A DNA stretch of 61,500 nt from positions 48,867 through 110,366 of the forward strand of contig CAZAGH010000001.1 of NCBI GenBank assembly GCA_964484755.1, in the 5' to 3' direction. This document shows, piece after piece, positions 1 through 61,500 of this stretch. The notes beneath the pieces are model-generated. The model searched no databases. It saw only the letters and a list, made by a program, of their open reading frames with translations, and was not told the origin of the DNA. How positions within the stretch are numbered: position 1 is the first letter of the stretch; the number at the start of each line of letters is the position of its first letter. Origin of the DNA: an uncultured Melioribacter sp. (GTDB taxonomy: Bacteria > Bacteroidota > Ignavibacteria > Kapaibacteriales > Kapaibacteriaceae). A program made the position numbers and the translations under genes.

Positions 1-269
1 TTGGTGATTGCAGAATTGTCCCCGTAGCCCTTCGCTATGAACACCTGCGGGAGCAGCGTCCTGCCTGCTGGGTGCGCTTTGGAGAGCCACTCATGCACGA
101 TGGACGAATGGGAGTTCGTCAAATCGTACAAGATGTTTCGGAGCGATTACAAGCCGTTCGAGATCAGGTTCGCAACGACGCTATGTACGAGGATGACTCA
201 GCCTACCGCGTATTTCTTCAGGGACGGCTGTCGATGGAAAAACGATTTGACAAGGTCATGCGTCGGTAA
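1..269 (+). CDS. 3' end of a gene entering from upstream; tentatively the C-terminal part of a PlsC/LPLAT-type acyltransferase
   Basis: Frame 3 is open from the window edge to TAA at 267-269 and reads GDCRIVPVALRYEHLREQRPACWVRFGEPL... The IVPVAL.Y and V.FGEP pattern resembles the last conserved blocks of glycerolipid acyltransferases. The competing frame-1 ORF (37-306) is Cys/Trp-rich and looks non-coding. Confidence 0.4.
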   Translation, partial: GDCRIVPVALRYEHLREQRPACWVRFGEPLMHDGRMGVRQIVQDVSERLQAVRDQVRNDAMYEDDSAYRVFLQGRLSMEKRFDKVMRR

Positions 270-306
270 CGGCGATTTTTACGCACAACAAAGAAGGAAC
301 ACATAC

Positions 307-627
307 ATGTCAGTTACTGCCGTGAACGATGAACAGTTCGCACAGCGTGTTGCCACAGGCAACGCAATCATCGTCAAGTACTACGCCGATTGGTGCGGTT
401 CCTGTAAGCTTTTTGCACCGAAGTTTACGCGTCTGAGCAACGATGAACGATTTACAGGAGTTGAGTTCCTTGAAGTCAATGCCGAGATATGCCCGGAGGC
501 GCGCCAAGTTGCTGGTGTAGACAACCTTCCATTCTTTGCTGTGTTCAAAGGTGGTTTGCTGCTGGAAGGAACAGCAACAGCAAAAGAGGAGACAGTAGTT
601 GCGATGCTTGAGAAGGTGAAGGCATGA
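307..627 (+). CDS. thioredoxin-family protein (106 aa) with a WCGSC active site
   Basis: ATG at 307 gives MSVTAVNDEQF...IVKYYADWCGSCKLFAPKF...LPFFAVFKGG. Length and layout are typical of thioredoxin. The active site is CGSC rather than the canonical CGPC. Confidence 0.85.
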   Translation: MSVTAVNDEQFAQRVATGNAIIVKYYADWCGSCKLFAPKFTRLSNDERFTGVEFLEVNAEICPEARQVAGVDNLPFFAVFKGGLLLEGTATAKEETVVAMLEKVKA

Positions 628-866
628 ACATAGCATCAATACGTCAACTGGTAGATACATTCACCAAAGAAGAACTACAGATTGCAGAATCTGCACTCAT
701 GGAAGAGCAGCCACTTGCTATAGATGTCCCTGGTGTTGACGATGGTGAAAGGCTCACGCACCTTATTGCTGCCGTATGGGTGCATGACCATAAATCTGAG
801 CATTCCACCGACACGATGTCGGCCATTCGGGAATACACCAAACGGGTCCGTCAAAGCATTTCGTAA
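624..866 (+). CDS. small acidic hypothetical protein (80 aa), translationally coupled to the thioredoxin
   Basis: Its ATG overlaps the trx stop (ATGA at 624-627). The composition is helical and acidic. I recognise no motif. Confidence 0.5.
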   Translation: MNIASIRQLVDTFTKEELQIAESALMEEQPLAIDVPGVDDGERLTHLIAAVWVHDHKSEHSTDTMSAIREYTKRVRQSIS

Positions 867-873
867 GACTTGC

Positions 874-3870
874 CTACTGCTTTACAACAGCAGCTGAAGC
901 AGTTCCCTGCGGCGACATAACCCGCACAATGTATGCGCCTGTTGCCCACGTACCTGTCTCAAGCTTGAATGATGTTTGATCATCAGCAAGGGCGATCGAG
1001 GCGAGCATGACTCCTGAGAGCGAGTATGCTTCAAGCGTGCGGGACGCCCATTGAGGCAGGCTAACACTGACATGATCAGTTGCTGGCTGCGGCGCAACAG
1101 TTAACAATGACGATGCAGCCCAATCATCGACGGATGTAACGTTCGGGTTGTACGTAAACGGATCAGACATAGTCGAGCAACCCTCGGCAGTAAACACCTC
1201 AACCGAGTATGAACCAGCAACATTCGTAACGAGCACGCGCGATGTTGCTCCGGATAGCTTCACCCCGTCTCGGTACCATTGGAAAACACTCACGCCGCCA
1301 AAGGCTGTTGAACGGAGCGAGTCCTTTCCAACAACGCTGACAAGGGGCTTCGAAGGCGCCTTGTTAATCGTTACCGTCTGTGGTGTTGAGACGGCGCGAC
1401 AACCATTCGCATCCTCGACACCTACGCTGTACGAACCCGTTGCATTTGTAGACCGAAGAACGATTCGGCGGTTCGTGTCGCCGTTTGACCACCTGTATGA
1501 TGAGTATCCAGCATTTGCTTCAAGCACCACTGAATCACCAGCGCATACTGTTGTTGCAGTGAGCGCTTTCACGGTTGGCGTTGTCGCTGTGCACTGACGT
1601 ACATCAATCTCCCACACACCGCGGCCATACGTTGCAATGCGCAAGATGTTGGTCGACGGGATAAGCCTCATAGCGCTGACCATTACAGGTGGAATACCTG
1701 TGCCATATGGTTGCCAGAATCCAGAATTCTCATCTGAAAAGAACACGCCGAGATCGGTACCAACAAACAGACGGTTTGTTCCACCACGCTGATAGACTAC
1801 AGTGTTGCAGGGAACGTTCGGAAGACCGGTCCCAGTAATGTTGGTAACTGTACCATTCGACACGCGCATCAACTTTTGTCCGGCTGAGAAGCCCCCTATA
1901 GCTACGAAATACGTCTTGGGGTCAGTCGGATGAACTTCGATGCCCATGATAAAGCCACTGAGACCTGTTTGCTGCTGCCAGTTTGTGCCACCATTTGTTG
2001 TGAACCACAAGGCATTATCAAAAGCTACGTAGATATGGCGTGGGTCTGATGGCGCTACCGCAATCCAACGCGTTGGTACAGAAGAAGATATGTTAGAGAT
2101 CCTCGTCCATGAAGAGCCGGCGTTTGTGCTCTTGTAAACATTGCCATAACCGATGTAGACAGTCCCCTGTGTCTTGGGATCTGCTGCAATAGGTGCAACC
2201 CATGCTGCTCGGCTCTCGCCTCGCGCATTCTGGTTCGATGAAAAAGTCCAGTTTGATCCCTGATTGGTTGTTCGCCAGAATGAGCCATAGTACTGGCTAC
2301 CATACATGATCGAGGGATCCACGTAATCAATGGCAGCCATCATACCGTCACCATCAAGTGTGTGTACGAACGTAGAACCATTGTTCTTTGTCAGAGCCGT
2401 GCCGTTGTCTTGTGCCCCGGCTATCGAAAGGCTTGGGTTAATGTTTGACGTGGCAATGCCATAATACTCCTGGATTCTCATTCCGTTGCTCATGTCCCGC
2501 CAGGTTATGCCTTGGTCGGTAGAACGGGCTATCCCGCCATCATTAGTGGAATAGAGACGATTCTGTGTGGGGTGGAACTTGAAGAAGTGATGATCAGCAT
2601 GAACCCAAGGCACATTACCGGCTCCGGTCCAGTGTGCTGACAAAACCCATGAAGACCCGTTGTTGGTGGTCCTCCAGACGTTGATGCCGCCCACAAACAT
2701 CACGTTTGCATTGGTTGGCGAGATCTCCATCGCAAGGTCATAGAATCCTTGTCCACGGCTGTCGCGGCCATCTGCATTCCATCCGAGCAGATTCAGATTT
2801 GTAGGTAGCTTGGTAAACGTAGTGCCAGCATCTGTTGATTTGTAGACGCCTTCCAAACCTTGTGACTGGTAGTTCGATGCAACGGCAGCAACTACGTTTG
2901 CGTTGGCCTTTGTCACTGACAGCCGAATGCGGTTTGCGTTTGGTATTGTATACACTGCATCCCATTTCAGACCACCGTCTGTTGACCTCTGGATTTGCGC
3001 ACCGCCATTGGGCGCATAGGTTGTGGCATACAGAACTGAAGGTACCGATGGATTGCCAATGAGGTCCTTGTAGATTCCGGAAGCCTGCTGACGCCAAGAC
3101 TTTCCACCATCTGTCGAGCGAAGCATGCCAGAGTAGGTCGCTGCAAGAACTACATTCTCATCGCGGGGATCAACCCATAAACGGCAAACAACAGCGTTCT
3201 GGGAAGCATCGTATTTTGCTCCTGTGATGTTCCACGTGCTTCCGCCGTCTGTCGATTTCAAGATCCCGTATGAAAATGCTTCAAGTCCAGTAAGGTCACC
3301 CGGACTGGCGCCGTTTGCGTCCCCTGTTGCTGCGTACATGACGGATGGATTCTTCGAAGAGAAAACAATGTCGCTGATGCCAATAACTGGGACCACCGGG
3401 ATGTTAATGGGTGTCCAGAGGGTACCGCCGTTCGTTGTTTTCCAAATGCCCCCTGACGAAGATCCAGCAAAGAGAAGGTTAGGATCTGTAGGTGATATTT
3501 CGATGACATTCACGCGGCCAATGCCGTTCCATGTCGACGTTTCATTGGGCATGTCCGGAGCAACTGGCCCTAGTTCTTTCCATACTTTCGGAGCCTGAGC
3601 TGACTCAAGGGGCTTGCGGGCGTTTATCTTCTGTAACTCTGACAAGTACAGTGACGGACGTGGGAAGGTACCATCGCTGTGAAGCCGCCCCTGCCAGAAC
3701 CACTCCCAGCGGCGGAACTGCTTACTGATCTTAGGCGTGCCGTCCGCACTTGGTTGCTCAAGAGCTTTCTGCATGGCGTTGCGCACACGCTCATATTCAG
3801 TCTCCACAGCATGTGACTGAAGCGTGAAAAGAACGAAAGCAAATACTAGTAGGACGTTTGTTTTCCGCAT
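874..3870 (-). CDS. secreted BNR/Asp-box repeat beta-propeller protein with two Ig-like modules and a T9SS C-terminal sorting domain (998 aa)
   Basis: The start is trimmed to ATG at 3870, giving the signal peptide [21 protein letters not shown]. There are at least 9 Asp-box motifs ([72 protein letters not shown]). The C-terminal roughly 75 aa ([17 protein letters not shown]...[21 protein letters not shown]) looks like a Por secretion tail. Confidence 0.8.
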
Positions 3871-4011
3871 AACTGGCGTGACCTGTTGTGTTGCATAGAT
3901 CAAAATATCGAGCTCGAAGATGGAACGGAGAACACCAAGACAGAGTTCCGTTACAAGAGTTCGCAATTTACGACCGATATTTGCCTCAAATTGCACGAAA
4001 AAGGGAATCAC

Positions 4012-5211
4012 ATGGACGCATCATTTCTCGATCGATTGACCGCTGAACTCAACGCTATTGACGAAGCAGGATTGTACAAACGTGAACGTATCATCACGTC
4101 ACATCAGGGGCCGGAGATCACCGTTCAGGGTAGGACGGAACCCGTTCTGAATTTTTGCGCTAACAACTATCTTGGACTTTCATCACACCCTAAGGTGATC
4201 GAGGCAGCAAAGACCTATCTCGATAGTCACGGGTTCGGCATGTCCAGTGTGCGCTTCATCTGCGGAACGCAGGATATTCACCGAGAGTTAGAACAAAAGA
4301 TTGCGGCGTTCTGCGGAACGGATGATTCGATCCTCTATGCGGCCTGCTTTGATGCCAATGGCGGCGTGTTCGAGCCTCTTCTGTCGGAAGAAGATGCGAT
4401 CATCTCCGACGCTCTCAACCATGCATCGATCATTGATGGTGTCCGTCTTTGTAAAGCGCGACGATATCGCTACGAGTCATGTAACATGGATGACCTCGAG
4501 ACGCAGTTGCGTCAGGCGAGAGCAGATGGTGCCCGCACGATACTAATCGTCACCGATGCAGTGTTCTCAATGGACGGGACTATTGCTCCGCTGGATAAGA
4601 TCTGTGACTTGGCAGATCAGTACCAGGCGTTGACTATGGTTGACGAATGCCACTCCATGGGATTTATGGGTAAGCACGGACGAGGTGTCGTTGAACATTG
4701 CGGTGTCCTGGGGCGTGTCGATATCATCACGGGGACGCTCGGTAAAGCCCTCGGCGGAGGCATCGGCGGATTCACAACAGGTCGCAAGCAGATCATCGAT
4801 ATGCTTCGTCAGCGCTCGCGTCCGTATCTCTTTTCCAATTCCCTGCCCCCTTCCATCGTAGGTGCAGGCATTGCTGTAATGGATCTTCTGAGCACCACGA
4901 CCGAACTTCGCGACACTCTTGAGTCGAACACTGCATACTTCCGTGAAGGCATGTCGAAGCTGGGTTTCGACATCGTACCGGGAACCCATCCGATAACTCC
5001 AGTAATGCTCTATGACGCACCTCTTGCTCAAGCCATGGCAAATAAGCTGCTTGATCATGGGATCTATGTGATTGGATTCTTCTATCCGGTCGTTCCGAAG
5101 GGTAAGGCACGCATTCGTGTTCAGGTGTCTGCAGCGCACACGCGCGAACACCTCGACAAGGCGATTCATGCGTTCGCATCTGTTGGTCGAGAGCTTGGAG
5201 TCATATCATGA
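4012..5211 (+). CDS. kbl: glycine C-acetyltransferase (2-amino-3-ketobutyrate CoA ligase)
   Basis: From ATG 4012 the sequence aligns by eye along its length with E. coli Kbl ([75 protein letters not shown]). Confidence 0.9.
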
Positions 5212-6053
5212 TCATCGGTATCTGCGGTGCTGGCACCATGGGGCGAGGAATTGCTATCGCTTCTCTGTTGGTTGGACACCGCGTTGTTCTTTTCGATATC
5301 AATCAAGCTGCGGTTGACTCGGCTGTTGCCTATATCAAGGGCCAGTTAGCGAAATCAGTTGAAAAAGGCAAGTTGACGGCTGATGCATTCGCTGCCATAG
5401 CTATCGATGGAGGAGTTGAAACTGGTTTGTTGTGCGATTGCGACATCGTAATTGAGGCAGTTGCAGAGATCCTCGATGTCAAGCACACATTGTTTGCTGC
5501 ACTCGAGGCCGTCGTGAGCGATACATGTATTCTTACGTCCAACACCTCGTCAATCAGCATAGCATCCATCGCACGATCGCTTAAGCGTCCCGATCGATTT
5601 GCAGGGCTGCACTTCTTCAATCCTGCACACATCATGAAGCTTGTTGAAGTGATTCGTGGTCCACGTACTTCTCAGCAGACAGTCGATGTATGTGTAGCTT
5701 TCGCTACAGAGCTTGGTAAGACACCAGTGGTTGCCAAAGATGCACCAGGCTTTATCGTAAACCGAATCGCCAGAAACTACTACAACGAGTCGCAGCGAAT
5801 AGTCATGGAGGGGGCAAGTACTGTTGAGTCTGTTGATACACTTATCAAGGGGCTTGGATTCAAGATGGGGCCATTCGAACTGATGGACCTAATCGGTGTT
5901 GACGTGAACCTCGATGTGACGAAATCGCAATGGCAACAGTTCTTTCTCGAGCCAAGATTCACGCCGTCATTGTTGCAACAGCAAATGGTTGATGCTGGGC
6001 TCCATGGTAGAAAATCTGGCCGAGGATTCTACGATCATTCAGCGAACGATTAA
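5208..6053 (+). CDS. 3-hydroxyacyl-CoA / 3-hydroxybutyryl-CoA dehydrogenase family protein (281 aa)
   Basis: It has the N-terminal Rossmann motif [14 protein letters not shown] and the 3HCDH signatures NTSSISI and [16 protein letters not shown]. Its ATG overlaps the kbl stop (ATGA). Confidence 0.8.
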
Positions 6054-6065
6054 GCACGCTCCCAG

Positions 6066-7262
6066 ATGCTGACAGAGCTCTTTCTTGCACAGCGTTTTTC
6101 CTCCTCGCTACGCAAGGATGTTTTCACGCGTTTCACAACAGTGATGACAACCGTCAGCATCTCCGTAGGCTATACAGCAGTCTGCGTTGCTCTCAGCATC
6201 CTACAAGGGTACTCAGACACAATAGTCACAACCGCTACACGGTTTACGTCGGATGTTGTCGTGCGCTCGCAAGTAAGTGTGGACTTCGATGAAACGAGCT
6301 CACTTACCTCGAAGCTCCTGCGTATGTCAGAGGTCCAGGATGTCTCAATCATCCTCGAACGTGAGGCACTTGTCAAGTATCAGGGACAGATCGACGGCCT
6401 CATGCTTCATGGCATCGATGAGAAGCGTTCCGCCGTCCTGGCCGATGTTGTTACACCGCGCGATGCTGAAAAGCGATATGGTTCAGGATTGATTATAGGA
6501 TGTGGGGCCGCTGCACGCCTGGGCGCTGGGATTGGCGACACCGTAACGCTGATTATGCAACAACGTTCTGCAAATGTTCCTGGAGTTCGCCGAATCCCTA
6601 TCGTGGGAACATTTCAAACGGGAATGGGAATGCAGGATGATAACGTTGCGATGCTCAACATTGATTCGCTGCGTTCGTTTTCAGCGGCTTCGAGGTCAGC
6701 TGCATCAGCCTTGCTCATTAAAGGTCGTGAAACAGAGCGGGCTGAACTTCTCGCTCAGCAGGTGCGATCCCGGTGGAGTTCCTCGGTCTTTGTTGCGACT
6801 TACAAGGAGGTCTTTCAAGGGATATGGGGCTGGATCGAGCTTCAACGAAAACCTATTCCTATCGTGCTAGGCCTGCTTTCGATTGTTGCCGTGGTGTCAA
6901 TTGTATCGTCGCTGCTACTGATGATCGTTCAAAAGGTCCAATCAATTGCGATCCTGGCAACCCTCGGCATGAGTGCCTATCGAATTGGCTTTGTTGTGCT
7001 CATCAGAGCAGCTGTCTCGGCAGTGATTGGCGTTGGCGTGGGATTCGTGCTTACCACAGCGTTTTGGTACATACAGAGCACCTACTCGCTGATCAAGCTC
7101 GATAGCAGTCTGTACTATGTCTCAAGACTACCTGTTGCCTTCGAGCCAGGATTGATGGTCGTAGTTGGACTTGGGATCATCGGCCTTACGCTTACAGTTG
7201 CTCTTCTGCCGATGCTTGTGGCCCAGCGCATTAAGCCTGCCCGGGCCCTTCGTTTTTCTTAA
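6066..7262 (+). CDS. LolC/LolE-like FtsX-family ABC transporter permease (398 aa)
   Basis: The N-terminus (LFLAQRF.SS.RKDVFTRF), one TM followed by a large periplasmic loop, and three C-terminal TMs match the Lol/MacB permease layout. No ATPase gene is adjacent. Confidence 0.7.
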   Translation: MLTELFLAQRFSSSLRKDVFTRFTTVMTTVSISVGYTAVCVALSILQGYSDTIVTTATRFTSDVVVRSQVSVDFDETSSLTSKLLRMSEVQDVSIILEREALVKYQGQIDGLMLHGIDEKRSAVLADVVTPRDAEKRYGSGLIIGCGAAARLGAGIGDTVTLIMQQRSANVPGVRRIPIVGTFQTGMGMQDDNVAMLNIDSLRSFSAASRSAASALLIKGRETERAELLAQQVRSRWSSSVFVATYKEVFQGIWGWIELQRKPIPIVLGLLSIVAVVSIVSSLLLMIVQKVQSIAILATLGMSAYRIGFVVLIRAAVSAVIGVGVGFVLTTAFWYIQSTYSLIKLDSSLYYVSRLPVAFEPGLMVVVGLGIIGLTLTVALLPMLVAQRIKPARALRFS

Positions 7263-7686
7263 ACAGATAGTTGTCGACACTCAACCTTCCAGGTCCATAG
7301 AGCAGAACAACCACGCTCAAGACAAGAAACATCAAGCCCGGCTCTTTGTCGCTGAATGGGTCTGCGCCGTGAAAAATGAACACGATGATGGCAAACAGAC
7401 CAACATTGAACGCCGCAGATAACCTCGTGAAGAGTCCTACAACGAGGAATATCCCGCCGAGAAACTCCGTGTAGGATGCCAGATATGCTTGCAGGGTTGC
7501 TAGCGGCCAACCCAACGAGGCCAGATGTTCAGCAAGACCCGAAACACCACCAAACACCTTCGTGGAGCCGTGGTGGATAAGAAGTGCTCCGAGGGCAACA
7601 CGGGCCATCACGCTCGGCACGTCCTGCGCCCAAGGTTTTACGAGGAGTTCGTGAAGATTTCGACCGATAACGCTTGGGAGTTTCAT
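7231..7686 (-). CDS. DoxX-family membrane protein (151 aa)
   Basis: A four-TM small protein with the DoxX-like pattern ARVALGALLIHHGSTKVFGG. Its 3' end overlaps the convergent permease gene by 32 nt. Confidence 0.65.
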   Translation of the reverse strand: MKLPSVIGRNLHELLVKPWAQDVPSVMARVALGALLIHHGSTKVFGGVSGLAEHLASLGWPLATLQAYLASYTEFLGGIFLVVGLFTRLSAAFNVGLFAIIVFIFHGADPFSDKEPGLMFLVLSVVVLLYGPGRLSVDNYLFKKNEGPGQA

Positions 7687-7693
7687 ACGCTGA

Positions 7694-9934
7694 TCAATCT
7701 TTGGTAGTTAGCAACGTTGGAAGTGCATGCTCATACGATGCTCGTAGATCGGCAATGTCCATAGAACAAACATCTGCAAGTTCGACGGAATCGCCACCCG
7801 TGATGCCGAGCACTTCAACGGGTACGTTGTGCTTCTGCGCACACGATTGCAGGTCTGCAAGCTTGTCCGTGGGGACAGAAACGATGATCCGGCTCTGTGC
7901 TTCTCCAAACAGAGCCGCAGCATGCAACGAAAATGGCCAGTTCAACACCGCACCAATTCCGTTGCGCATTGTCATCTCGCTTACAGCAACCAACAAGCCC
8001 CCTTCAGCGCTGTCGTGCGCAGCGGTTACAAGTCCGGCACGAATGGCCTCAAGTGTAGCCTTTTGCAGACGGCATTCCTCGTCGATGTCGATGAACGGGG
8101 CGTCGCCAGTGATCTTACCGGCGGTGATCTTTTGATACTCTGATCCCCCAAGCTCGTCACGTTGCCATCCGAGGAGCACAATTGTTTGGCCCTCTTCTGT
8201 AAAGCTGCTGCCCACTGTTTTCGTCACATCGTCGATCAGGCCTAGCATTCCGATTGTTGGAGTAGGATACACAGCATGACTTTGAGACTCGTTATGGAAA
8301 CTAACGTTCCCTCCTGTTACCGGCGTATCGAGCGCACGGCACATATCTCCCATGCCACGAATTGCCTCGGCGAACTGATAGTACACCTCAGGATCGTAGG
8401 GATTACCAAAATTCAAGCAATTCGTGATAGCTACAGGCTCTGCTCCAACGCAGACGCAGTTACGCGCTGCCTCTGCTACAGCACTGATGCCACCTCGATG
8501 AGGATTGAGATAGACATAACGGCTGTTACAGTCTGTTGTGACTGCAACCGCCTTACCTGGAAGTTCCTTAATGCGTAGGACGGCAGCATCGCCGTCTGCG
8601 CGCATCACCGTGTTATCGCCTACCTGCGAGTCATACTGCTCGTAGACCCATCGCTTGCTGGCGATCGTTGGGCTCGAAACAAGACTTCGTAAGGTGTTGT
8701 TGATCTCATCAGCTGATAGAACAGGACCATGATCGACAGCATGTTGTGTTACGTCGAGGTATGCCGGACGCTTCTGTTCGCGAACGTAGACCGGAGCATC
8801 TCCGCCAAGCACAAGAGACTGAGCCGGGATACACGAAACAAGCTTCCCATGGCGTGTAATTGAGACGATGCCATCATCAGTTACTTCGCCGATCTGCACA
8901 AATGGTACATCCCATTTCTGGCATACGGCGATGGCCCGGGTTTCTTTACCTCTCTCAACAACAACCAGCATGCGTTCTTGCGACTCCGAAAGCATGATCT
9001 CATAAGCGCTCATGCCTTCTTCGCGAAGAGGCACCCTATCAAGGTCGATTCTCATTCCGACATTGCCCTTGGCGCTCATTTCAGCTGTTGAGCACGAGAT
9101 ACCAGCGGCACCCATATCCTGCATTCCAACGACAACACCAGCTTCGATGAGCTCAAGCGAGGCTTCCAAAAGGAGCTTTTCAGCAAATGGATCACCCACC
9201 TGCACCGTTGGACGCATGTTCTCGGTTTCCTCGTCGAATTCCCGAGATGCGAGGAGCGATGCTCCGTGAATCCCGTCACGTCCGGTGCTGGAACCCATGA
9301 TGAACACCGGATTACCAGGACCCTTCGCCGTTGCCGAGGCCATGCCGTCAGCTTTCAGCACACCAACAGCCATCGCGTTCACAAGTGGGTTGTCGGTGTA
9401 GCAACGGTCGAAGTAGACCTCTCCGCCAACAGTAGGCACGCCAAAGCAGTTTCCGTAGTGACCGATGCCACTCACAACCCCCTTGACGAGGTATCGTGTA
9501 CGATCTGTGGTTGGCTCGCCAAAACGCAGAGAGTTCAAAGCAGCTATTGGACGGGCCCCCATCGTGAAGATATCACGAAGAATACCGCCTACCCCGGTTG
9601 CTGCGCCTTGGAATGGTTCTACAGCACTTGGGTGGTTATGCGATTCGATTTTGAAGGCAACCCCGTAGCCCCCTCCAACGTCGATCACGCCGGCATTCTC
9701 TTCTCCTGCAGCTACGAGCATGCGTCCACCAGAGCGCGGAAGCGTCTTGAGTTGAAGAATACTGTTCTTGTACGAGCAGTGTTCACTCCACATCACTGAA
9801 TAGATTCCTACTTCCGTATACGTTGGGATGCGGCCAAGAACCGCACATATGCGTTCGTACTCAGCCTCCGTTAGACCAAGCTCGCGTGCGGTTTCTACGG
9901 TAACGTCGATTTCACTGTATGGAGTATTAGACAT
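7694..9934 (-). CDS. purL: phosphoribosylformylglycinamidine synthase subunit PurL (746 aa)
   Basis: The N-terminus matches ([11 protein letters not shown]...[20 protein letters not shown]). HNHPS and AIR-synthase-like repeats run throughout. Confidence 0.92.
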
Positions 9935-11369
9935 CGGAAGGAAGTGGTTGACGTCGCTCGTCTTCTACAGCATGTCCGATTGCTGCGATCGATGCAACGT
10001 GTGACAAAAAGGTTGATGGAATGTCAAGGGGCCAGTGGTCCTTGACGAAGAACGTGCTGTAATTACCGGAAACAAATGGTTCTGAATCAAGCACCTGACG
10101 ACAAAACGGAATAGTCGTCTTGAAGCCAACGATCTGATAGGCATCAAGAGCTCGTTTGGTTCGTTCGATGCACTCCTGCCTCGTGTCTGCATGCACAACA
10201 AGTTTTGCAACCATCGGATCGTAGTGTACGCTAACTTCATAGCCCTCATAGAGAGCGGAATCATTCCGCACGGATTCACCGCCTGGCAGCTGCATAAAGC
10301 TCACAACACCGGTGTCGGGAAGGAACTCATTGTAGACGTCTTCAGCACAGATGCGACACTCAATAGCAGCACCCTTAGGATGTGCGATCTCGTCTTGCGT
10401 AATGCTGAGTTGTTCACCTGATGCGATGCGCAACTGCTGTTCTACGAAATCAACACCCGATATCATTTCGGTAACGGGATGCTCCACCTGAAGCCGGGTA
10501 TTGACTTCCATGAAATAGAACTCACCTCGAGCGTCGAGCAGAAACTCCAATGTTCCAGCATTCGTGTACGATGCCTTTTGCACCAATCGTGCAGCCGCTT
10601 CCCCCATTGCCTTGCGAATCTCGGGAGTTACTGCCGTGGATGGAGATTCCTCGATGACCTTTTGATGGCGTCGCTGAATTGAGCACTCTCGTTCAGGGAA
10701 ATAGAGAACATTACCGTGATGGTCAGCCAGTATCTGAATCTCGATGTGACGTGGATGAACGATGTAGCGTTCGATGAAGACACGATCGTCATTGAACGAG
10801 GTCTGCGCCTCGCCCTGCGCTGCACGAAACGCTGATTCGATTTCTTCTTCTGATTCAACGATTCGCATGCCCTTACCACCACCGCCGGCAGCTGCCTTTA
10901 TGATGACCGGATAGCCGATACGATCGACAACCGCACGGGCCTCATCGAACGAAGCAACTGCGCCGTCACTACCGGGCGAGATCGGCACGTTTGATGCAAT
11001 GGCAAGATCCCGCGCTGCTGTCTTGTCGCCCAACATCGCGATGGCATCAGGCGTTGGACCAATGAACGTCATGCCCGCATCGGCAACAGCCTTTGCAAAC
11101 TCAGCATTCTCCGATAGGAACCCATAGCCCGGGTGGATGGCATCTGCATTGGCTTTCTTTGCAGCCTCAAGTACCTTTTCGATCACGAGATAGGACTCAC
11201 GTGGAGTGTATCCACCGATCCCAATCGCAACATCGGCTTCAGTTACATGGGGCGAGCGCGTATCAGCATCCGAATAGATGGCAACAGTCTCGATTCCCAT
11301 GCGTTTGCATGTTCGCATAACGCGAAGAGCTATCTCGCCACGATTGGCGATCAGTACACGTGTAAACAT
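9927..11369 (-). CDS. accC: biotin carboxylase (ATP-grasp; acetyl/acyl-CoA carboxylase subunit), 480 aa
   Basis: Contains [53 protein letters not shown] and EMNTR-like [13 protein letters not shown]. No BCCP or carboxyltransferase gene is in the window. Confidence 0.85.
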
Positions 11370-11387
11370 GGCTGCAAAAATACGGAG

Positions 11388-13745
11388 TTAAAACTCGACC
11401 ACCGTAATTCCGTCGCCCCCTTCGTGAATTGTTCCAATCCGGAAGGAAGATATTTGTGGGTGTTCATGAAGATACTCGTGCACTGCTTTGCGCATGGCAC
11501 CTGTTCCCTTACCATGGATTAGCGATGCCTGATGCAGTCCAGCCAGGATGGCATCATTAATAAACCCTTCTAGCGTCCGGAGGCCCTCGTCTACTCGCAT
11601 ACCCCGCATATCAAGCGTTGTCCGGGCATCGAGTTTTAGGTGCTCAACGACGTTGCGCTGAACGGGCCGAGTTGACTTCATCGAAGTTGAGCGGACAAGT
11701 TTTGTAAGGGGCACGTTAAACGTGATTCCATTGACATCGACCCTGGCATTTGCACCATCGATCGATAAAACTGACCCTGACGATGTGGTGCCGGCTATTG
11801 TGACAGCATCTCCCACGGTAACAGCAGCAGCCGCATCTGCCGCTTGCTCAACATGAGCACCCTCACGCTCAGTGATCGTTGCCTTCTCGAGCTCAAAGGT
11901 GTTCTTAATTGTCGATAAGGACTTCTGCTGCTCTCGGACCTCACGAATTGTGTTTTCTACCAACGCGTTCGCCTTGCGCAAGATCTCTCGCGCCTCTTCC
12001 TTGGCATCGTCGACAACCGTGCTGCGTTTCTTTTTAACCTCTGCGAGCCTGTTTTCAGCGTCTTTGCGCAATTGTTCAGCTTTCGCCAGATCGGCAGCGG
12101 CCTTCTGCTGCAGCTGTTGCGCCTCGAGGCGAAACGCCTGAATGGCCTGTATACTTTGTTCGAGCTCGTTGTGCCGGTCTCCGAGGTAGCCAGAAGAACG
12201 TTCTAGGACGATCTCAGGCATACCCACAGTTCGGGCAAGAGCAAACGCATAGGAGTTTCCAGGCACACCAAAGAGAAAGGCAAACGTTGGCTTCAGATGC
12301 TCACCATCGAACTCGAGCGAAGCGTTCGTGATAGAGGGACGCGTTAGCGCATACTGCTTCAGCGACGACTGGTGCGTAGTTACGACGAAACAGGCACCAC
12401 GCTCTATCAGTGAGTCAAGGATTCCAGCGGCAAGAGCCCCTCCTTCGGCGGGATCGGTTCCGGCGCAGATCTCATCAATGAGCACGAGAGCTTGGTTGTC
12501 GCAGTGCGAGAGAATATCACGCAAGCGGATGATCTGAGAAGAGAACGTCGATAGATTCGATTCGATACTCTGGTGATCACCAATTGCAGTCATGATGCGC
12601 CGGGGGTGCAATGAGCTCATGCCTAAGGGGAACATCCCCATCATTGCCATTGTGATCGACAATCCGATGGTCTTCATCGCAACTGTCTTTCCTCCAGCAT
12701 TAGGACCAGAGATCAAAATGCCCTTCGATGTCCGATCGAATCGAATGCTTAGCGGCACAATATCCTTAACAGGGTTCTTGGCAGCAATGGCGAGCAGCGG
12801 ATGCCGCACGTGCTGCAGTTCAATCTCATCGTCAGTGATGATCACCGGCTTGATTCCGCCATAATTCATGGCAAAGCGAGCCCTTGCGATCACGGAGTCG
12901 ATAAACGTGAGAACATCCACAGCAGACTCGATGGCATGGGAAACGGAGCCCACCTCCGCAGTCAGGGTCGTCAGAATCCTTATCATCTCGCGCTGTTCCC
13001 GTCCGTGCAGGATCGCCAGCTCGTTGTTCAACTCGTATGTCTCTGCCGGTTCGAGGAATACCGTTTGTCCCGATTGTGACATACCGTGTATGATACCCTC
13101 GACAGCCCGTTTGTTCTCAACACGTAGTGGAAGCACAAAACGTCCGTCGCGCTGCGTGACGAACTCTTCTTGAAGCAGCTCATCTTCACCGAACTTCTTC
13201 AGTATGCGCTGCAATCGCAACCGAAGTCGCGCACTTAGTTCATGAATGTCTCGACGTATCGATAGAAGCTCACGACTGGCGTTGTCACGAATAAGCCCCG
13301 TATCGTCGATGGCATCTGTTATGTGCTTTTCAAGAATACGATCATCTACCAATATCGAACAGCGGCCGTTTAGCGTTGGGGCCTTTAGAGCTTGATGGTA
13401 GAAATACGATTTGATAACCCTCGATGTTTGCAATGCCTCAAGGATGAGCAATAGATCAGGTGCCGACAGAAAATTGCCAGCAATGCGCGTGCGTGCAAGA
13501 AGGCCCGAGACATCTCCTAGACGCTCATACGGAATGGCCTCGCCAGAACGAAGTAGATCAGCGCATTCTCCTACACAGTCAAGATTGTGCTGTATCTCGT
13601 CGGCATCCATTGCTGGCCGAAGAGAGCGGACGTGGTCTGCCCCGGCGTGGGACACACAGTACTTTGCTACGGCTTCAAGGAGCCTAGGGACCTCTAGTTC
13701 TTCAAGCGAAGAATTGACTAGCGCAGAGACATCTAATCCTGTCAT
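11388..13745 (-). CDS. mutS2: endonuclease MutS2 (785 aa)
   Basis: It has the MutS ATPase Walker A (GPNAGGKTV), a coiled-coil linker and a C-terminal Smr domain (LDMRGMRVDEGL...LIHGKGTGAMRKAV). Confidence 0.9.
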   Translation of the reverse strand: MTGLDVSALVNSSLEELEVPRLLEAVAKYCVSHAGADHVRSLRPAMDADEIQHNLDCVGECADLLRSGEAIPYERLGDVSGLLARTRIAGNFLSAPDLLLILEALQTSRVIKSYFYHQALKAPTLNGRCSILVDDRILEKHITDAIDDTGLIRDNASRELLSIRRDIHELSARLRLRLQRILKKFGEDELLQEEFVTQRDGRFVLPLRVENKRAVEGIIHGMSQSGQTVFLEPAETYELNNELAILHGREQREMIRILTTLTAEVGSVSHAIESAVDVLTFIDSVIARARFAMNYGGIKPVIITDDEIELQHVRHPLLAIAAKNPVKDIVPLSIRFDRTSKGILISGPNAGGKTVAMKTIGLSITMAMMGMFPLGMSSLHPRRIMTAIGDHQSIESNLSTFSSQIIRLRDILSHCDNQALVLIDEICAGTDPAEGGALAAGILDSLIERGACFVVTTHQSSLKQYALTRPSITNASLEFDGEHLKPTFAFLFGVPGNSYAFALARTVGMPEIVLERSSGYLGDRHNELEQSIQAIQAFRLEAQQLQQKAAADLAKAEQLRKDAENRLAEVKKKRSTVVDDAKEEAREILRKANALVENTIREVREQQKSLSTIKNTFELEKATITEREGAHVEQAADAAAAVTVGDAVTIAGTTSSGSVLSIDGANARVDVNGITFNVPLTKLVRSTSMKSTRPVQRNVVEHLKLDARTTLDMRGMRVDEGLRTLEGFINDAILAGLHQASLIHGKGTGAMRKAVHEYLHEHPQISSFRIGTIHEGGDGITVVEF

Positions 13746-14197
13746 CAGGAGCCGCTCAGGAGTTGCTTGGTGATCGACTGAATCAGCGATCCATCGGCCT
13801 TACCCTTCAAGGTCTTGACAGCCATGCCCATGACCTTGCCAAAATCGCTGGGAGACGATGCTCCGAGTTCGGCAATGATCCCTGCAACGGCTGCACGTAC
13901 CTCGTCTTCTGACATCTGTTCTGGGAGGAACTCCATGATGATTGCCAGCTCCTCGCGTTCCTTGGCTGCTGCCTCCATCCGTCCTGCAGCATCGAACTGC
14001 TCAATGGCGTCTTTTCGCTTCTTTGCTGCAGAATTGATGATCTTGAACGCGTCATCATCCGTCATCGCGCGATCGATACCGCTCTTTTCAAACTCGAGAA
14101 TTCCTGCACGAATTGACCGCAGAGTCTCGAGTCGTACCTTGTCACCAGCCTTCATGGCTGTTTTGATTTGTTCGTTGATGTCATCGGTAAGGGGCAT
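13745..14197 (-). CDS. GatB/YqeY domain-containing protein (150 aa)
   Basis: The YqeY-like sequence (L.EQIK.AMKAGDK..L.TLR.I...I...E) matches. The stop shares one base with the mutS2 start (TGATG). Confidence 0.8.
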   Translation of the reverse strand: MPLTDDINEQIKTAMKAGDKVRLETLRSIRAGILEFEKSGIDRAMTDDDAFKIINSAAKKRKDAIEQFDAAGRMEAAAKEREELAIIMEFLPEQMSEDEVRAAVAGIIAELGASSPSDFGKVMGMAVKTLKGKADGSLIQSITKQLLSGS

Positions 14198-14234
14198 ATG
14201 GCGTCCTAAAAGCTCGTTTTACAGGGCAAAGTTC

Positions 14235-14261
14235 CGCAAAGATACTGTCCGTATCTTTGCG
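14235..14261. promoter_or_regulatory. perfect 11-bp-arm palindrome carrying two divergent Bacteroidetes-type -7 boxes (TATCTTTG on each strand)
   Basis: The sequence is cGCAAAGATAC-tgtcc-GTATCTTTGCg. On the plus strand TATCTTTG (14252-14259) ends 4 nt before the HAD ATG at 14264. On the minus strand TATCTTTG (14237-14244) lies about 40 nt upstream of the yqeY ATG at 14197. The same octamer precedes tRNA-Thr and queA. Confidence 0.45.
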
Positions 14262-14263
14262 CC

Positions 14264-14935
14264 ATGATTAAAGCCGTTGTCTTCGACCTCGACAATACCC
14301 TCGTAGACTTCATGGCCATGAAGCGTCAGGCCGTTGACGCTGCAATTGGCGCAATGATGGATGCCGGGTTGAACCTGACCCGTGACCAGGTCAAAACACA
14401 CATAGATGACATCTACAAGGAACTGGGTATCGAGTACCAGCAGGTGTTCGACAAGCTCCTTCTGGATGTGCTCGGCTATGTTGATCCGCGTATCATCTCT
14501 GCCGGCATTATCGCCTACCGCAGGGCACGTGAGGCAGCATTGAAGCCGTATCCGCACGTAACGGCCACCCTGATGCACCTCAATCGTCAGGGCATCAAGC
14601 TGGGCATCCTAAGCGATGCCCCGACACGGGAGGCATGGCTGAGGTTGTGCTTCATCAACTATCATCACTTCTTCGATGTTGTTGTAACCTTTGACGACAC
14701 AGGTGAACGCAAGCCAAGCCCCTTGCCATTCAAGACTGTACTGCAGCGGCTTGATGTAGCTCCGGAGAATGCCATCATGGTTGGCGACTGGGCTGAACGC
14801 GATATGCGTGGAGCTCGTAACGTTGGCATGAAGACCGCCTTTGCCCAGTATGGCGATTCGTTTGGCAATCAGGACCTTTCTGACGTTGATTACGTCCTTT
14901 CCGACATCAAGCAACTCCTCGACATCGTAGCATGA
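14264..14935 (+). CDS. HAD-superfamily hydrolase (phosphatase-like), 223 aa
   Basis: Contains HAD motif I (VVFDLDNTLVDF) and motif IV (MVGDWAERDMRGARNVGM). Confidence 0.8.
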   Translation: MIKAVVFDLDNTLVDFMAMKRQAVDAAIGAMMDAGLNLTRDQVKTHIDDIYKELGIEYQQVFDKLLLDVLGYVDPRIISAGIIAYRRAREAALKPYPHVTATLMHLNRQGIKLGILSDAPTREAWLRLCFINYHHFFDVVVTFDDTGERKPSPLPFKTVLQRLDVAPENAIMVGDWAERDMRGARNVGMKTAFAQYGDSFGNQDLSDVDYVLSDIKQLLDIVA

Positions 14936-15480
14936 TTCTTCCTGTCTACACCTACAATCACCCCGTCTTAAAGACTTCAACAGCGCGTATCGAAGACATG
15001 TCCGATGAGCTCAATGAGTTCATTCGCAACATGTTCGAGACGATGTATAATGCCAATGGTATCGGTCTGGCCGCAAATCAGGTTGGTAAGGGGCTAGCCA
15101 TCACCGTCATCGATACCGCAGAATCTGAAGACGCAGACGAGGCTGATCGCCCCCTTGTGATGATCAATCCTGTGATTGAGGCGTTTTCCGACGATGAACT
15201 GGAATTCGAGGAAGGCTGTCTTAGTCTGCCAGACTTTCACGACAAGGTGGTCCGTCCAGCTGAAATTCAAGTGCGCTATCTCGACGAACACATGAAAGAG
15301 CACACGCGCGAGGCAGGAGGTTTACTTGCCCGTGTTATGCAGCATGAGATCGACCATCTCAATGGCCTCTATTTTTTTGAACGGTTAAGTCCGATTCGTC
15401 GAACATTAGCTAGCGGAAAGCTCAAGAGAATTGCCCGAGGGGATATCGAGCCCGCCTATCCAGTGTTTCAACAACCATAA
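14932..15480 (+). CDS. def: peptide deformylase
   Basis: Contains the three deformylase motifs GIGLAANQVG, EGCLSLP and HEIDHLNG. The ATG overlaps the upstream stop (ATGA). Confidence 0.92.
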   Translation: MILPVYTYNHPVLKTSTARIEDMSDELNEFIRNMFETMYNANGIGLAANQVGKGLAITVIDTAESEDADEADRPLVMINPVIEAFSDDELEFEEGCLSLPDFHDKVVRPAEIQVRYLDEHMKEHTREAGGLLARVMQHEIDHLNGLYFFERLSPIRRTLASGKLKRIARGDIEPAYPVFQQP

Positions 15481-15525
15481 ACGAATACACGTCGATTGTC
15501 CAGACCATCTCACTCAAGAATACCA

Positions 15526-16995
15526 ATGAAGAACTACATCAACGGATCATGGATTGCGTCAGAATCAGGACGCACGTTTCAAAACATCAATCCAGCAGAC
15601 ACGCGCGATGTGATTGGAGAGTTTCCGCTTTCCTCGGCGTTGGACGTGCAAACTGCTGTTGAGGCCGCATCGAGCGCATTTAATGCATGGCGCTTGATGC
15701 CCGCTCCAAAGCGTGGAGACATTCTTCGCAAGGCCGGCGATATCTTCACGAGGCGCAAGGACGAACTTGCCGATATCATGACCCGTGAGATGGGTAAGAC
15801 GGTGACTGAGACAAAGGGCGACATTCAAGAGGCGATCGATACAGCCTATTACGCAGCCACCGAAACACGCAGGCTCTTTGGCTACACAGCGCCGTCTGAA
15901 ATGTCGAACAAAATGAATATGTCCTTCCGCATGCCTATTGGCGTTTGCGGAATCATTACGGCATGGAACTTCCCCATCGCTGTTCCGTCATGGAAGATCC
16001 TACCTGCACTTGCCGCTGGCAACACGGTTGTCTTTAAGCCTAGTGATGACTCACCCCACAGTGCAAACATCTTTGCTGAGATCCTTGAGGAAGCCGGGCT
16101 GCCGTCAGGAGTATTCAATGTGGTCCATGGCAACGCAGAGGCAGGCTCAGCAATCGTTGAACATCCAGACGTACGTGTTGTTGGCTTTACCGGTTCTACA
16201 CAGACAGGTACGGCAATCGCGGCGCGTTGCGGACAGCTCAACAAGAAGGTGTCACTCGAAATGGGTGGCAAGAATGCACAGATCGTTATGCAGGATGCAG
16301 ACCTTGAGTTGGCACTCGACGGGGTGCTCTGGGGAGCATTCGGTACAACCGGACAGCGTTGCACGGCCACAAGCCGCCTGATTCTTCACGAAGCAATCCA
16401 CGATCAATTTGTCGACCGTCTTATCGCCATGGCCAGTAAGCTCGTGCTGGGCGACGGTCGCAAGGACGGTACGCAGGTTGGTCCCGTCATCAATCAACGT
16501 CAGCTTGATAAGATCCTGTCCTACATCGAAATCGGAAAGCAACAGACAACGTGTGTTACAGGGGGCTTCCGGGATGTCGAGGGCGACAAGCAACACGGAT
16601 ACTTCGTCGCACCAACGATCTTCACAGGTGTAACGGCCGAGCATACCACATTCCGCGAGGAGATCTTCGGGCCAGTCCTCAGTGTTTCGAAGGTTTCTTC
16701 CTTTGAGGAAGCAATTGCGCTTGCAAACGACTGTTCCTACGGACTTTCCTCAAGCATTTACACGAGGGACGTCAACAAGGCCTTTGCTGCAATGCGTGAT
16801 ATCGAGGCAGGTATTACGTACATCAATGCTCCAACGATTGGAGCTGAAGCACACATGCCGTTCGGAGGAATCAAGGGCACTGGTAATGGTCACCGTGAAG
16901 GGGGCTGGACAGTATTCGACATCTTTACGGAGTGGAAGACGGTCTACGTAGACTACTCCGGTCACCTCCAGCGCGCGCAGATCGACAACTATTGA
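15526..16995 (+). CDS. NAD(P)-dependent aldehyde dehydrogenase family protein (489 aa)
   Basis: ATG 15526 (MKNYINGSW) is preferred over the TTG at 15496. The ALDH motifs are present: catalytic Glu in LEMGGKNA, catalytic Cys in GQRCTATSR, and EEIFGPV. Confidence 0.85.
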   Translation: MKNYINGSWIASESGRTFQNINPADTRDVIGEFPLSSALDVQTAVEAASSAFNAWRLMPAPKRGDILRKAGDIFTRRKDELADIMTREMGKTVTETKGDIQEAIDTAYYAATETRRLFGYTAPSEMSNKMNMSFRMPIGVCGIITAWNFPIAVPSWKILPALAAGNTVVFKPSDDSPHSANIFAEILEEAGLPSGVFNVVHGNAEAGSAIVEHPDVRVVGFTGSTQTGTAIAARCGQLNKKVSLEMGGKNAQIVMQDADLELALDGVLWGAFGTTGQRCTATSRLILHEAIHDQFVDRLIAMASKLVLGDGRKDGTQVGPVINQRQLDKILSYIEIGKQQTTCVTGGFRDVEGDKQHGYFVAPTIFTGVTAEHTTFREEIFGPVLSVSKVSSFEEAIALANDCSYGLSSSIYTRDVNKAFAAMRDIEAGITYINAPTIGAEAHMPFGGIKGTGNGHREGGWTVFDIFTEWKTVYVDYSGHLQRAQIDNY

Positions 16996-17342
16996 GCCCG
17001 CATTACAAGCGTTATCCCAGATCCTATCAATAGCATGCCTGCTACGGCCGTGTACGACACACGGTCGTGGCCGAGGATGTATGTGAGTGCAATCGTTGCG
17101 ACAAATGTTGTGGCGGTATTGACAGGAATGAATGCGCTAGGCTTGAATTGCGAAAGCGCATAGCTGAGCACAACAAATGATAGCAGCATAAGCGCTATAC
17201 CCGCCAGACCCTTGGTAGTCAAACAGGCTTTAAGGTACTCCATGATCGACTGAGGATTTTGCCCGAACGCACCGCTCAAGAGCATTGCCCCAGAAACACT
17301 CGTAGAAGACTGAACCAGACAGATCAGCAGCAGATTTGTCAC
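16989..17342 (-). CDS. small 4-TM DMT/SMR-like (EamA-half, ArnE/F-like) membrane protein (117 aa)
   Basis: Four hydrophobic helices in 117 aa. The GTG start overlaps the upstream stop (GTGA at 17339-17342). The family assignment rests on size and topology only. Confidence 0.5.
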   Translation of the reverse strand: MTNLLLICLVQSSTSVSGAMLLSGAFGQNPQSIMEYLKACLTTKGLAGIALMLLSFVVLSYALSQFKPSAFIPVNTATTFVATIALTYILGHDRVSYTAVAGMLLIGSGITLVMRAQ

Positions 17343-20300
17343 TTTGCTACTCCGCTGCCGATTCGCTGACGTTGCAACGCTTCGTAATACTGACGAATGA
17401 TGCTTTCGTAATCCCTCGTGTATCCCATCTTGAGCTGATCAAGCAGTGTCCGATTCTGCTGCTGCTTACTAGTTGGAAGCGCAAAATCAGCTGGGGACGT
17501 GCGCTGCACGTCCTTACCGGAATTTGACTCACGTGATTTTTCATAATCACGCTCCGTCATTGAACGTGATGCATCTAACAGCCTCGACAGAATCCGTTCC
17601 TGCCGAAGTCGTGTTTCAGAACTCACTGAGCCAGACTGCAAATCAGACATCACCTCTTGCATGTCCTTGGCGATCTGCTTCAGGTCTCCCAGCGGCTGGC
17701 GTTCACCGACGATCTTTTTACGCTCCTCTTCAAGCTCCTGTATGGCCTTCATCGCCTTGCCCTGCTGCGAGGCAAGTCTACCAAGCTCTGCCCTTCTCTC
17801 CATGTCTGAGCGTCCGCCATTGCCTTGGCCGAGCTGCTGCATACCCTGATTGATGGACTGTTGCTGATCTGCCAGCTGTTGGAGTCGTTGGAATGGACTT
17901 GGCTGCCCCTTTCCTTGACCCTGACCGGGCATGCTCCCTGATCCACCTTGACCTGAACCTTCTCCCTGCATCATCGATGAAAGGGCATTACTCATCTTTT
18001 GTGCGGCGCTATTCATCGCTCCCATGGCCTGCGACTGTGACTGCATGGCCTGTTGACTGTTACGCTGAGACATCGACTGCATGGCATCTTTCATGGACTG
18101 AAGCGCATCGCCAAGATCTTGGGCCATTTCAGGTGAGACGCTCATGGATTTCTGACCCAACTGCATCATCGAGTTAGCAATGTTCTGCATTGCTTCCTGA
18201 GCGCGCTGTTGCTTCTGGGCCAGCTGAGAATACTGTGATGAGTTCGGATCTAGCGATTTCATCTGTTCCCGAAGAGCTTCTTGATTTTTCGAGACGTCGA
18301 GAAGATCGTTGACCCCCTTTTGCATCTGACGCATTGCTTCGCGCTGACTATTACGACGCATTTCCCGCTTCATGTTCTTCATTTGCTGGGCAAATCGCTG
18401 CAGGTTATTCGATGCTTGTTGCTGTTTCGAAGAGGCCGACTGATTCTCTCCACGCTCCATCTCTTGCTGAGCTTTCTCCATCTGCTGCTCGGTTTGCTGA
18501 GCATCGAGATCCTTTTGAGCCTGCTGCATCTTCTCACTTGGCATGTCTTGTCCAACCTCTTTCATGAGGTTCTCCAGCTCTTTGGCCTCCTGCGCGAGTT
18601 TGGCAAACTCCTCATTTAGGCGCTGCTGTTCTTCAGCTAATCGCTTATTCTCTGCCTTGTTTGCTGGATTGGATTGCTCAGCGCGCTGTCGAAGCTCATC
18701 CTGCTTGCGAGCCAATTCTTCGGCCCGTTTTGCCAGTTCGTCTGTTTTTTGCTCTGCCTGCATCCGCTTCAAGAGATTAAGCTGACGTTCAAGGTTCTTC
18801 CGAAACTCCTCCTCGTTGAACTTAAAGTCCTTCATCATCTTCTGCATTTCTTCTGGAGAAATCTCATCCATCGCTTTCTTGAGCTGTTCCTGCATTCGGG
18901 CAAGCTCCGGCGACTTCAGCTCTTTCATGAGTTTCTGCAGTTCCTGATACTTCTGCAATGTCTCTTCAGAGATAGCACGATTCTCCTGCAGGTTCTGAGT
19001 CATCTGCTCGAGTTTCTGGGCTACATTCTCCATCTTCGATTCGAGTTCTTGCTGTCGCTTGAGAAGATCCTCGGCCTTCTTCTTGTCGGACCAAGAAACT
19101 TCTTGCTGTTGTTTCGACTGCTGTTTCTGCATCTCACGTTGAAGCTGTTCTGCTTCTTTACGCACAGCATCGGCTTCTTTGACAAGCTCCTTCATCTCTT
19201 TCTGAACGTCGGTTTGGGTCCTATCAGCGTTGGCGAACACTTCGTCTAGCGAAGGCATTCGGACGATCATGGTCGATGTCTTCGACTTCTTTGGTCCACC
19301 CACGACATCATTATCAGCAACCTCGACGTAGTATTCGTATGTGTCATCCGGTGTGATACCAATGGCTGCAAGATCCCACGTGTATGAAACGTCCTGGCTT
19401 ATCTCTTTGCTTGGAATGGAGATATTGATGCTTCGGAAGTTCTTTTCAGGCTCTGCGTAGCGTGAATTTGTCAATCGATACATCAGACGTAATGACGAGA
19501 ACCCATAGTCATCGCTGATTGTCGTCGTAATGCGGAGAGTGGCCTTCTCGGAGAGATTTACGTTATCCCTCGGTTCGACAAGAGCAATCATCGGATACGA
19601 ATCTGTTAGAGCTACTATTGATGCTGTCAAGGGATCTGAATTTCGTAATCCGTCGGTATCGATGATCTCCACAGCGTATTGACCATTTCCTGTGACACGA
19701 AATGCGCCGGCAGCTGTTGCCCCCCTCGCATCAAGTGCTATGCGCGAAGTGTCCTGAGCTCCAGTGGTGGAGTTTGAGCTTATGACCCGGACAAATGCCT
19801 GGCCAATTGTCTTGTTGCTCGTGATGGATAAACGAACGCTCGATCCAATGAGAGACGTCACGTCAGCAGCTGAAATCGACAGCTGTGTTGCAGGAAGCCC
19901 AGCGTACGAAGGGGGCTGCACCACCCCGGCAAATGAGCGCAGAAGCGGTCGGTCGATTACCGTAATGGCAGCCGTGTCAGTTGTTACTATAGACTCCAGC
20001 CAGGGGGCTGATGCATATACGCTAGCCGAGGATGTCATACCCTGTACGACAAAGCTGTATTTACCCTTTGCATCTCGTTGCACTGTGTGCGGAACATAGG
20101 CAGATGATGCCTTGTCACGAACATTAATCTGAATCTGTTCTGGCGGAATGCCCTTGGCTTCAACGTTGATCGTCGCATTAGCACCTCGAAGCAGCGTATC
20201 GGTCTCAACTACCAACCTGAGTTGGAAAGGAGCTGGAGGCAGGTACGAAACGTCATACGACATGAGTCGTTGAAAGCCCTGTTTGAGTTGCGGGACACCA

Positions 20301-20809
20301 AGTAACAGACTCAACATCAGACCTGATAGCACAACGCAGTAGGCCATCAAGCTGTGCTTGCGTTTCTTATCAATGATGACCGAAAAGTCTTTGTTCCTTG
20401 CCTGCTCTGCTACCTGAGTAAATGCTGCAGAAGCCAGTTCCCCCTCGGCACCAGCCTCGTTGGTCAATTGCAGAACATTAACGAGTTCGTCCTTTATGTC
20501 GTCGTAATGAGAACCGATGCGTACCGCTGTTTCCTCTACCGATTCATGTTTACGCAGACCCAGAAGCTTCATGACTGGGGGCAGCACAATGGCACCAATT
20601 CCAATCAAGACAATGCTGACAAGCGACCACCACATGAAAGCACGAGTCGACATACCCATGTTGAAGGCATGCTCCAGAAGACTCGCAAGCACGGCCAACG
20701 TCAGAGCGCCACTTGAAACCGCCACGATGCCCATTGCAGCATAGTACAAGCTCTCCTGTCGCTGAGCTGACCGGATTCGTGTGATGACTTCGTGTCGATT
20801 GGGTTTCAT
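17339..20809 (-). CDS. large membrane protein, DUF4175-like: N-terminal TM bundle, beta-rich middle domain, roughly 550-aa Met/Gln/Glu/Lys-rich coiled coil (1,156 aa)
   Basis: ATG at 20809 (MKPNRHEV...), with an alternative TTG at 20827. TM helices lie in the first roughly 190 aa. Heptad-like low complexity continues to about aa 1080, followed by a conserved-looking tail (RQERILSRLLDASRSMTERDYEKS). The DUF4175 call is from memory of that family's architecture. Confidence 0.6.
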   Translation of the reverse strand: MKPNRHEVITRIRSAQRQESLYYAAMGIVAVSSGALTLAVLASLLEHAFNMGMSTRAFMWWSLVSIVLIGIGAIVLPPVMKLLGLRKHESVEETAVRIGSHYDDIKDELVNVLQLTNEAGAEGELASAAFTQVAEQARNKDFSVIIDKKRKHSLMAYCVVLSGLMLSLLLGVPQLKQGFQRLMSYDVSYLPPAPFQLRLVVETDTLLRGANATINVEAKGIPPEQIQINVRDKASSAYVPHTVQRDAKGKYSFVVQGMTSSASVYASAPWLESIVTTDTAAITVIDRPLLRSFAGVVQPPSYAGLPATQLSISAADVTSLIGSSVRLSITSNKTIGQAFVRVISSNSTTGAQDTSRIALDARGATAAGAFRVTGNGQYAVEIIDTDGLRNSDPLTASIVALTDSYPMIALVEPRDNVNLSEKATLRITTTISDDYGFSSLRLMYRLTNSRYAEPEKNFRSINISIPSKEISQDVSYTWDLAAIGITPDDTYEYYVEVADNDVVGGPKKSKTSTMIVRMPSLDEVFANADRTQTDVQKEMKELVKEADAVRKEAEQLQREMQKQQSKQQQEVSWSDKKKAEDLLKRQQELESKMENVAQKLEQMTQNLQENRAISEETLQKYQELQKLMKELKSPELARMQEQLKKAMDEISPEEMQKMMKDFKFNEEEFRKNLERQLNLLKRMQAEQKTDELAKRAEELARKQDELRQRAEQSNPANKAENKRLAEEQQRLNEEFAKLAQEAKELENLMKEVGQDMPSEKMQQAQKDLDAQQTEQQMEKAQQEMERGENQSASSKQQQASNNLQRFAQQMKNMKREMRRNSQREAMRQMQKGVNDLLDVSKNQEALREQMKSLDPNSSQYSQLAQKQQRAQEAMQNIANSMMQLGQKSMSVSPEMAQDLGDALQSMKDAMQSMSQRNSQQAMQSQSQAMGAMNSAAQKMSNALSSMMQGEGSGQGGSGSMPGQGQGKGQPSPFQRLQQLADQQQSINQGMQQLGQGNGGRSDMERRAELGRLASQQGKAMKAIQELEEERKKIVGERQPLGDLKQIAKDMQEVMSDLQSGSVSSETRLRQERILSRLLDASRSMTERDYEKSRESNSGKDVQRTSPADFALPTSKQQQNRTLLDQLKMGYTRDYESIIRQYYEALQRQRIGSGVAK

Positions 20810-20827
20810 GCGTTGTATGCTGCTCAA

Positions 20828-21529
20828 TTAACGTGTAAGGGCATAGACAAGAATGTTCGTGCCGATTCTTAGCGCCATCTCTCGCCGCTCCGGCGTATCG
20901 TGATGCACCTCGGGGTCTGCCCATCCATCGCTTGGATTCGTCTCATAGGTGTAATACACCGCCAGTTTACCGTTCACGAACAGACCAAATCCTTGAGGGG
21001 GCTTTTCATCATGTTCATGAATCTTCGGTAGACCGTTCGGAAAATCAAAATGACAGTGATACAGCTTATGCGAAAAGGGTAGCTCTTTGAGATCTTCCTG
21101 CGGAAAGAGACGCTTGAGTTCCTTGCGTATGGAGGCATCCATGCCATAATCGTCATCGATGTAGAGAAAGCCCCCTGCCTCGAGGTAGGCCCGAAGATTT
21201 CGCAATTCAGCATCAGAGAAACTCACAGTACCGTGGCCTGTCATGAAGATCACAGGGTACAGAAATAGGTTGTCGGTACCAAGATCAACAAACTCATACG
21301 TTGGTTCGACAAGGATTGGAGTGTTTGCTCGCACATAGCGAAGCAAATTGATCTCCGAACTTGGGTCGTTATACCAGTCTCCCCCGCCGGAGTACTTTGC
21401 TCTGGCAATCTTGACAGCACTGCCAACACCGGTAGCTGGCTGCACGGGCTTTGAAGGGGCTTGCGCACTGGATACCAATGTCCCCAGTACCATTACCACC
21501 AGCAGTATGATGCTTGAACAGATGGTCAT
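20828..21529 (-). CDS. DUF4159 domain-containing protein, secreted or periplasmic (233 aa)
   Basis: The start is trimmed to ATG 21529, which overlaps the rsmG stop (ATGA). A signal-like N-terminus is present (MTICSSIILLVVMVLGTLVSSAQA). The DUF4159-like blocks are KYSGGGDWYNDP, LFLYPVIFMTGHG.VSFSD.E..NLR.YLE.GGFL.IDD. Confidence 0.65.
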   Translation of the reverse strand: MTICSSIILLVVMVLGTLVSSAQAPSKPVQPATGVGSAVKIARAKYSGGGDWYNDPSSEINLLRYVRANTPILVEPTYEFVDLGTDNLFLYPVIFMTGHGTVSFSDAELRNLRAYLEAGGFLYIDDDYGMDASIRKELKRLFPQEDLKELPFSHKLYHCHFDFPNGLPKIHEHDEKPPQGFGLFVNGKLAVYYTYETNPSDGWADPEVHHDTPERREMALRIGTNILVYALTR

Positions 21530-22191
21530 CGTTGTCTGCACACGATTACCTTTTTGTCGTTTTCTTCGAACCATGGTTGCCCGAAAACACGAATTGGGTG
21601 CTCTGTAATTGTCCAGCGCGGATGTTGCTCAGCTGCTTCTGCAAGTTCATCGATGAGTTCGCCACCTTTCAGAAAGGCGCAATATCCAGTGGGCTTGACG
21701 AGATTGGTAACCCATGACAAGACAGCACCAGTTCGGGCTACAGCGCGAGAGATGACAACGTCGAAGGCTTGCCGGTACTGACTCTCTAAGGCGAGGTCCT
21801 CGGCGCGAGCATTGATCACTGTCATGTCTTTTAGTGCTGTATGCTGTGCAAACATCTCAGTCATAGTGGTCTTCTTACGGATAGAATCAACCATGACGAT
21901 CTTGATATCAGGTCGTGCAACCTTGACGGGGATACCAGGAAGCCCACCACCGGTACCAACATCAAGCACGCGGGCCTTTTGCTTGATGTCGACTGCTTTC
22001 AGCAACGTCAGGGAGTGAAGAATGTGACGTTCCCAGACGTTCTCCTCATCCTTACGAGAGATCATGTTTACACGCTGATTCCAGTAAATGAGCTCATCGT
22101 GGTACCGCTCAAGAGTATCGACCTGTTCCTTATCCAACACGATACCGTTCGTGGAGCAAGCAGTCCAAAATTCGAGAGGTGTCATCGGCAT
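21526..22191 (-). CDS. rsmG: 16S rRNA (guanine527-N7)-methyltransferase RsmG
   Basis: The start is trimmed to ATG 22191 (MPMTPLEFW...). Contains YHDELIYWNQRVNMIS, HILHSL and the SAM motif VLDVGTGGGLPGIP. Confidence 0.88.
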   Translation of the reverse strand: MPMTPLEFWTACSTNGIVLDKEQVDTLERYHDELIYWNQRVNMISRKDEENVWERHILHSLTLLKAVDIKQKARVLDVGTGGGLPGIPVKVARPDIKIVMVDSIRKKTTMTEMFAQHTALKDMTVINARAEDLALESQYRQAFDVVISRAVARTGAVLSWVTNLVKPTGYCAFLKGGELIDELAEAAEQHPRWTITEHPIRVFGQPWFEENDKKVIVCRQR

Positions 22192-22249
22192 TACTGGTAA
22201 TTTCCCTTGGTTGACGTATCGAGCAGGACGCTCGGATATCAGCGAATCA

Positions 22250-22257
22250 CAAAAATA
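22250..22257 (-). promoter_or_regulatory. candidate -7 box TATTTTTG (TAnnTTTG) for the rsmG operon
   Basis: The minus-strand octamer fits TAnnTTTG and lies about 58 nt upstream of ATG 22191. It sits inside the longer, rejected ORF extension. Confidence 0.35.
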
Positions 22258-22290
22258 CATCGGGAACCGCAGTAACGCGTTGGAGAGTGT

Positions 22291-22944
22291 ATGGCAAGGC
22301 GAGAGTCAAAAACGGCAAAACGGGAGCGCGTTAACGTTATTCTGGACAGATTGTCCAGATCATACCCCGATGCTAAGGTCGGCCTCGATTTTGAAACACC
22401 GTTGCAGTTGCTGATCGCTACGATACTGTCGGCACAGTGTACCGATGCCCGCGTGAACATGGTTACTCCTGGCCTGTTTGAGAAGTATCCAACCGTTGAC
22501 GACTTTGCCCATGCTCAAATCGAAGAGCTCGAAGATGCAGTCCGCACGACGGGGTTTTACAAGAACAAGGCTAAGAACATACAATTGTGCTGCCGTCAGC
22601 TCATTGAACGCCATAGTGGTGATGTACCCGAAACAATGCAGGATCTCACGCAACTGGCGGGGGTAGGACGAAAAACAGCCAACTGCGTCCTGACCAATTG
22701 CTTTGGGATTCAGGGGATTACCGTTGATACGCACGTTACCCGCATCTCAAATCTTCTGGGCCTGGTCAACGATGAGGATGCTGTCCGCATTGAGTTTTCA
22801 CTCATGGAACTCATTCCAAAAGAGCGCTGGAACGAATTCAATCACAGTATCATTGCCCATGGCCGCGCCACATGTATAGCGCGTCGCCCGAAATGCGATC
22901 AGTGCCCCATCAGCGATCTGTGCCCGTCAGCAAGATTATCGTAG
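22291..22944 (+). CDS. nth: endonuclease III
   Basis: The HhH-GPD fold sequence (LLIATILSAQCTD.RVN, LAGVGRKTANCVL) and the C-terminal 4Fe-4S cluster motif CIARRPKCDQCPISDLC are present. Confidence 0.92.
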   Translation: MARRESKTAKRERVNVILDRLSRSYPDAKVGLDFETPLQLLIATILSAQCTDARVNMVTPGLFEKYPTVDDFAHAQIEELEDAVRTTGFYKNKAKNIQLCCRQLIERHSGDVPETMQDLTQLAGVGRKTANCVLTNCFGIQGITVDTHVTRISNLLGLVNDEDAVRIEFSLMELIPKERWNEFNHSIIAHGRATCIARRPKCDQCPISDLCPSARLS

Positions 22945-22998
22945 CCCATATGTCACATCTCAGTGCGTATTATGCACTATAGGGGTATGGGAACATCA

Positions 22999-25035
22999 AT
23001 GATGATCATCAAGGTAGTCGCACTATGTCTTGCGACGTTTGCTACTCTAGTTGCCCAGGAGTCACCGTCATGGGGTGTTCTTGCAGGGGGCTCGTACGTC
23101 AATCACGAGGCTTCGTTCCAACGATTGGCTGATTATCCTTCCTGTTGTCCATCATTTACGGGCGGTGATGCATTTTCATTCCATGCTGGTGCGTTCTATC
23201 GCAGACCGCTAAGCTCATTCTTCGTGCTTGAGGGACGCCTTATAGCTGCTGGAGAACATGGATCTATGAAGGATCAGGAAAGCACGTTCGTGGCGGACCT
23301 GCGTGATACACTCCGTGTTGTGCGTGCAACGTTTGAACATGCCCTTGACGCTTCCCTCTTTTCCGTAGGACTCGAACCTGTTGTAGCAATGCGTCTTACA
23401 AAAGGGTTCGATCTGCTCATTGGTTCGCGAATTGGCGTAAACATCCAACAGAGTTTTCAGCAAACTGAGACGCTTGCCAAGCCTGAAGACTATGGTGCTT
23501 ACCTCGGTGCCGATCGAACATGGGTTGCAACGCAAGCGCAGATCCCCAATACTCAACCTGTGCGTTTCTCCATTCTCGCCGGGATGCGCGCAAGATTGCC
23601 CCAACGCCCATCGTCATCAGTAGGTGTCGGATTTGAATTGCTCTACACGCAAGGACTGACAAACGTCGTAACCGATGTTCCATGGCTCGTGCACCAGTTG
23701 CGCCTGTCTGCTGTGCTCACGTTTACAACGCCGCAGAATAAACCCACTAAACACGATACATGCATCGACTGTCTGCCCAACATTGCAGCAAAGGTAGAGC
23801 CAGTGAAGCTACCTGTGGTGTCAAAGGTTGATAGCAGTAATGTGAAGCCCCTTAACAAGACTGTCCCGCCAGCAACTATTGAGGTATCAGGTGTCTCGGA
23901 TGGCGACACGACGAAGGGCGTTATCAATGTCCTAGAGCGCAATCGTCGTGTTATCATACTTCATCCACTCCTGGGTCACGTATACTTTGATCGAGGATCT
24001 GCGAAGCTTCCTGATCGTTATCTACGTGCTATCGCACGTTCGCGAACCGACACATTGAATCTTCGACCTATCGAGGCTCTTCAAGGAGAGCTCGGGATCA
24101 TTGCGCAGCGCATGAAGGCCCATCCCGATGCGTGGCTGAGCATCATAGGCACTACCTCCAGCACCAGTGATGATGAAGGTATACAACTTGCAAGAGCTCG
24201 TGCAGAAGAGGTGCGGCGAACAATGAATGAATTGGGTATCTACGACGACCGACTCAGAGTGAGTGCTCGTGTTTTTCCGGAGAAGCCCACTACATTTTCT
24301 GACACCTCGGCACAGACGTTGGCACAGGAAGAGAATCGTCGAGTTGAGTTGTCGTCGAACAATCCTGCAATTCTTGCACCGATTAAACTTGGCACGACCG
24401 AAAGAACGCATAAACCAGACGCTCTCATTGTTCAGGGTAAGCTTGCAGATGGTCATGACGGCTTCGATCTCAAACTTCGTATTCGACGCGGAGGCACAGT
24501 TATCGCAGAACATATGTCTTCTGCCGGGAAGGAACGAGCAGCCGTGCAATTGGATCTGTCAAAGGATCTCGACCGCACTAGTGGCGATAGCATAGTTGTG
24601 GACGTCGTTACGGTAAGAGATGGCAAGGAAGAAAGTGTCGCAACAAAATCGATCCCTGTTCTCCGCAATGAAGAGGAGTTAACGCAGACTGAACGATCCG
24701 GAGATCTGATAATCGAGCGTTACGGACTCATCCTGTTCGATTTTGATGAAGTTCGAATCTCTAGACAACATGAGCGTCAGCTTCAGTTTATTCGCTCACG
24801 TATACGTGAAAACACGTCTGTAATGGTGATTGGTGCAACTGATCAGATTGGGTCACAGGCATACAACCGCGAGTTGTCGCTCAAACGTGCAAGAGAGGTA
24901 TCAAAGCGTCTAGGCGTGTCCGGTGCAATGGTTGTTGGAAACGGTGAAGACAATCCGTCCCTACCAAATGAACTTCCAGAGGGTAGATCCTTCAATCGCA
25001 CCGTGATCATACAGCTTGCCACCCCGATAAAGTAG
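22999..25035 (+). CDS. outer-membrane protein: N-terminal beta-barrel-like domain plus two OmpA_C-like peptidoglycan-binding domains (678 aa)
   Basis: Signal peptide MMIIKVVALCLATFATLVAQ, then about 230 aa of alternating amphipathic strands. The first OmpA_C-like unit ends in ENRRVELS and the second in PEGRSFNRTVIIQL. It is a paralogue of 29469-31472. Confidence 0.75.
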   Translation: MMIIKVVALCLATFATLVAQESPSWGVLAGGSYVNHEASFQRLADYPSCCPSFTGGDAFSFHAGAFYRRPLSSFFVLEGRLIAAGEHGSMKDQESTFVADLRDTLRVVRATFEHALDASLFSVGLEPVVAMRLTKGFDLLIGSRIGVNIQQSFQQTETLAKPEDYGAYLGADRTWVATQAQIPNTQPVRFSILAGMRARLPQRPSSSVGVGFELLYTQGLTNVVTDVPWLVHQLRLSAVLTFTTPQNKPTKHDTCIDCLPNIAAKVEPVKLPVVSKVDSSNVKPLNKTVPPATIEVSGVSDGDTTKGVINVLERNRRVIILHPLLGHVYFDRGSAKLPDRYLRAIARSRTDTLNLRPIEALQGELGIIAQRMKAHPDAWLSIIGTTSSTSDDEGIQLARARAEEVRRTMNELGIYDDRLRVSARVFPEKPTTFSDTSAQTLAQEENRRVELSSNNPAILAPIKLGTTERTHKPDALIVQGKLADGHDGFDLKLRIRRGGTVIAEHMSSAGKERAAVQLDLSKDLDRTSGDSIVVDVVTVRDGKEESVATKSIPVLRNEEELTQTERSGDLIIERYGLILFDFDEVRISRQHERQLQFIRSRIRENTSVMVIGATDQIGSQAYNRELSLKRAREVSKRLGVSGAMVVGNGEDNPSLPNELPEGRSFNRTVIIQLATPIK

Positions 25036-25095
25036 CCCCACTTGATCTGTGCATATCTCTCTGTATCAACGGTTGTGCGCACTCAACCGATGTGG

Positions 25096-25103
25096 TATCA
25101 TTG
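25096..25103 (+). promoter_or_regulatory. possible -7 box TATCATTG (one mismatch to TATCTTTG) upstream of the giant surface-protein gene
   Basis: Lies 34 nt upstream of ATG 25138 in the only sizeable gap (about 100 nt) of this cluster. The match is one base off consensus. Confidence 0.25.
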
Positions 25104-25137
25104 TGCATCGTTAGAGTATCCAATTCAAGGGGTTGAT

Positions 25138-28100
25138 ATGGGATCGTGGTGCACACGCCGTTTTGTGCTGTCTATTCTTGCATTATTTGGGGTGGCCGCG
25201 CTCCATGCGCAAACGATTGTTCCGCTGCGAATAGCTACGGATAGTTTCCCCCAAGTAACAGCCCGAATAGTTGCTTTGGATAATGCGGGGATGCCACAGG
25301 GTTTGTCTGGCGCAGACGTTATCGTATCGGACAATGGTGTTGAGCAGACGATTACACCTTCATGCGACGCATCTACTTCTGGACGCAACCTCTCGCTTGT
25401 GGTAGCAGTTGACGCCTCGTTATCAATGAGCTCTACTGCCTCGCCTACCACGATGGATCTGGCCAAGAATGCTGCGCGCGGCATTACGCAACTGCTAACA
25501 TCAACAGCAGATGAGATCGCTCTCATTCAACTGTCTTCATCAGCACAGATGCTCTACGGACTGTCGACCAACAAGACCGCCTACAGTGCATCTGTTGATG
25601 CTATGGTTGCAAAAGGCGGAATGAGCAGTGGTAAGGGGCTCACAGACATCCCGTATGGTGCCCTAACGCACCTGCAGAATGCCCGAAATGCTCGTGCCCT
25701 CCTGTTGATCACAGATGGTGCAAGTTCATTTGATGTCAGGTCAGCAATCGCTTCGGCCCGTACGTTCGGTATTGCAGTCTACGTTGTCTGCCTTCGCTCA
25801 TCGATTAACGCTGACATGAAGATGCTTGCAGATTCCACGAATGGTTCGTGGTGTGAACAGATCCAGTCGATCGCTGATGCTCAGGCATTTGCAAGGGCCT
25901 TTGTTGCAGATGCAAAGCGATTGCCAGGATGCACAGTTACCTGGAAGACAACATCGACGTGCGATCGTGCGCACAAGGTGATACTTACCAGAGGAACCTC
26001 CAGCAGGACTACTGCGTACGCAGTGCAAAAGGATAAGACAGTCTATCTGGAGTCGAATGTCACAGGTATCGAGTTCGGCACGGTTTCGACTGGCGGCAAA
26101 CTTGTTCGTTCAGTAACGGTGACGGCCAGAAACGGCTCCGTTACGATCGACGGTATCGGAAACTTCACATCATCGAGTTTTCAAGTCGTTGGTGCGCCTC
26201 GTTTCCCTGTTACCCTTCAAGCCAATGCAAGTCTAACCCTGTCCATTGAATACACGGCAGCTAGCGATGTTGGCGTGTATGACCGATTGGCATACAGCGC
26301 TCCTGGTTCCTGCTCGCCCCCTGTCATTCATGTTCATGGCGGAAACGCACGGAGTGGAGATGTTCTAGAACTCGTTGGACCCAATGGCGGTGAGACATTG
26401 CTAGCTGGGCAAGACACAACGATTCGATGGAAAAATGCTCTCCCTGACGACTTTGTACGCATCGAAGTCAGCTACAATGACGGTGCGACGTGGTCATCAC
26501 TGATAGAAAACGCACAAGGTCTTTCATACCAGTGGCGTCCTGGTCCACAAACCTCGAATCAATCACGCATTCGTATCTCGCGTACTGTCATCGACCCCAA
26601 TGACATAGTTGTCATGCGCGGACAAGATCAGCCTGTGTATGCTTCCATCTTTACTGAAGACGGTAAGCATGTCATTACGGGCGGTCATGACGGTTCCGTT
26701 CGTATCTGGAGTGCGCAGGATGGCTCACAGGAGCGCATTGTTGGTCTCCATGGCAATTGGGTTTGGTCCTTGTCTCAAAAGCCAGGAACAACGATTGTTG
26801 CCTCTGCTTCGCATGATGGTAGTGTCCGAGTATGGGACTACACAAACGGTCAACGTATTGCCACCATCCCTGCGGAAGGCCGTGTATGGTCGGTCGTATT
26901 CAGTCGCGATGGTAATAAACTCTATGCTGGCACAGACCGCGGTATAGCGGAGATTAACACGTCAACATGGACGATCTTCACATCACGGATTGTAGATCAA
27001 GGCCCTGTTTACAATCTCAAGCTCGTTGGTAACGGGCAACAGCTCGCAGTAGCCGAAGGAACGCAGGCCACCCTCCGGGATATCAAGTCGCTTGACGTCG
27101 TACGAGTATTCAAACAATCGGGCGCTACGGAGCAGCAATATGCCGTGGCCGTTAATCCAGCCGGTACGGAGCTTGCCAGTGGTGGCGCTGATCTGCGGGT
27201 GCACGTCTACAAGGTTTCTGATGGATCGGTCGTGAAAGCCCTGCCGCCAATGCGTGGTGGAGTTCTTGCGCTCGATTATTCCGCGAGCGGCACGACATTG
27301 CTGGTTGCTGGCGGCGACGGTACGGCTAAGACATACACGTCTTCAACGCTGGATCTTCAAACCTCACTCGCAGGACACAATGGCATCTTGTATTCGGGAT
27401 CATTTTCACCAGATGGCAAACGTGTAGTAACATCATCTACGGACTTCACCGCCCGTGTATGGTCGCTTGAGCGTATTGGCAGCACAAATGACGTCTCTGA
27501 TCGAGCCTTTGCAATTGTTGGTGGCGTTCGCGAGTCTACGCCGCAGTTTATGGGCGACGTTGTCGTTGGCTATGGAACAGATGCTCGCAAGGTGGTGGTG
27601 ACGAATCAAGGTGCTTCGCCGCTCGTGATCACCGGCGTTAAGATAGGATCTGGAGACACCACAGATTTTGCCATTCTTGATGCTACAGTGCCGGCCCTTG
27701 TAACGCCCACGACACCATTTTCCGTTGACATTGCGTTTACACCAACAACGGCAGGACCACGCGAGGCATATCTGACATTTGAAAGTGGTATGGGCACGTT
27801 TTCTGTTCTCATTACAGGAAATGGTATTGTCTCGCCGATATCTGCTCCATCCGTCATTGATTACGGCCGCAGGGTCGCCAATCAGTCGGTTGTTGACTCG
27901 ATCATCACGATTCGTGCTAGTGGCTCACTGCAAGCACCTGTCCAAATCGCGTCGATGACAATCCTCGGAGAACAGGCAGGACAATATTCCATCGTGGATG
28001 GTGGCGGCAGCGTTTCAATACAGCCCGGCCAGACCCATAAGATCACGGTACGATTCGATCCAACGAACTACGGACGCTTTGCCGCTGCGCTTGAACTTCG

Positions 28101-29472
28101 AATCACTGGTAAACAATCTGTTACTATTGGACTTTACGGTGAAGCTACCGGAGATGGCCGCATTGCATCATCATCAAACACCCTGCTCTTCCCAACTGGC
28201 ACATGCCGTTATATCACATCACAAATGCCATTCGATTTGCGTAATAGCGGTAATACTGAACTACAGGTCTATTCCGTAGGGATTGATGGTGCTAATGCAG
28301 ACGAATTCACAATAAGTACAGCTGATACCTACCCGATTACTATCGCTCCAAACAGTAGCAAGAGCTTCGTTGTGACCTTTGCGCCGAATCGAGTTGGGGT
28401 AAAGGATGCTCGCGTCGTTATCTCCTCCAGTGCAATCAATGCCTCGAACGGACGCACGACGATTAGTATGTCTGCTCGCAAAGACTCCGTGGGATTCGAG
28501 CTGTCCCGGTCAGAGCTCGATTTCGGCAACGTTCCAGAGAACACGGTCGTATCAGAGCGAATTCTCCTGCTGAATACGGGAACAATCTCCCTGAAGTGGC
28601 CGCGCAACTCCGTTACCGTTGGTCGCTTTCAAATCGACAGCATCACGCCGGACATCACCGGTGGTGGAAAGCGATCGGATATGACGATTCGATTCCTTGG
28701 CGGTCGCGCTGGTGAGACATACGACACAACGTATGAATTCATCGATACGATCTGTGGTCGCAAACAGTCAATTCGACTTCTAGCGACAGTGAAATCATAC
28801 ATCGGTGCCACGATTGAGATTGATACAGTGTACTCGCAAACGGGCTCCCTCGTGAGTGTCCCTATCTACGTCAAGAACCTCGTAAACTTCGACAGAACGT
28901 CAGTTCGCACCATCACAGGTCATTTCCGCGTTAACGGAACACTTCTTTCTGCGGCTAACAATGTGGCTAATGCTAAGCTGCATGACAATGGCGATCTAAC
29001 ATTTGATGCGCCAATTCCGATACCTGCAACCGAGGGATTGTCGACGACGTTGACGTTCTCGACGGCTTGGGGCAATGACACTGCCTCGTTTGTACGTATC
29101 GACAGCCTGACCTTTACCGATACGCTAACCTTCCGCACGATCGATGGTTCTGTTATTCTTACCGACATCTGCAAGCAAGGGGGCGAAGCACGACTCGTAA
29201 AACTTGGCGCGCAATCCGCGGGTATCATGATTGGACCGAACCCGACGCGAGACATTGCGCAGCTTCAGATCTCAGCTTCAGAGATTGGTCTTACGACCAT
29301 TCAGCTCTTCTCTGTCTCTGGCGCTCACATCAGTACCCTGTTGCATGCTCACCTGCGACCCGGCATATGGTCTCAAGACCTTGATGTATCTGCCCTTCCA
29401 ATGGGTACCTATTTCATGGTTATGTCGACACCAACAGAGACAATCACGCGCCGCATGGAGGTGGTTCGATGA
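25138..29472 (+). CDS. giant secreted multidomain protein: vWA (MIDAS) + Ig-like/ASH ('choice-of-anchor D'-like) repeats + 7-bladed WD40 propeller + cohesin-like module + T9SS C-terminal sorting domain (1,444 aa)
   Basis: Signal peptide MGSWCTRRFVLSILALFGVAALHAQ. The vWA MIDAS is LVVAVDASLSMSS, followed by LLLITDGAS (about 25390-25920). WD40 blades carry GGHDGSVRIWS, SHDGSVRVWD, GGADLRVHVY, GGDGTAKTY and STDFTARVWS (about 26630-27480). Five repeats of an approximately 100-aa Ig-like unit follow (...FG.V....V....V.NTG...L.I). The tail is GPNPTRDIAQLQI...LPMGTYFMVMSTPTETITRRMEVVR. Confidence 0.8.
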   Translation: MGSWCTRRFVLSILALFGVAALHAQTIVPLRIATDSFPQVTARIVALDNAGMPQGLSGADVIVSDNGVEQTITPSCDASTSGRNLSLVVAVDASLSMSSTASPTTMDLAKNAARGITQLLTSTADEIALIQLSSSAQMLYGLSTNKTAYSASVDAMVAKGGMSSGKGLTDIPYGALTHLQNARNARALLLITDGASSFDVRSAIASARTFGIAVYVVCLRSSINADMKMLADSTNGSWCEQIQSIADAQAFARAFVADAKRLPGCTVTWKTTSTCDRAHKVILTRGTSSRTTAYAVQKDKTVYLESNVTGIEFGTVSTGGKLVRSVTVTARNGSVTIDGIGNFTSSSFQVVGAPRFPVTLQANASLTLSIEYTAASDVGVYDRLAYSAPGSCSPPVIHVHGGNARSGDVLELVGPNGGETLLAGQDTTIRWKNALPDDFVRIEVSYNDGATWSSLIENAQGLSYQWRPGPQTSNQSRIRISRTVIDPNDIVVMRGQDQPVYASIFTEDGKHVITGGHDGSVRIWSAQDGSQERIVGLHGNWVWSLSQKPGTTIVASASHDGSVRVWDYTNGQRIATIPAEGRVWSVVFSRDGNKLYAGTDRGIAEINTSTWTIFTSRIVDQGPVYNLKLVGNGQQLAVAEGTQATLRDIKSLDVVRVFKQSGATEQQYAVAVNPAGTELASGGADLRVHVYKVSDGSVVKALPPMRGGVLALDYSASGTTLLVAGGDGTAKTYTSSTLDLQTSLAGHNGILYSGSFSPDGKRVVTSSTDFTARVWSLERIGSTNDVSDRAFAIVGGVRESTPQFMGDVVVGYGTDARKVVVTNQGASPLVITGVKIGSGDTTDFAILDATVPALVTPTTPFSVDIAFTPTTAGPREAYLTFESGMGTFSVLITGNGIVSPISAPSVIDYGRRVANQSVVDSIITIRASGSLQAPVQIASMTILGEQAGQYSIVDGGGSVSIQPGQTHKITVRFDPTNYGRFAAALELRITGKQSVTIGLYGEATGDGRIASSSNTLLFPTGTCRYITSQMPFDLRNSGNTELQVYSVGIDGANADEFTISTADTYPITIAPNSSKSFVVTFAPNRVGVKDARVVISSSAINASNGRTTISMSARKDSVGFELSRSELDFGNVPENTVVSERILLLNTGTISLKWPRNSVTVGRFQIDSITPDITGGGKRSDMTIRFLGGRAGETYDTTYEFIDTICGRKQSIRLLATVKSYIGATIEIDTVYSQTGSLVSVPIYVKNLVNFDRTSVRTITGHFRVNGTLLSAANNVANAKLHDNGDLTFDAPIPIPATEGLSTTLTFSTAWGNDTASFVRIDSLTFTDTLTFRTIDGSVILTDICKQGGEARLVKLGAQSAGIMIGPNPTRDIAQLQISASEIGLTTIQLFSVSGAHISTLLHAHLRPGIWSQDLDVSALPMGTYFMVMSTPTETITRRMEVVR

Positions 29473-31472
29473 AACGCATCCAACTCCTCAGCTTAGTCGT
29501 TGCCATATTCAGCTTGGCGTCATTGCGACTTGATGCTCAAGCACAGAACGCACGTCTTGGTCTGGTCTTACATGGTGGACTAGATCTCCACATGACAGGC
29601 TTTTCTAGAATCCCCGAAGAGGAAAATTGTTGTCCTGAGTTTACAGGCGGACAGGGCTATCTGTTTGGTCTATCTGCGCAGTACCTCGCCCCCCTGTCAA
29701 CGTCACTTGGCATTGATGTTCGAGCTGGGTATTACTCATCTGGTGTTGATCTTACCACAACCGAGTCACAGACATTGTTCGACCGCGGTGTGCGCGTTCC
29801 TGCCTCGATTCAGCATGAACTCAACGTGACTCATGCGATGCTTGGGCTTGATGTACTCGGCAGATACACGCTCAGCAAACAGATGTTTTTGCTCGGTGGC
29901 GTGACCATGGGATACAACCTTTCCGGAACGTATTCGCAGGCAGAGCGACTGTTGACACCAGGTAATGCAACGTTCGAAAACAACCAACGACTGCGCAATC
30001 AACGCAGTGGTGACCTCGAGTCACTAAGTGGAGTGTACCTGGGACTTACGACTGGTCTGTCATTTGATCTACCAATGAATGCTGATAACACGGCGTTTAT
30101 CTCTCCCGAATTGTTGATCAGTATCAGTCCTACGAATCTTTTGCAGGAAACATCATGGCTCATACAACGAGCCCGTGCCGGCGTTTCCATCTCATTTATA
30201 CCGCCAGCAATGGAGGACGATCTCAGCGACATCGAACTGTTCGATATCGCGCGTAACTCGCCTCTGCGCTCAGCATCTGAGTCTAAGACTATTCCAATAC
30301 CAACGGTTAGGTTGAGTGGTATCAGCGAAGACGGAACTCCGCTGACAACCTCCGGTGTACGCATCGAAGAGTTTGCGTCAAATCGGATTCGCCCCCTGCT
30401 ACCGTATGTCTTTTTCGATAAGGGCTCGCACATCCTACCGACTCGTTACAGACAGATCGGTAAAGATCAGATCGAGGGCTATTCATTAGAGAATTTCTAC
30501 AACCTTGATGCAATGGTCACCTATTACCAGATGCTCAACATCGTTGGTAAGCGCATGCAGGATAAGCCTGAGGCCACGATAACGTTAACGGGATGCCGTG
30601 ATAAGTCCGAGGATGGTTTAAGCGACGATCTTGCGAAGCGTCGTGCTATTGTCATAAAGTCCTATTTGGTTGATACGTGGGGCGTTGATGGTTCACGTAT
30701 CACGGTTGAAGATCGCGGACTGCCTTCCGTGGCATCCTCATCTGATGATGCGGATGGTGCAGCTGAAAACATGCGTGTTGAAATATCCGCAAGTGATGCA
30801 TCGATTCTCTCACCGGTGGGATCGCGCGATACGATGCGCGTCTTCACACCTGCCGGTATGCGTTTTAGTCCAACTGTGCAACAGGGCGAGCAGGTCAAGT
30901 CATGGACGTTGTTTGTTTCTCAAAACGAGCAGATCATCAAGGTGTTTCATGGCCAAGCAACTCCTCCAGTACAAGTTGATTGGAGACTAGCTGAAACGTC
31001 ACGATTCATTCCTCGTGGAACTAGAAATCTTGAATACATGCTCGTTGTACAAGATTCGGCTGGTGCGATCATACCGAGTGAAGCCGGATCAGTGCAGGTC
31101 TCAGAAGTCCTGCTCTCTGATAAGGCACGCACCGGAGGAACAGACAAGAACATTGATCGGTATTCATTGATATTGTTTGGATTCGACCGTGCCGATGTTT
31201 CTGCTGATAATCAGAGATTGGTAAGTGAGATCAAGAAGTCTATCACATCGCGTTCTACGGTCAAGGTCGTTGGTTACTCCGACCGTGTTGGTGATGCTGC
31301 GTATAACCTGAGCCTTAGTGAGAAGCGTGCAAAGGCTGTAGCTAGTGCTTTGGGAACGGAGAGAACTTCAACCCAGGGTCTCGGTGAATCACTACCATTG
31401 TATGACAATGATACTCCGGAAGGCCGATTCTACTCCAGAACAGTCGAGGTAGTTGTGGAGACTCCGCGGTAG
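29469..31472 (+). CDS. outer-membrane protein: beta-barrel-like domain plus two OmpA_C-like domains (667 aa), paralogue of 22999-25035
   Basis: The ATG overlaps the upstream stop (ATGA). Signal peptide MKRIQLLSLVVAIFSLASLRLDAQA. It shares these blocks with the other copy: CCPEFTGG, LLPYVFFDKGSHILPTRY, DRYSLILFGFD and TPEGRFYSRTVEVVV. Confidence 0.75.
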   Translation: MKRIQLLSLVVAIFSLASLRLDAQAQNARLGLVLHGGLDLHMTGFSRIPEEENCCPEFTGGQGYLFGLSAQYLAPLSTSLGIDVRAGYYSSGVDLTTTESQTLFDRGVRVPASIQHELNVTHAMLGLDVLGRYTLSKQMFLLGGVTMGYNLSGTYSQAERLLTPGNATFENNQRLRNQRSGDLESLSGVYLGLTTGLSFDLPMNADNTAFISPELLISISPTNLLQETSWLIQRARAGVSISFIPPAMEDDLSDIELFDIARNSPLRSASESKTIPIPTVRLSGISEDGTPLTTSGVRIEEFASNRIRPLLPYVFFDKGSHILPTRYRQIGKDQIEGYSLENFYNLDAMVTYYQMLNIVGKRMQDKPEATITLTGCRDKSEDGLSDDLAKRRAIVIKSYLVDTWGVDGSRITVEDRGLPSVASSSDDADGAAENMRVEISASDASILSPVGSRDTMRVFTPAGMRFSPTVQQGEQVKSWTLFVSQNEQIIKVFHGQATPPVQVDWRLAETSRFIPRGTRNLEYMLVVQDSAGAIIPSEAGSVQVSEVLLSDKARTGGTDKNIDRYSLILFGFDRADVSADNQRLVSEIKKSITSRSTVKVVGYSDRVGDAAYNLSLSEKRAKAVASALGTERTSTQGLGESLPLYDNDTPEGRFYSRTVEVVVETPR

Positions 31473-31475
31473 TGC

Positions 31476-32582
31476 ATGAAGATCCTTGTATTCAATTGGC
31501 AGGATAGACTGCACCCTCAGGCCGGCGGTGCTGAAGCACATCTGCATGAAATCTTTTCAAGACTCGTGGCAAGGGGCCATGAGGTCCACTTGGTTACCTG
31601 CTCGTTTGATGGCGCTGCCGAGACGGAGATTCTTGATGGCATGCGCGTATATCGCATTGGCTCAAGGTCGACGTATAACCTGCATGTTCCGATTTGGTGG
31701 CATCGCATTGGTAAGGGGCTAGGAGTTGATGTCGTAGTAGATGACATCAACAAGATTCCTTTGATGACGCCGCTCTATATCAAGAAGCCCATTGTGGCAC
31801 TTGTACATCATCTGTTTGGTTCAAGCATATTTCATGAAGCTAGTCTTCCAGCGGCATTGTATGTCAACATCGCCGAGCGTTGTTTGCCATTCGTGTATCG
31901 ATCGACACCAATGGCTACCGTCTCTGAGAGTACCCGGCAAGATTGTATTGCGAAAGGACTTCATGCTTCGCGATTATCCCTTATTTACAATGGTATAGAT
32001 GCGGCCGAGTATCCGATGCAGGTAACTCAGAAAGCCCCCTATCCGGTGATCTCCTACTTTGGTAGACTCAAGGCGTATAAATCTGTTGACCATGTTATTC
32101 GTGCGTTTGCCGGTTTGCGACAGCACGAGCAAGCTGCTCGTTTGTGGATCATTGGTAAGGGCGACGATGAACAGCGGCTTAGGGACATTGCTAGACAACT
32201 GGGTGTTAGCGAGGCTATCGACTTCCATGGATTTGTCGATCAATCAACCAAGATTCGCCTTCTCTCGCAAAGCTGGATCGTCGTGAATTCCTCGATCAAG
32301 GAAGGTTGGGGCATAACAAACATCGAGTCAAATGCTTGTGGTACACCTGTTGTTTCAGCGGATTCTCCAGGATTGCGCGATTCGGTGAAGATTGACGTAT
32401 CGGGTAAACTCTATCCATATGGCGATATTCGTGCGTTGCAGGAAACACTCCAACAACTCATTGCCGATCAGGACGAGCTGCATCGACTCTCTCAAGGTGC
32501 GGTTGATTGGGCATCTCAGTTTTCGTGGGATCAAAGCACTACGGAAATGGAATCACTTCTCAAGAAATGTATAGACTCGTAA
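31476..32582 (+). CDS. GT4-family (GT-B, RfaG-like) glycosyltransferase (368 aa)
   Basis: N-terminus MKILVFNWQD..HP.AGGAE and C-terminal donor-binding region (VVNSSIKEGWGITNIESNACGTPVV). Starts 3 nt after the upstream stop. Confidence 0.8.
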   Translation: MKILVFNWQDRLHPQAGGAEAHLHEIFSRLVARGHEVHLVTCSFDGAAETEILDGMRVYRIGSRSTYNLHVPIWWHRIGKGLGVDVVVDDINKIPLMTPLYIKKPIVALVHHLFGSSIFHEASLPAALYVNIAERCLPFVYRSTPMATVSESTRQDCIAKGLHASRLSLIYNGIDAAEYPMQVTQKAPYPVISYFGRLKAYKSVDHVIRAFAGLRQHEQAARLWIIGKGDDEQRLRDIARQLGVSEAIDFHGFVDQSTKIRLLSQSWIVVNSSIKEGWGITNIESNACGTPVVSADSPGLRDSVKIDVSGKLYPYGDIRALQETLQQLIADQDELHRLSQGAVDWASQFSWDQSTTEMESLLKKCIDS

Positions 32583-34519
32583 CATTCATCGTTGTCGTAT
32601 GTACCCTATTGTCAACTGCGGCTTTGGGGCAGCCCCTGCGTGATAGCAAGGGACAAGATTTCTGGTTAGCAGTACCACCCAACGACCATATTTCTGGATT
32701 GTCCGCTGATCCTGCCATCGTCGCAATCTTCGTTGCAACCTCACAAGCATGCCAGGTAGATGTCGATGCTCGACGGCGTGATGGTACTGTTGATCGATTT
32801 TCAGTTCCTGTTCCAGCAAATGTTGTCTGGCAGTTTCGCTTGACAGCCGATCTCTACGAGCTACGAGGCGCAAATCAGATCGGTCAGCTTGGCCAGGATG
32901 ATGAGCGTCCCAACCCGGCAAGCATACATGTGCGATCGACTGCCGATGTAACGGTCTATGCATGTATGCGCGACGATAACACCAGCGATGCATGGCTCGT
33001 GTTACCCACCGATGCGTTGTCGGATGAATATCTCATTTCAACTTACGCTTCCGATGCAACAGGCTCAACGGCATATCCGAGTCAGTTTGTCGTGGTTGCC
33101 ACTGAAGACTCAACCGTGGTCAACATCGACCTCAGTGTCGATCGTTCAGCACGCACAAACGGCTCTCAACGCACCGTCATTCTTAATACTGGCGAGTCAT
33201 ACCTTGTGCAGGCTCGCGTATCCAATGGTCGAACCAATGATGATCTCACGGGGTCAAGAATTCGAGCTTCAAAGCCTGTCGTCGCTATAGCTTCTCACCG
33301 ACGTGCGCAGGTTCCGATCTTGACGTCGTCTGCAAGTAGAGACTGTCTGGTAGAGCAAATGCCGGGAATTGATACGTGGGGTAAACAGATATTGGTAGCT
33401 CCATTGTCTCCGGCAAGCAATGCACGGCCGTTCAACGACGACGATGTGACAGTATGTCGCATATTAGCCTCACGAGATAGCACGATCGTAACAGTGAATG
33501 GACTAACACCTTGGAGAATCGATGCTGCAAAGTATTGGGATATCCCCTTGGATCGCCCCCTAAACATTGTTGCAACAGAGCCGGTGCTTGTCACAATCAT
33601 TGATCGTAGTGCTAATCGCGGTTCCTTTGGTAACAGTTCACCTGGCGATCCATCGCTTATCGTCGTCCCACCGTTTGAGCAGTTCCTTGATCAATACCGT
33701 GTGGTCACCATCGAGCCTCGCTTGAATGGGAATGCCTTCTACACATCACACTTCATCACGTGTATTGCCCCTACTGCGGCGATTGCGAGTCTTCGCGTAA
33801 ACGGAGCGGCACCAACAGCATCTGTTGCCATTCCCGGCTCTACATTCTCATACACCACCTACAGCGTTTCCTCTGGTAATCACCAGCTAACGTGCGACTC
33901 TGCCTTCGGTGTTATCGTCTACGGCTATGGACCCGCTGAATCCTACGGGTATACCGGTGGTATGGCTTTCCAAAAGTTGTTCGAACCATCACTGCGACTA
34001 CGGGTTACCGATGCGCGCGGGCTAGCTGGTGCGTCAGACACCTTGGCCATTGTGGTCGACAGCATCGACGATGGAGACAATTTTTACCTTTCAGGTGTAC
34101 GCTCCGTGTCGTGTCAGATCTCGTTTGACGGAAGCATCTTCGTGCCGACGAATCAGGATTCCTTGAGTATCACGCAGTCGCGCGTTGTTGTGCATCTTGA
34201 CTTTGCATTCGATACACTGCGCGTTGGTGATACGTTGGGAATGATACGTGGCATTCACACACTTGGCCCGATGGCAAAGACACTCGCCGTTATAGATTCG
34301 ACGAGTTGGTATTCGGAACGGGGCTTTCTGGTGCAGGTTAACACAGAGAAGATACCCGGAGAGATAGAAACACTCGGAATATGCGAGGAACAAGATCGAA
34401 CGCGGTTGTTTGATCCAACCGTCACTCGTCGACCTCGCAGGATGCTTTACGATGTTCTCGGAAGAAAGATTGCGACACCGGTTGATGACCTACCCGTTGG
34501 CGTCTATTTTGAACAATGA
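32567..34519 (+). CDS. secreted IgGFc-binding-protein-N-terminal-like domain protein with a shortened T9SS-tail-like C-terminus (650 aa)
   Basis: The start is trimmed to ATG 32567 (signal MYRLVTFIVVVCTLLSTAALGQP). The family-typical motifs are GQDFWLAVPPN and ASHRRAQVP...CLVEQMPGIDTWGK. The C-terminus (MLYDVLGRKIATPVDDLPVGVYFEQ*) resembles the middle of a Por tail but stops early. Confidence 0.65.
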   Translation: MYRLVTFIVVVCTLLSTAALGQPLRDSKGQDFWLAVPPNDHISGLSADPAIVAIFVATSQACQVDVDARRRDGTVDRFSVPVPANVVWQFRLTADLYELRGANQIGQLGQDDERPNPASIHVRSTADVTVYACMRDDNTSDAWLVLPTDALSDEYLISTYASDATGSTAYPSQFVVVATEDSTVVNIDLSVDRSARTNGSQRTVILNTGESYLVQARVSNGRTNDDLTGSRIRASKPVVAIASHRRAQVPILTSSASRDCLVEQMPGIDTWGKQILVAPLSPASNARPFNDDDVTVCRILASRDSTIVTVNGLTPWRIDAAKYWDIPLDRPLNIVATEPVLVTIIDRSANRGSFGNSSPGDPSLIVVPPFEQFLDQYRVVTIEPRLNGNAFYTSHFITCIAPTAAIASLRVNGAAPTASVAIPGSTFSYTTYSVSSGNHQLTCDSAFGVIVYGYGPAESYGYTGGMAFQKLFEPSLRLRVTDARGLAGASDTLAIVVDSIDDGDNFYLSGVRSVSCQISFDGSIFVPTNQDSLSITQSRVVVHLDFAFDTLRVGDTLGMIRGIHTLGPMAKTLAVIDSTSWYSERGFLVQVNTEKIPGEIETLGICEEQDRTRLFDPTVTRRPRRMLYDVLGRKIATPVDDLPVGVYFEQ

Positions 34520-35097
34520 TCATCGTTTGTCACAAACCCTACGGATATCTTTCGCAGTTTACTCCCGAGCCAGGCAGCTCTTGGAAGACGCTTTCAGAAT
34601 TGCAACTGCCTGCCGACGTGTATCCAGTTGGACGACTTGACGCAGACAGCGAAGGAATGTTGGTACTGAGCGATGAGCGCGAGATTGTCGCCCAACTTCT
34701 CGAACCAGCAAATGGACATCCCAGAACATACTGGGCCCAAGTAGAGCATGCCGCAGATTCAGATTGCTTAAACAATCTCGAGAATGGTGTTGTGATACAA
34801 GGACACAAAACCAGGCCATGCAAGGCTCGGATCATCACAGCGCCAGAAGGACTTGACGAGCGCAACCCTCCGATTCGTCAGCGTAAATCGGTACCTACAT
34901 CTTGGATAGAACTTGAGCTGACAGAGGGTAGGAATCGTCAAGTACGGCGAATGACGGCTGCGGTAGGACACCCCACCTTACGACTCATCCGCGTTAGGAT
35001 TGGAAGTCTTGACCTGAGGAGCCTCAATCTGCGTGTCGGGAGTTGGTGTTCCCTGACGCATGCTCAACGATTGCAGCTTCTTCAACGACCGAAGTGA
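34516..35097 (+). CDS. rluE: RluE/RsuA-family rRNA pseudouridine synthase (193 aa)
   Basis: Contains HKPYGYLSQF and the catalytic Asp motif VGRLDADSEGMLVLSDE, plus EGRNRQVRRM and GHP.LRL.RVRIG. The ATG overlaps the upstream stop (ATGA). Confidence 0.8.
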   Translation: MIIVCHKPYGYLSQFTPEPGSSWKTLSELQLPADVYPVGRLDADSEGMLVLSDEREIVAQLLEPANGHPRTYWAQVEHAADSDCLNNLENGVVIQGHKTRPCKARIITAPEGLDERNPPIRQRKSVPTSWIELELTEGRNRQVRRMTAAVGHPTLRLIRVRIGSLDLRSLNLRVGSWCSLTHAQRLQLLQRPK

Positions 35098-37368
35098 GCG
35101 TCCAATCGAGAATCCAAAGCCGGTAACCATGGCAATCACCCCGATCCACACGAGCGAGATAAGGGGCTTAACCGAGAACTCGACGGTAAACTCTTCTCTG
35201 GCAAAGGGGCGCGGTTTGCTTGCGTCATAGAATGCAAAGGTCCCCTTCGATTTTGACGGGTCTTCATTGTTCCGGTCGATATTGATGAGGCCAACAACAG
35301 TTGAAGTGCCTGGAATGGTCGTCCACTCCGGATCAAACGCCGGTCCATTTGGGCCGGTGGAAATACGTGTTCGTGCCTTGAGTGCAACGACCTCACCATC
35401 TTGTGTAGTTGCTAACAACTTGGCCGACATTTGCATTCTACCGTCTTCCGTTTGCCCTTCCTCCATCGGCATAGTAAACCCGTCTAGCGCGAGTTTGACA
35501 GTCGTGTCAATCGGGACACGAATGCTCGCCCCCTTCTGTACTGTGGTCTCACGAAAGACATCTTCGCGGCCAATATTCTTTGGTGACACGTACAGATCAT
35601 TCGACAATCCCCAGCGAATGCCGGGCTCTAGAAATGGGGATTGACGTTGATTGAAATCGCTCCAATAGAGAACAGGTGCTACTGTGCGACGTTGTCCATC
35701 TTGCTCGATTCGCACGTAGTAGCGGAATTTCTCTCGGTCCTTGAATTCCCTGTCAACTTGCTCCTTACCGAGATACGTCAGCGTATAGGTCCCAACAGTC
35801 ACTGGCTTACCATGCACAAGAACCGCATGGTACGTCTCCGCATACATAGAGGTCGTGATCACCCCGAACATGAGCAGCGTGATACCAACGTGGGAAACAT
35901 ACGCACCCATCATGGCCGGTCCGGCTTTCAAGAGCCGAACGCCGTCTTGCAGATTGATCGCGAACGACAACCAGGCCGCAAAGCCCAATGCTAATGGCCA
36001 GATCTCACGAATTCCAAAGAAGGCCAACACGGCCGTTCCTAATGTAGCTATGCCGGCGGCTACCATGAGACGGCGCACGAAGATAGACTTGCTCGTCGAT
36101 CTCCAACGCGTGATCAATGAAACTGCATTAACGATCAGGATCAACGGCACGAGAACCTGGTGAACCTTGTTGTAAAAGTCTGTCGCAACGGCAACCTTAG
36201 GCATGCCGATGATCTCCATGATTACAGGCCACGACGTACCTATCGTCACGAAGATGGCACTAGCCATGACAAGTGCCGAGCCAATCGAAAGCATGAACTC
36301 ACGGGTCGAGGGTGAGAACTCCTCACGTTGAATGTCCATGCTCTTACGACGTGCTATCACTAAGCCCGTGCCGACTGCAATAAATGTTAGCATGAACAAC
36401 AACAGGATCCAGAAGGCGAATCGACCCGGATCTACGAATGAATGCACTGATGTGTCGCCCAGTACGCCACTTCGCGTTAGAAACGTTGAATACAAGACCA
36501 TGACGAAGCTCATTACAGCCAAGACCATGTTCGTCTTGACAAGTCCACGTGTGCGCTTTTGCACAAGCATGGTGTGAACAAGCGCTACAACAACCAGCCA
36601 AGGTATCAAAGATGAGTTCTCTACCGGATCCCAACCCCAAAAGCCACCCCAACCAAGGGTCTCGTATGCCCAAAAGCCTCCGAGCATGATGCCAAACCCA
36701 AGGATACCCGTAGCAAACAACGTCCACGGTAATGCAATGTCAATCCAGCGATGGTATTCCTTGCGAACAAGTCCAGCCATCGCAAAGGCAAAGCTTACCG
36801 ACATTGAAGCAAAACCCACGAACAGGATTGGCGGATGAATTGTGATCCATGCATTGTGTAAAAGTGGGTTCAGCCCCTTGCCGTTGAGCGGCACGTCGTC
36901 AATTGTTATCCCTTGAGCTGCGAATGACTCGTAGTAATAGGCAAATGGATTCTTGGCAACGAGCAACAGAGTAAGGAAGCTCAAAATGAGACCATAGAAC
37001 ATCATCACAGGCGCCTCATACCCATGTCGCTTTGCGTATGGTTGTAGGGCAAGACCGATAAGTGCCACGAAGAGCGTCCACAGCATGAAACTCCCCTCTT
37101 GACCCGAATAAAAACAGGCAATGAGAAGGTGCAGAGGCAACTCAGTAGACGAGTAGTTCCAGACATAGGTATACTGGAACTGATGCGTGACAATGAGCGT
37201 GATCAGAGCGCCAGCGCAAAGAACCAAGCCACCGGTAAGTATTCGGTAAATCCATCGGGCTATAACCGAGCGCGAATCGTCTGTTGAGGAACGTAACGAC
37301 TGACCATAGAGAACCGTGGTGGCGATGGCCATGCCGAAGAGCGCATGAATTGCGAGTTGCCCTATCAT
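34978..37368 (-). CDS. ccmF: cytochrome c-type biogenesis heme lyase CcmF (796 aa)
   Basis: A polytopic protein with the WWD motif WGGFWGWDPVENSSLIPW and a CcmF_C-like periplasmic C-terminal domain. Its last 40 codons overlap the convergent rluE. Confidence 0.88.
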   Translation of the reverse strand: MIGQLAIHALFGMAIATTVLYGQSLRSSTDDSRSVIARWIYRILTGGLVLCAGALITLIVTHQFQYTYVWNYSSTELPLHLLIACFYSGQEGSFMLWTLFVALIGLALQPYAKRHGYEAPVMMFYGLILSFLTLLLVAKNPFAYYYESFAAQGITIDDVPLNGKGLNPLLHNAWITIHPPILFVGFASMSVSFAFAMAGLVRKEYHRWIDIALPWTLFATGILGFGIMLGGFWAYETLGWGGFWGWDPVENSSLIPWLVVVALVHTMLVQKRTRGLVKTNMVLAVMSFVMVLYSTFLTRSGVLGDTSVHSFVDPGRFAFWILLLFMLTFIAVGTGLVIARRKSMDIQREEFSPSTREFMLSIGSALVMASAIFVTIGTSWPVIMEIIGMPKVAVATDFYNKVHQVLVPLILIVNAVSLITRWRSTSKSIFVRRLMVAAGIATLGTAVLAFFGIREIWPLALGFAAWLSFAINLQDGVRLLKAGPAMMGAYVSHVGITLLMFGVITTSMYAETYHAVLVHGKPVTVGTYTLTYLGKEQVDREFKDREKFRYYVRIEQDGQRRTVAPVLYWSDFNQRQSPFLEPGIRWGLSNDLYVSPKNIGREDVFRETTVQKGASIRVPIDTTVKLALDGFTMPMEEGQTEDGRMQMSAKLLATTQDGEVVALKARTRISTGPNGPAFDPEWTTIPGTSTVVGLINIDRNNEDPSKSKGTFAFYDASKPRPFAREEFTVEFSVKPLISLVWIGVIAMVTGFGFSIGRSLRSLKKLQSLSMRQGTPTPDTQIEAPQVKTSNPNADES

Positions 37369-37718
37369 GGATCAAACCGTTGTGTAGCGTGAAAGTATGG
37401 TGAGCCACCATCATGGACGTGGCCGAGCAGACGGTGCTGTTGTCCAGTTGCAAATGGTGGGTTCGGCGCAGAACCTGTGTATTCCACCCGGAAAACCGTG
37501 CCACGGGCGTCTTGACACTGAAGATCGTGATCTGAATCACAGGCAACAATCTTGGCATCAATTACGACCTTGGGTGCCTGCTCTGATTCCGAGGATGTCG
37601 TCGCGCGCTCAATTGCCTCGATGAACGTAACGTTGTCGGGTTGGCCGTACTGGCTGGCATACCATACAGCAACGGGCACAATGACCAAGGTACCAAGGAT
37701 GAGGATCTTGCGAATCAT
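37365..37718 (-). CDS. membrane-anchored CcmE-like OB-fold protein lacking the heme-binding tail (117 aa)
   Basis: One N-terminal TM (ILILGTLVIVPVAVWY), then a segment (FRVEYTGSAPNPPFATGQQHRLLGHV) that parallels the CcmE core V.V.Y.G..P..F..G. It ends before any H/CxxxY motif. ATGA overlaps occur at both ends. Confidence 0.45.
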   Translation of the reverse strand: MIRKILILGTLVIVPVAVWYASQYGQPDNVTFIEAIERATTSSESEQAPKVVIDAKIVACDSDHDLQCQDARGTVFRVEYTGSAPNPPFATGQQHRLLGHVHDGGSPYFHATQRFDP

Positions 37719-38125
37719 GATGACGCAGCGCCTGTGGGGTGCTGATCGGCTGGTTGTCCTTCATACTTCGACGGACACTTCGTTAGGACCATCGAGGCCT
37801 TGAACGTACCATTCTCCATGCGACCTTTGGCAACAACGCTAACGGCAATTTCAAAGTTGTTGGGCTTGGCTCCAGTGAGCTCAACGGGTACACTCTTGCC
37901 CGACTCGTCCTTCATGGTAAAACGGAAAATATTACTCTGAGGATCATAAGACGAACCGCCTTCTTTCACCCAGGTTCCGACGATCTGCACAGTCTTGCCG
38001 AGCTGTTCGGCACGTTGGACATTTGTGTACTCGATCGAACTGGATCCCAGTGCCGAAAATCCTACATAGGCCAGCACAGCAATCGCCGTTCCGCCGATCA
38101 AGAGCTTCTTTGTCGACCTTGTCAC
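37715..38125 (-). CDS. ccmE: cytochrome c maturation heme chaperone CcmE, CxxxY variant (136 aa from GTG 38125; the ORF extends to ATG 38182)
   Basis: It has a TM anchor (KKLLIGGTAIAVLAYVGF), an OB-fold core and a C-terminal TKCPSKYE motif (Cys at 37775-37777, Tyr at 37763-37765). GTG 38125 avoids a 47-nt overlap with the CcmD-like ORF and follows a GGGGG purine run. Confidence 0.75.
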   Translation of the reverse strand: MTRSTKKLLIGGTAIAVLAYVGFSALGSSSIEYTNVQRAEQLGKTVQIVGTWVKEGGSSYDPQSNIFRFTMKDESGKSVPVELTGAKPNNFEIAVSVVAKGRMENGTFKASMVLTKCPSKYEGQPADQHPTGAASS

Positions 38126-38135
38126 GATAAGCCCC

Positions 38136-38261
38136 CTACTCTGACTCGAGGTTGTGTAAACGCGCGTCAATGCGCTGGACATAGAACGCTATGCCTATCC
38201 AAATCAGCAGCGATGTTGCCAGCACAACATACATGGGATGTTCTGTCAAAAACTGCATCAT
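38136..38261 (-). CDS. ccmD: CcmD-like single-TM small protein (41 aa); not in the supplied ORF track
   Basis: My own translation of the minus strand gives MMQFLTEHPMYVVLATSLLIWIGIAFYVQRIDARLHNLESE*. The ATG overlaps the ccmC stop (ATGA at 38258-38261). Its position between ccmC and ccmE, and its layout of one TM plus a basic tail, match CcmD. Confidence 0.5.
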   Translation of the reverse strand: MMQFLTEHPMYVVLATSLLIWIGIAFYVQRIDARLHNLESE

Positions 38262-39289
38262 AGTCCATTCTCCGTTTGCGAGCGTTGACGTGTCAATCGA
38301 GTTATTCGTACATGCAAATTCATCAGCCAGAAATAGACCATGGTGAATGCAAACAGCGCAAGACCAAAAACGACCTGTTTCGTGAGATTGATGTCAGAAG
38401 ATTTTGGGCTCAGTAAGGGGCCTGCATTCGTGTCATCAGCACTACCAGGGTGCAGTCCGGGAACGAGTCGCGGCAAAATGAACATCAAAAACGGTGCTGT
38501 CAGGAATGCGATCACCGAGTATACGGCAGAGAGTCTGGCGCGCTTCTCAGGGTCTTCGATGGCGGAACGAAGCAGGAAATAGGCTGCATAGATCAACAGG
38601 AGAATGAAGATCGATGACTCCCGTGGATCCCAGTTCCAGAATGATCCCCAATTGAACTTTGCCCACACAGAACCAGTCACCGTTGCCAGAATCGTGAACA
38701 ATGTTCCCACCGATGCTGCAGAGGCCGAGACATCATCGAGTTCTATCTGTCTGCTTCGGATGTAACGGATGGCAAAGACCATCGAGATCAGATATGCAAT
38801 GATCGCAACCCACGACATTGGGACGTGGAAGAAGATTATCCGAGCGCGTTCTTCCAAGCCGATGATGTACGGTAACGTGATGGCAGGATCAACTTCGATC
38901 ACACTCACGACATCAACGATCGCGTCGCTTCCTGCCCGACGAAGCCCAAGTACGAGATCAACAGAAGAAGGCATATCTGCGAGACGAACACGTGCAACGT
39001 TTGAAACACCCACGACGATATTGGTCGCTCGGGAGTCAGTTAGTGTTCCTGTGCTCGAATCCCACCGCACAAGGGCCGGTACGACCTTTGTGCTATCGAT
39101 CCGGCTCTGGGTTACAACATCACGCATGTTGCCAGCAATAGGCGGCATGATGCCTAAGATGATCGTGAGCACTACGGCAGCTACGGTCACAAAACGCCAC
39201 CAAAGAGGCTTTTGCTTCCATGAGCCTCTCGGTAAAAATCCCAACACAACTCCCAGGAGAACCCCCCCGAGCATCAACGCGTATTTCAT
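38258..39289 (-). CDS. ccmC: heme exporter/handling protein CcmC with a roughly 150-aa N-terminal extension (343 aa)
   Basis: Contains the WWD motif WGSFWNWDPRESS and the conserved His context FFHVPMSW. The extra N-terminal part has 2 TMs and a roughly 100-aa soluble loop. Confidence 0.8.
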   Translation of the reverse strand: MKYALMLGGVLLGVVLGFLPRGSWKQKPLWWRFVTVAAVVLTIILGIMPPIAGNMRDVVTQSRIDSTKVVPALVRWDSSTGTLTDSRATNIVVGVSNVARVRLADMPSSVDLVLGLRRAGSDAIVDVVSVIEVDPAITLPYIIGLEERARIIFFHVPMSWVAIIAYLISMVFAIRYIRSRQIELDDVSASAASVGTLFTILATVTGSVWAKFNWGSFWNWDPRESSIFILLLIYAAYFLLRSAIEDPEKRARLSAVYSVIAFLTAPFLMFILPRLVPGLHPGSADDTNAGPLLSPKSSDINLTKQVVFGLALFAFTMVYFWLMNLHVRITRLTRQRSQTENGL

Positions 39290-39675
39290 GGTTGCGAAGT
39301 TACGAACTTCACGCCCCGGGCGTGGAGTTCTGGTACATGCGTATTGCCGATCACGGTATCGCGAACAACTCCCTTGACCAGGACGGTTCCCTGAGAAATC
39401 ACGGGGATGCCTATGCCATTAACAGTGAACCGTGTGATGATCTCACTGCGGTCGTCAACAAGCGCAAACCAGCATCCTTCATCTTGACAGACTTCCTTGA
39501 TTGTACCACGCACGATTAGGGTGCGTCCACGATTAGGAATTTCCCGCGCCTGACTGACCGAAGATGTCGTCTGCTCATCATCGATGGGGTCACCGAATTC
39601 GGTCTGACGTGAACATGATGCAAACAACAGCATCACGAGGACAAGGGCACAGATGGTTAGGATTGCTCGAGGCAT
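39286..39675 (-). CDS. lipoprotein, DUF4920-like (129 aa)
   Basis: The start is trimmed to ATG 39675, giving a lipobox signal (MPRAILTICALVLVMLLFASC). The upstream ATG 39699 lies inside the tRNA terminator loop. The motif GTIKEVCQDEGCWF resembles the DUF4920 core. The stop overlaps the ccmC start (ATGA). Confidence 0.55.
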   Translation of the reverse strand: MPRAILTICALVLVMLLFASCSRQTEFGDPIDDEQTTSSVSQAREIPNRGRTLIVRGTIKEVCQDEGCWFALVDDRSEIITRFTVNGIGIPVISQGTVLVKGVVRDTVIGNTHVPELHARGVKFVTSQP

Positions 39676-39681
39676 AGCATT

Positions 39682-39717
39682 AAAAATTACGCCGCTCATG
39701 CGAATCGCGTGAGCGGC
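39682..39717 (-). terminator. intrinsic terminator downstream of tRNA-Thr
   Basis: On the minus strand an 8-bp GC-rich stem (GCCGCTCA, 11-nt loop, TGAGCGGC at 39691-39717) is followed by GTAATTTTTA. Confidence 0.55.
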
Positions 39718-39721
39718 GTGT

Positions 39722-39797
39722 TGGAGCCAATGACCGGACTTGAACCGGTGACCTGCTCATTACGAATGAGCTGCTCTACCAGCTGAGCTACATTGGC
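39722..39797 (-). tRNA. tRNA-Thr (anticodon CGT), 76 nt with encoded CCA
   Basis: The hand-folded cloverleaf is GCCAATG-TA-GCTC-AGCTGGTA-GAGC-A-GCTCA-TTCGTAA-TGAGC-AGGTC-ACCGG-TTCAAGT-CCGGT-CATTGGC-T-CCA. The ORF 39696-39908 is its spurious translation. Confidence 0.9.
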
Positions 39798-39806
39798 AAG
39801 TGGCTT

Positions 39807-39814
39807 CAAAGATA
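39807..39814 (-). promoter_or_regulatory. -7 box TATCTTTG for tRNA-Thr
   Basis: The minus-strand octamer ends 9 nt before the mature 5' end of the tRNA. A TTG lies 20 nt further upstream, which is a -33-like spacing. Confidence 0.45.
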
Positions 39815-39855
39815 GGGATGTCAACGATTTGGCACAAGCCTGCCACGCTGCCTCA

Positions 39856-40548
39856 TCATTGTTGAGTGCTTCGTAGTGCGTTAATGTACTTCTCGACGTA
39901 TGCATCACGTTGTTTCCTGCGATACTGCATGATGTAGCGCGGATGTTCCAGGTAGATCACGTTACCGAATGAACACTGCGTGCGAACATTCCGCTCAACA
40001 AATGACTGCAGTTTGCCAGTTCCGAGAATGATTGTCGTATCGCTCCGCAGACCAAACTGGTGTTGCGATGAGACCCATTTCTGTATCATCGGCGTGAGCG
40101 CCGACTGTAGCTCGGGTGTGTCATAGAAGTTCACGTTTTTGCCATCAGCAACAAACCCAAGCGGCGACAATGCCGAGAGATAGAAGTCCGCATAAAATGA
40201 ATTTGGTCCACCGTAGGCCTCAATGACCTGTTGAATAAACTCAGCGGAAATCTCACGTCTACCTGCGATCGAAGATTCTATTCCAAGGAGGTTTTGAACC
40301 GCAAATGGATCCGTGAACGAAAGCCCCGTGACACCCGCGCCAAATCGACCGGGATTAATGCCCCATACACCAACTCGTGGCTTGTGCCCCGAATAGTACT
40401 TGGTGCACATTGCATGCACGACTCTACAAACTTCTGGATCACTGTATGGTTGAAGCACCTCGATCCCCACGGGCAGGGGCACATCAATCGTCAACTGTGT
40501 CAGAAAATCTGCTATGCGACTCCCAAACTCAATCGAGTTCGTAGACAT
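39856..40548 (-). CDS. uracil-DNA glycosylase superfamily protein (DUF4918 / SMUG2-like), 230 aa
   Basis: The start is trimmed to ATG 40548 (MSTNSIEF). The motif GVWGINPGRFGAGVTGLSFTDP and the C-terminal LEHPRYIMQY are recalled as typical of the DUF4918/SMUG2 group. No search was run. Confidence 0.5.
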   Translation of the reverse strand: MSTNSIEFGSRIADFLTQLTIDVPLPVGIEVLQPYSDPEVCRVVHAMCTKYYSGHKPRVGVWGINPGRFGAGVTGLSFTDPFAVQNLLGIESSIAGRREISAEFIQQVIEAYGGPNSFYADFYLSALSPLGFVADGKNVNFYDTPELQSALTPMIQKWVSSQHQFGLRSDTTIILGTGKLQSFVERNVRTQCSFGNVIYLEHPRYIMQYRRKQRDAYVEKYINALRSTQQ

Positions 40549-42028
40549 CCTGAGCCTTCGCTCCGACATACGCAAGAAAATCGGTTTCCGTTAGGGGGCG
40601 CCCACACACGCGCTGAACAATCTCTGCTGGTGTTTCTGACCGGCCGACCGTATGAATGTGCTTGCGCAGCCATGAGAGAATCTGCGAAAACTCACCACGG
40701 CGAATCTGCTCCCTAACATCAGGAATATCCTTCTGCATTGCGTTCCATTCCATGGCGGCATAGAGCTTACCAAGGGTATAGCTCGGGAAGTAGCCTATGC
40801 CTCCAAACGACCAATGCACATCCTGCAAACACCCTTCCGCATCATTGGGCGGCACAACGCCGAGAGAAGCCTGCATCTTTTCGTTCCACACACGCGGAAC
40901 ATCTGCGACTTCAAGCGCTCCACCGATCAGGTCACGCTCGATCTCGAATCGCAAAATGATGTGGAGATTGTAGGTCAACTCGTCGCTCTCAACGCGATTC
41001 AGCGATGGCTGCATCTTGTTGATGGCTCTGTAGAAGTCACGTGCCGTCAATCCGTCAACCTGCTCGGGGAATTCTTGTTGAAGACGTGGGAAAGCCCAAT
41101 GCCAAAACTCTTCGCTCCGGGCGATGACGTTTTCCCAGAACAATGACTGAGATTCGTGAATACCCATGCTGGCGCCCTGACCAGCAGGGGTGCGTTCAAA
41201 TACTTCGCCAATTCCCTGCTCGTACATTCCATGCCCAGCCTCGTGAATAAGGCCAAACAGGCATGAGCGTAGGTCCTTCTCACGTATGCGCGTTGTTAAC
41301 CGCACGTCATGCTTGCCAAAGTTTGTACAGAAAGGATGGGCAGATAGGTCTACCCTCCCTGTCGTAAGGTCAAACCCAAGTTTTGCAATGATCTCAGTGG
41401 CCAAGGCAAGCTGCGTGTCCTTGTTGTACGAGCGGTATAGCACACTGTCGGATACGCTGTCCTGCACCGCAGAGATCGAAGAAAGGAGCTCCACGGTTCC
41501 CTGGCGCAAGCGATCAAACACGGGCGTAATGATGTCCACTGTCAGACCAGGTTCGTATTGGTCGAGTAGGTTGTCGTAGGGGTGAGTAGCCTGTCCCAAC
41601 AACGATGCTTCCCGACGCTTGAGCTCAACAGTCTTTTCGAGTAGAGGTTGGAAAATGGTAAAGTCTGATGCCGCACGCGCACGCTTCCATGCATCCTGTG
41701 CCATAGCTGCCGTGCGTGACATTTCTTCAACCAGTTCAACCGGCAGTTTGACTGCCATTTCATGGTCTCGTATAAACGTCCTGACGATCATCGCCTGCTC
41801 ATTGGTGAGATTGTGCAGCTGATCACGAATCTCCGAAACGAGTTCGCGTGTCTCGGCAGATGTAACGTGATGATGGATCAACGATGAGATCGTAGCCATT
41901 TGATTGGCGCGCCCCATCACTGAGCCGTCGGGCATGTAGGTCTCTTGATCCCAGCCAAGCAGTGCTCCGGCCGCACCGAGGTCGGCCACGGTGTTCATCA
42001 CCCGAAGCAGGTTATCATACGTCGTCAT
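40529..42028 (-). CDS. M32 carboxypeptidase (carboxypeptidase Taq family), 499 aa
   Basis: Contains the zinc site HEAGHGMYEQG, plus IHESQS and the M32-typical motifs DVHW..G.GYFPSY.LG. Confidence 0.88.
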   Translation of the reverse strand: MTTYDNLLRVMNTVADLGAAGALLGWDQETYMPDGSVMGRANQMATISSLIHHHVTSAETRELVSEIRDQLHNLTNEQAMIVRTFIRDHEMAVKLPVELVEEMSRTAAMAQDAWKRARAASDFTIFQPLLEKTVELKRREASLLGQATHPYDNLLDQYEPGLTVDIITPVFDRLRQGTVELLSSISAVQDSVSDSVLYRSYNKDTQLALATEIIAKLGFDLTTGRVDLSAHPFCTNFGKHDVRLTTRIREKDLRSCLFGLIHEAGHGMYEQGIGEVFERTPAGQGASMGIHESQSLFWENVIARSEEFWHWAFPRLQQEFPEQVDGLTARDFYRAINKMQPSLNRVESDELTYNLHIILRFEIERDLIGGALEVADVPRVWNEKMQASLGVVPPNDAEGCLQDVHWSFGGIGYFPSYTLGKLYAAMEWNAMQKDIPDVREQIRRGEFSQILSWLRKHIHTVGRSETPAEIVQRVCGRPLTETDFLAYVGAKAQDVYELD

Positions 42029-42043
42029 CGTGAGGTCCTTACG

Positions 42044-43090
42044 TTAAATGATCATCAGCGCGTCACCGTAGGCAAAGAGCCTGTATCCGCTCTTCATGGC
42101 ACGCTTGTAGGCCTTGAACATCGGATCCTTGCCTCCAGCATAGGCCGTAGCTACAAGCAACGACGGTGATGCTGGTTGGTGGAAATTCGTAATGAATCGA
42201 TTAGCGATCTTGAATTCGTACGGTGGATGGATAAACTTATCTGTCCATCCCTTATTCGGCTTTACAATGCCGCTGGTGAGCACACTTGACTCCAAGGCGC
42301 GCACGACACTACAACCCACAGCATATACGTTACGCTTCGATTTGAGGGCCTTGTTGATCACATCTGCCGAATCCTTTGTGATCTCAAAATACTCACTGTA
42401 CATCCGGTGCTTGGTCAGGTCTTCCACTTCGATCGTTTCGAAGATGCCCTGCCCAATGTTGAGCTGTACTGTTGCGATCTTTACACCCTTCTTTTCCGCA
42501 GCCTTGAGTAGCTTTTCCGAGAAGTGCAAGCCAGCCGTTGGCGGCGCAATCGAACCCACCTTGTTCGGATTAGCAAAAACACATTGATAATCCTGCTTAT
42601 CCTGCTCGGTTGGCTCACGCTTGATGTACTCTGGGATCGGCATTTGGCCAATTGTCTCAATCACTTCGTGGAGGTCCCCATCGTACGAGAACCTCACCGT
42701 GCGGCCTCTGGATGTCGTGTTGTCAATGATCTCACAGTAGAACTTGTTGTTGTCAAAGTAGATCTTGTTGCCAATACGAACCTTGCGCGCAGGCTCTACG
42801 AGAACATCCCAAATACGCTCCTGAGCTTTGAGCTCGCGGAGAAGCATGACCTCGATCTTGGCATTTGTCTTCTCTTTCTTGCCGAAAAGACGTGCCGGAA
42901 ACACCTTTGTGTCATTGACGACGATTACATCCCCTGCCTTCATGTATTGTAGGATGTCCTTGAACTCCTTATCCTCGATCTCGCCAGTTTCACGGTTGAG
43001 CACCATCATTTTTGCACTTTCGCGCGGGTCAGATGGCTGTTTAGCAATAGAATTCTTTGGAACCGAAAACTTGAATTCGGACAATTTCAT
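42044..43090 (-). CDS. queA: S-adenosylmethionine:tRNA ribosyltransferase-isomerase
   Basis: Contains MKLSEFKF..P...IA..P, NDTKVFPARL, GSIAAPTAG-like GSIAPPTAGLHF and ANRFITNFHQP.S. Confidence 0.92.
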   Translation of the reverse strand: MKLSEFKFSVPKNSIAKQPSDPRESAKMMVLNRETGEIEDKEFKDILQYMKAGDVIVVNDTKVFPARLFGKKEKTNAKIEVMLLRELKAQERIWDVLVEPARKVRIGNKIYFDNNKFYCEIIDNTTSRGRTVRFSYDGDLHEVIETIGQMPIPEYIKREPTEQDKQDYQCVFANPNKVGSIAPPTAGLHFSEKLLKAAEKKGVKIATVQLNIGQGIFETIEVEDLTKHRMYSEYFEITKDSADVINKALKSKRNVYAVGCSVVRALESSVLTSGIVKPNKGWTDKFIHPPYEFKIANRFITNFHQPASPSLLVATAYAGGKDPMFKAYKRAMKSGYRLFAYGDALMII

Positions 43091-43124
43091 GGCCGGTGGC
43101 CTTCACAGTATTGGGGAAAGACTG

Positions 43125-43132
43125 CAAAGATA
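43125..43132 (-). promoter_or_regulatory. -7 box TATCTTTG for the queA-carboxypeptidase-UDG operon
   Basis: The minus-strand octamer lies 34 nt upstream of the queA ATG at 43090. The extended context (TATCTTTGC) is identical to the boxes at 14235-14261. Confidence 0.45.
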
Positions 43133-43173
43133 CGGCGATTTTGAGGCGATGTCCAGTCTTGATTACACGATTA

Positions 43174-44532
43174 CTACCTGTTATCCACAATGTGGAAAAC
43201 ATGTTCTGCCTGTAAAATTATCACGATAACTACCATAATGATCAAATTCATGCGGTGTTTCTTTAAATGATCCCCACTCATGGATTGAGAGGTTATCAAC
43301 ATCAATGTGGCCGCTGATAGTGGAAAAAGTAGAGGAAGGATGACCGTATGATACTTAGCCACGGAAAACGCTATTAGATACGGGGCTATTGATGCGCCAA
43401 CTAACATTAGAATCAACTGTTTACGCAGTTTGCTTATTACACCCAGAATCATTCCTGCGAGACATAATATGAGGATGACGACAAAACCAGCCCCCTCAAA
43501 CAATAGCAAGACAGCTGTGATCGTACCTGAAAGTCCGTAGGTATTCTGAAGCTCACGCGAGGCCGTATAATCCATTCCAAAAAAGCCGCGGAAACGATTA
43601 GTTACTCTATACAGGGTGCGAATAGGATGGTCGGCGATATACGCAAGAGCACTGTCTTTCATCTGTCCACGCTGATTTAACGTGGCATATGCCGGTTGTT
43701 CGTGTTGAAGCATTTGACGCAAATAGGCACGAGCATCGTCTGGAAGTTGGTCAAATGTTCGCTGTCCGAAATGCCCTGTTTTGTAGTCGGGTGTGTACGG
43801 GTTGTTCCCAACAAGGAGATTCCATTCGTTGTTCGTTGAGAGCGTGAATCCCTGACCGTGGGCTGCATTGTGAAACATCACAGGCAGCATTACGGCCGCG
43901 TGAGTGAGCAGCAGGACGATAAGAGCCATAGACGACTTCAAACGAAGATGGCTGCGGCTCTTCCAGACCACCAAGACAGCTGCCAGTGCCAGGCACGAGA
44001 CCAGCAATGTCGCAGGCCTTGTGATGACAGAGAGGCTCATTAGGACGCAAGCAATGCTCAAGAGTAAAAAGCGTTCGGATCTGTAGGCGGCGATGGCAAG
44101 ACTGAGCCCGCCAGCAAACAAAGCAGCCGTAAGGGGCTGGGAGGATATCGTGCAAGTCGCAAGCAGACCGTGTGGCAGAAATACGGCCATAATCGTGGCT
44201 ATCCATGCCTGCCGCTTGTCGGAGCAAAGTTGCCATGCCAACGCAGCCGAGGCTATCGTGAACAATGTCCAGAATGTGACAGCAATCGCATGATCTGTGT
44301 GTATCGTAGGCCCAAAGGCCATGTAAAATGGCGCGGCTACAATTGCTGTTCCGGGAGGGAAATAGAAGAAACCTACCGAACCGTCGATCATTTTAAGCGC
44401 TTGTTGTCGGTACGATGGACCATCTTCTGTTTGAGGCATCTCGGACAGCACGCCAAAGGCTATGGCGAGTCGTAACAGTGCCCCAACAAGCAACGTTGCA
44501 ATGATTCGTCGTTTCCACGTCCCGTCATTCAT
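43174..44532 (-). CDS. GT-C glycosyltransferase, family 39/83-like (ArnT/PMT-like) polytopic membrane protein (452 aa)
   Basis: The start is trimmed to ATG 44532 ([22 protein letters not shown]). About 11 TM helices, with an acidic first-loop motif (TEDGPSY). Confidence 0.65.
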
Positions 44533-44568
44533 TCCGCGAATATCGCACCATATTCTTACGTTCGTACG

Positions 44569-46614
44569 ATGTCCACCGAAATCACCTCCGAATTCCCGCC
44601 CTTTTCGATCGTCACAAAGTACCAGCCTTCTGGCGACCAGCCGAAGGCCATAGCAGAGCTGGTTGAGGGTATGCATGAGGGGCGACGGTTCCAGACACTA
44701 CTTGGAGTTACGGGTTCGGGTAAGACGTTTACGATGTCCAATGTGATCGAACAAACACAGCGTCCCACACTCATCATTTCCCCCAATAAGACCCTAGCTG
44801 CTCAGCTCTACGGTGAGTTCAAAAGCTTCTTTCCGAACAATGCTGTCGAGTTTTTCATCTCGTACTACGATTATTATCAGCCTGAAGCCTACGTTCCAAC
44901 AACTGATGTCTACATCGAAAAGGACTTCTCGGTAAACGACGAGATCGATCGCTTAAGGCTGCGTGCAACGAGCGCCCTCGTGGAAGGACGCCGCGACGTT
45001 ATCGTGATAGCGTCGGTCTCCTGTATTTATGGAATCGGTGCAAAAGCAGACTTCAAAGATCAGCTCCTACTGCTGAAGGTCGGCATGGAGGTCTCTCGAC
45101 AGAAGCTTTTGTATCGGCTCAGTGACATTCATTACAGCAGGAACGATTTTGAGTTCACACGCGGCACTTTTCGCGTCCGTGGGGACATAGTCGACATCAT
45201 CCCAGCCGATGAGGATACACGAGCGATCCGAGTTGAACTTTTCGATGACAAAATCGATGCGATTTCATGGATAGACCGTCGAGACGGCAAGACGCTCGAA
45301 AAGGTAGATAAAGTCCTGCTCTACCCTGCTCGGTTGTTCGTGACATCACAGTCGAACCTCGCCAGGGCCATGGTGGACATTAAAGAGGAGCTCATTGCAC
45401 GGTTAAAGGAGCTACGAGAGAATGACATGTTGCTCGAGGCCCAACGTCTTGAGCAGAGGACATTGTATGACCTCGAAATGATGAAGGAAGTTGGCTACTG
45501 TTCTGGTATTGAGAACTATTCGATGCACCTTTCGGGTCGTAAACCGGGTGATAAGCCTCACTGTCTGCTAGACTATTTCCCTGAGGATTTCCTCCTCGTT
45601 CTCGATGAAAGCCACGTAACGCTTCCACAGCTACGTGCGATGTATAACGGAGACCGTCAGCGCAAGATGACGTTGGTGGAGCATGGGTTCCGCCTTCCAA
45701 GTGCCCTCGAGAATCGCCCTCTGAAATTCGAGGAGTTCGAATCGCACATTCATCAGGCGATCTACGTAAGTGCCACTCCTGGCGACTACGAACTCGAGCA
45801 ATGCATGGGAGTCGTGGTGGAACAGGTCATTCGACCAACGGGGCTTCTGGATCCGCGCATAGAGGTACGACCAGTCAAGAATCAAATTGACAATCTTCTC
45901 GAGGAGATTCGAATCCGCGTGGCTAAGAAAGAGCGTGTTCTTGTTACAACGCTTACGAAGAGAATGGCGGAAGACCTTACAGATTACCTGCACAACCTGT
46001 CGATTAGCGTTGCATACATTCACAGCGACGTTGACTCACTTGAGCGCGTTGAGATCATTCGAAGTCTGCGACTTGGCAATATTGACGTTCTCGTGGGTGT
46101 AAATCTTCTTCGCGAAGGACTCGACCTTCCCGAAGTATCTCTCGTGGCAATCCTGGATGCCGATAAAGAAGGCTTCCTGCGAAGCGAACGATCTCTGATG
46201 CAAACGGCTGGTCGGACGGCCCGTAACGTTGATGGCCTGGTGATCTTTTATGCCGACAACATCACGCGATCTATGAAGGCTGTCATGGATGAGACCAACC
46301 GTCGCCGTCAACTCCAAGAGCAATACAACATTGAACATGGTATCGAACCACGTACTGTATACAAGTCTCTTGAGGAGATCCTGGAATCTACTTCAGTAGC
46401 TGACATCCAGGCATCGAGGACGCAAAAGCGGACGGATGCAGAGCAATCGCGTCTTAAAAAGGCGGCAGAACCGATTGCCAAGTATCTCACACCGGAACAG
46501 CGTAACGAAATGATCGAACAAATGTTCGCGGAAATGAAAGAAGCGGCCAGAGCTCTCGACTTCGAGCGTGCTGCTCAGCTGCGTGACGAGATCGAGCGTC
46601 TAAAAGCGCTCTAA
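44569..46614 (+). CDS. uvrB: excinuclease ABC subunit B
   Basis: Contains PSGDQP.AI, the Walker [11 protein letters not shown], helicase motifs, and the C-terminal UVR domain [15 protein letters not shown]. Confidence 0.95.
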
Positions 46615-47838
46615 TATCTGCCGATACAGTTGCACGAGCGTTGTTGCCACTGCCTCATGCGAGTAATGTGTTTCGACAAACGTATGGGCTGCACGCGCAC
46701 AACTGTCACGCATTGCCCTGTCTCGCAGTAGTTCGACACATGCTTGGGCAAACAACCTCGGATCGTCAGCAATCATACATTCACGTCCATGATGCACGTT
46801 GAGTCCTTCGGCCCCTTGAGACGTTGTAACAACTGGTGTCGAAAGTGAAAATGCTTCAAGTAGCTTGATGCGTATGCCGCTACCACTGAGTAATGGGGCT
46901 ACCGCAATAGCTTGCGATTCGTAGAATTGCGATACTGAATCAACCTCACCTATGCAGACAGCATTCGACGGCAAATTGAGCGAGCGGCAGAAGTTCTTCG
47001 AGCCCCTTCCAGCAATCGAGAAACAAACATCGGGGACCTGCTCCGCGATGAACGGCAATACCTGGTCAATGAACCAAACAAGCCCCTTGCGATTTGGCTC
47101 CCAGTCGAGGCTTCCAAGAAAACCGATTGTATTTCCACAATCAATCTTTTCAAACACTGGCTGAAGTGAGATACCGGGATGCAACTCACGTACGACGCTA
47201 TCCCTGACGTGTTGGCTATACCAAGCAGCATCATTTGCACTTATTGTTGCAATAGCTTCGACGCGACGGGAAATCCAGCTCTCGTAGTTCTGTGTTTGGC
47301 GGGCCAACACCCTACGGATGAATCTCACAGGAAATGATGTTGAGGATTCCTTTGCCAGACGATCCTGGATTCGCCATTCGACATTGTGACTTCTGTACAC
47401 CACTGCTGGAGCTGAGCTGGGGTGTACGGCCAAACCATAGTAGACAGTGAAAAGCGTTTCGCAGTGGACAACATCGTACGGTCCATGTTGCTCAACGAAG
47501 CGTTGCAATAAGTCGAGTGCCCGTTGATCGATGAAGCGTGAGATCCAGTAGGAAAGGGGCACACGTTCACCGGCAATGATGGCCGAAGGCGCTGCAATGA
47601 GCGAGCGCATCAGCTGAAGTGGACGTACCTCAGTCGATACGTCAGCCGAAGCATAGGCATTGCAGACTTGGTCTAAGGCTGAAGGGTCGCGACGTTGCCT
47701 GCTGGGATTCAATGCAAACACATCGACGGCGATTCCACTGCGTCTGAGGGCCATCAATGTTTCGAGCATAACCACCTCCGCCCCATCCCGAGCTGGGATG
47801 GGAATCCTAGGCAGTATCATCAAGATGCGTGGATTCAT
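46600..47838 (-). CDS. GT4-family glycosyltransferase (412 aa)
   Basis: ATG 47838 ([23 protein letters not shown]) is preferred over TTG 47850. The C-terminal GT-B region is [17 protein letters not shown]...PVVTT..GAEGL. Confidence 0.8.
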
Positions 47839-47890
47839 GTACCAAACCAAGATACAATACAGCTGGTCACATCGCGTATATTGCTACGCA

Positions 47891-48616
47891 ATGGATCATC
47901 GAAAACACTTTTACGATCGTTACACGCAAGCGCAATCACGCTTTTCATCGATCGAACAAGCTCGCTCAAGGGTGCAGGCTGAACATCAGATGCTGCGTCC
48001 GCTTATTGGTACATACCTACCAAGCGACAGGAACGCACGGATTCTTGATCTTGGTTGCGGATATGGTGCATTTCTGCTCATGCTTCGCGAGGAGGGATAT
48101 ACAAACCTCCGTGGGGTTGACCTAAGTCCGGAGCAGGTTCAGTTGGCCAACGAACTTGGCGCTTCGATGGTGGAGCTTGGCACACTTGAGTCTGCACTGG
48201 TCGAAGAGCGCGGTTTAGCGCTCGTGACGATGTTCGATGTCATTGAACATTTAACCCGAAGTGAGGCCATTACGGCTCTGCAATCCATTCACTCAGCGCT
48301 ATACGATGGCGGAACGCTCGTCATGCGCACCCCGAACATCGATGCAAAACTTGGTTCTGTGCTATCGTTTGGGGACTTGACACATGAGATGCACTTGAAT
48401 AAATACTCAGCCCTCGAGCTGTTTGCCTCTTTGCAGTTTCGTAGCGTCGAGATCCTAGAGGTGCCCCCCGTAGGCGGAAGCCTGAGTGCTCGGATGGCAA
48501 GGGCTGTTATCAGCCCATTTCAGCGAATCTCTTCCGCGCTCTTGCACGTTTCTCAAGGAATCAGCCGCTCAGCGACGATTTCGACCCCAAATATGCTCAT
48601 CGTGGCACGTCGGTAA
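47891..48616 (+). CDS. class I SAM-dependent methyltransferase (241 aa)
   Basis: The start is trimmed to ATG 47891, because the upstream part of the ORF lies antisense to the GT4 gene. SAM motif I is ILDLGCGYGAFLLML and the post-I acidic residue is in GVDLS. Confidence 0.8.
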   Translation: MDHRKHFYDRYTQAQSRFSSIEQARSRVQAEHQMLRPLIGTYLPSDRNARILDLGCGYGAFLLMLREEGYTNLRGVDLSPEQVQLANELGASMVELGTLESALVEERGLALVTMFDVIEHLTRSEAITALQSIHSALYDGGTLVMRTPNIDAKLGSVLSFGDLTHEMHLNKYSALELFASLQFRSVEILEVPPVGGSLSARMARAVISPFQRISSALLHVSQGISRSATISTPNMLIVARR

Positions 48617-48630
48617 GCCCGAAATACGCG

Positions 48631-48638
48631 TAATTTTG
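48631..48638 (+). promoter_or_regulatory. candidate -7 box TAATTTTG (TAnnTTTG) for the wzz-like/wzy-like/mrdA genes
   Basis: The octamer, followed by CAG as at queA, lies 27 nt upstream of ATG 48666. Confidence 0.4.
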
Positions 48639-48665
48639 CAGCATTCGCTATTCTGAGAAGGAATC

Positions 48666-49799
48666 ATGACGGATCAATTCCCAACCGCTGACATCGTCCG
48701 ATATCTCCTGCGATTCAAATGGATCGTGATCGGTCTTTGTGCGGTAACGACCATTGGCGTCTACCTGTATGCTCTGACCTTACCTCAGTACTTCAAGTCA
48801 ACGATCAACTGCGTGCCGCCTGCTAGCGACGAAGCTGGATTCGGCGGCGCTCTTGCGGGCATTTCCTCCACGCTCAAGGACATCGGTCTTTCGAAACTTG
48901 GCGGGAAATCTGGTGAAAACTATGAGTTCATCACCTTGTTATTCTCAAGAACCATTCGTGACTCGATGATTCGGCGCTTCGATCTCATACAAGAGTATGA
49001 CATGAAGGACGAGATCATGGACGATGTTCGGTCGGAGTTCGATGATAATCTCGAGGTTAACTTTCATGCCGAGGGTAACTACGAGATTTCGATCTGGAGT
49101 CAGAATCCACAGAAGTCCGTTGAGATGTGCAATGCGTTTGTCGGCTATGCCAACGATATTGCCAACAGGATCCAACGCATGGAAGCTGAAAAATCGGTAC
49201 GCTACATGGAGCGCCGATTAAACATGATGGATTCCATTCTGTCATCAATCACAGACTCACTCGATTACTTCTCCCGTACCTATCGCTTGTTCTCTCCTCT
49301 TGATCAAGCTAAGGCATCTGCCGACGCCCTTGCGGATGTAAAGTCTGAATTGCTGAAACAGGAGATGGTTCTCGGTCTGTTAAAGGAAAACTACGGTCCA
49401 AACGATCCACAGGTCCGTACTGCTCAAGGGCTCGTAAACGAGCTGAAGAATCAGTACGAAAAGGCGCAAACACAACCTGGATTTGCCGGGAATTTTGCTT
49501 TGACAGACGCCGCGGGCGTTGGTGCAACGTATATGCGATTGTTCACGGAGTATGAGGCCTATTCGAAATTGAAGGCTTTTTTGCTCCCTTCTCTTGAACA
49601 AGCGCGCCTCGACATGAACAAGACCTCGCCTGCACTGCTTGTTGTTGACACACCTATAGCAGCGGAAAAGCGCGACAGACCAAAACGGATGCTTCTTGCG
49701 GCCGGTAGCGGATTTGGTATTGGTGTGCTGAGCATTCTCGTGCTGCTCGTGCTTCGAGGTTGGAGTTCTATGATGGGTCGCACCTCTTCCGAGCAGTGA
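48666..49799 (+). CDS. Wzz/GumC-like polysaccharide chain-length determinant (PCP without a kinase domain), 377 aa
   Basis: It has an N-terminal TM, a long coiled-coil periplasmic region and a C-terminal TM (LLAAGSGFGIGVLSILVLLVL). The neighbouring genes are polysaccharide genes. Confidence 0.6.
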   Translation: MTDQFPTADIVRYLLRFKWIVIGLCAVTTIGVYLYALTLPQYFKSTINCVPPASDEAGFGGALAGISSTLKDIGLSKLGGKSGENYEFITLLFSRTIRDSMIRRFDLIQEYDMKDEIMDDVRSEFDDNLEVNFHAEGNYEISIWSQNPQKSVEMCNAFVGYANDIANRIQRMEAEKSVRYMERRLNMMDSILSSITDSLDYFSRTYRLFSPLDQAKASADALADVKSELLKQEMVLGLLKENYGPNDPQVRTAQGLVNELKNQYEKAQTQPGFAGNFALTDAAGVGATYMRLFTEYEAYSKLKAFLLPSLEQARLDMNKTSPALLVVDTPIAAEKRDRPKRMLLAAGSGFGIGVLSILVLLVLRGWSSMMGRTSSEQ

Positions 49800-49803
49800 T
49801 TGC

Positions 49804-51147
49804 ATGCACCTTGATTGGTCTTGGCTCATCCCCGCGATCTGCTGCGGACTTGCCTTGTTGGCGCTTATGGTGCGCTACCCAAAGGTCTGGCTCGGCGTTC
49901 TCTTGCTTGGCTTGCCATTATTCCTAACGGATACAGGGAAAGACATCTCTGTCACCGAGACGATTTCTGGTGGCATTTACACGCTCTCTCTCTTCTTGTG
50001 GCTTGTATGGAGGATTGGCTCATCAAAGCCCCCTCTCATCCGAAGTTGGCCAGACTTCCTTTTGGTCTTGTTTGTTGTTCTGACCATCGGAAATGTTGTC
50101 ATCGCCAAACTGAACGGCACCCAGTTGTTAGGATGGGGTGTGGATTGGTCCTATTTCCTACTGATGCTATACTACTTCCCGCTTCGAGAAGAGTTTGGGA
50201 AAGACGAACGATCATTCTCACAGTTTATATGGTTGTGCGGTTTGTCGGCCGTTTTGATGTCTGCCTATAGTGCCTACAATTTCAAAAACCGTATGGCAGA
50301 AAACATGGTATACGCCTACCAGATCACGGCATCACGTTCGGCACTCCTTGGGCCCGTATTCCTTCTGGCCATCTGCATCGGTATCGCAATTGTGTTTCAT
50401 ACCAACATCAAAGGCAAGATTCTAACCTTTAGTTTTTTACTGATCAATCTTGCGGCCTTGGTGTTAACATTTACCCGAACATTGTGGGTGTTTGTGTTTG
50501 TCTGCACAGGCATCATCATGTTGTTTCTGCGTTTCCGTCAGAACCTTACCCTTGTGGTGTCGTCGGTTACCATTGCCGCTACTGCCGTGGCATTGTTCTA
50601 TTCCTTCAACCCAAAACTTGCCGACATCGCCGTGCGCCTTGTGCAAAAGCGATTTGCCTCTTCAACTCAGCTGTCAGGGGGCGATCATTCGTTTGAAACA
50701 CGACTTATTGAGGTCAGCAACGCTTGGAAGAAGGTAGAGCAGTATCCTCTTGGCGGGAGTGGCCTACGGGCAAAGTTTGTCACATGGCAACCTATCGAGG
50801 GTTGGCATAACACCGTTTCGTTTGTGCACATCGGATACGTTGGCTTGATTCACAAAGTTGGCTTTCCACTAGCACTGATTCTGTTCGCTACATTGATCGG
50901 TTTCACGCTGCGTGCCATCAAAAATGCCTTTGACCTGCGCAAGACCTGGAGCTCACCTCTGAAGAGGGCTGTTGCATTCGGAGTTGTCGCATTCTTCCCT
51001 GCTTTGTATGTCAATATCTTCATGGCTGGTATTTTTGATCAGCGCTACGGCAACATCATGATGGCGTTTCTCTTCACTTGTGTAGCGATTTGTTCGCAGC
51101 ACGTCAAAGATCTTCGCAAGGATTCCGTAGGTATCACCACGCTATGA
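49804..51147 (+). CDS. O-antigen ligase/polymerase (Wzy_C) family membrane protein (447 aa)
   Basis: About 11 TMs, with TFTRTLWVF, a periplasmic loop (R..E...W......PLGGSGL) and HNTVSFVHIGYVGL typical of Wzy_C. It lacks the SEDS (RodA/FtsW) pattern. Confidence 0.7.
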   Translation: MHLDWSWLIPAICCGLALLALMVRYPKVWLGVLLLGLPLFLTDTGKDISVTETISGGIYTLSLFLWLVWRIGSSKPPLIRSWPDFLLVLFVVLTIGNVVIAKLNGTQLLGWGVDWSYFLLMLYYFPLREEFGKDERSFSQFIWLCGLSAVLMSAYSAYNFKNRMAENMVYAYQITASRSALLGPVFLLAICIGIAIVFHTNIKGKILTFSFLLINLAALVLTFTRTLWVFVFVCTGIIMLFLRFRQNLTLVVSSVTIAATAVALFYSFNPKLADIAVRLVQKRFASSTQLSGGDHSFETRLIEVSNAWKKVEQYPLGGSGLRAKFVTWQPIEGWHNTVSFVHIGYVGLIHKVGFPLALILFATLIGFTLRAIKNAFDLRKTWSSPLKRAVAFGVVAFFPALYVNIFMAGIFDQRYGNIMMAFLFTCVAICSQHVKDLRKDSVGITTL

Positions 51148-53108
51148 AGTTCAAGAATCAAGATTCTGCATTTGGATCCGTAGAGCGTTTACGCATTCTG
51201 CGTTACGTCATCCTTGCAATCAGCGCGATCTATATCGGCCGTCTCGCCTATTTACAGATCATTCAGGGCAACAGGTATAAGTTGAAAGCTGAGGCACAGG
51301 CTATCAAGCAGATATCGACCGAACCATTTCGTGGTATGATTTTCGATCGTTACGGAAGAGCTATCGTTCAAAATGCACCCGGTTTTTCTGTTACGATAAC
51401 ACCCTACGAATTCAACGAGCTTGCCTGTGAAACGCTCTCGAGGATCATTGGCGTCCCCGATTCGCTCATTTGGCAGGACGTCAGGAAGTCTGCTTCATAC
51501 AACAAGTTCGCTGCAGCCAAGCTATCCTACGGACGCGACATCCCGGTTGAGCTCGTTGCACAGATTGAAGAACAGCGAGATCTGCTTCGCGGCGTTGATA
51601 TCATTATCGATCCAAAGCGGCTTTACGCATTCGACGGCAATGCGGCACACTTACTTGGATACACCCGGGAGGTGGCCGAGTGGCAGTTAAAGAAGCTCGG
51701 CGATGCCTATGCACCAGGAGATATGACGGGTCAGACCGGACTTGAGAAATCTTATGAAGTTGCCATTCGTGGTCAAAAAGGAACACAGTTCATTGCCGTC
51801 AACAAGAACGGTCAAAAGGTAGAGAGCTTTAACGACGGTAAAAGCGACCAATACGGACTGGAAGGCGACGATCTTTTTCTCGGACTTGACACTGACTTAC
51901 AGGAGCTTGCAGAGAAGCTCCTCGGCTCTGCCAAAGGATCAGTCGTAGCACTCGATCCAGCAAACGGAGAAGTTCTCTGCTACGCTAGTAAACCCGATTA
52001 TGATCTTCGTCAATTCGCTGGAAAGACCGCTCGTTCTTACTACAATCAGATTTATCGAGACCCTGGCATTCCATTGTTGAACCGCGCCGCAAACTCCATG
52101 TATCACCCCGGCTCGACATGGAAGCCCCTTATGACGTTAATGGCTCTTCAAGAGGGCATCATTACGCCCAAGACCAAGCTCATGTGTGCAGGGGGCTATC
52201 AATACGGTAATCGCTTCGCAAAGTGTCACGGTGGTGTTCACGGTATGATCGATTGCTCATTTGCAATCGCTGTCTCCTGCAACTCGTTCTTCTATCAGCT
52301 TGGATTGAAGATTGGAGCAGAACGCTTCCACCGCTACGGTACCATGTTTGGCTTTGGTCAGCGTACGATGATGGACATCCCCTCGGGTGAAGATGGCAAA
52401 GGTATTCTTCCGTCGAAGGAATACATGGATCGAAGGATCGGTCCGAAGAACTGGACGCCGTATGCCTTCATGAACTGGGGTATTGGGCAAGGCGAGGTTA
52501 ACGTAACACCTCTTCAGCTGGTGGCCTATACGGCTGCTGTTGCTAATGGCGGAACGTGGCATCAGCCGCATGCGGTGCGCGAGATCTACAGCAAGACACT
52601 GCGGAAGAAGGCAAAGATTGCCTATGAAAGTCGTCCTATACCAATCAACCGAGAGTACTTTGACGTCGTCAAGGTTGCCATGCGAGAGGTTGTACGCAAC
52701 GGTACTGCGCGTGGCGCAGACATACCTGGACTGAACGTGTGTGGCAAGACAGGTACAGCCGAGGCATCGGGCGGCAACAAGGACCAATCGTGGTTTATCT
52801 GTTTTGCACCATTAGAAAATCCGAAGATCGCAATGGTCGTAACTGGCGAAGGTCAGGGATTTGGAGCAGCGTTTGCTGTTCCTATTGCGCGCAAACTGCT
52901 TGAGCTATACTTCAATCGCACATGGCCGGCTGACATTGCTCGTGACAGTGTCTGGAAGCGAAAACCAGGCACTACGCCACAGCAGCCTGCAACTAACGAT
53001 CAGGATGAGCCGATTCAAGGACCATTTGCTTCAAACAATAAGCCCAAACCGGCTGCAACATTGCCTACCGCACCGACAGTGGTCACGGCCTCAACTGCTC
53101 GACGTTAG
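51144..53108 (+). CDS. mrdA: penicillin-binding protein 2 (peptidoglycan D,D-transpeptidase), 654 aa
   Basis: ATG 51144 overlaps the upstream stop (ATGA). The N-terminus is PBP2-like (LQIIQGNRYK...FRGMIFDRYGRAIVQN). The transpeptidase motifs are STWK, SCN and KTGTAE. The C-terminal tail is Pro/Thr-rich. Confidence 0.88.
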   Translation: MKFKNQDSAFGSVERLRILRYVILAISAIYIGRLAYLQIIQGNRYKLKAEAQAIKQISTEPFRGMIFDRYGRAIVQNAPGFSVTITPYEFNELACETLSRIIGVPDSLIWQDVRKSASYNKFAAAKLSYGRDIPVELVAQIEEQRDLLRGVDIIIDPKRLYAFDGNAAHLLGYTREVAEWQLKKLGDAYAPGDMTGQTGLEKSYEVAIRGQKGTQFIAVNKNGQKVESFNDGKSDQYGLEGDDLFLGLDTDLQELAEKLLGSAKGSVVALDPANGEVLCYASKPDYDLRQFAGKTARSYYNQIYRDPGIPLLNRAANSMYHPGSTWKPLMTLMALQEGIITPKTKLMCAGGYQYGNRFAKCHGGVHGMIDCSFAIAVSCNSFFYQLGLKIGAERFHRYGTMFGFGQRTMMDIPSGEDGKGILPSKEYMDRRIGPKNWTPYAFMNWGIGQGEVNVTPLQLVAYTAAVANGGTWHQPHAVREIYSKTLRKKAKIAYESRPIPINREYFDVVKVAMREVVRNGTARGADIPGLNVCGKTGTAEASGGNKDQSWFICFAPLENPKIAMVVTGEGQGFGAAFAVPIARKLLELYFNRTWPADIARDSVWKRKPGTTPQQPATNDQDEPIQGPFASNNKPKPAATLPTAPTVVTASTARR

Positions 53109-53560
53109 GTCGAAGCGCTTTCGAGCAGCTCCTTTGTGCGACGCTGACGATACCTGAACATGCCGACGATCTGTTTACGGACGGCGATGGCATTAACAAG
53201 ACGTCCAAACCAACCTAATGGTAACTCGTACTCCACAACGTCGGTAAGCTTTGTGCCCTCTGGCAATGCTTCAACGATGCGTATCTGCTTCCAGCTTGCA
53301 AAAGGGCCCTTGATCTGTTCATCAACCATTCTATGCGGTGGTTGGTATTCAGTGATTCGAACATGCCACGTAGTTGGGATGATGCCGAGATGACGCACGG
53401 TAAGATAGATATCCTGCCCTTGCCCCTGCGGGCCTTTTGTCGTAAAGGAAACGGATATATACCTAGGTGTGATCTTGATGAGATTGTTCGTGTCATCATG
53501 AAAATGAAAGACACGTTCTAGGGGTGCGTTGATGATGACCGACGACTGATATCGTTCCAT
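53105..53560 (-). CDS. SRPBCC (cyclase/dehydrase-like) superfamily protein (151 aa)
   Basis: The N-terminus (VIINAPLERVFHFHDD.NNL.KITP) and the size are typical of this family. The start overlaps the Nudix gene end by 43 nt. Confidence 0.7.
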   Translation of the reverse strand: MERYQSSVIINAPLERVFHFHDDTNNLIKITPRYISVSFTTKGPQGQGQDIYLTVRHLGIIPTTWHVRITEYQPPHRMVDEQIKGPFASWKQIRIVEALPEGTKLTDVVEYELPLGWFGRLVNAIAVRKQIVGMFRYRQRRTKELLESAST

Positions 53561-54105
53561 TTGTTTGCCATTCGTAGCATTGATTCTTCAGACGTCAGCG
53601 ACACAATGTCGTTGACGGCAACCCATGCAAGATCATGCGACTCATCGCTAATGATGTACTGGTCTTCCGTTGCCCTCAAGACGAAACGTACGTCGTAATG
53701 CAAATGTTCCGGATCAGATTTGCGGGCCGGAATGACGTGAATGTCCACGTCGAATATAGATGTCTCAATCACCTCAAATTCATGAATCCCCGACTCCTCT
53801 TTAGCTTCCGTTATTGCAACATTCAAGAGATTCTCAACGCCATCAGCATGGCCTCCCAATTGAAGCCACTTGTTCAGTTTGCGGTGATGCGTTAGCAGTA
53901 CTTTGTCGCCTGTTGGGTGCACGATCCACGCCGAACCAGTGAAATGTCCCTCCAATGTGGTACGCTCAAAGCAACCTGGCTCCCGTATGAGAAAATCCAT
54001 CATGCGTTCTACGACTGCACGCTCAGGGGGAAAACGAAGGAGGTAGTCCTGCAAAGCTTCAAGCAGTTCTGCCCTACCCCGTGTGATGTCCGTATCTTGC
54101 TTCAT
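53518..54105 (-). CDS. NUDIX hydrolase (195 aa)
   Basis: Contains the Nudix box GGHADGVENLLNVAITEAKEESGI. Confidence 0.8.
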   Translation of the reverse strand: MKQDTDITRGRAELLEALQDYLLRFPPERAVVERMMDFLIREPGCFERTTLEGHFTGSAWIVHPTGDKVLLTHHRKLNKWLQLGGHADGVENLLNVAITEAKEESGIHEFEVIETSIFDVDIHVIPARKSDPEHLHYDVRFVLRATEDQYIISDESHDLAWVAVNDIVSLTSEESMLRMANKWNDISRRSSSTHP

Positions 54106-54877
54106 GGCACGTTACAAATTCTTGATCGAATACGAAGGTACAAGGTATTCCGGCTGGCAGGCACAGAAAAATGCGCGTACAGTACAAGGTGAGCTCATTG
54201 GAGCTCTTGAGGGGGCTCTAAAGACCCGCTCGTTTGAGTTTGTAGGCTCTGGAAGGACTGATGCTGGTGTTCACGCATTGGCACAAGTGGCGCATTTACA
54301 AGCGGAAACGATGCTGGCACCACATGTTCTGCGTATGAAAGTAAACGATCTTCTGCCAGCTGACATTAATGTCATCCAAGTTGAAAAGGTTCATGAGCGC
54401 TTTCATGCCCGCCACCATGCAACGTCACGATCATACATGTATCAGATTGCGCAACGTAGAACGGCTTTTGGCAAGCGTCATGTCTGGTGGATCAAGGATA
54501 CACTCGATGTCGCAGCAATGCAACAGGCAGCGTTATTGTTCGAAGGCTTTCATGATTTTCGGGCCTTTACCCGCGACGATCCGGATGAAAAATCAACCAA
54601 GGTCGAACTCATACGCTGTCGGGTGATCGACCATCATCCATTGCTCGTTGTTCACGTCGTGGGCAGCCATTTTCTTTGGAATATGGTGCGTCAGATGGTT
54701 GGTGCAATCGTCGAAGTGGGCCGGGGTTCGATGCCGTCAACAAGGATCACGGAACTCCTCTCCGGCGCAAAGAGTTCTTTGCCATGGGAGACGGCTGCCC
54801 CTTCTGGCTTGTTCCTGACAAGTGTACAGTATGACAAGGCTCCGATTCCTGAAATCGTGCCAACAATCCGACTATGA
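54104..54877 (+). CDS. truA: tRNA pseudouridine(38-40) synthase
   Basis: ATG 54104 gives MARYKFLIEYEGTRYSGWQ.Q. The catalytic Asp lies in GSGRTDAGVHA. Confidence 0.9.
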   Translation: MARYKFLIEYEGTRYSGWQAQKNARTVQGELIGALEGALKTRSFEFVGSGRTDAGVHALAQVAHLQAETMLAPHVLRMKVNDLLPADINVIQVEKVHERFHARHHATSRSYMYQIAQRRTAFGKRHVWWIKDTLDVAAMQQAALLFEGFHDFRAFTRDDPDEKSTKVELIRCRVIDHHPLLVVHVVGSHFLWNMVRQMVGAIVEVGRGSMPSTRITELLSGAKSSLPWETAAPSGLFLTSVQYDKAPIPEIVPTIRL

Positions 54878-54878
54878 C

Positions 54879-55397
54879 ATGCGCTACCTGATCGTACTAA
54901 CATTCTGCACTGTGATTGCATGCGGACAGCATGGATCGCAGAAGAATACCTCAGACGTTGTGAAGATTTATAGTTCTTCCACTAAATCTACGACCCCAAT
55001 GAAGCGAATCGAGAAAACAGACGACGAATGGAGGAAACTCCTAACAGAGGACGAGTTTCGCATTACTCGTAAAAAAGGTACCGAGCGTGCCTTCACAGGT
55101 GCGTATTGGAATCACCACGGAACCGGCGTTTACGTTTGTCGTTGCTGCGAAACAGAGTTGTTCCCGAGCACTACGAAATATGACTCAGGCTCTGGATGGC
55201 CGTCGTTCTATGCTCCCGTTGCAAGCACAAACGTTGAGAACCACACTGACAATTCTCTACCATTTGAAACAAGAGTCGAGATTACCTGTGCACGATGTGG
55301 AGCACACCTGGGCCACGTTTTTGAAGATGGACCAAAACCAACAGGGCTCCGCTATTGTGTCAACAGCGCAGCCCTGAAGTTTCAGCCAAAGAAGTAA
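54879..55397 (+). CDS. msrB: peptide-methionine (R)-S-oxide reductase MsrB with a lipoprotein-type signal (172 aa)
   Basis: ATG 54879 gives MRYLIVLTFCTVIAC (lipobox). The zinc CxxC pairs are CRCC and CARC. The catalytic region is GLRYCVNSAAL. Confidence 0.88.
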   Translation: MRYLIVLTFCTVIACGQHGSQKNTSDVVKIYSSSTKSTTPMKRIEKTDDEWRKLLTEDEFRITRKKGTERAFTGAYWNHHGTGVYVCRCCETELFPSTTKYDSGSGWPSFYAPVASTNVENHTDNSLPFETRVEITCARCGAHLGHVFEDGPKPTGLRYCVNSAALKFQPKK

Positions 55398-55407
55398 ACG
55401 CCCCCTA

Positions 55408-58400
55408 CTATCCTTTGACAGCTAGGAGATTCTTGCGTCGACGGCGCAGGATCGAACGGCGGGCCAGTAGATAGTACATACACGGCACGACAACGAGCGT
55501 AAGGAACGTTGAGAAGCCTAGACCGAACACGATCGACCAAGCGAGGGGCCCCCAGAACGCTACACTGTCAGAGCCGATATGGATCTGAGGATTACGAAGG
55601 TTGATAAGCTCCCAGAAGTTGATATTCAGACCAACGGCGAGCGGGATCAATCCAAGAATCGTTGCGCCTGCAGTGAGAATCACTGGATTGAATCGGATTG
55701 CGCCACCTTCAATGATAGCTCTCCGAAGTTTCCAACCCTGCGCCAGCAACACGTCTGTGAAATCAAGCAGCACGATACCGTTACGCACGACAATTCCACC
55801 AAGGGCAACAATACCTACTCCCGTAATCGCAATCGAAAATGTCATCCGGAAGATGATAAATCCGAGGAGTACGCCAATGAGACTGAACAGCACAGTAACC
55901 ATGATGAGAATTGGCTTAGCAACGGAATTGAATTGCGTGACCATGATCATGAAAATGAGCAGTGCCGCTACAAGGAATGCAAATCCTAGGAAATCCGCGC
56001 TTTCTTTTTGTTCCTCTTGTGCACCAGTAAGCTTGACGCTGTAGCCATCAGGGACTGTGAACCCTGCTAAAGCTGCTCGGATGTTGTTATTGACCTTGTT
56101 CTCGTTGTAGCCTTGCAACAGATTCGAACTCAGCGTGACAACACGACGCTGATTCTTTCTGTTGATTCCAGCATAGGTTGATGTGTACTGGAGTGATGCG
56201 ATCGATGCAATTGGTATCTGACGATAACGACCTGTACTCATATCAAAGAAGGAGACAGGTTGGTTCATCAGTGCCTCTGCATTAGAGCGAACCGATTCCA
56301 TGGCGCGAACCTGAACAGGAAACTCCTCTTCGCCAGACCGGAACTTGGTGGCCTCAGCCCCATACATGTTGTTTCGCAATACCATACCAATCTGTGCAGT
56401 TGAAACACCTTCTGCATTGGCTTGCTCTCGATCGATGACGATCGACAGCTCAGGCTTGTTGCGTACGAGATCACTTTTGAGGCGCTCTATACCCTGAATC
56501 TTCGCGGTGTCGGTAATGAAACGTCGAACGCGTTCCGATAGTCCTGTAAGCTCTTCGAAATCATCACCGCTGATCTCAATGTTGACGGGCTTACCGGTAG
56601 GTGGACCGCTGGCCTCCTGATCAACAACGATTTCAGCGCCTGGAATATCAGCTACAGCCTTTCGAAACTCAATCAGGTAGTCGCTTGTACTCTTGCCTCC
56701 ACGCTTGCTGTATTCAACAAACGCCACGGTAACCTTGCCCTTGTGTGGAGTGACGGTTCGATCTGGATTTTGTGGGTCACCAGCACCAATACCCACATTC
56801 GAGATCACGGACTTTACAAGTGGATTGTCTTTACCAATGATTCCGTTGACGCGCTGCTCAACAACCCTGACAACTGAGTCAGTTTCCTTTGCATCCGTGC
56901 CTACCGGCATTTGAACATAGAGGTAGGCATAGTTTGGATCAGCGCTTGGGAAAAACGTGGTTTCCGGACCAGCAACGACCATCAGGGCTATAGTCCCAAT
57001 AAGTAACGCTACCATTGACCCAATAACCTGCCACGGACGGCTCCCGGAGAGAGCCCAGCGAAGAACACTACGATAAGCATCCATGATGCCGGGCAGTGTT
57101 CTATCTTGGAATGGACGAATAAGTCGTGGGGTCAGATATGCACGATTAATGTACCAGAACGTGATACCAAAGAGAATCATCGTCGTTATCCAATACTGAC
57201 CTGTAACAAGACCGATGACACAGAAGAGACCTAGGACAACACCGTACATTGTCAAGTTTCGCCTCGTTAGCTGCACGGGCTTGCGGTCCATGAAGTCGAC
57301 AGCAAAGACTGGATTCATGATGTAGGCAACGATGAGCGACGCAGTAAGCGTGATGATGAGAATCGATGGCAGATAGACCATAAACTCCCCTACGAGTCCC
57401 GGCCAGAACAGCAAAGGCACGAACGGGGCAAGTGTTGTTAATGTGCCCGCGACAACAGGAGCAAAGACCTCTGCGGCGGCATACTTCGTGGCAGTTTTAA
57501 CGTCAACATGGTGTTTGGTGTGAAGTCTGTGAGTATTCTCAATCACAACGATTGCATCATCAACAACAATTCCAAGGGCGAGCAAGAAACCAAAAGTCAC
57601 GACGACGTTGAACGTGAAATCAAAACTTGGCATGATTAGGAAGGCCATGAAGGATGACAACGGTGTTGCCAATCCTACGAACAAGGCATTCTGAACGCCC
57701 ATGAAGAACATCAGTACAATCGTTACAAGAATGAAGCCGATGATGATGGTATTGATCAGATCAGCAAGGTTGATCCGCGTAGCAACCGACTGATCGTTCG
57801 TTATCGTAATCGATACACCTTTTGGCAGACGAGTCCGCTCGTACTCTGTGACGATGGCCTGAATCTGATCGGACGCATTGATGAGATTCTCACCTGCTTT
57901 CTTCAGAACTGCAAGCGTGATAACGTCCTTCCCATCAAGACGGGCAAAACTCTGCTGCTCCTTTGTCGTCTCTGTTACAGTTGCAATGTCGCGTATGTAG
58001 GCTGTGGCACCGCGCATACTGCGTACAATGACGTTATTGATTTGTTCGACGGTAGCGAATTCCCCGCTAATCTGAATATTGCGTCGCACGCCATCGTTAA
58101 GGATCTCACCACCTGAGATATTCATGTCCTCGAACTGAATAGCTCGGCTGACGTCGTCGAAAGACATACCCATTGCCTCTAGGCGGTATGGATCGATGTC
58201 AACTCGTACCTCTTTGTCAAGCGCTCCAATGATATCAACTCGACGGATCTCAGGTAGTGATTCGAGCTTGTCCTGCAACTCATCTGCGAACTGCTTTAGT
58301 GAACCCATGCCAACGGAACCAGAGATATTGACATTCATAATCGGGAACTCTGAGAAGTCGATCTCTGCGACCTGCGGTTCCTTTGTGAGCTGATTAGGCA

Positions 58401-58779
58401 GTTCGGTTCGTGCCTTGTCAACGGCATCTGATATCCGTTGCTTTGCAACCGTTGGATCGATGTCCGTTGTGAACTCTACCACAACCACGGATGCATCAGG
58501 TAGACTTGAACTTGTGATTTTTTTCACGTCTGCAACCGACTTCATCTGCTTTTCAATCGGCCGCGTGATAAGGTTCTCGATATCCGTCGGCGTCATACCT
58601 GCCTGGATAGTTGTAACGAGAACTGTAGGCACAACGATATCAGGGAATTGCTCCTTTGGCAATCGAATGTAGGTGATGATGCCAAGCAGCGAAATGATCA
58701 ACGACATGACATAGATGGTCGTTCTATTCTCAACTGCCCATGCCGTTATCGGAAACGATTTGTGATGTTGCATGCTCAT
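55408..58779 (-). CDS. RND efflux transporter permease (AcrB/HAE family), 1,123 aa
   Basis: A 12-TM, two-large-loop architecture, with an N-terminus (WAVENRTTIYVMSLIISLLGI) and AcrB-like TM4/TM10 regions. Confidence 0.9.
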   Translation of the reverse strand: MSMQHHKSFPITAWAVENRTTIYVMSLIISLLGIITYIRLPKEQFPDIVVPTVLVTTIQAGMTPTDIENLITRPIEKQMKSVADVKKITSSSLPDASVVVVEFTTDIDPTVAKQRISDAVDKARTELPNQLTKEPQVAEIDFSEFPIMNVNISGSVGMGSLKQFADELQDKLESLPEIRRVDIIGALDKEVRVDIDPYRLEAMGMSFDDVSRAIQFEDMNISGGEILNDGVRRNIQISGEFATVEQINNVIVRSMRGATAYIRDIATVTETTKEQQSFARLDGKDVITLAVLKKAGENLINASDQIQAIVTEYERTRLPKGVSITITNDQSVATRINLADLINTIIIGFILVTIVLMFFMGVQNALFVGLATPLSSFMAFLIMPSFDFTFNVVVTFGFLLALGIVVDDAIVVIENTHRLHTKHHVDVKTATKYAAAEVFAPVVAGTLTTLAPFVPLLFWPGLVGEFMVYLPSILIITLTASLIVAYIMNPVFAVDFMDRKPVQLTRRNLTMYGVVLGLFCVIGLVTGQYWITTMILFGITFWYINRAYLTPRLIRPFQDRTLPGIMDAYRSVLRWALSGSRPWQVIGSMVALLIGTIALMVVAGPETTFFPSADPNYAYLYVQMPVGTDAKETDSVVRVVEQRVNGIIGKDNPLVKSVISNVGIGAGDPQNPDRTVTPHKGKVTVAFVEYSKRGGKSTSDYLIEFRKAVADIPGAEIVVDQEASGPPTGKPVNIEISGDDFEELTGLSERVRRFITDTAKIQGIERLKSDLVRNKPELSIVIDREQANAEGVSTAQIGMVLRNNMYGAEATKFRSGEEEFPVQVRAMESVRSNAEALMNQPVSFFDMSTGRYRQIPIASIASLQYTSTYAGINRKNQRRVVTLSSNLLQGYNENKVNNNIRAALAGFTVPDGYSVKLTGAQEEQKESADFLGFAFLVAALLIFMIMVTQFNSVAKPILIMVTVLFSLIGVLLGFIIFRMTFSIAITGVGIVALGGIVVRNGIVLLDFTDVLLAQGWKLRRAIIEGGAIRFNPVILTAGATILGLIPLAVGLNINFWELINLRNPQIHIGSDSVAFWGPLAWSIVFGLGFSTFLTLVVVPCMYYLLARRSILRRRRKNLLAVKG

Positions 58780-59936
58780 TACTGATTCACCACCTTCACT
58801 GTTTGTCCATCGGCTACGGTTGTAACACCTTTATCGATGACCTGCTCACCAACGGATATCCCGCTCTTTACCTCAACCATGGTTCCCGAAGTGATGCCGG
58901 TTTCAATGTTCTTCCTCTTGACAACACTATTCTCCTGTACTGTCAAGACATACGATCCTGCTGCATCCCGCTGGACAGACGAAAGCGGAACTGCAAGCCC
59001 CTTAGGGATGGTAACATCATTGATTGCCACACGACAAGTAGCGTTTGGCTTGACCGTAGCTGGCACCTTCGACAGTGGGATCTCTAAGCGAAATGTTCTG
59101 TTCAATGGATTCAATACCTTCGATACAGACTTAATTGTCGTAGCGACCACTTCTTCTGTTTCTGAAAAAGCGATTGTTGCCTTGTCACCTACGTTGATTG
59201 AAGAAACGAAGGCCTCTGACACATCCACAATGACGCGCACATCTGACATGTTGACCAGCATCATCAATGGCATTCCTGGCGCCGCCATCTCACCTACTTT
59301 GGCAGTTACGTTATCACATATACCAGCACGCGGAGCCGTAATGCGAGACATAGCAAGCTGCTCGCGAAGAGATTCTATTCTGCGCTCCAAGGCATCAAGC
59401 TGATTCTTTGCTGTGAGATATTGAATCTCGCTACCCGCCTTCTGTTCAAATACGCGCTTCTGCTTTTCATACAGCGTGCGAGCAAAGTCTAATTGAACTT
59501 TAACCTCTTCGATACCGCGTTTGATTGCTTCATTGTCCACTTCAGCAAGAACTTGTCCTGCACGAACAACTTGGCCGCTGGAAACATACACATTAGTGAT
59601 GCGTCCCGGCATCATCGACGAAAGCATAACCGTCGACTTCGATTCAACAGTGCCTTTTACATCGATGATATGTGGCAACTCTGTTTCAGCTACACGGATG
59701 ACAGATACTGGTATCGCAGCCTGCTTATCCGTTGTTGCGAGTAGTTTTGATTCAAGCTCCTTGATCTGTGCATCGAGTTGTGCACGCTGAGCCCGAAGAT
59801 CGTCGAGCCTTGCCTGGGAGTTATCGTTACCTCCATTGGAACAGGCAGATAGTAATCCGACCATTACCACGGCGATGAATAGTTGAGAAAGATGGTTCAT
59901 GATGAACTGTGATGATAATGAGTGAATAATGTTCAT
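58779..59936 (-). CDS. efflux periplasmic adaptor (membrane fusion protein, HlyD/AcrA family), lipoprotein
   Basis: It has a lipobox (VMVGLLSAC), a coiled-coil hairpin, and lipoyl and beta-barrel segments. Start 59936 overlaps the ATPase stop (ATGA); an alternative ATG is at 59900. The stop shares one base with the RND start (TAATG). Confidence 0.85.
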   Translation of the reverse strand: MNIIHSLSSQFIMNHLSQLFIAVVMVGLLSACSNGGNDNSQARLDDLRAQRAQLDAQIKELESKLLATTDKQAAIPVSVIRVAETELPHIIDVKGTVESKSTVMLSSMMPGRITNVYVSSGQVVRAGQVLAEVDNEAIKRGIEEVKVQLDFARTLYEKQKRVFEQKAGSEIQYLTAKNQLDALERRIESLREQLAMSRITAPRAGICDNVTAKVGEMAAPGMPLMMLVNMSDVRVIVDVSEAFVSSINVGDKATIAFSETEEVVATTIKSVSKVLNPLNRTFRLEIPLSKVPATVKPNATCRVAINDVTIPKGLAVPLSSVQRDAAGSYVLTVQENSVVKRKNIETGITSGTMVEVKSGISVGEQVIDKGVTTVADGQTVKVVNQ

Positions 59937-60619
59937 GTTGATGATACGATACGTCCATCGCGTATCGCTATGATTCTGTCTGCTCGATTTGCAAAAGCAG
60001 TGTCATGTGTGACCATCATGATGGTCTGGTTGAACTCCGACTTGAGCTCCTGAAGAATGTCAAGTACAACCTCTGTGTTTCTTGTGTCGAGGTTTCCCGT
60101 TGGCTCGTCACCAAAAAGAATCTTCGGTTCATTCATCAGTGCACGAGCAATCGCAACACGTTGTTGCTGCCCGCCTGAGAGTCGATTCGACCGTTTGCCC
60201 GCTTGATCGGCAACACCAAGCAGCGTTAGTTTCTGAAGTGCTCGTTCTTCCATTTCTTCCTCTGTCCAGATACCGAGTCTCTGCGCTGGTAGCATGACGT
60301 TTTCCAACACTGTGAAGTCTGGCAACAGATAGTGAAACTGAAAGACGAACCCTATCATGGTGTTACGAAATGATGCGAGCTGGTTTTTATTCAATGTTCT
60401 GATATCCGTGTTATCGAGAAGGATCTTGCCATCATACACGGTATCTAGGGTTGATAGCGCATACATCAGTGTTGTCTTACCACTTCCCGAGGGTCCGACA
60501 AGAACAACGAATTCACCTTGATCGACGTCGAGCGAGACGTCGTCTAGGACCGTAAACTCCACGGGCTCGGTGAATCGTTTACTGACCTGTTGGGCCGATA
60601 TCATAGGGTGTTTTTGCAT
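59933..60619 (-). CDS. ABC transporter ATP-binding protein (LolD/MacB-NBD type), 228 aa
   Basis: Contains Walker A (GPSGSGKTT), the signature [15 protein letters not shown] and Walker B ([12 protein letters not shown]). Confidence 0.9.
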
Positions 60620-61500
60620 TACCTACTTCGTATGATCTCGACAGGATCGAATCTGGCAGCCTTTCTTGCTGGAAAGTACCCTGCCACAGTTGTTGATACG
60701 AGCGCGAACATGAACGCCGCTAGGTAGAACAGAGGGTTGAAGTTGATAACGAGATATTGAACGCTCACGAACCCTTGAATATTCAGTGGAATCATGCTGA
60801 TGATCTTTGATGCAGCAAAGCCCAACAAGAGTCCAAACAAGCCCCCTGTGGAGCCAATAGCTAGTGATTCTATCAAGAAAATGCGGCTGATATCTCTGTC
60901 GCGATATCCCATTGCCTTTAGAATCGCGATATCTGGCATCTTCTCATAGATAATGGTCATCAGGATATTGAATATTCCGAACCCACTTACAACCAGAATG
61001 GATATGATGACAAACGTCACGGTAAGATTTTGGATTCGAAAGATCCCAAACACATTCGCATTAGCAGCCTTCCAGTCTTCAGCCCTGTATCCGTATCGTT
61101 GTTGATACTCTTGCGCAACTGGCTCGGCTAGATCGACATCACGAAGGCGCACATTGATGTCTGTGATATATGAGGCTGATTGCTGTAGCAACCGTTGTGC
61201 ATTGCGTAGCGAGATATATGCCCGTGTATTGTCTTGAAGTGTGATGCCGGTCTTACTGATACCAACAACCTTCATATCAAGTGCCACACCTTTTGACGAG
61301 ATGACGATGATAGAGTTATCTACCGTTGCACCGAGCTTATCAGCTAGGCCTGAACCAAGGATGATTCCATTAGGCAGCGTCTCCATGCGCAGCAGATCGC
61401 CAGCAATGAGATTATCCTTGACCTTGAAAAGCTGATCCTCTCGCATGATATCCACGCCAGCAAGTGTACCTGCTTGTTGTGACATGCCGAAGCGATAGAT
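60619..61500 (-). CDS. FtsX/MacB/LolC-E-type ABC transporter permease, 5'-truncated by the window edge
   Basis: The periplasmic-domain sequence and three C-terminal TMs are present, but no N-terminal TM. The frame is open to the window end. The stop shares one base with the ATPase start (TAATG). Confidence 0.8.
   Translation of the reverse strand: MYRFGMSQQAGTLAGVDIMREDQLFKVKDNLIAGDLLRMETLPNGIILGSGLADKLGATVDNSIIVISSKGVALDMKVVGISKTGITLQDNTRAYISLRNAQRLLQQSASYITDINVRLRDVDLAEPVAQEYQQRYGYRAEDWKAANANVFGIFRIQNLTVTFVIISILVVSGFGIFNILMTIIYEKMPDIAILKAMGYRDRDISRIFLIESLAIGSTGGLFGLLLGFAASKIISMIPLNIQGFVSVQYLVINFNPLFYLAAFMFALVSTTVAGYFPARKAARFDPVEIIRSR

Follow-up and report, generated by a model that had tools for sequence, protein, structure and literature searches.

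Five genes on the same strand, here called A to E, lie together in the window, i.e. the whole stretch of 61,500 nucleotides:

22999..25035, + strand: gene A, 678 aa; signal peptide, 8-stranded OmpA-like barrel, two OmpA_C domains with a beta-sandwich between them
25138..29472, + strand: gene B, 1444-aa surface protein; VWA, WD40 propeller, Ig stretches, cohesin-like module, Cys linker, type A C-terminal domain (CTD)
29469..31472, + strand: gene C, 667 aa; barrel and two OmpA_C domains
31476..32582, + strand: gene D, GT4 glycosyltransferase without signal peptide
32567..34519, + strand: gene E, 650 aa; signal peptide, IgGFc_binding, cohesin-like module, Cys motif, truncated CTD remnant

Gene A starts 54 nt after nth, and 102 nt separate A from B. 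B and C overlap by an ATGA (29469-29472), C and D are 3 nt apart (31472 to 31476), the ATG of E (32567) precedes the stop of D (32582) with a 16-nt overlap, and E shares a second ATGA (34516-34519) with the rluE-like gene that follows. Upon re-reading, the open reading frames and the four junctions from B to the rluE-like gene were as the sequence-only reading had described them, and its domain calls also hold: VWA, WD40, Ig and CTD in B, OmpA in A and C, GT4 in D, and IgGFc_binding in E. It had further reported that the window lacks core type IX secretion (T9SS) machinery, and none was seen in the annotated parts of the window. A related contig, L088, was the only place where PorV and PorU-like genes were seen.

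A and C had been taken for paralogues, and they do align over their full length (28% identity, E=4e-64). The blocks they were said to have in common (CCPxFTGG, LLPYVFFD..S..LP.RY, DRYSLILFDFD and PEGR.Y.RTV) proved to be conserved columns throughout a large uncharacterised outer membrane family, to which both proteins belong, and which is found mainly in Kapaibacterium/Kapabacteria, Ignavibacteria and Chlorobiota-labelled MAGs. The family HMM scores 655 bits on A. Two stretches of each protein match PF00691 (66 bits for A and 74.3 bits for C, cut-off 27.2), and C also matches OMP_b-brl_2. In the AF2 model of C (mean pLDDT 90.9), a barrel of 8 strands (residues 29-243) is followed by a hairpin (277-308), OmpA_C-1 (about 309-445), an Ig-like spacer (about 446-558) and OmpA_C-2 (about 559-667). 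Foldseek matched the barrel to the OmpA transmembrane domain, Ail, OpcA and OmpT, and the periplasmic part to the C-domains of OprF and A. baumannii OmpA (E about 1e-8). Peptidoglycan binding is predicted for OmpA_C-2, whose contact residues D605 and R620 do not vary among 86 sequences and lie in a block that aligns with solved OmpA_C domains. OmpA_C-1 keeps G375 and R392-A393 and is more divergent; a phmmer search of the PDB gave no match for it.

Within the barrel, loop 1 is the best-conserved segment, with a top-residue frequency of 0.63, against 0.44-0.54 for the transmembrane strands and 0.31 for the periplasmic turns T1 and T2. Topology parity in the predicted model would place this loop outside the cell. 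The periplasmic domains of the family are likewise strongly conserved.

Two known T9SS proteins were considered as identities for A and C, and rejected. For PorP/SprF, the reasons are the 8 strands of the barrel, its OmpA/Ail-like fold, the lack of a PF11751 match and the type A cargo. In a Pfam scan of eight N-terminal barrels (E up to 10), the PorP_SprF profile matched none; OMP_b-brl_2 matched seven, two of which also matched OMP_b-brl, and the eighth, from L007, had no match. Structures of PorP, SprF and PorV were absent among the best 50 Foldseek matches. For PorE (NF052230), only the OmpA_C part matches, at 19-25.6 bits for a cut-off of 600; unlike the lipoprotein PorE, A and C begin with a barrel behind an ordinary signal peptide.

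Protein B, for which 22 full-length orthologues were found (43-93% identity), contains four choice-of-anchor-D/ASH Ig stretches. Its tail and the cysteines discussed below are located as follows:

28801..29163, + strand: cohesin-like beta-sandwich preceding the CTD of B (tail residues 8-128)
29170..29214, + strand: Cys linker of B, CKQGGEARLVKLGAQ, an instance of C-x-E-G-G-x-R-L
29221..29463, + strand: type A T9SS C-terminal domain of B (TIGR04183 E=1.6e-6; PF18962 E=3.2e-7)
34382..34384, + strand: Cys606 of E, within GICEEQDRTRLF, aligned with the cargo linker cysteine
23143..23148, + strand: Cys49-Cys50 of A, in the loop 1 motif CCPSFTGG (columns at least 90% conserved in 86 members)
29628..29633, + strand: Cys54-Cys55 of C (NCCPEFTGG), in loop 1 between strands 29-43 and 61-75

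This tail follows the plan common to the partner cargo: first the cohesin-like sandwich, next a disordered linker bearing C-x-E-G-G-x-R-L, and last a type A CTD. In the AF2 model of the tail, 10-residue block means are 77-92 across residues 11-130, the linker (residues 131-145) has a pLDDT below 50, and the CTD strands occupy residues 148-228. The CTD scores 24.5-28 bits with TIGR04183 (cut-off 23) and 31 bits with PF18962 (cut-off 27), and B is probably exported by the T9SS in a CTD-dependent manner. The module before the CTD is conserved in 47 cargo tails, and no Pfam family covers it. The earlier term “cohesin-like” stands for its structure, the best Foldseek matches being cellulosomal cohesins (TM about 0.6), and not at the profile level, where Cohesin (PF00963) was rejected (E=0.1 at best, 13.3 bits for a cut-off of 24.1); the likeness is of fold only.

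Protein E also matches the module HMM (E=7.6e-13). Only 32 residues follow its module, and neither NCBIfam nor Pfam recognises a CTD in it, so that its status as a “second cargo”, assumed in the sequence-only reading, is not established. E looks like a cargo-type tail, with module and Cys motif, whose CTD has decayed.

We then asked what lies beside other members of the barrel-OmpA family, in a set of 84 non-redundant loci (L005-L087 and the window). A same-strand CTD gene directly adjoins 60 of the 86 family members that have both neighbours visible (39 upstream, 24 downstream, 3 both). CTD-positive genes make up 57/126 adjacent genes (45%) vs 52/712 other genes (7.3%), a strong enrichment (Fisher p=8e-24; binomial p=1e-31). 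The CTD HMM used was built in-house from the neighbours' tails; NCBIfam and Pfam independently gave the same picture. Cargo-adjacent members occur in 25 of the 33 family clusters (45% identity), and the large neighbours split into at least 19 unrelated sequence clusters. TIGR04183 matches 47 of 55 large neighbours, and the type B model, TIGR04131, is absent among the 25 families listed for them. Even distant homologues (27-34% identity), in unrelated contexts, each lie 3' of a CTD-type protein of 966-1587 aa, with an ATGA overlap or a 10-nt gap at the junction. The CCPxFTGG family is thus systematically found beside large CTD proteins, as the sequence-only reading had supposed, and since this adjacency recurs with unrelated contexts and cargo, it is not a generic porin family without neighbourhood preference. 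The bracketing of a cargo by two paralogues is real at this locus and does not generalise: the general unit is one barrel and one cargo, the cargo lying on either side, and bracketing is lineage-specific.

The preference is for a subclass of CTD proteins. Among those with the strict linker motif, 46/48 immediately adjoin a family gene (p=2e-14), and the remaining two belong to a tandem cargo cluster; 45 of the 61 motif-less CTD proteins are non-adjacent. Similarly, 74 of the 78 module-HMM matches, which include E and its orthologues, are within about 1.1 kb of a same-strand family gene, the exceptions being L024|0, L024|5, L035|1 and the weak match L057|42. Of the 44 full-length matches with a recognised CTD after them, 30 have the end of the module at exactly 85-86 residues before the C-terminus, and 37 have it at 85-90 residues. 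About 30% of family members have no adjacent CTD gene, and one 11-member cluster keeps the Cys-Cys pair with no CTD gene within 10 kb. Several paralogues are found per genome, and in L021 a stand-alone CC barrel, devoid of OmpA_C domains, lies 3' of a motif-bearing cargo.

Some variation is seen at the cysteines. In L079, Cys-Cys is absent from the barrel and Ser replaces the linker Cys of its cargo; this co-loss is a single evolutionary event. Another Cys-less family member, P0120, has no cargo neighbour. Barrels of the CCSPGF type pair with cargo bearing the motif variant C(R/Q)(A/S)(G/R)G..R, a covariation that could be mere co-inheritance.

Genomic pairing, domain anatomy and motif specificity are directly observed in these loci, and from them we infer an anchoring function for the barrel-OmpA family. 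Our favoured reading, held at slightly better than even odds (probability about 0.55), is that the A/C family forms a cargo-specific surface anchor, tied to peptidoglycan, possibly via a disulfide, and dedicated to the Cys-linker cargo subclass. The T9SS would carry the cargo over the outer membrane by its CTD. The linker and cohesin-like tail would next bind the barrel on its conserved extracellular face, at loops 1 and 3, which would hold a large adhesin-like protein at the cell surface. The tandem OmpA_C domains would tie the complex non-covalently to peptidoglycan, so that load on the surface protein would pass to the cell wall. More speculatively, the Cys-Cys of loop 1 and the linker Cys might form an intermolecular disulfide, with a pre-formed vicinal disulfide as possible donor, a role suggested for the CxC tails of SprF and PorG. 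Several points weigh against the anchor. Type A cargo normally rely on PorV, a general carrier, and can do without a private partner. Members without a CTD neighbour, the 11-member cluster included, also count against it. Finally, E has module and Cys with an incomplete CTD: if E is not exported, the binding site of the module would be periplasmic, in conflict with extracellular docking.

This last point fits a different possibility, which we regard as rather unlikely, that the barrel-OmpA protein is a dedicated carrier that its cognate cargo requires for export, acting at the translocon or before it, like PorP/SprF for type B substrates or PorV for type A. Contact might then be periplasmic, via the Ig-like spacer or OmpA_C, as the strong conservation of the periplasmic domains would also suggest, and surface retention would be secondary or absent. 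Each type B cargo does need a private barrel carrier (PMC12635249; PMC9143113). However, known carriers are 14-stranded (PMC9143113) and this barrel is an 8-stranded, OmpA/Ail-like one. The cargo CTDs here are of type A, with PorV as general carrier and a PorV gene in the related contig; the most conserved barrel segment is a loop that probably lies outside the cell; and the barrel-only paralogue of L021 speaks against contact by periplasmic domains.

Still less probable, in our view, is that A, C and their relatives are generic OmpA paralogues, simply the major OmpA-type envelope proteins of these bacteria, the Cys-Cys serving homo- or hetero-oligomers (e.g. A with C) and adjacency reflecting co-regulation without specific interaction. 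The architecture is that of classical OmpA, each genome has several paralogues, and the members without cargo neighbour would be expected. In P. gingivalis and T. forsythia, OmpA proteins are joined into oligomers by disulfides (PMC12635249), which offers, by analogy, another possible use of the family Cys-Cys. Against this, adjacency is specific to CTD proteins with the Cys linker and cohesin-like tail rather than to CTD or envelope genes generally, the pairing recurs with unrelated cargo in unrelated contexts and at least 25 sequence clusters, and L079 has lost the Cys in both partners.

The sequence-only reading had suggested that gene D might provide dedicated glycosylation. Its best matches are generic GT4 models, far below their cut-offs. 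Each of the 11 C-type cluster members has the order C-D-E; in all other clusters, the barrel-cargo pair is without a GT4. As the lineage has likewise retained nth, rluE, gidB and ccm nearby, this synteny is not function-specific, and the membership of D in the system, conserved beside C in this lineage only, is uncertain; dedicated glycosylation is unsupported outside the one lineage with the whole nth-to-rluE synteny. In P. gingivalis, glycosyltransferases are required to make the glycolipid that carries type A cargo. That the six genes form a glycoprotein-display operon, with D an integral part that glycosylates B/E or builds an attachment glycan, is nevertheless improbable: the tight joining of D to C and E and the constant C-D-E order speak for it, and the absence of GT4 elsewhere, the unspecific synteny, the missing signal peptide and the low model scores speak against it.

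Returning to the anchor, its parts can be compared with known systems. As in OmpA, OprF and Pgm6-Pgm7, a small N-terminal barrel precedes a periplasmic OmpA_C domain and paralogous genes lie in one cluster; OmpA_C-2 aligns with the solved domains over the TD..G....YN..LS..RA..V block. Unlike these proteins, A and C have two OmpA_C domains with an Ig-like spacer, long hairpins (strands of 25-27 residues) and an unusually conserved loop 1, and a defined cargo subclass systematically accompanies their genes. The pre-CTD module has the cohesin-like sandwich, a dedicated protein-docking fold, of the cellulosomal cohesin-dockerin pair, but at the sequence level the resemblance all but vanishes (Pfam Cohesin E=0.1), the barrel proteins yielded no dockerin-like element, and the setting is a diderm outer membrane with a T9SS.

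In SprF and PorG, twin cysteines serve to make functional intermolecular disulfides (PMC12635249). The SprF/PorG-GldK/PorK systems (PMC12635249; PMC12365241) resemble the present one in having outer membrane barrels with conserved paired cysteines, which there link the partner covalently, and PorG is 8-stranded as well. Their C-x-C belongs to a C-terminal tail in the periplasm, where the partner lipoprotein GldK/PorK also resides, whereas here an adjacent CC lies in loop 1, probably extracellular, and the candidate partner of the hypothetical disulfide is the cargo-linker cysteine.

The closest parallel is with type B cargo, which stay bound to dedicated PorP/SprF barrels, PorE-like OmpA_C proteins being proposed to tie the non-mobile ones to the wall (PMC9143113). 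Named cases are PorP-PorE-PG1035 of P. gingivalis and SprF-SprB of F. johnsoniae, and the latter species has six porP-like/porE-like gene pairs (PMC9143113). As there, a T9SS cargo gene adjoins the gene of a private outer membrane barrel, an OmpA_C element is proposed to connect the surface protein, by way of the barrel, with the cell wall, and several paralogous sets exist per genome. Unlike PorP and PorE, barrel and peptidoglycan binder are here fused in a single chain that has two OmpA_C domains; the barrel, OmpA/Ail-like and matching PF13568, has 8 strands and not the 14 of PorP/SprF (PMC9143113); the TPR, propeller and CRD domains of PorE are absent; and the cargo combines a type A CTD with a cohesin-like module and a Cys linker, undescribed for type B. 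The best reading is that the barrel-OmpA anchor may work as PorP-PorE does for type B cargo, with different parts. The novelty first claimed for the locus thus stands for the arrangement of barrel-OmpA and CTD cargo, of which no description was found in the literature searched, and not for the concept: a cargo-dedicated barrel tied to peptidoglycan is a variant of the existing type B idea (PMC9143113), not unprecedented. Recurring in dozens of related genomes, the pairing suggests a so far undescribed means of attaching type IX-secreted proteins to the cell.

Gene calls place all genes from nth to an rluE-like gene in one block on the forward strand (22291-35097). The block contains two paralogous barrel-plus-double-OmpA_C proteins (A and C) and the T9SS cargo B.

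Genes of the block (coordinates in the window, strand, product)
22291-22944, +, nth
22999-25035, +, A, barrel-plus-double-OmpA_C protein, 678 aa
25138-29472, +, B, T9SS cargo, 1444 aa
29469-31472, +, C, paralogue of A, 667 aa
31476-32582, +, D, GT4 glycosyltransferase
32567-34519, +, E, IgGFc_binding-type protein with a truncated CTD, 650 aa
34516-35097, +, rluE-like gene

The junctions described in the sequence-only reading are exact: two ATGA overlaps (29469 and 34516), with a 3-nt gap (31472/31476) and then a 16-nt overlap (32567-32582) between them. Signal peptides were found at the N-termini of A, B, C and E, and none in D by the same check. The annotated remainder of the window is ordinary housekeeping (purL-like, biotin carboxylase, mutS2, uvrB, PBP, RND pump and ccm genes), and G+C is flat throughout, at about 0.51. 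Scans for sigma-70 promoter-like sites (7, versus 14.8 expected) and terminator-like sites (10, versus 10.5 expected) were uninformative for co-transcription. The order gidB-nth-A-B-C-GT4-E-rluE-ccmF is intact in relatives at 65% and 52% identity, but as this synteny includes housekeeping genes, it carries little functional information alone. The GT4 gene, earlier considered a possible glycosylation gene, is probably, like nth and rluE, a mere neighbour of the barrel-cargo system.

At the end of the block, the 3' ends of rluE (+) and of a ccmF-like gene (-) overlap convergently over about 120 nt (34978-35097), an overlap also called in loci L001 and L003. Beside gidB, a DUF4175 protein (1162 aa) and a DUF4159 protein are encoded on the - strand (17339-21574), and this arrangement is kept in the relatives at 65% and 52% identity (L001-L004). 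AT skew reaches -0.237 at 18001-20000, inside the DUF4175 gene, far beyond the range of the remaining window. A Sortilin-Vps10/BNR-type protein of 1045 aa (874-4011, - strand) was left unflagged by our ad hoc CTD model.

A and C are 28% identical end to end (E=4e-64). By Pfam, each has two OmpA stretches, and the N-terminus weakly matches OMP_b-brl_2. The AlphaFold2 model of C, obtained with 86 homologues as input (mean pLDDT 90.9), begins with a signal helix and continues as follows.

Predicted layout of C
residues 29-243, barrel, eight strands as read from the model, with strand lengths of 25-27 residues in two hairpins
residues 277-308, beta-hairpin
residues ~309-445, OmpA_C-1
residues ~446-558, Ig-like sandwich
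residues ~559-667, OmpA_C-2

Foldseek matched the C domains to OprF, A. baumannii OmpA, YfiB and Pal, and the barrel to the OmpA transmembrane domain, Ail, OpcA and OmpT; structures of PorP, SprF, PorV and FadL were absent from the best 50 matches of C. Homology of the barrel to PorP/SprF was rejected on these matches and on Pfam, which assigns PF13568 instead. Loop 1 of C (residues 44-60) contains N-C-C-P-E-F-T-G-G and, given that the OmpA_C domains are necessarily periplasmic and that seven strands follow it, should face outward in the predicted topology. It is the best-conserved part of the barrel: the mean top-residue frequency in the 86-sequence alignment is 0.63 here, while the membrane strands reach 0.44-0.54 and periplasmic turns T1 and T2 stand at 0.31. 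Conservation is 80% or higher at each of F45, P49, C54, C55, P56 and F58. As the extracellular loops of outer-membrane proteins are usually their most variable part, this conservation suggests a conserved external partner.

The family is large. We found 121 relatives of C at E<=1e-5 among 5.8 billion proteins searched, and 2,702 representatives at E<=1e-30 in a profile search of 1.84 billion representatives, i.e. about 2,700 clusters at 50% identity, with a length of 650-753 aa in 148 of the 150 best profile matches. Source names of the relatives, where given, are only 'OmpA family protein', 'OmpA-like peptidoglycan-associated protein' or hypothetical, and organism labels, where available, are mostly Kapabacteria, Ignavibacteria and Chlorobiota MAGs. 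Species-representative genomes, searched with a 13-sequence alignment (a 24-sequence alignment had no conserved stretch), contain at least 588 relatives. From these genomes 80 loci were taken and simple gene models built on them; neighbour statistics refer to 84 non-redundant loci (L005-L087 and the window).

The sequence-only reading had proposed the barrel proteins as cargo-dedicated anchors and predicted that the family would prefer CTD neighbours, a prediction that is borne out. A same-strand CTD gene adjoins 60 of the 86 family members with both neighbours visible (39 upstream, 24 downstream, 3 both), which is a lower bound because the greedy gene models create spurious small ORFs hiding some true neighbours (e.g. 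in L013, L031, L053 and L055). Of 126 adjacent genes, 57 encode a CTD, compared with 52 of the 712 genes elsewhere in these loci (Fisher p=8e-24). TIGR04183, an independent curated model of the type A CTD, matches 47 of 55 large neighbours and PF18962 matches 45, while the type B CTD model is absent among the families listed for them. These large neighbours form at least 19 mutually unrelated clusters, their passenger domains being varied (VWA/WD40, SprB/PKD/SBBP, ASH-type Ig arrays, or none recognisable), and cargo-adjacent members occur in 25 of 33 barrel-family clusters (45% identity). Distant relatives of C in unrelated contexts are informative here: P0073 (34%), P0090 (30%) and P0116 (27%) are each directly preceded by a 966-1587-aa protein with either Por_Secre_tail or IgGFc_binding, SprB and PKD domains. 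The preference of the family for CTD cargo is strong and repeatedly re-established. An absence of such preference, the outcome by which the anchor proposal could have been refuted, is thus not what the neighbourhood statistics give.

The loci differ in composition. An 11-member family cluster (45% identity; L040, L043, L060, L061, L068, L070, L073 and L074, family gene at about 10001-12000 in each) keeps the Cys-Cys of loop 1, yet neither a module-bearing nor a CTD gene lies within 10 kb of its members; it may represent an 'orphan' or general-purpose paralogue. The barrel:cargo ratio is also variable: cargo, barrel, cargo and barrel alternate in L055 (4155-20324), and three tandem motif-bearing cargo genes precede one barrel in L024 (32-12001). 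In L029 (11910-14894) and L054 (10011-12782), barrel genes with upstream cargo are followed directly by genes for TPR-CHAT proteins, the C-termini of which are false positives of the ad hoc CTD model. In L088, PorV and a PorU-like (Peptidase_C25) gene (15998-18115) are found some 6 kb away from P0120, a family member without the cysteines, which shows that T9SS attachment genes exist in this lineage.

When C-termini of CTD proteins from the same loci were aligned against each other, neighbours of family genes were found to share, almost exclusively, G-x-F-x-L-x-D-(I/L)-C-x-E-G-G-x-R-L just before the CTD. Among CTD proteins with the strict motif, 46 of 48 immediately adjoin a family gene and the remaining 2 belong to a tandem cargo cluster ending in one; of the 61 CTD proteins without the motif, 45 have no adjacent family gene (Fisher p=2e-14), and several of the remainder show recognisable variants of it. 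Conservation reaches about 135 residues upstream of the CTD, and an HMM of this module gave 78 matches, 74 of them within about 1.1 kb of a same-strand family gene, the others being two proteins of the L024 cluster, L035|1 and the weak match L057|42. In 30 of 44 full-length matches followed by a recognised CTD, exactly 85-86 residues separate the end of the module from the C-terminus. The Cys motif was also considered as a site of PorU processing in general, a reading rejected because CTD proteins elsewhere in the same loci lack the motif.

No Pfam family covers the module (best, Cohesin, E=0.1), and a homologue search with the 230-aa B tail alone gave no matches. B homologues were gathered with a full-length query, and the last 230 residues were modelled from 18 sequences of one cargo clade plus E (mean pLDDT 83.9, three parts).

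Predicted parts of the B tail
tail residues 8-128, beta-sandwich, confident in the model
tail residues 131-145, low-confidence segment (pLDDT <50), exactly the Cys motif CKQGGEARLVKLGAQ
tail residues 148-228, CTD sandwich

In Foldseek, the first domain matches cellulosomal cohesins best (target-normalised TM ~0.55-0.62); the 'cohesin-like' label given from the sequence therefore holds for the fold and fails in Pfam.

E and its orthologues also match the module HMM (E itself, E=7.6e-13), and E aligns with B tails through the cysteine (G-I-C-E-E-Q-D-R-T-R-L-F, Cys at 34382-34384), so that two barrels and two bearers of the partner tail, B and E, are encoded in the cluster. After the module, E has only 32 residues, versus the usual 85-86; these retain two CTD-like blocks, YDVLGRKI and LPVGVYF, and a CTD is recognised there by neither NCBIfam nor Pfam.

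Almost the whole family has the Cys-Cys of loop 1, and the exceptions, although few, are informative. Loop 1 of the L079 barrel is free of cysteine, and the adjoining cargo reads D-L-S-V-D-N-D-G-R-V-I-Q-L-F, Ser replacing Cys; P0120 has neither the loop cysteines nor a cargo neighbour. In a single-Cys subfamily (P0096, P0109; L089, L090), a large protein lies on either side of the barrel; the tails of both are divergent, each with one cysteine at the corresponding place. Barrels with a CCSPGF variant pair with cargo bearing a one-residue-longer C(R/Q)(A/S)(G/R)G..R variant, which may reflect simple co-inheritance. L021 encodes a stand-alone 257-aa CC-motif barrel without OmpA_C domains (6359-7120), about 0.6 kb downstream of a 1893-aa cargo with the Cys-linker motif (53-5734). 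The gene may be truncated or may represent a barrel-only form that occurs naturally, and it hints that the cargo-linked element is the barrel rather than the periplasmic part.

The best-supported explanation, to which we give a probability of roughly 55%, is that the barrel-OmpA proteins are cargo-specific surface anchors tied to peptidoglycan. Its main rivals are a role as dedicated carriers of the cargo and a generic OmpA role. A more specific version of the anchor explanation, speculative and rather improbable, is that this cargo subclass is covalently fastened to its private barrel outside the cell. The linker cysteine of the cargo would be disulfide-bonded to the Cys-Cys of loop 1. As the extracellular space offers no oxidase, a vicinal disulfide formed beforehand in the periplasm would serve as the donor. 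The tandem OmpA_C domains would then complete an unbroken load-bearing connection between adhesin and peptidoglycan. Within the data, the strongest point against extracellular docking is E: if E is not exported, its contact with a barrel protein would necessarily be periplasmic.

For T9SS and cell-envelope specialists, the analysis defines a large unnamed protein family and a matching cargo signature, names specific residues as mutation targets, and allows thousands of proteins to be annotated better than by their present names, 'OmpA family protein' or 'choice-of-anchor D domain-containing protein'. A cohesin-like module and C-x-E-G-G-x-R-L directly before the CTD would be a sequence rule predicting which secreted proteins stay cell-bound. 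Full-text literature searches, in which journal coverage is incomplete, gave no description of the family, the motif or their pairing.

To our knowledge, current T9SS models assign private outer-membrane partners to type B cargo only. After PorV, type A cargo is released or attached to lipopolysaccharide. Our results suggest that in the Kapaibacterium-Ignavibacteria branch of Bacteroidota/Chlorobiota a different partner system has evolved for type A-like cargo, with an OmpA-type protein as its building block. To the A-LPS linkage of type A cargo and the non-covalent PorP binding of type B cargo, the disulfide, if real, would add a third way of attaching T9SS cargo. It would extend the recently discovered functional intermolecular disulfides of the T9SS and gliding apparatus, in which C-x-C motifs in the periplasmic tails of SprF and PorG are bonded with GldK/PorK (PMC12635249; PMC12365241). 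Type B cargo stay bound to private PorP/SprF barrels, six porP-like genes of F. johnsoniae lie beside porE-like (OmpA_C) genes, and non-mobile cargo has been proposed to be wall-tied through PorP-PorE (PMC9143113); the general carrier for type A cargo is PorV (PMC12635249). As in the type B arrangement, a cargo, a private barrel and a peptidoglycan binder would be linked in the present system, but it departs from that arrangement in every feature defining membership. Its barrel is 8-stranded and matches PF13568 and not PorP_SprF; its cargo CTDs are type A; PorE membership of A and C was rejected, the PorE architecture being absent from both; and barrel and OmpA_C domains, separate in PorP and PorE, are here fused in one protein.
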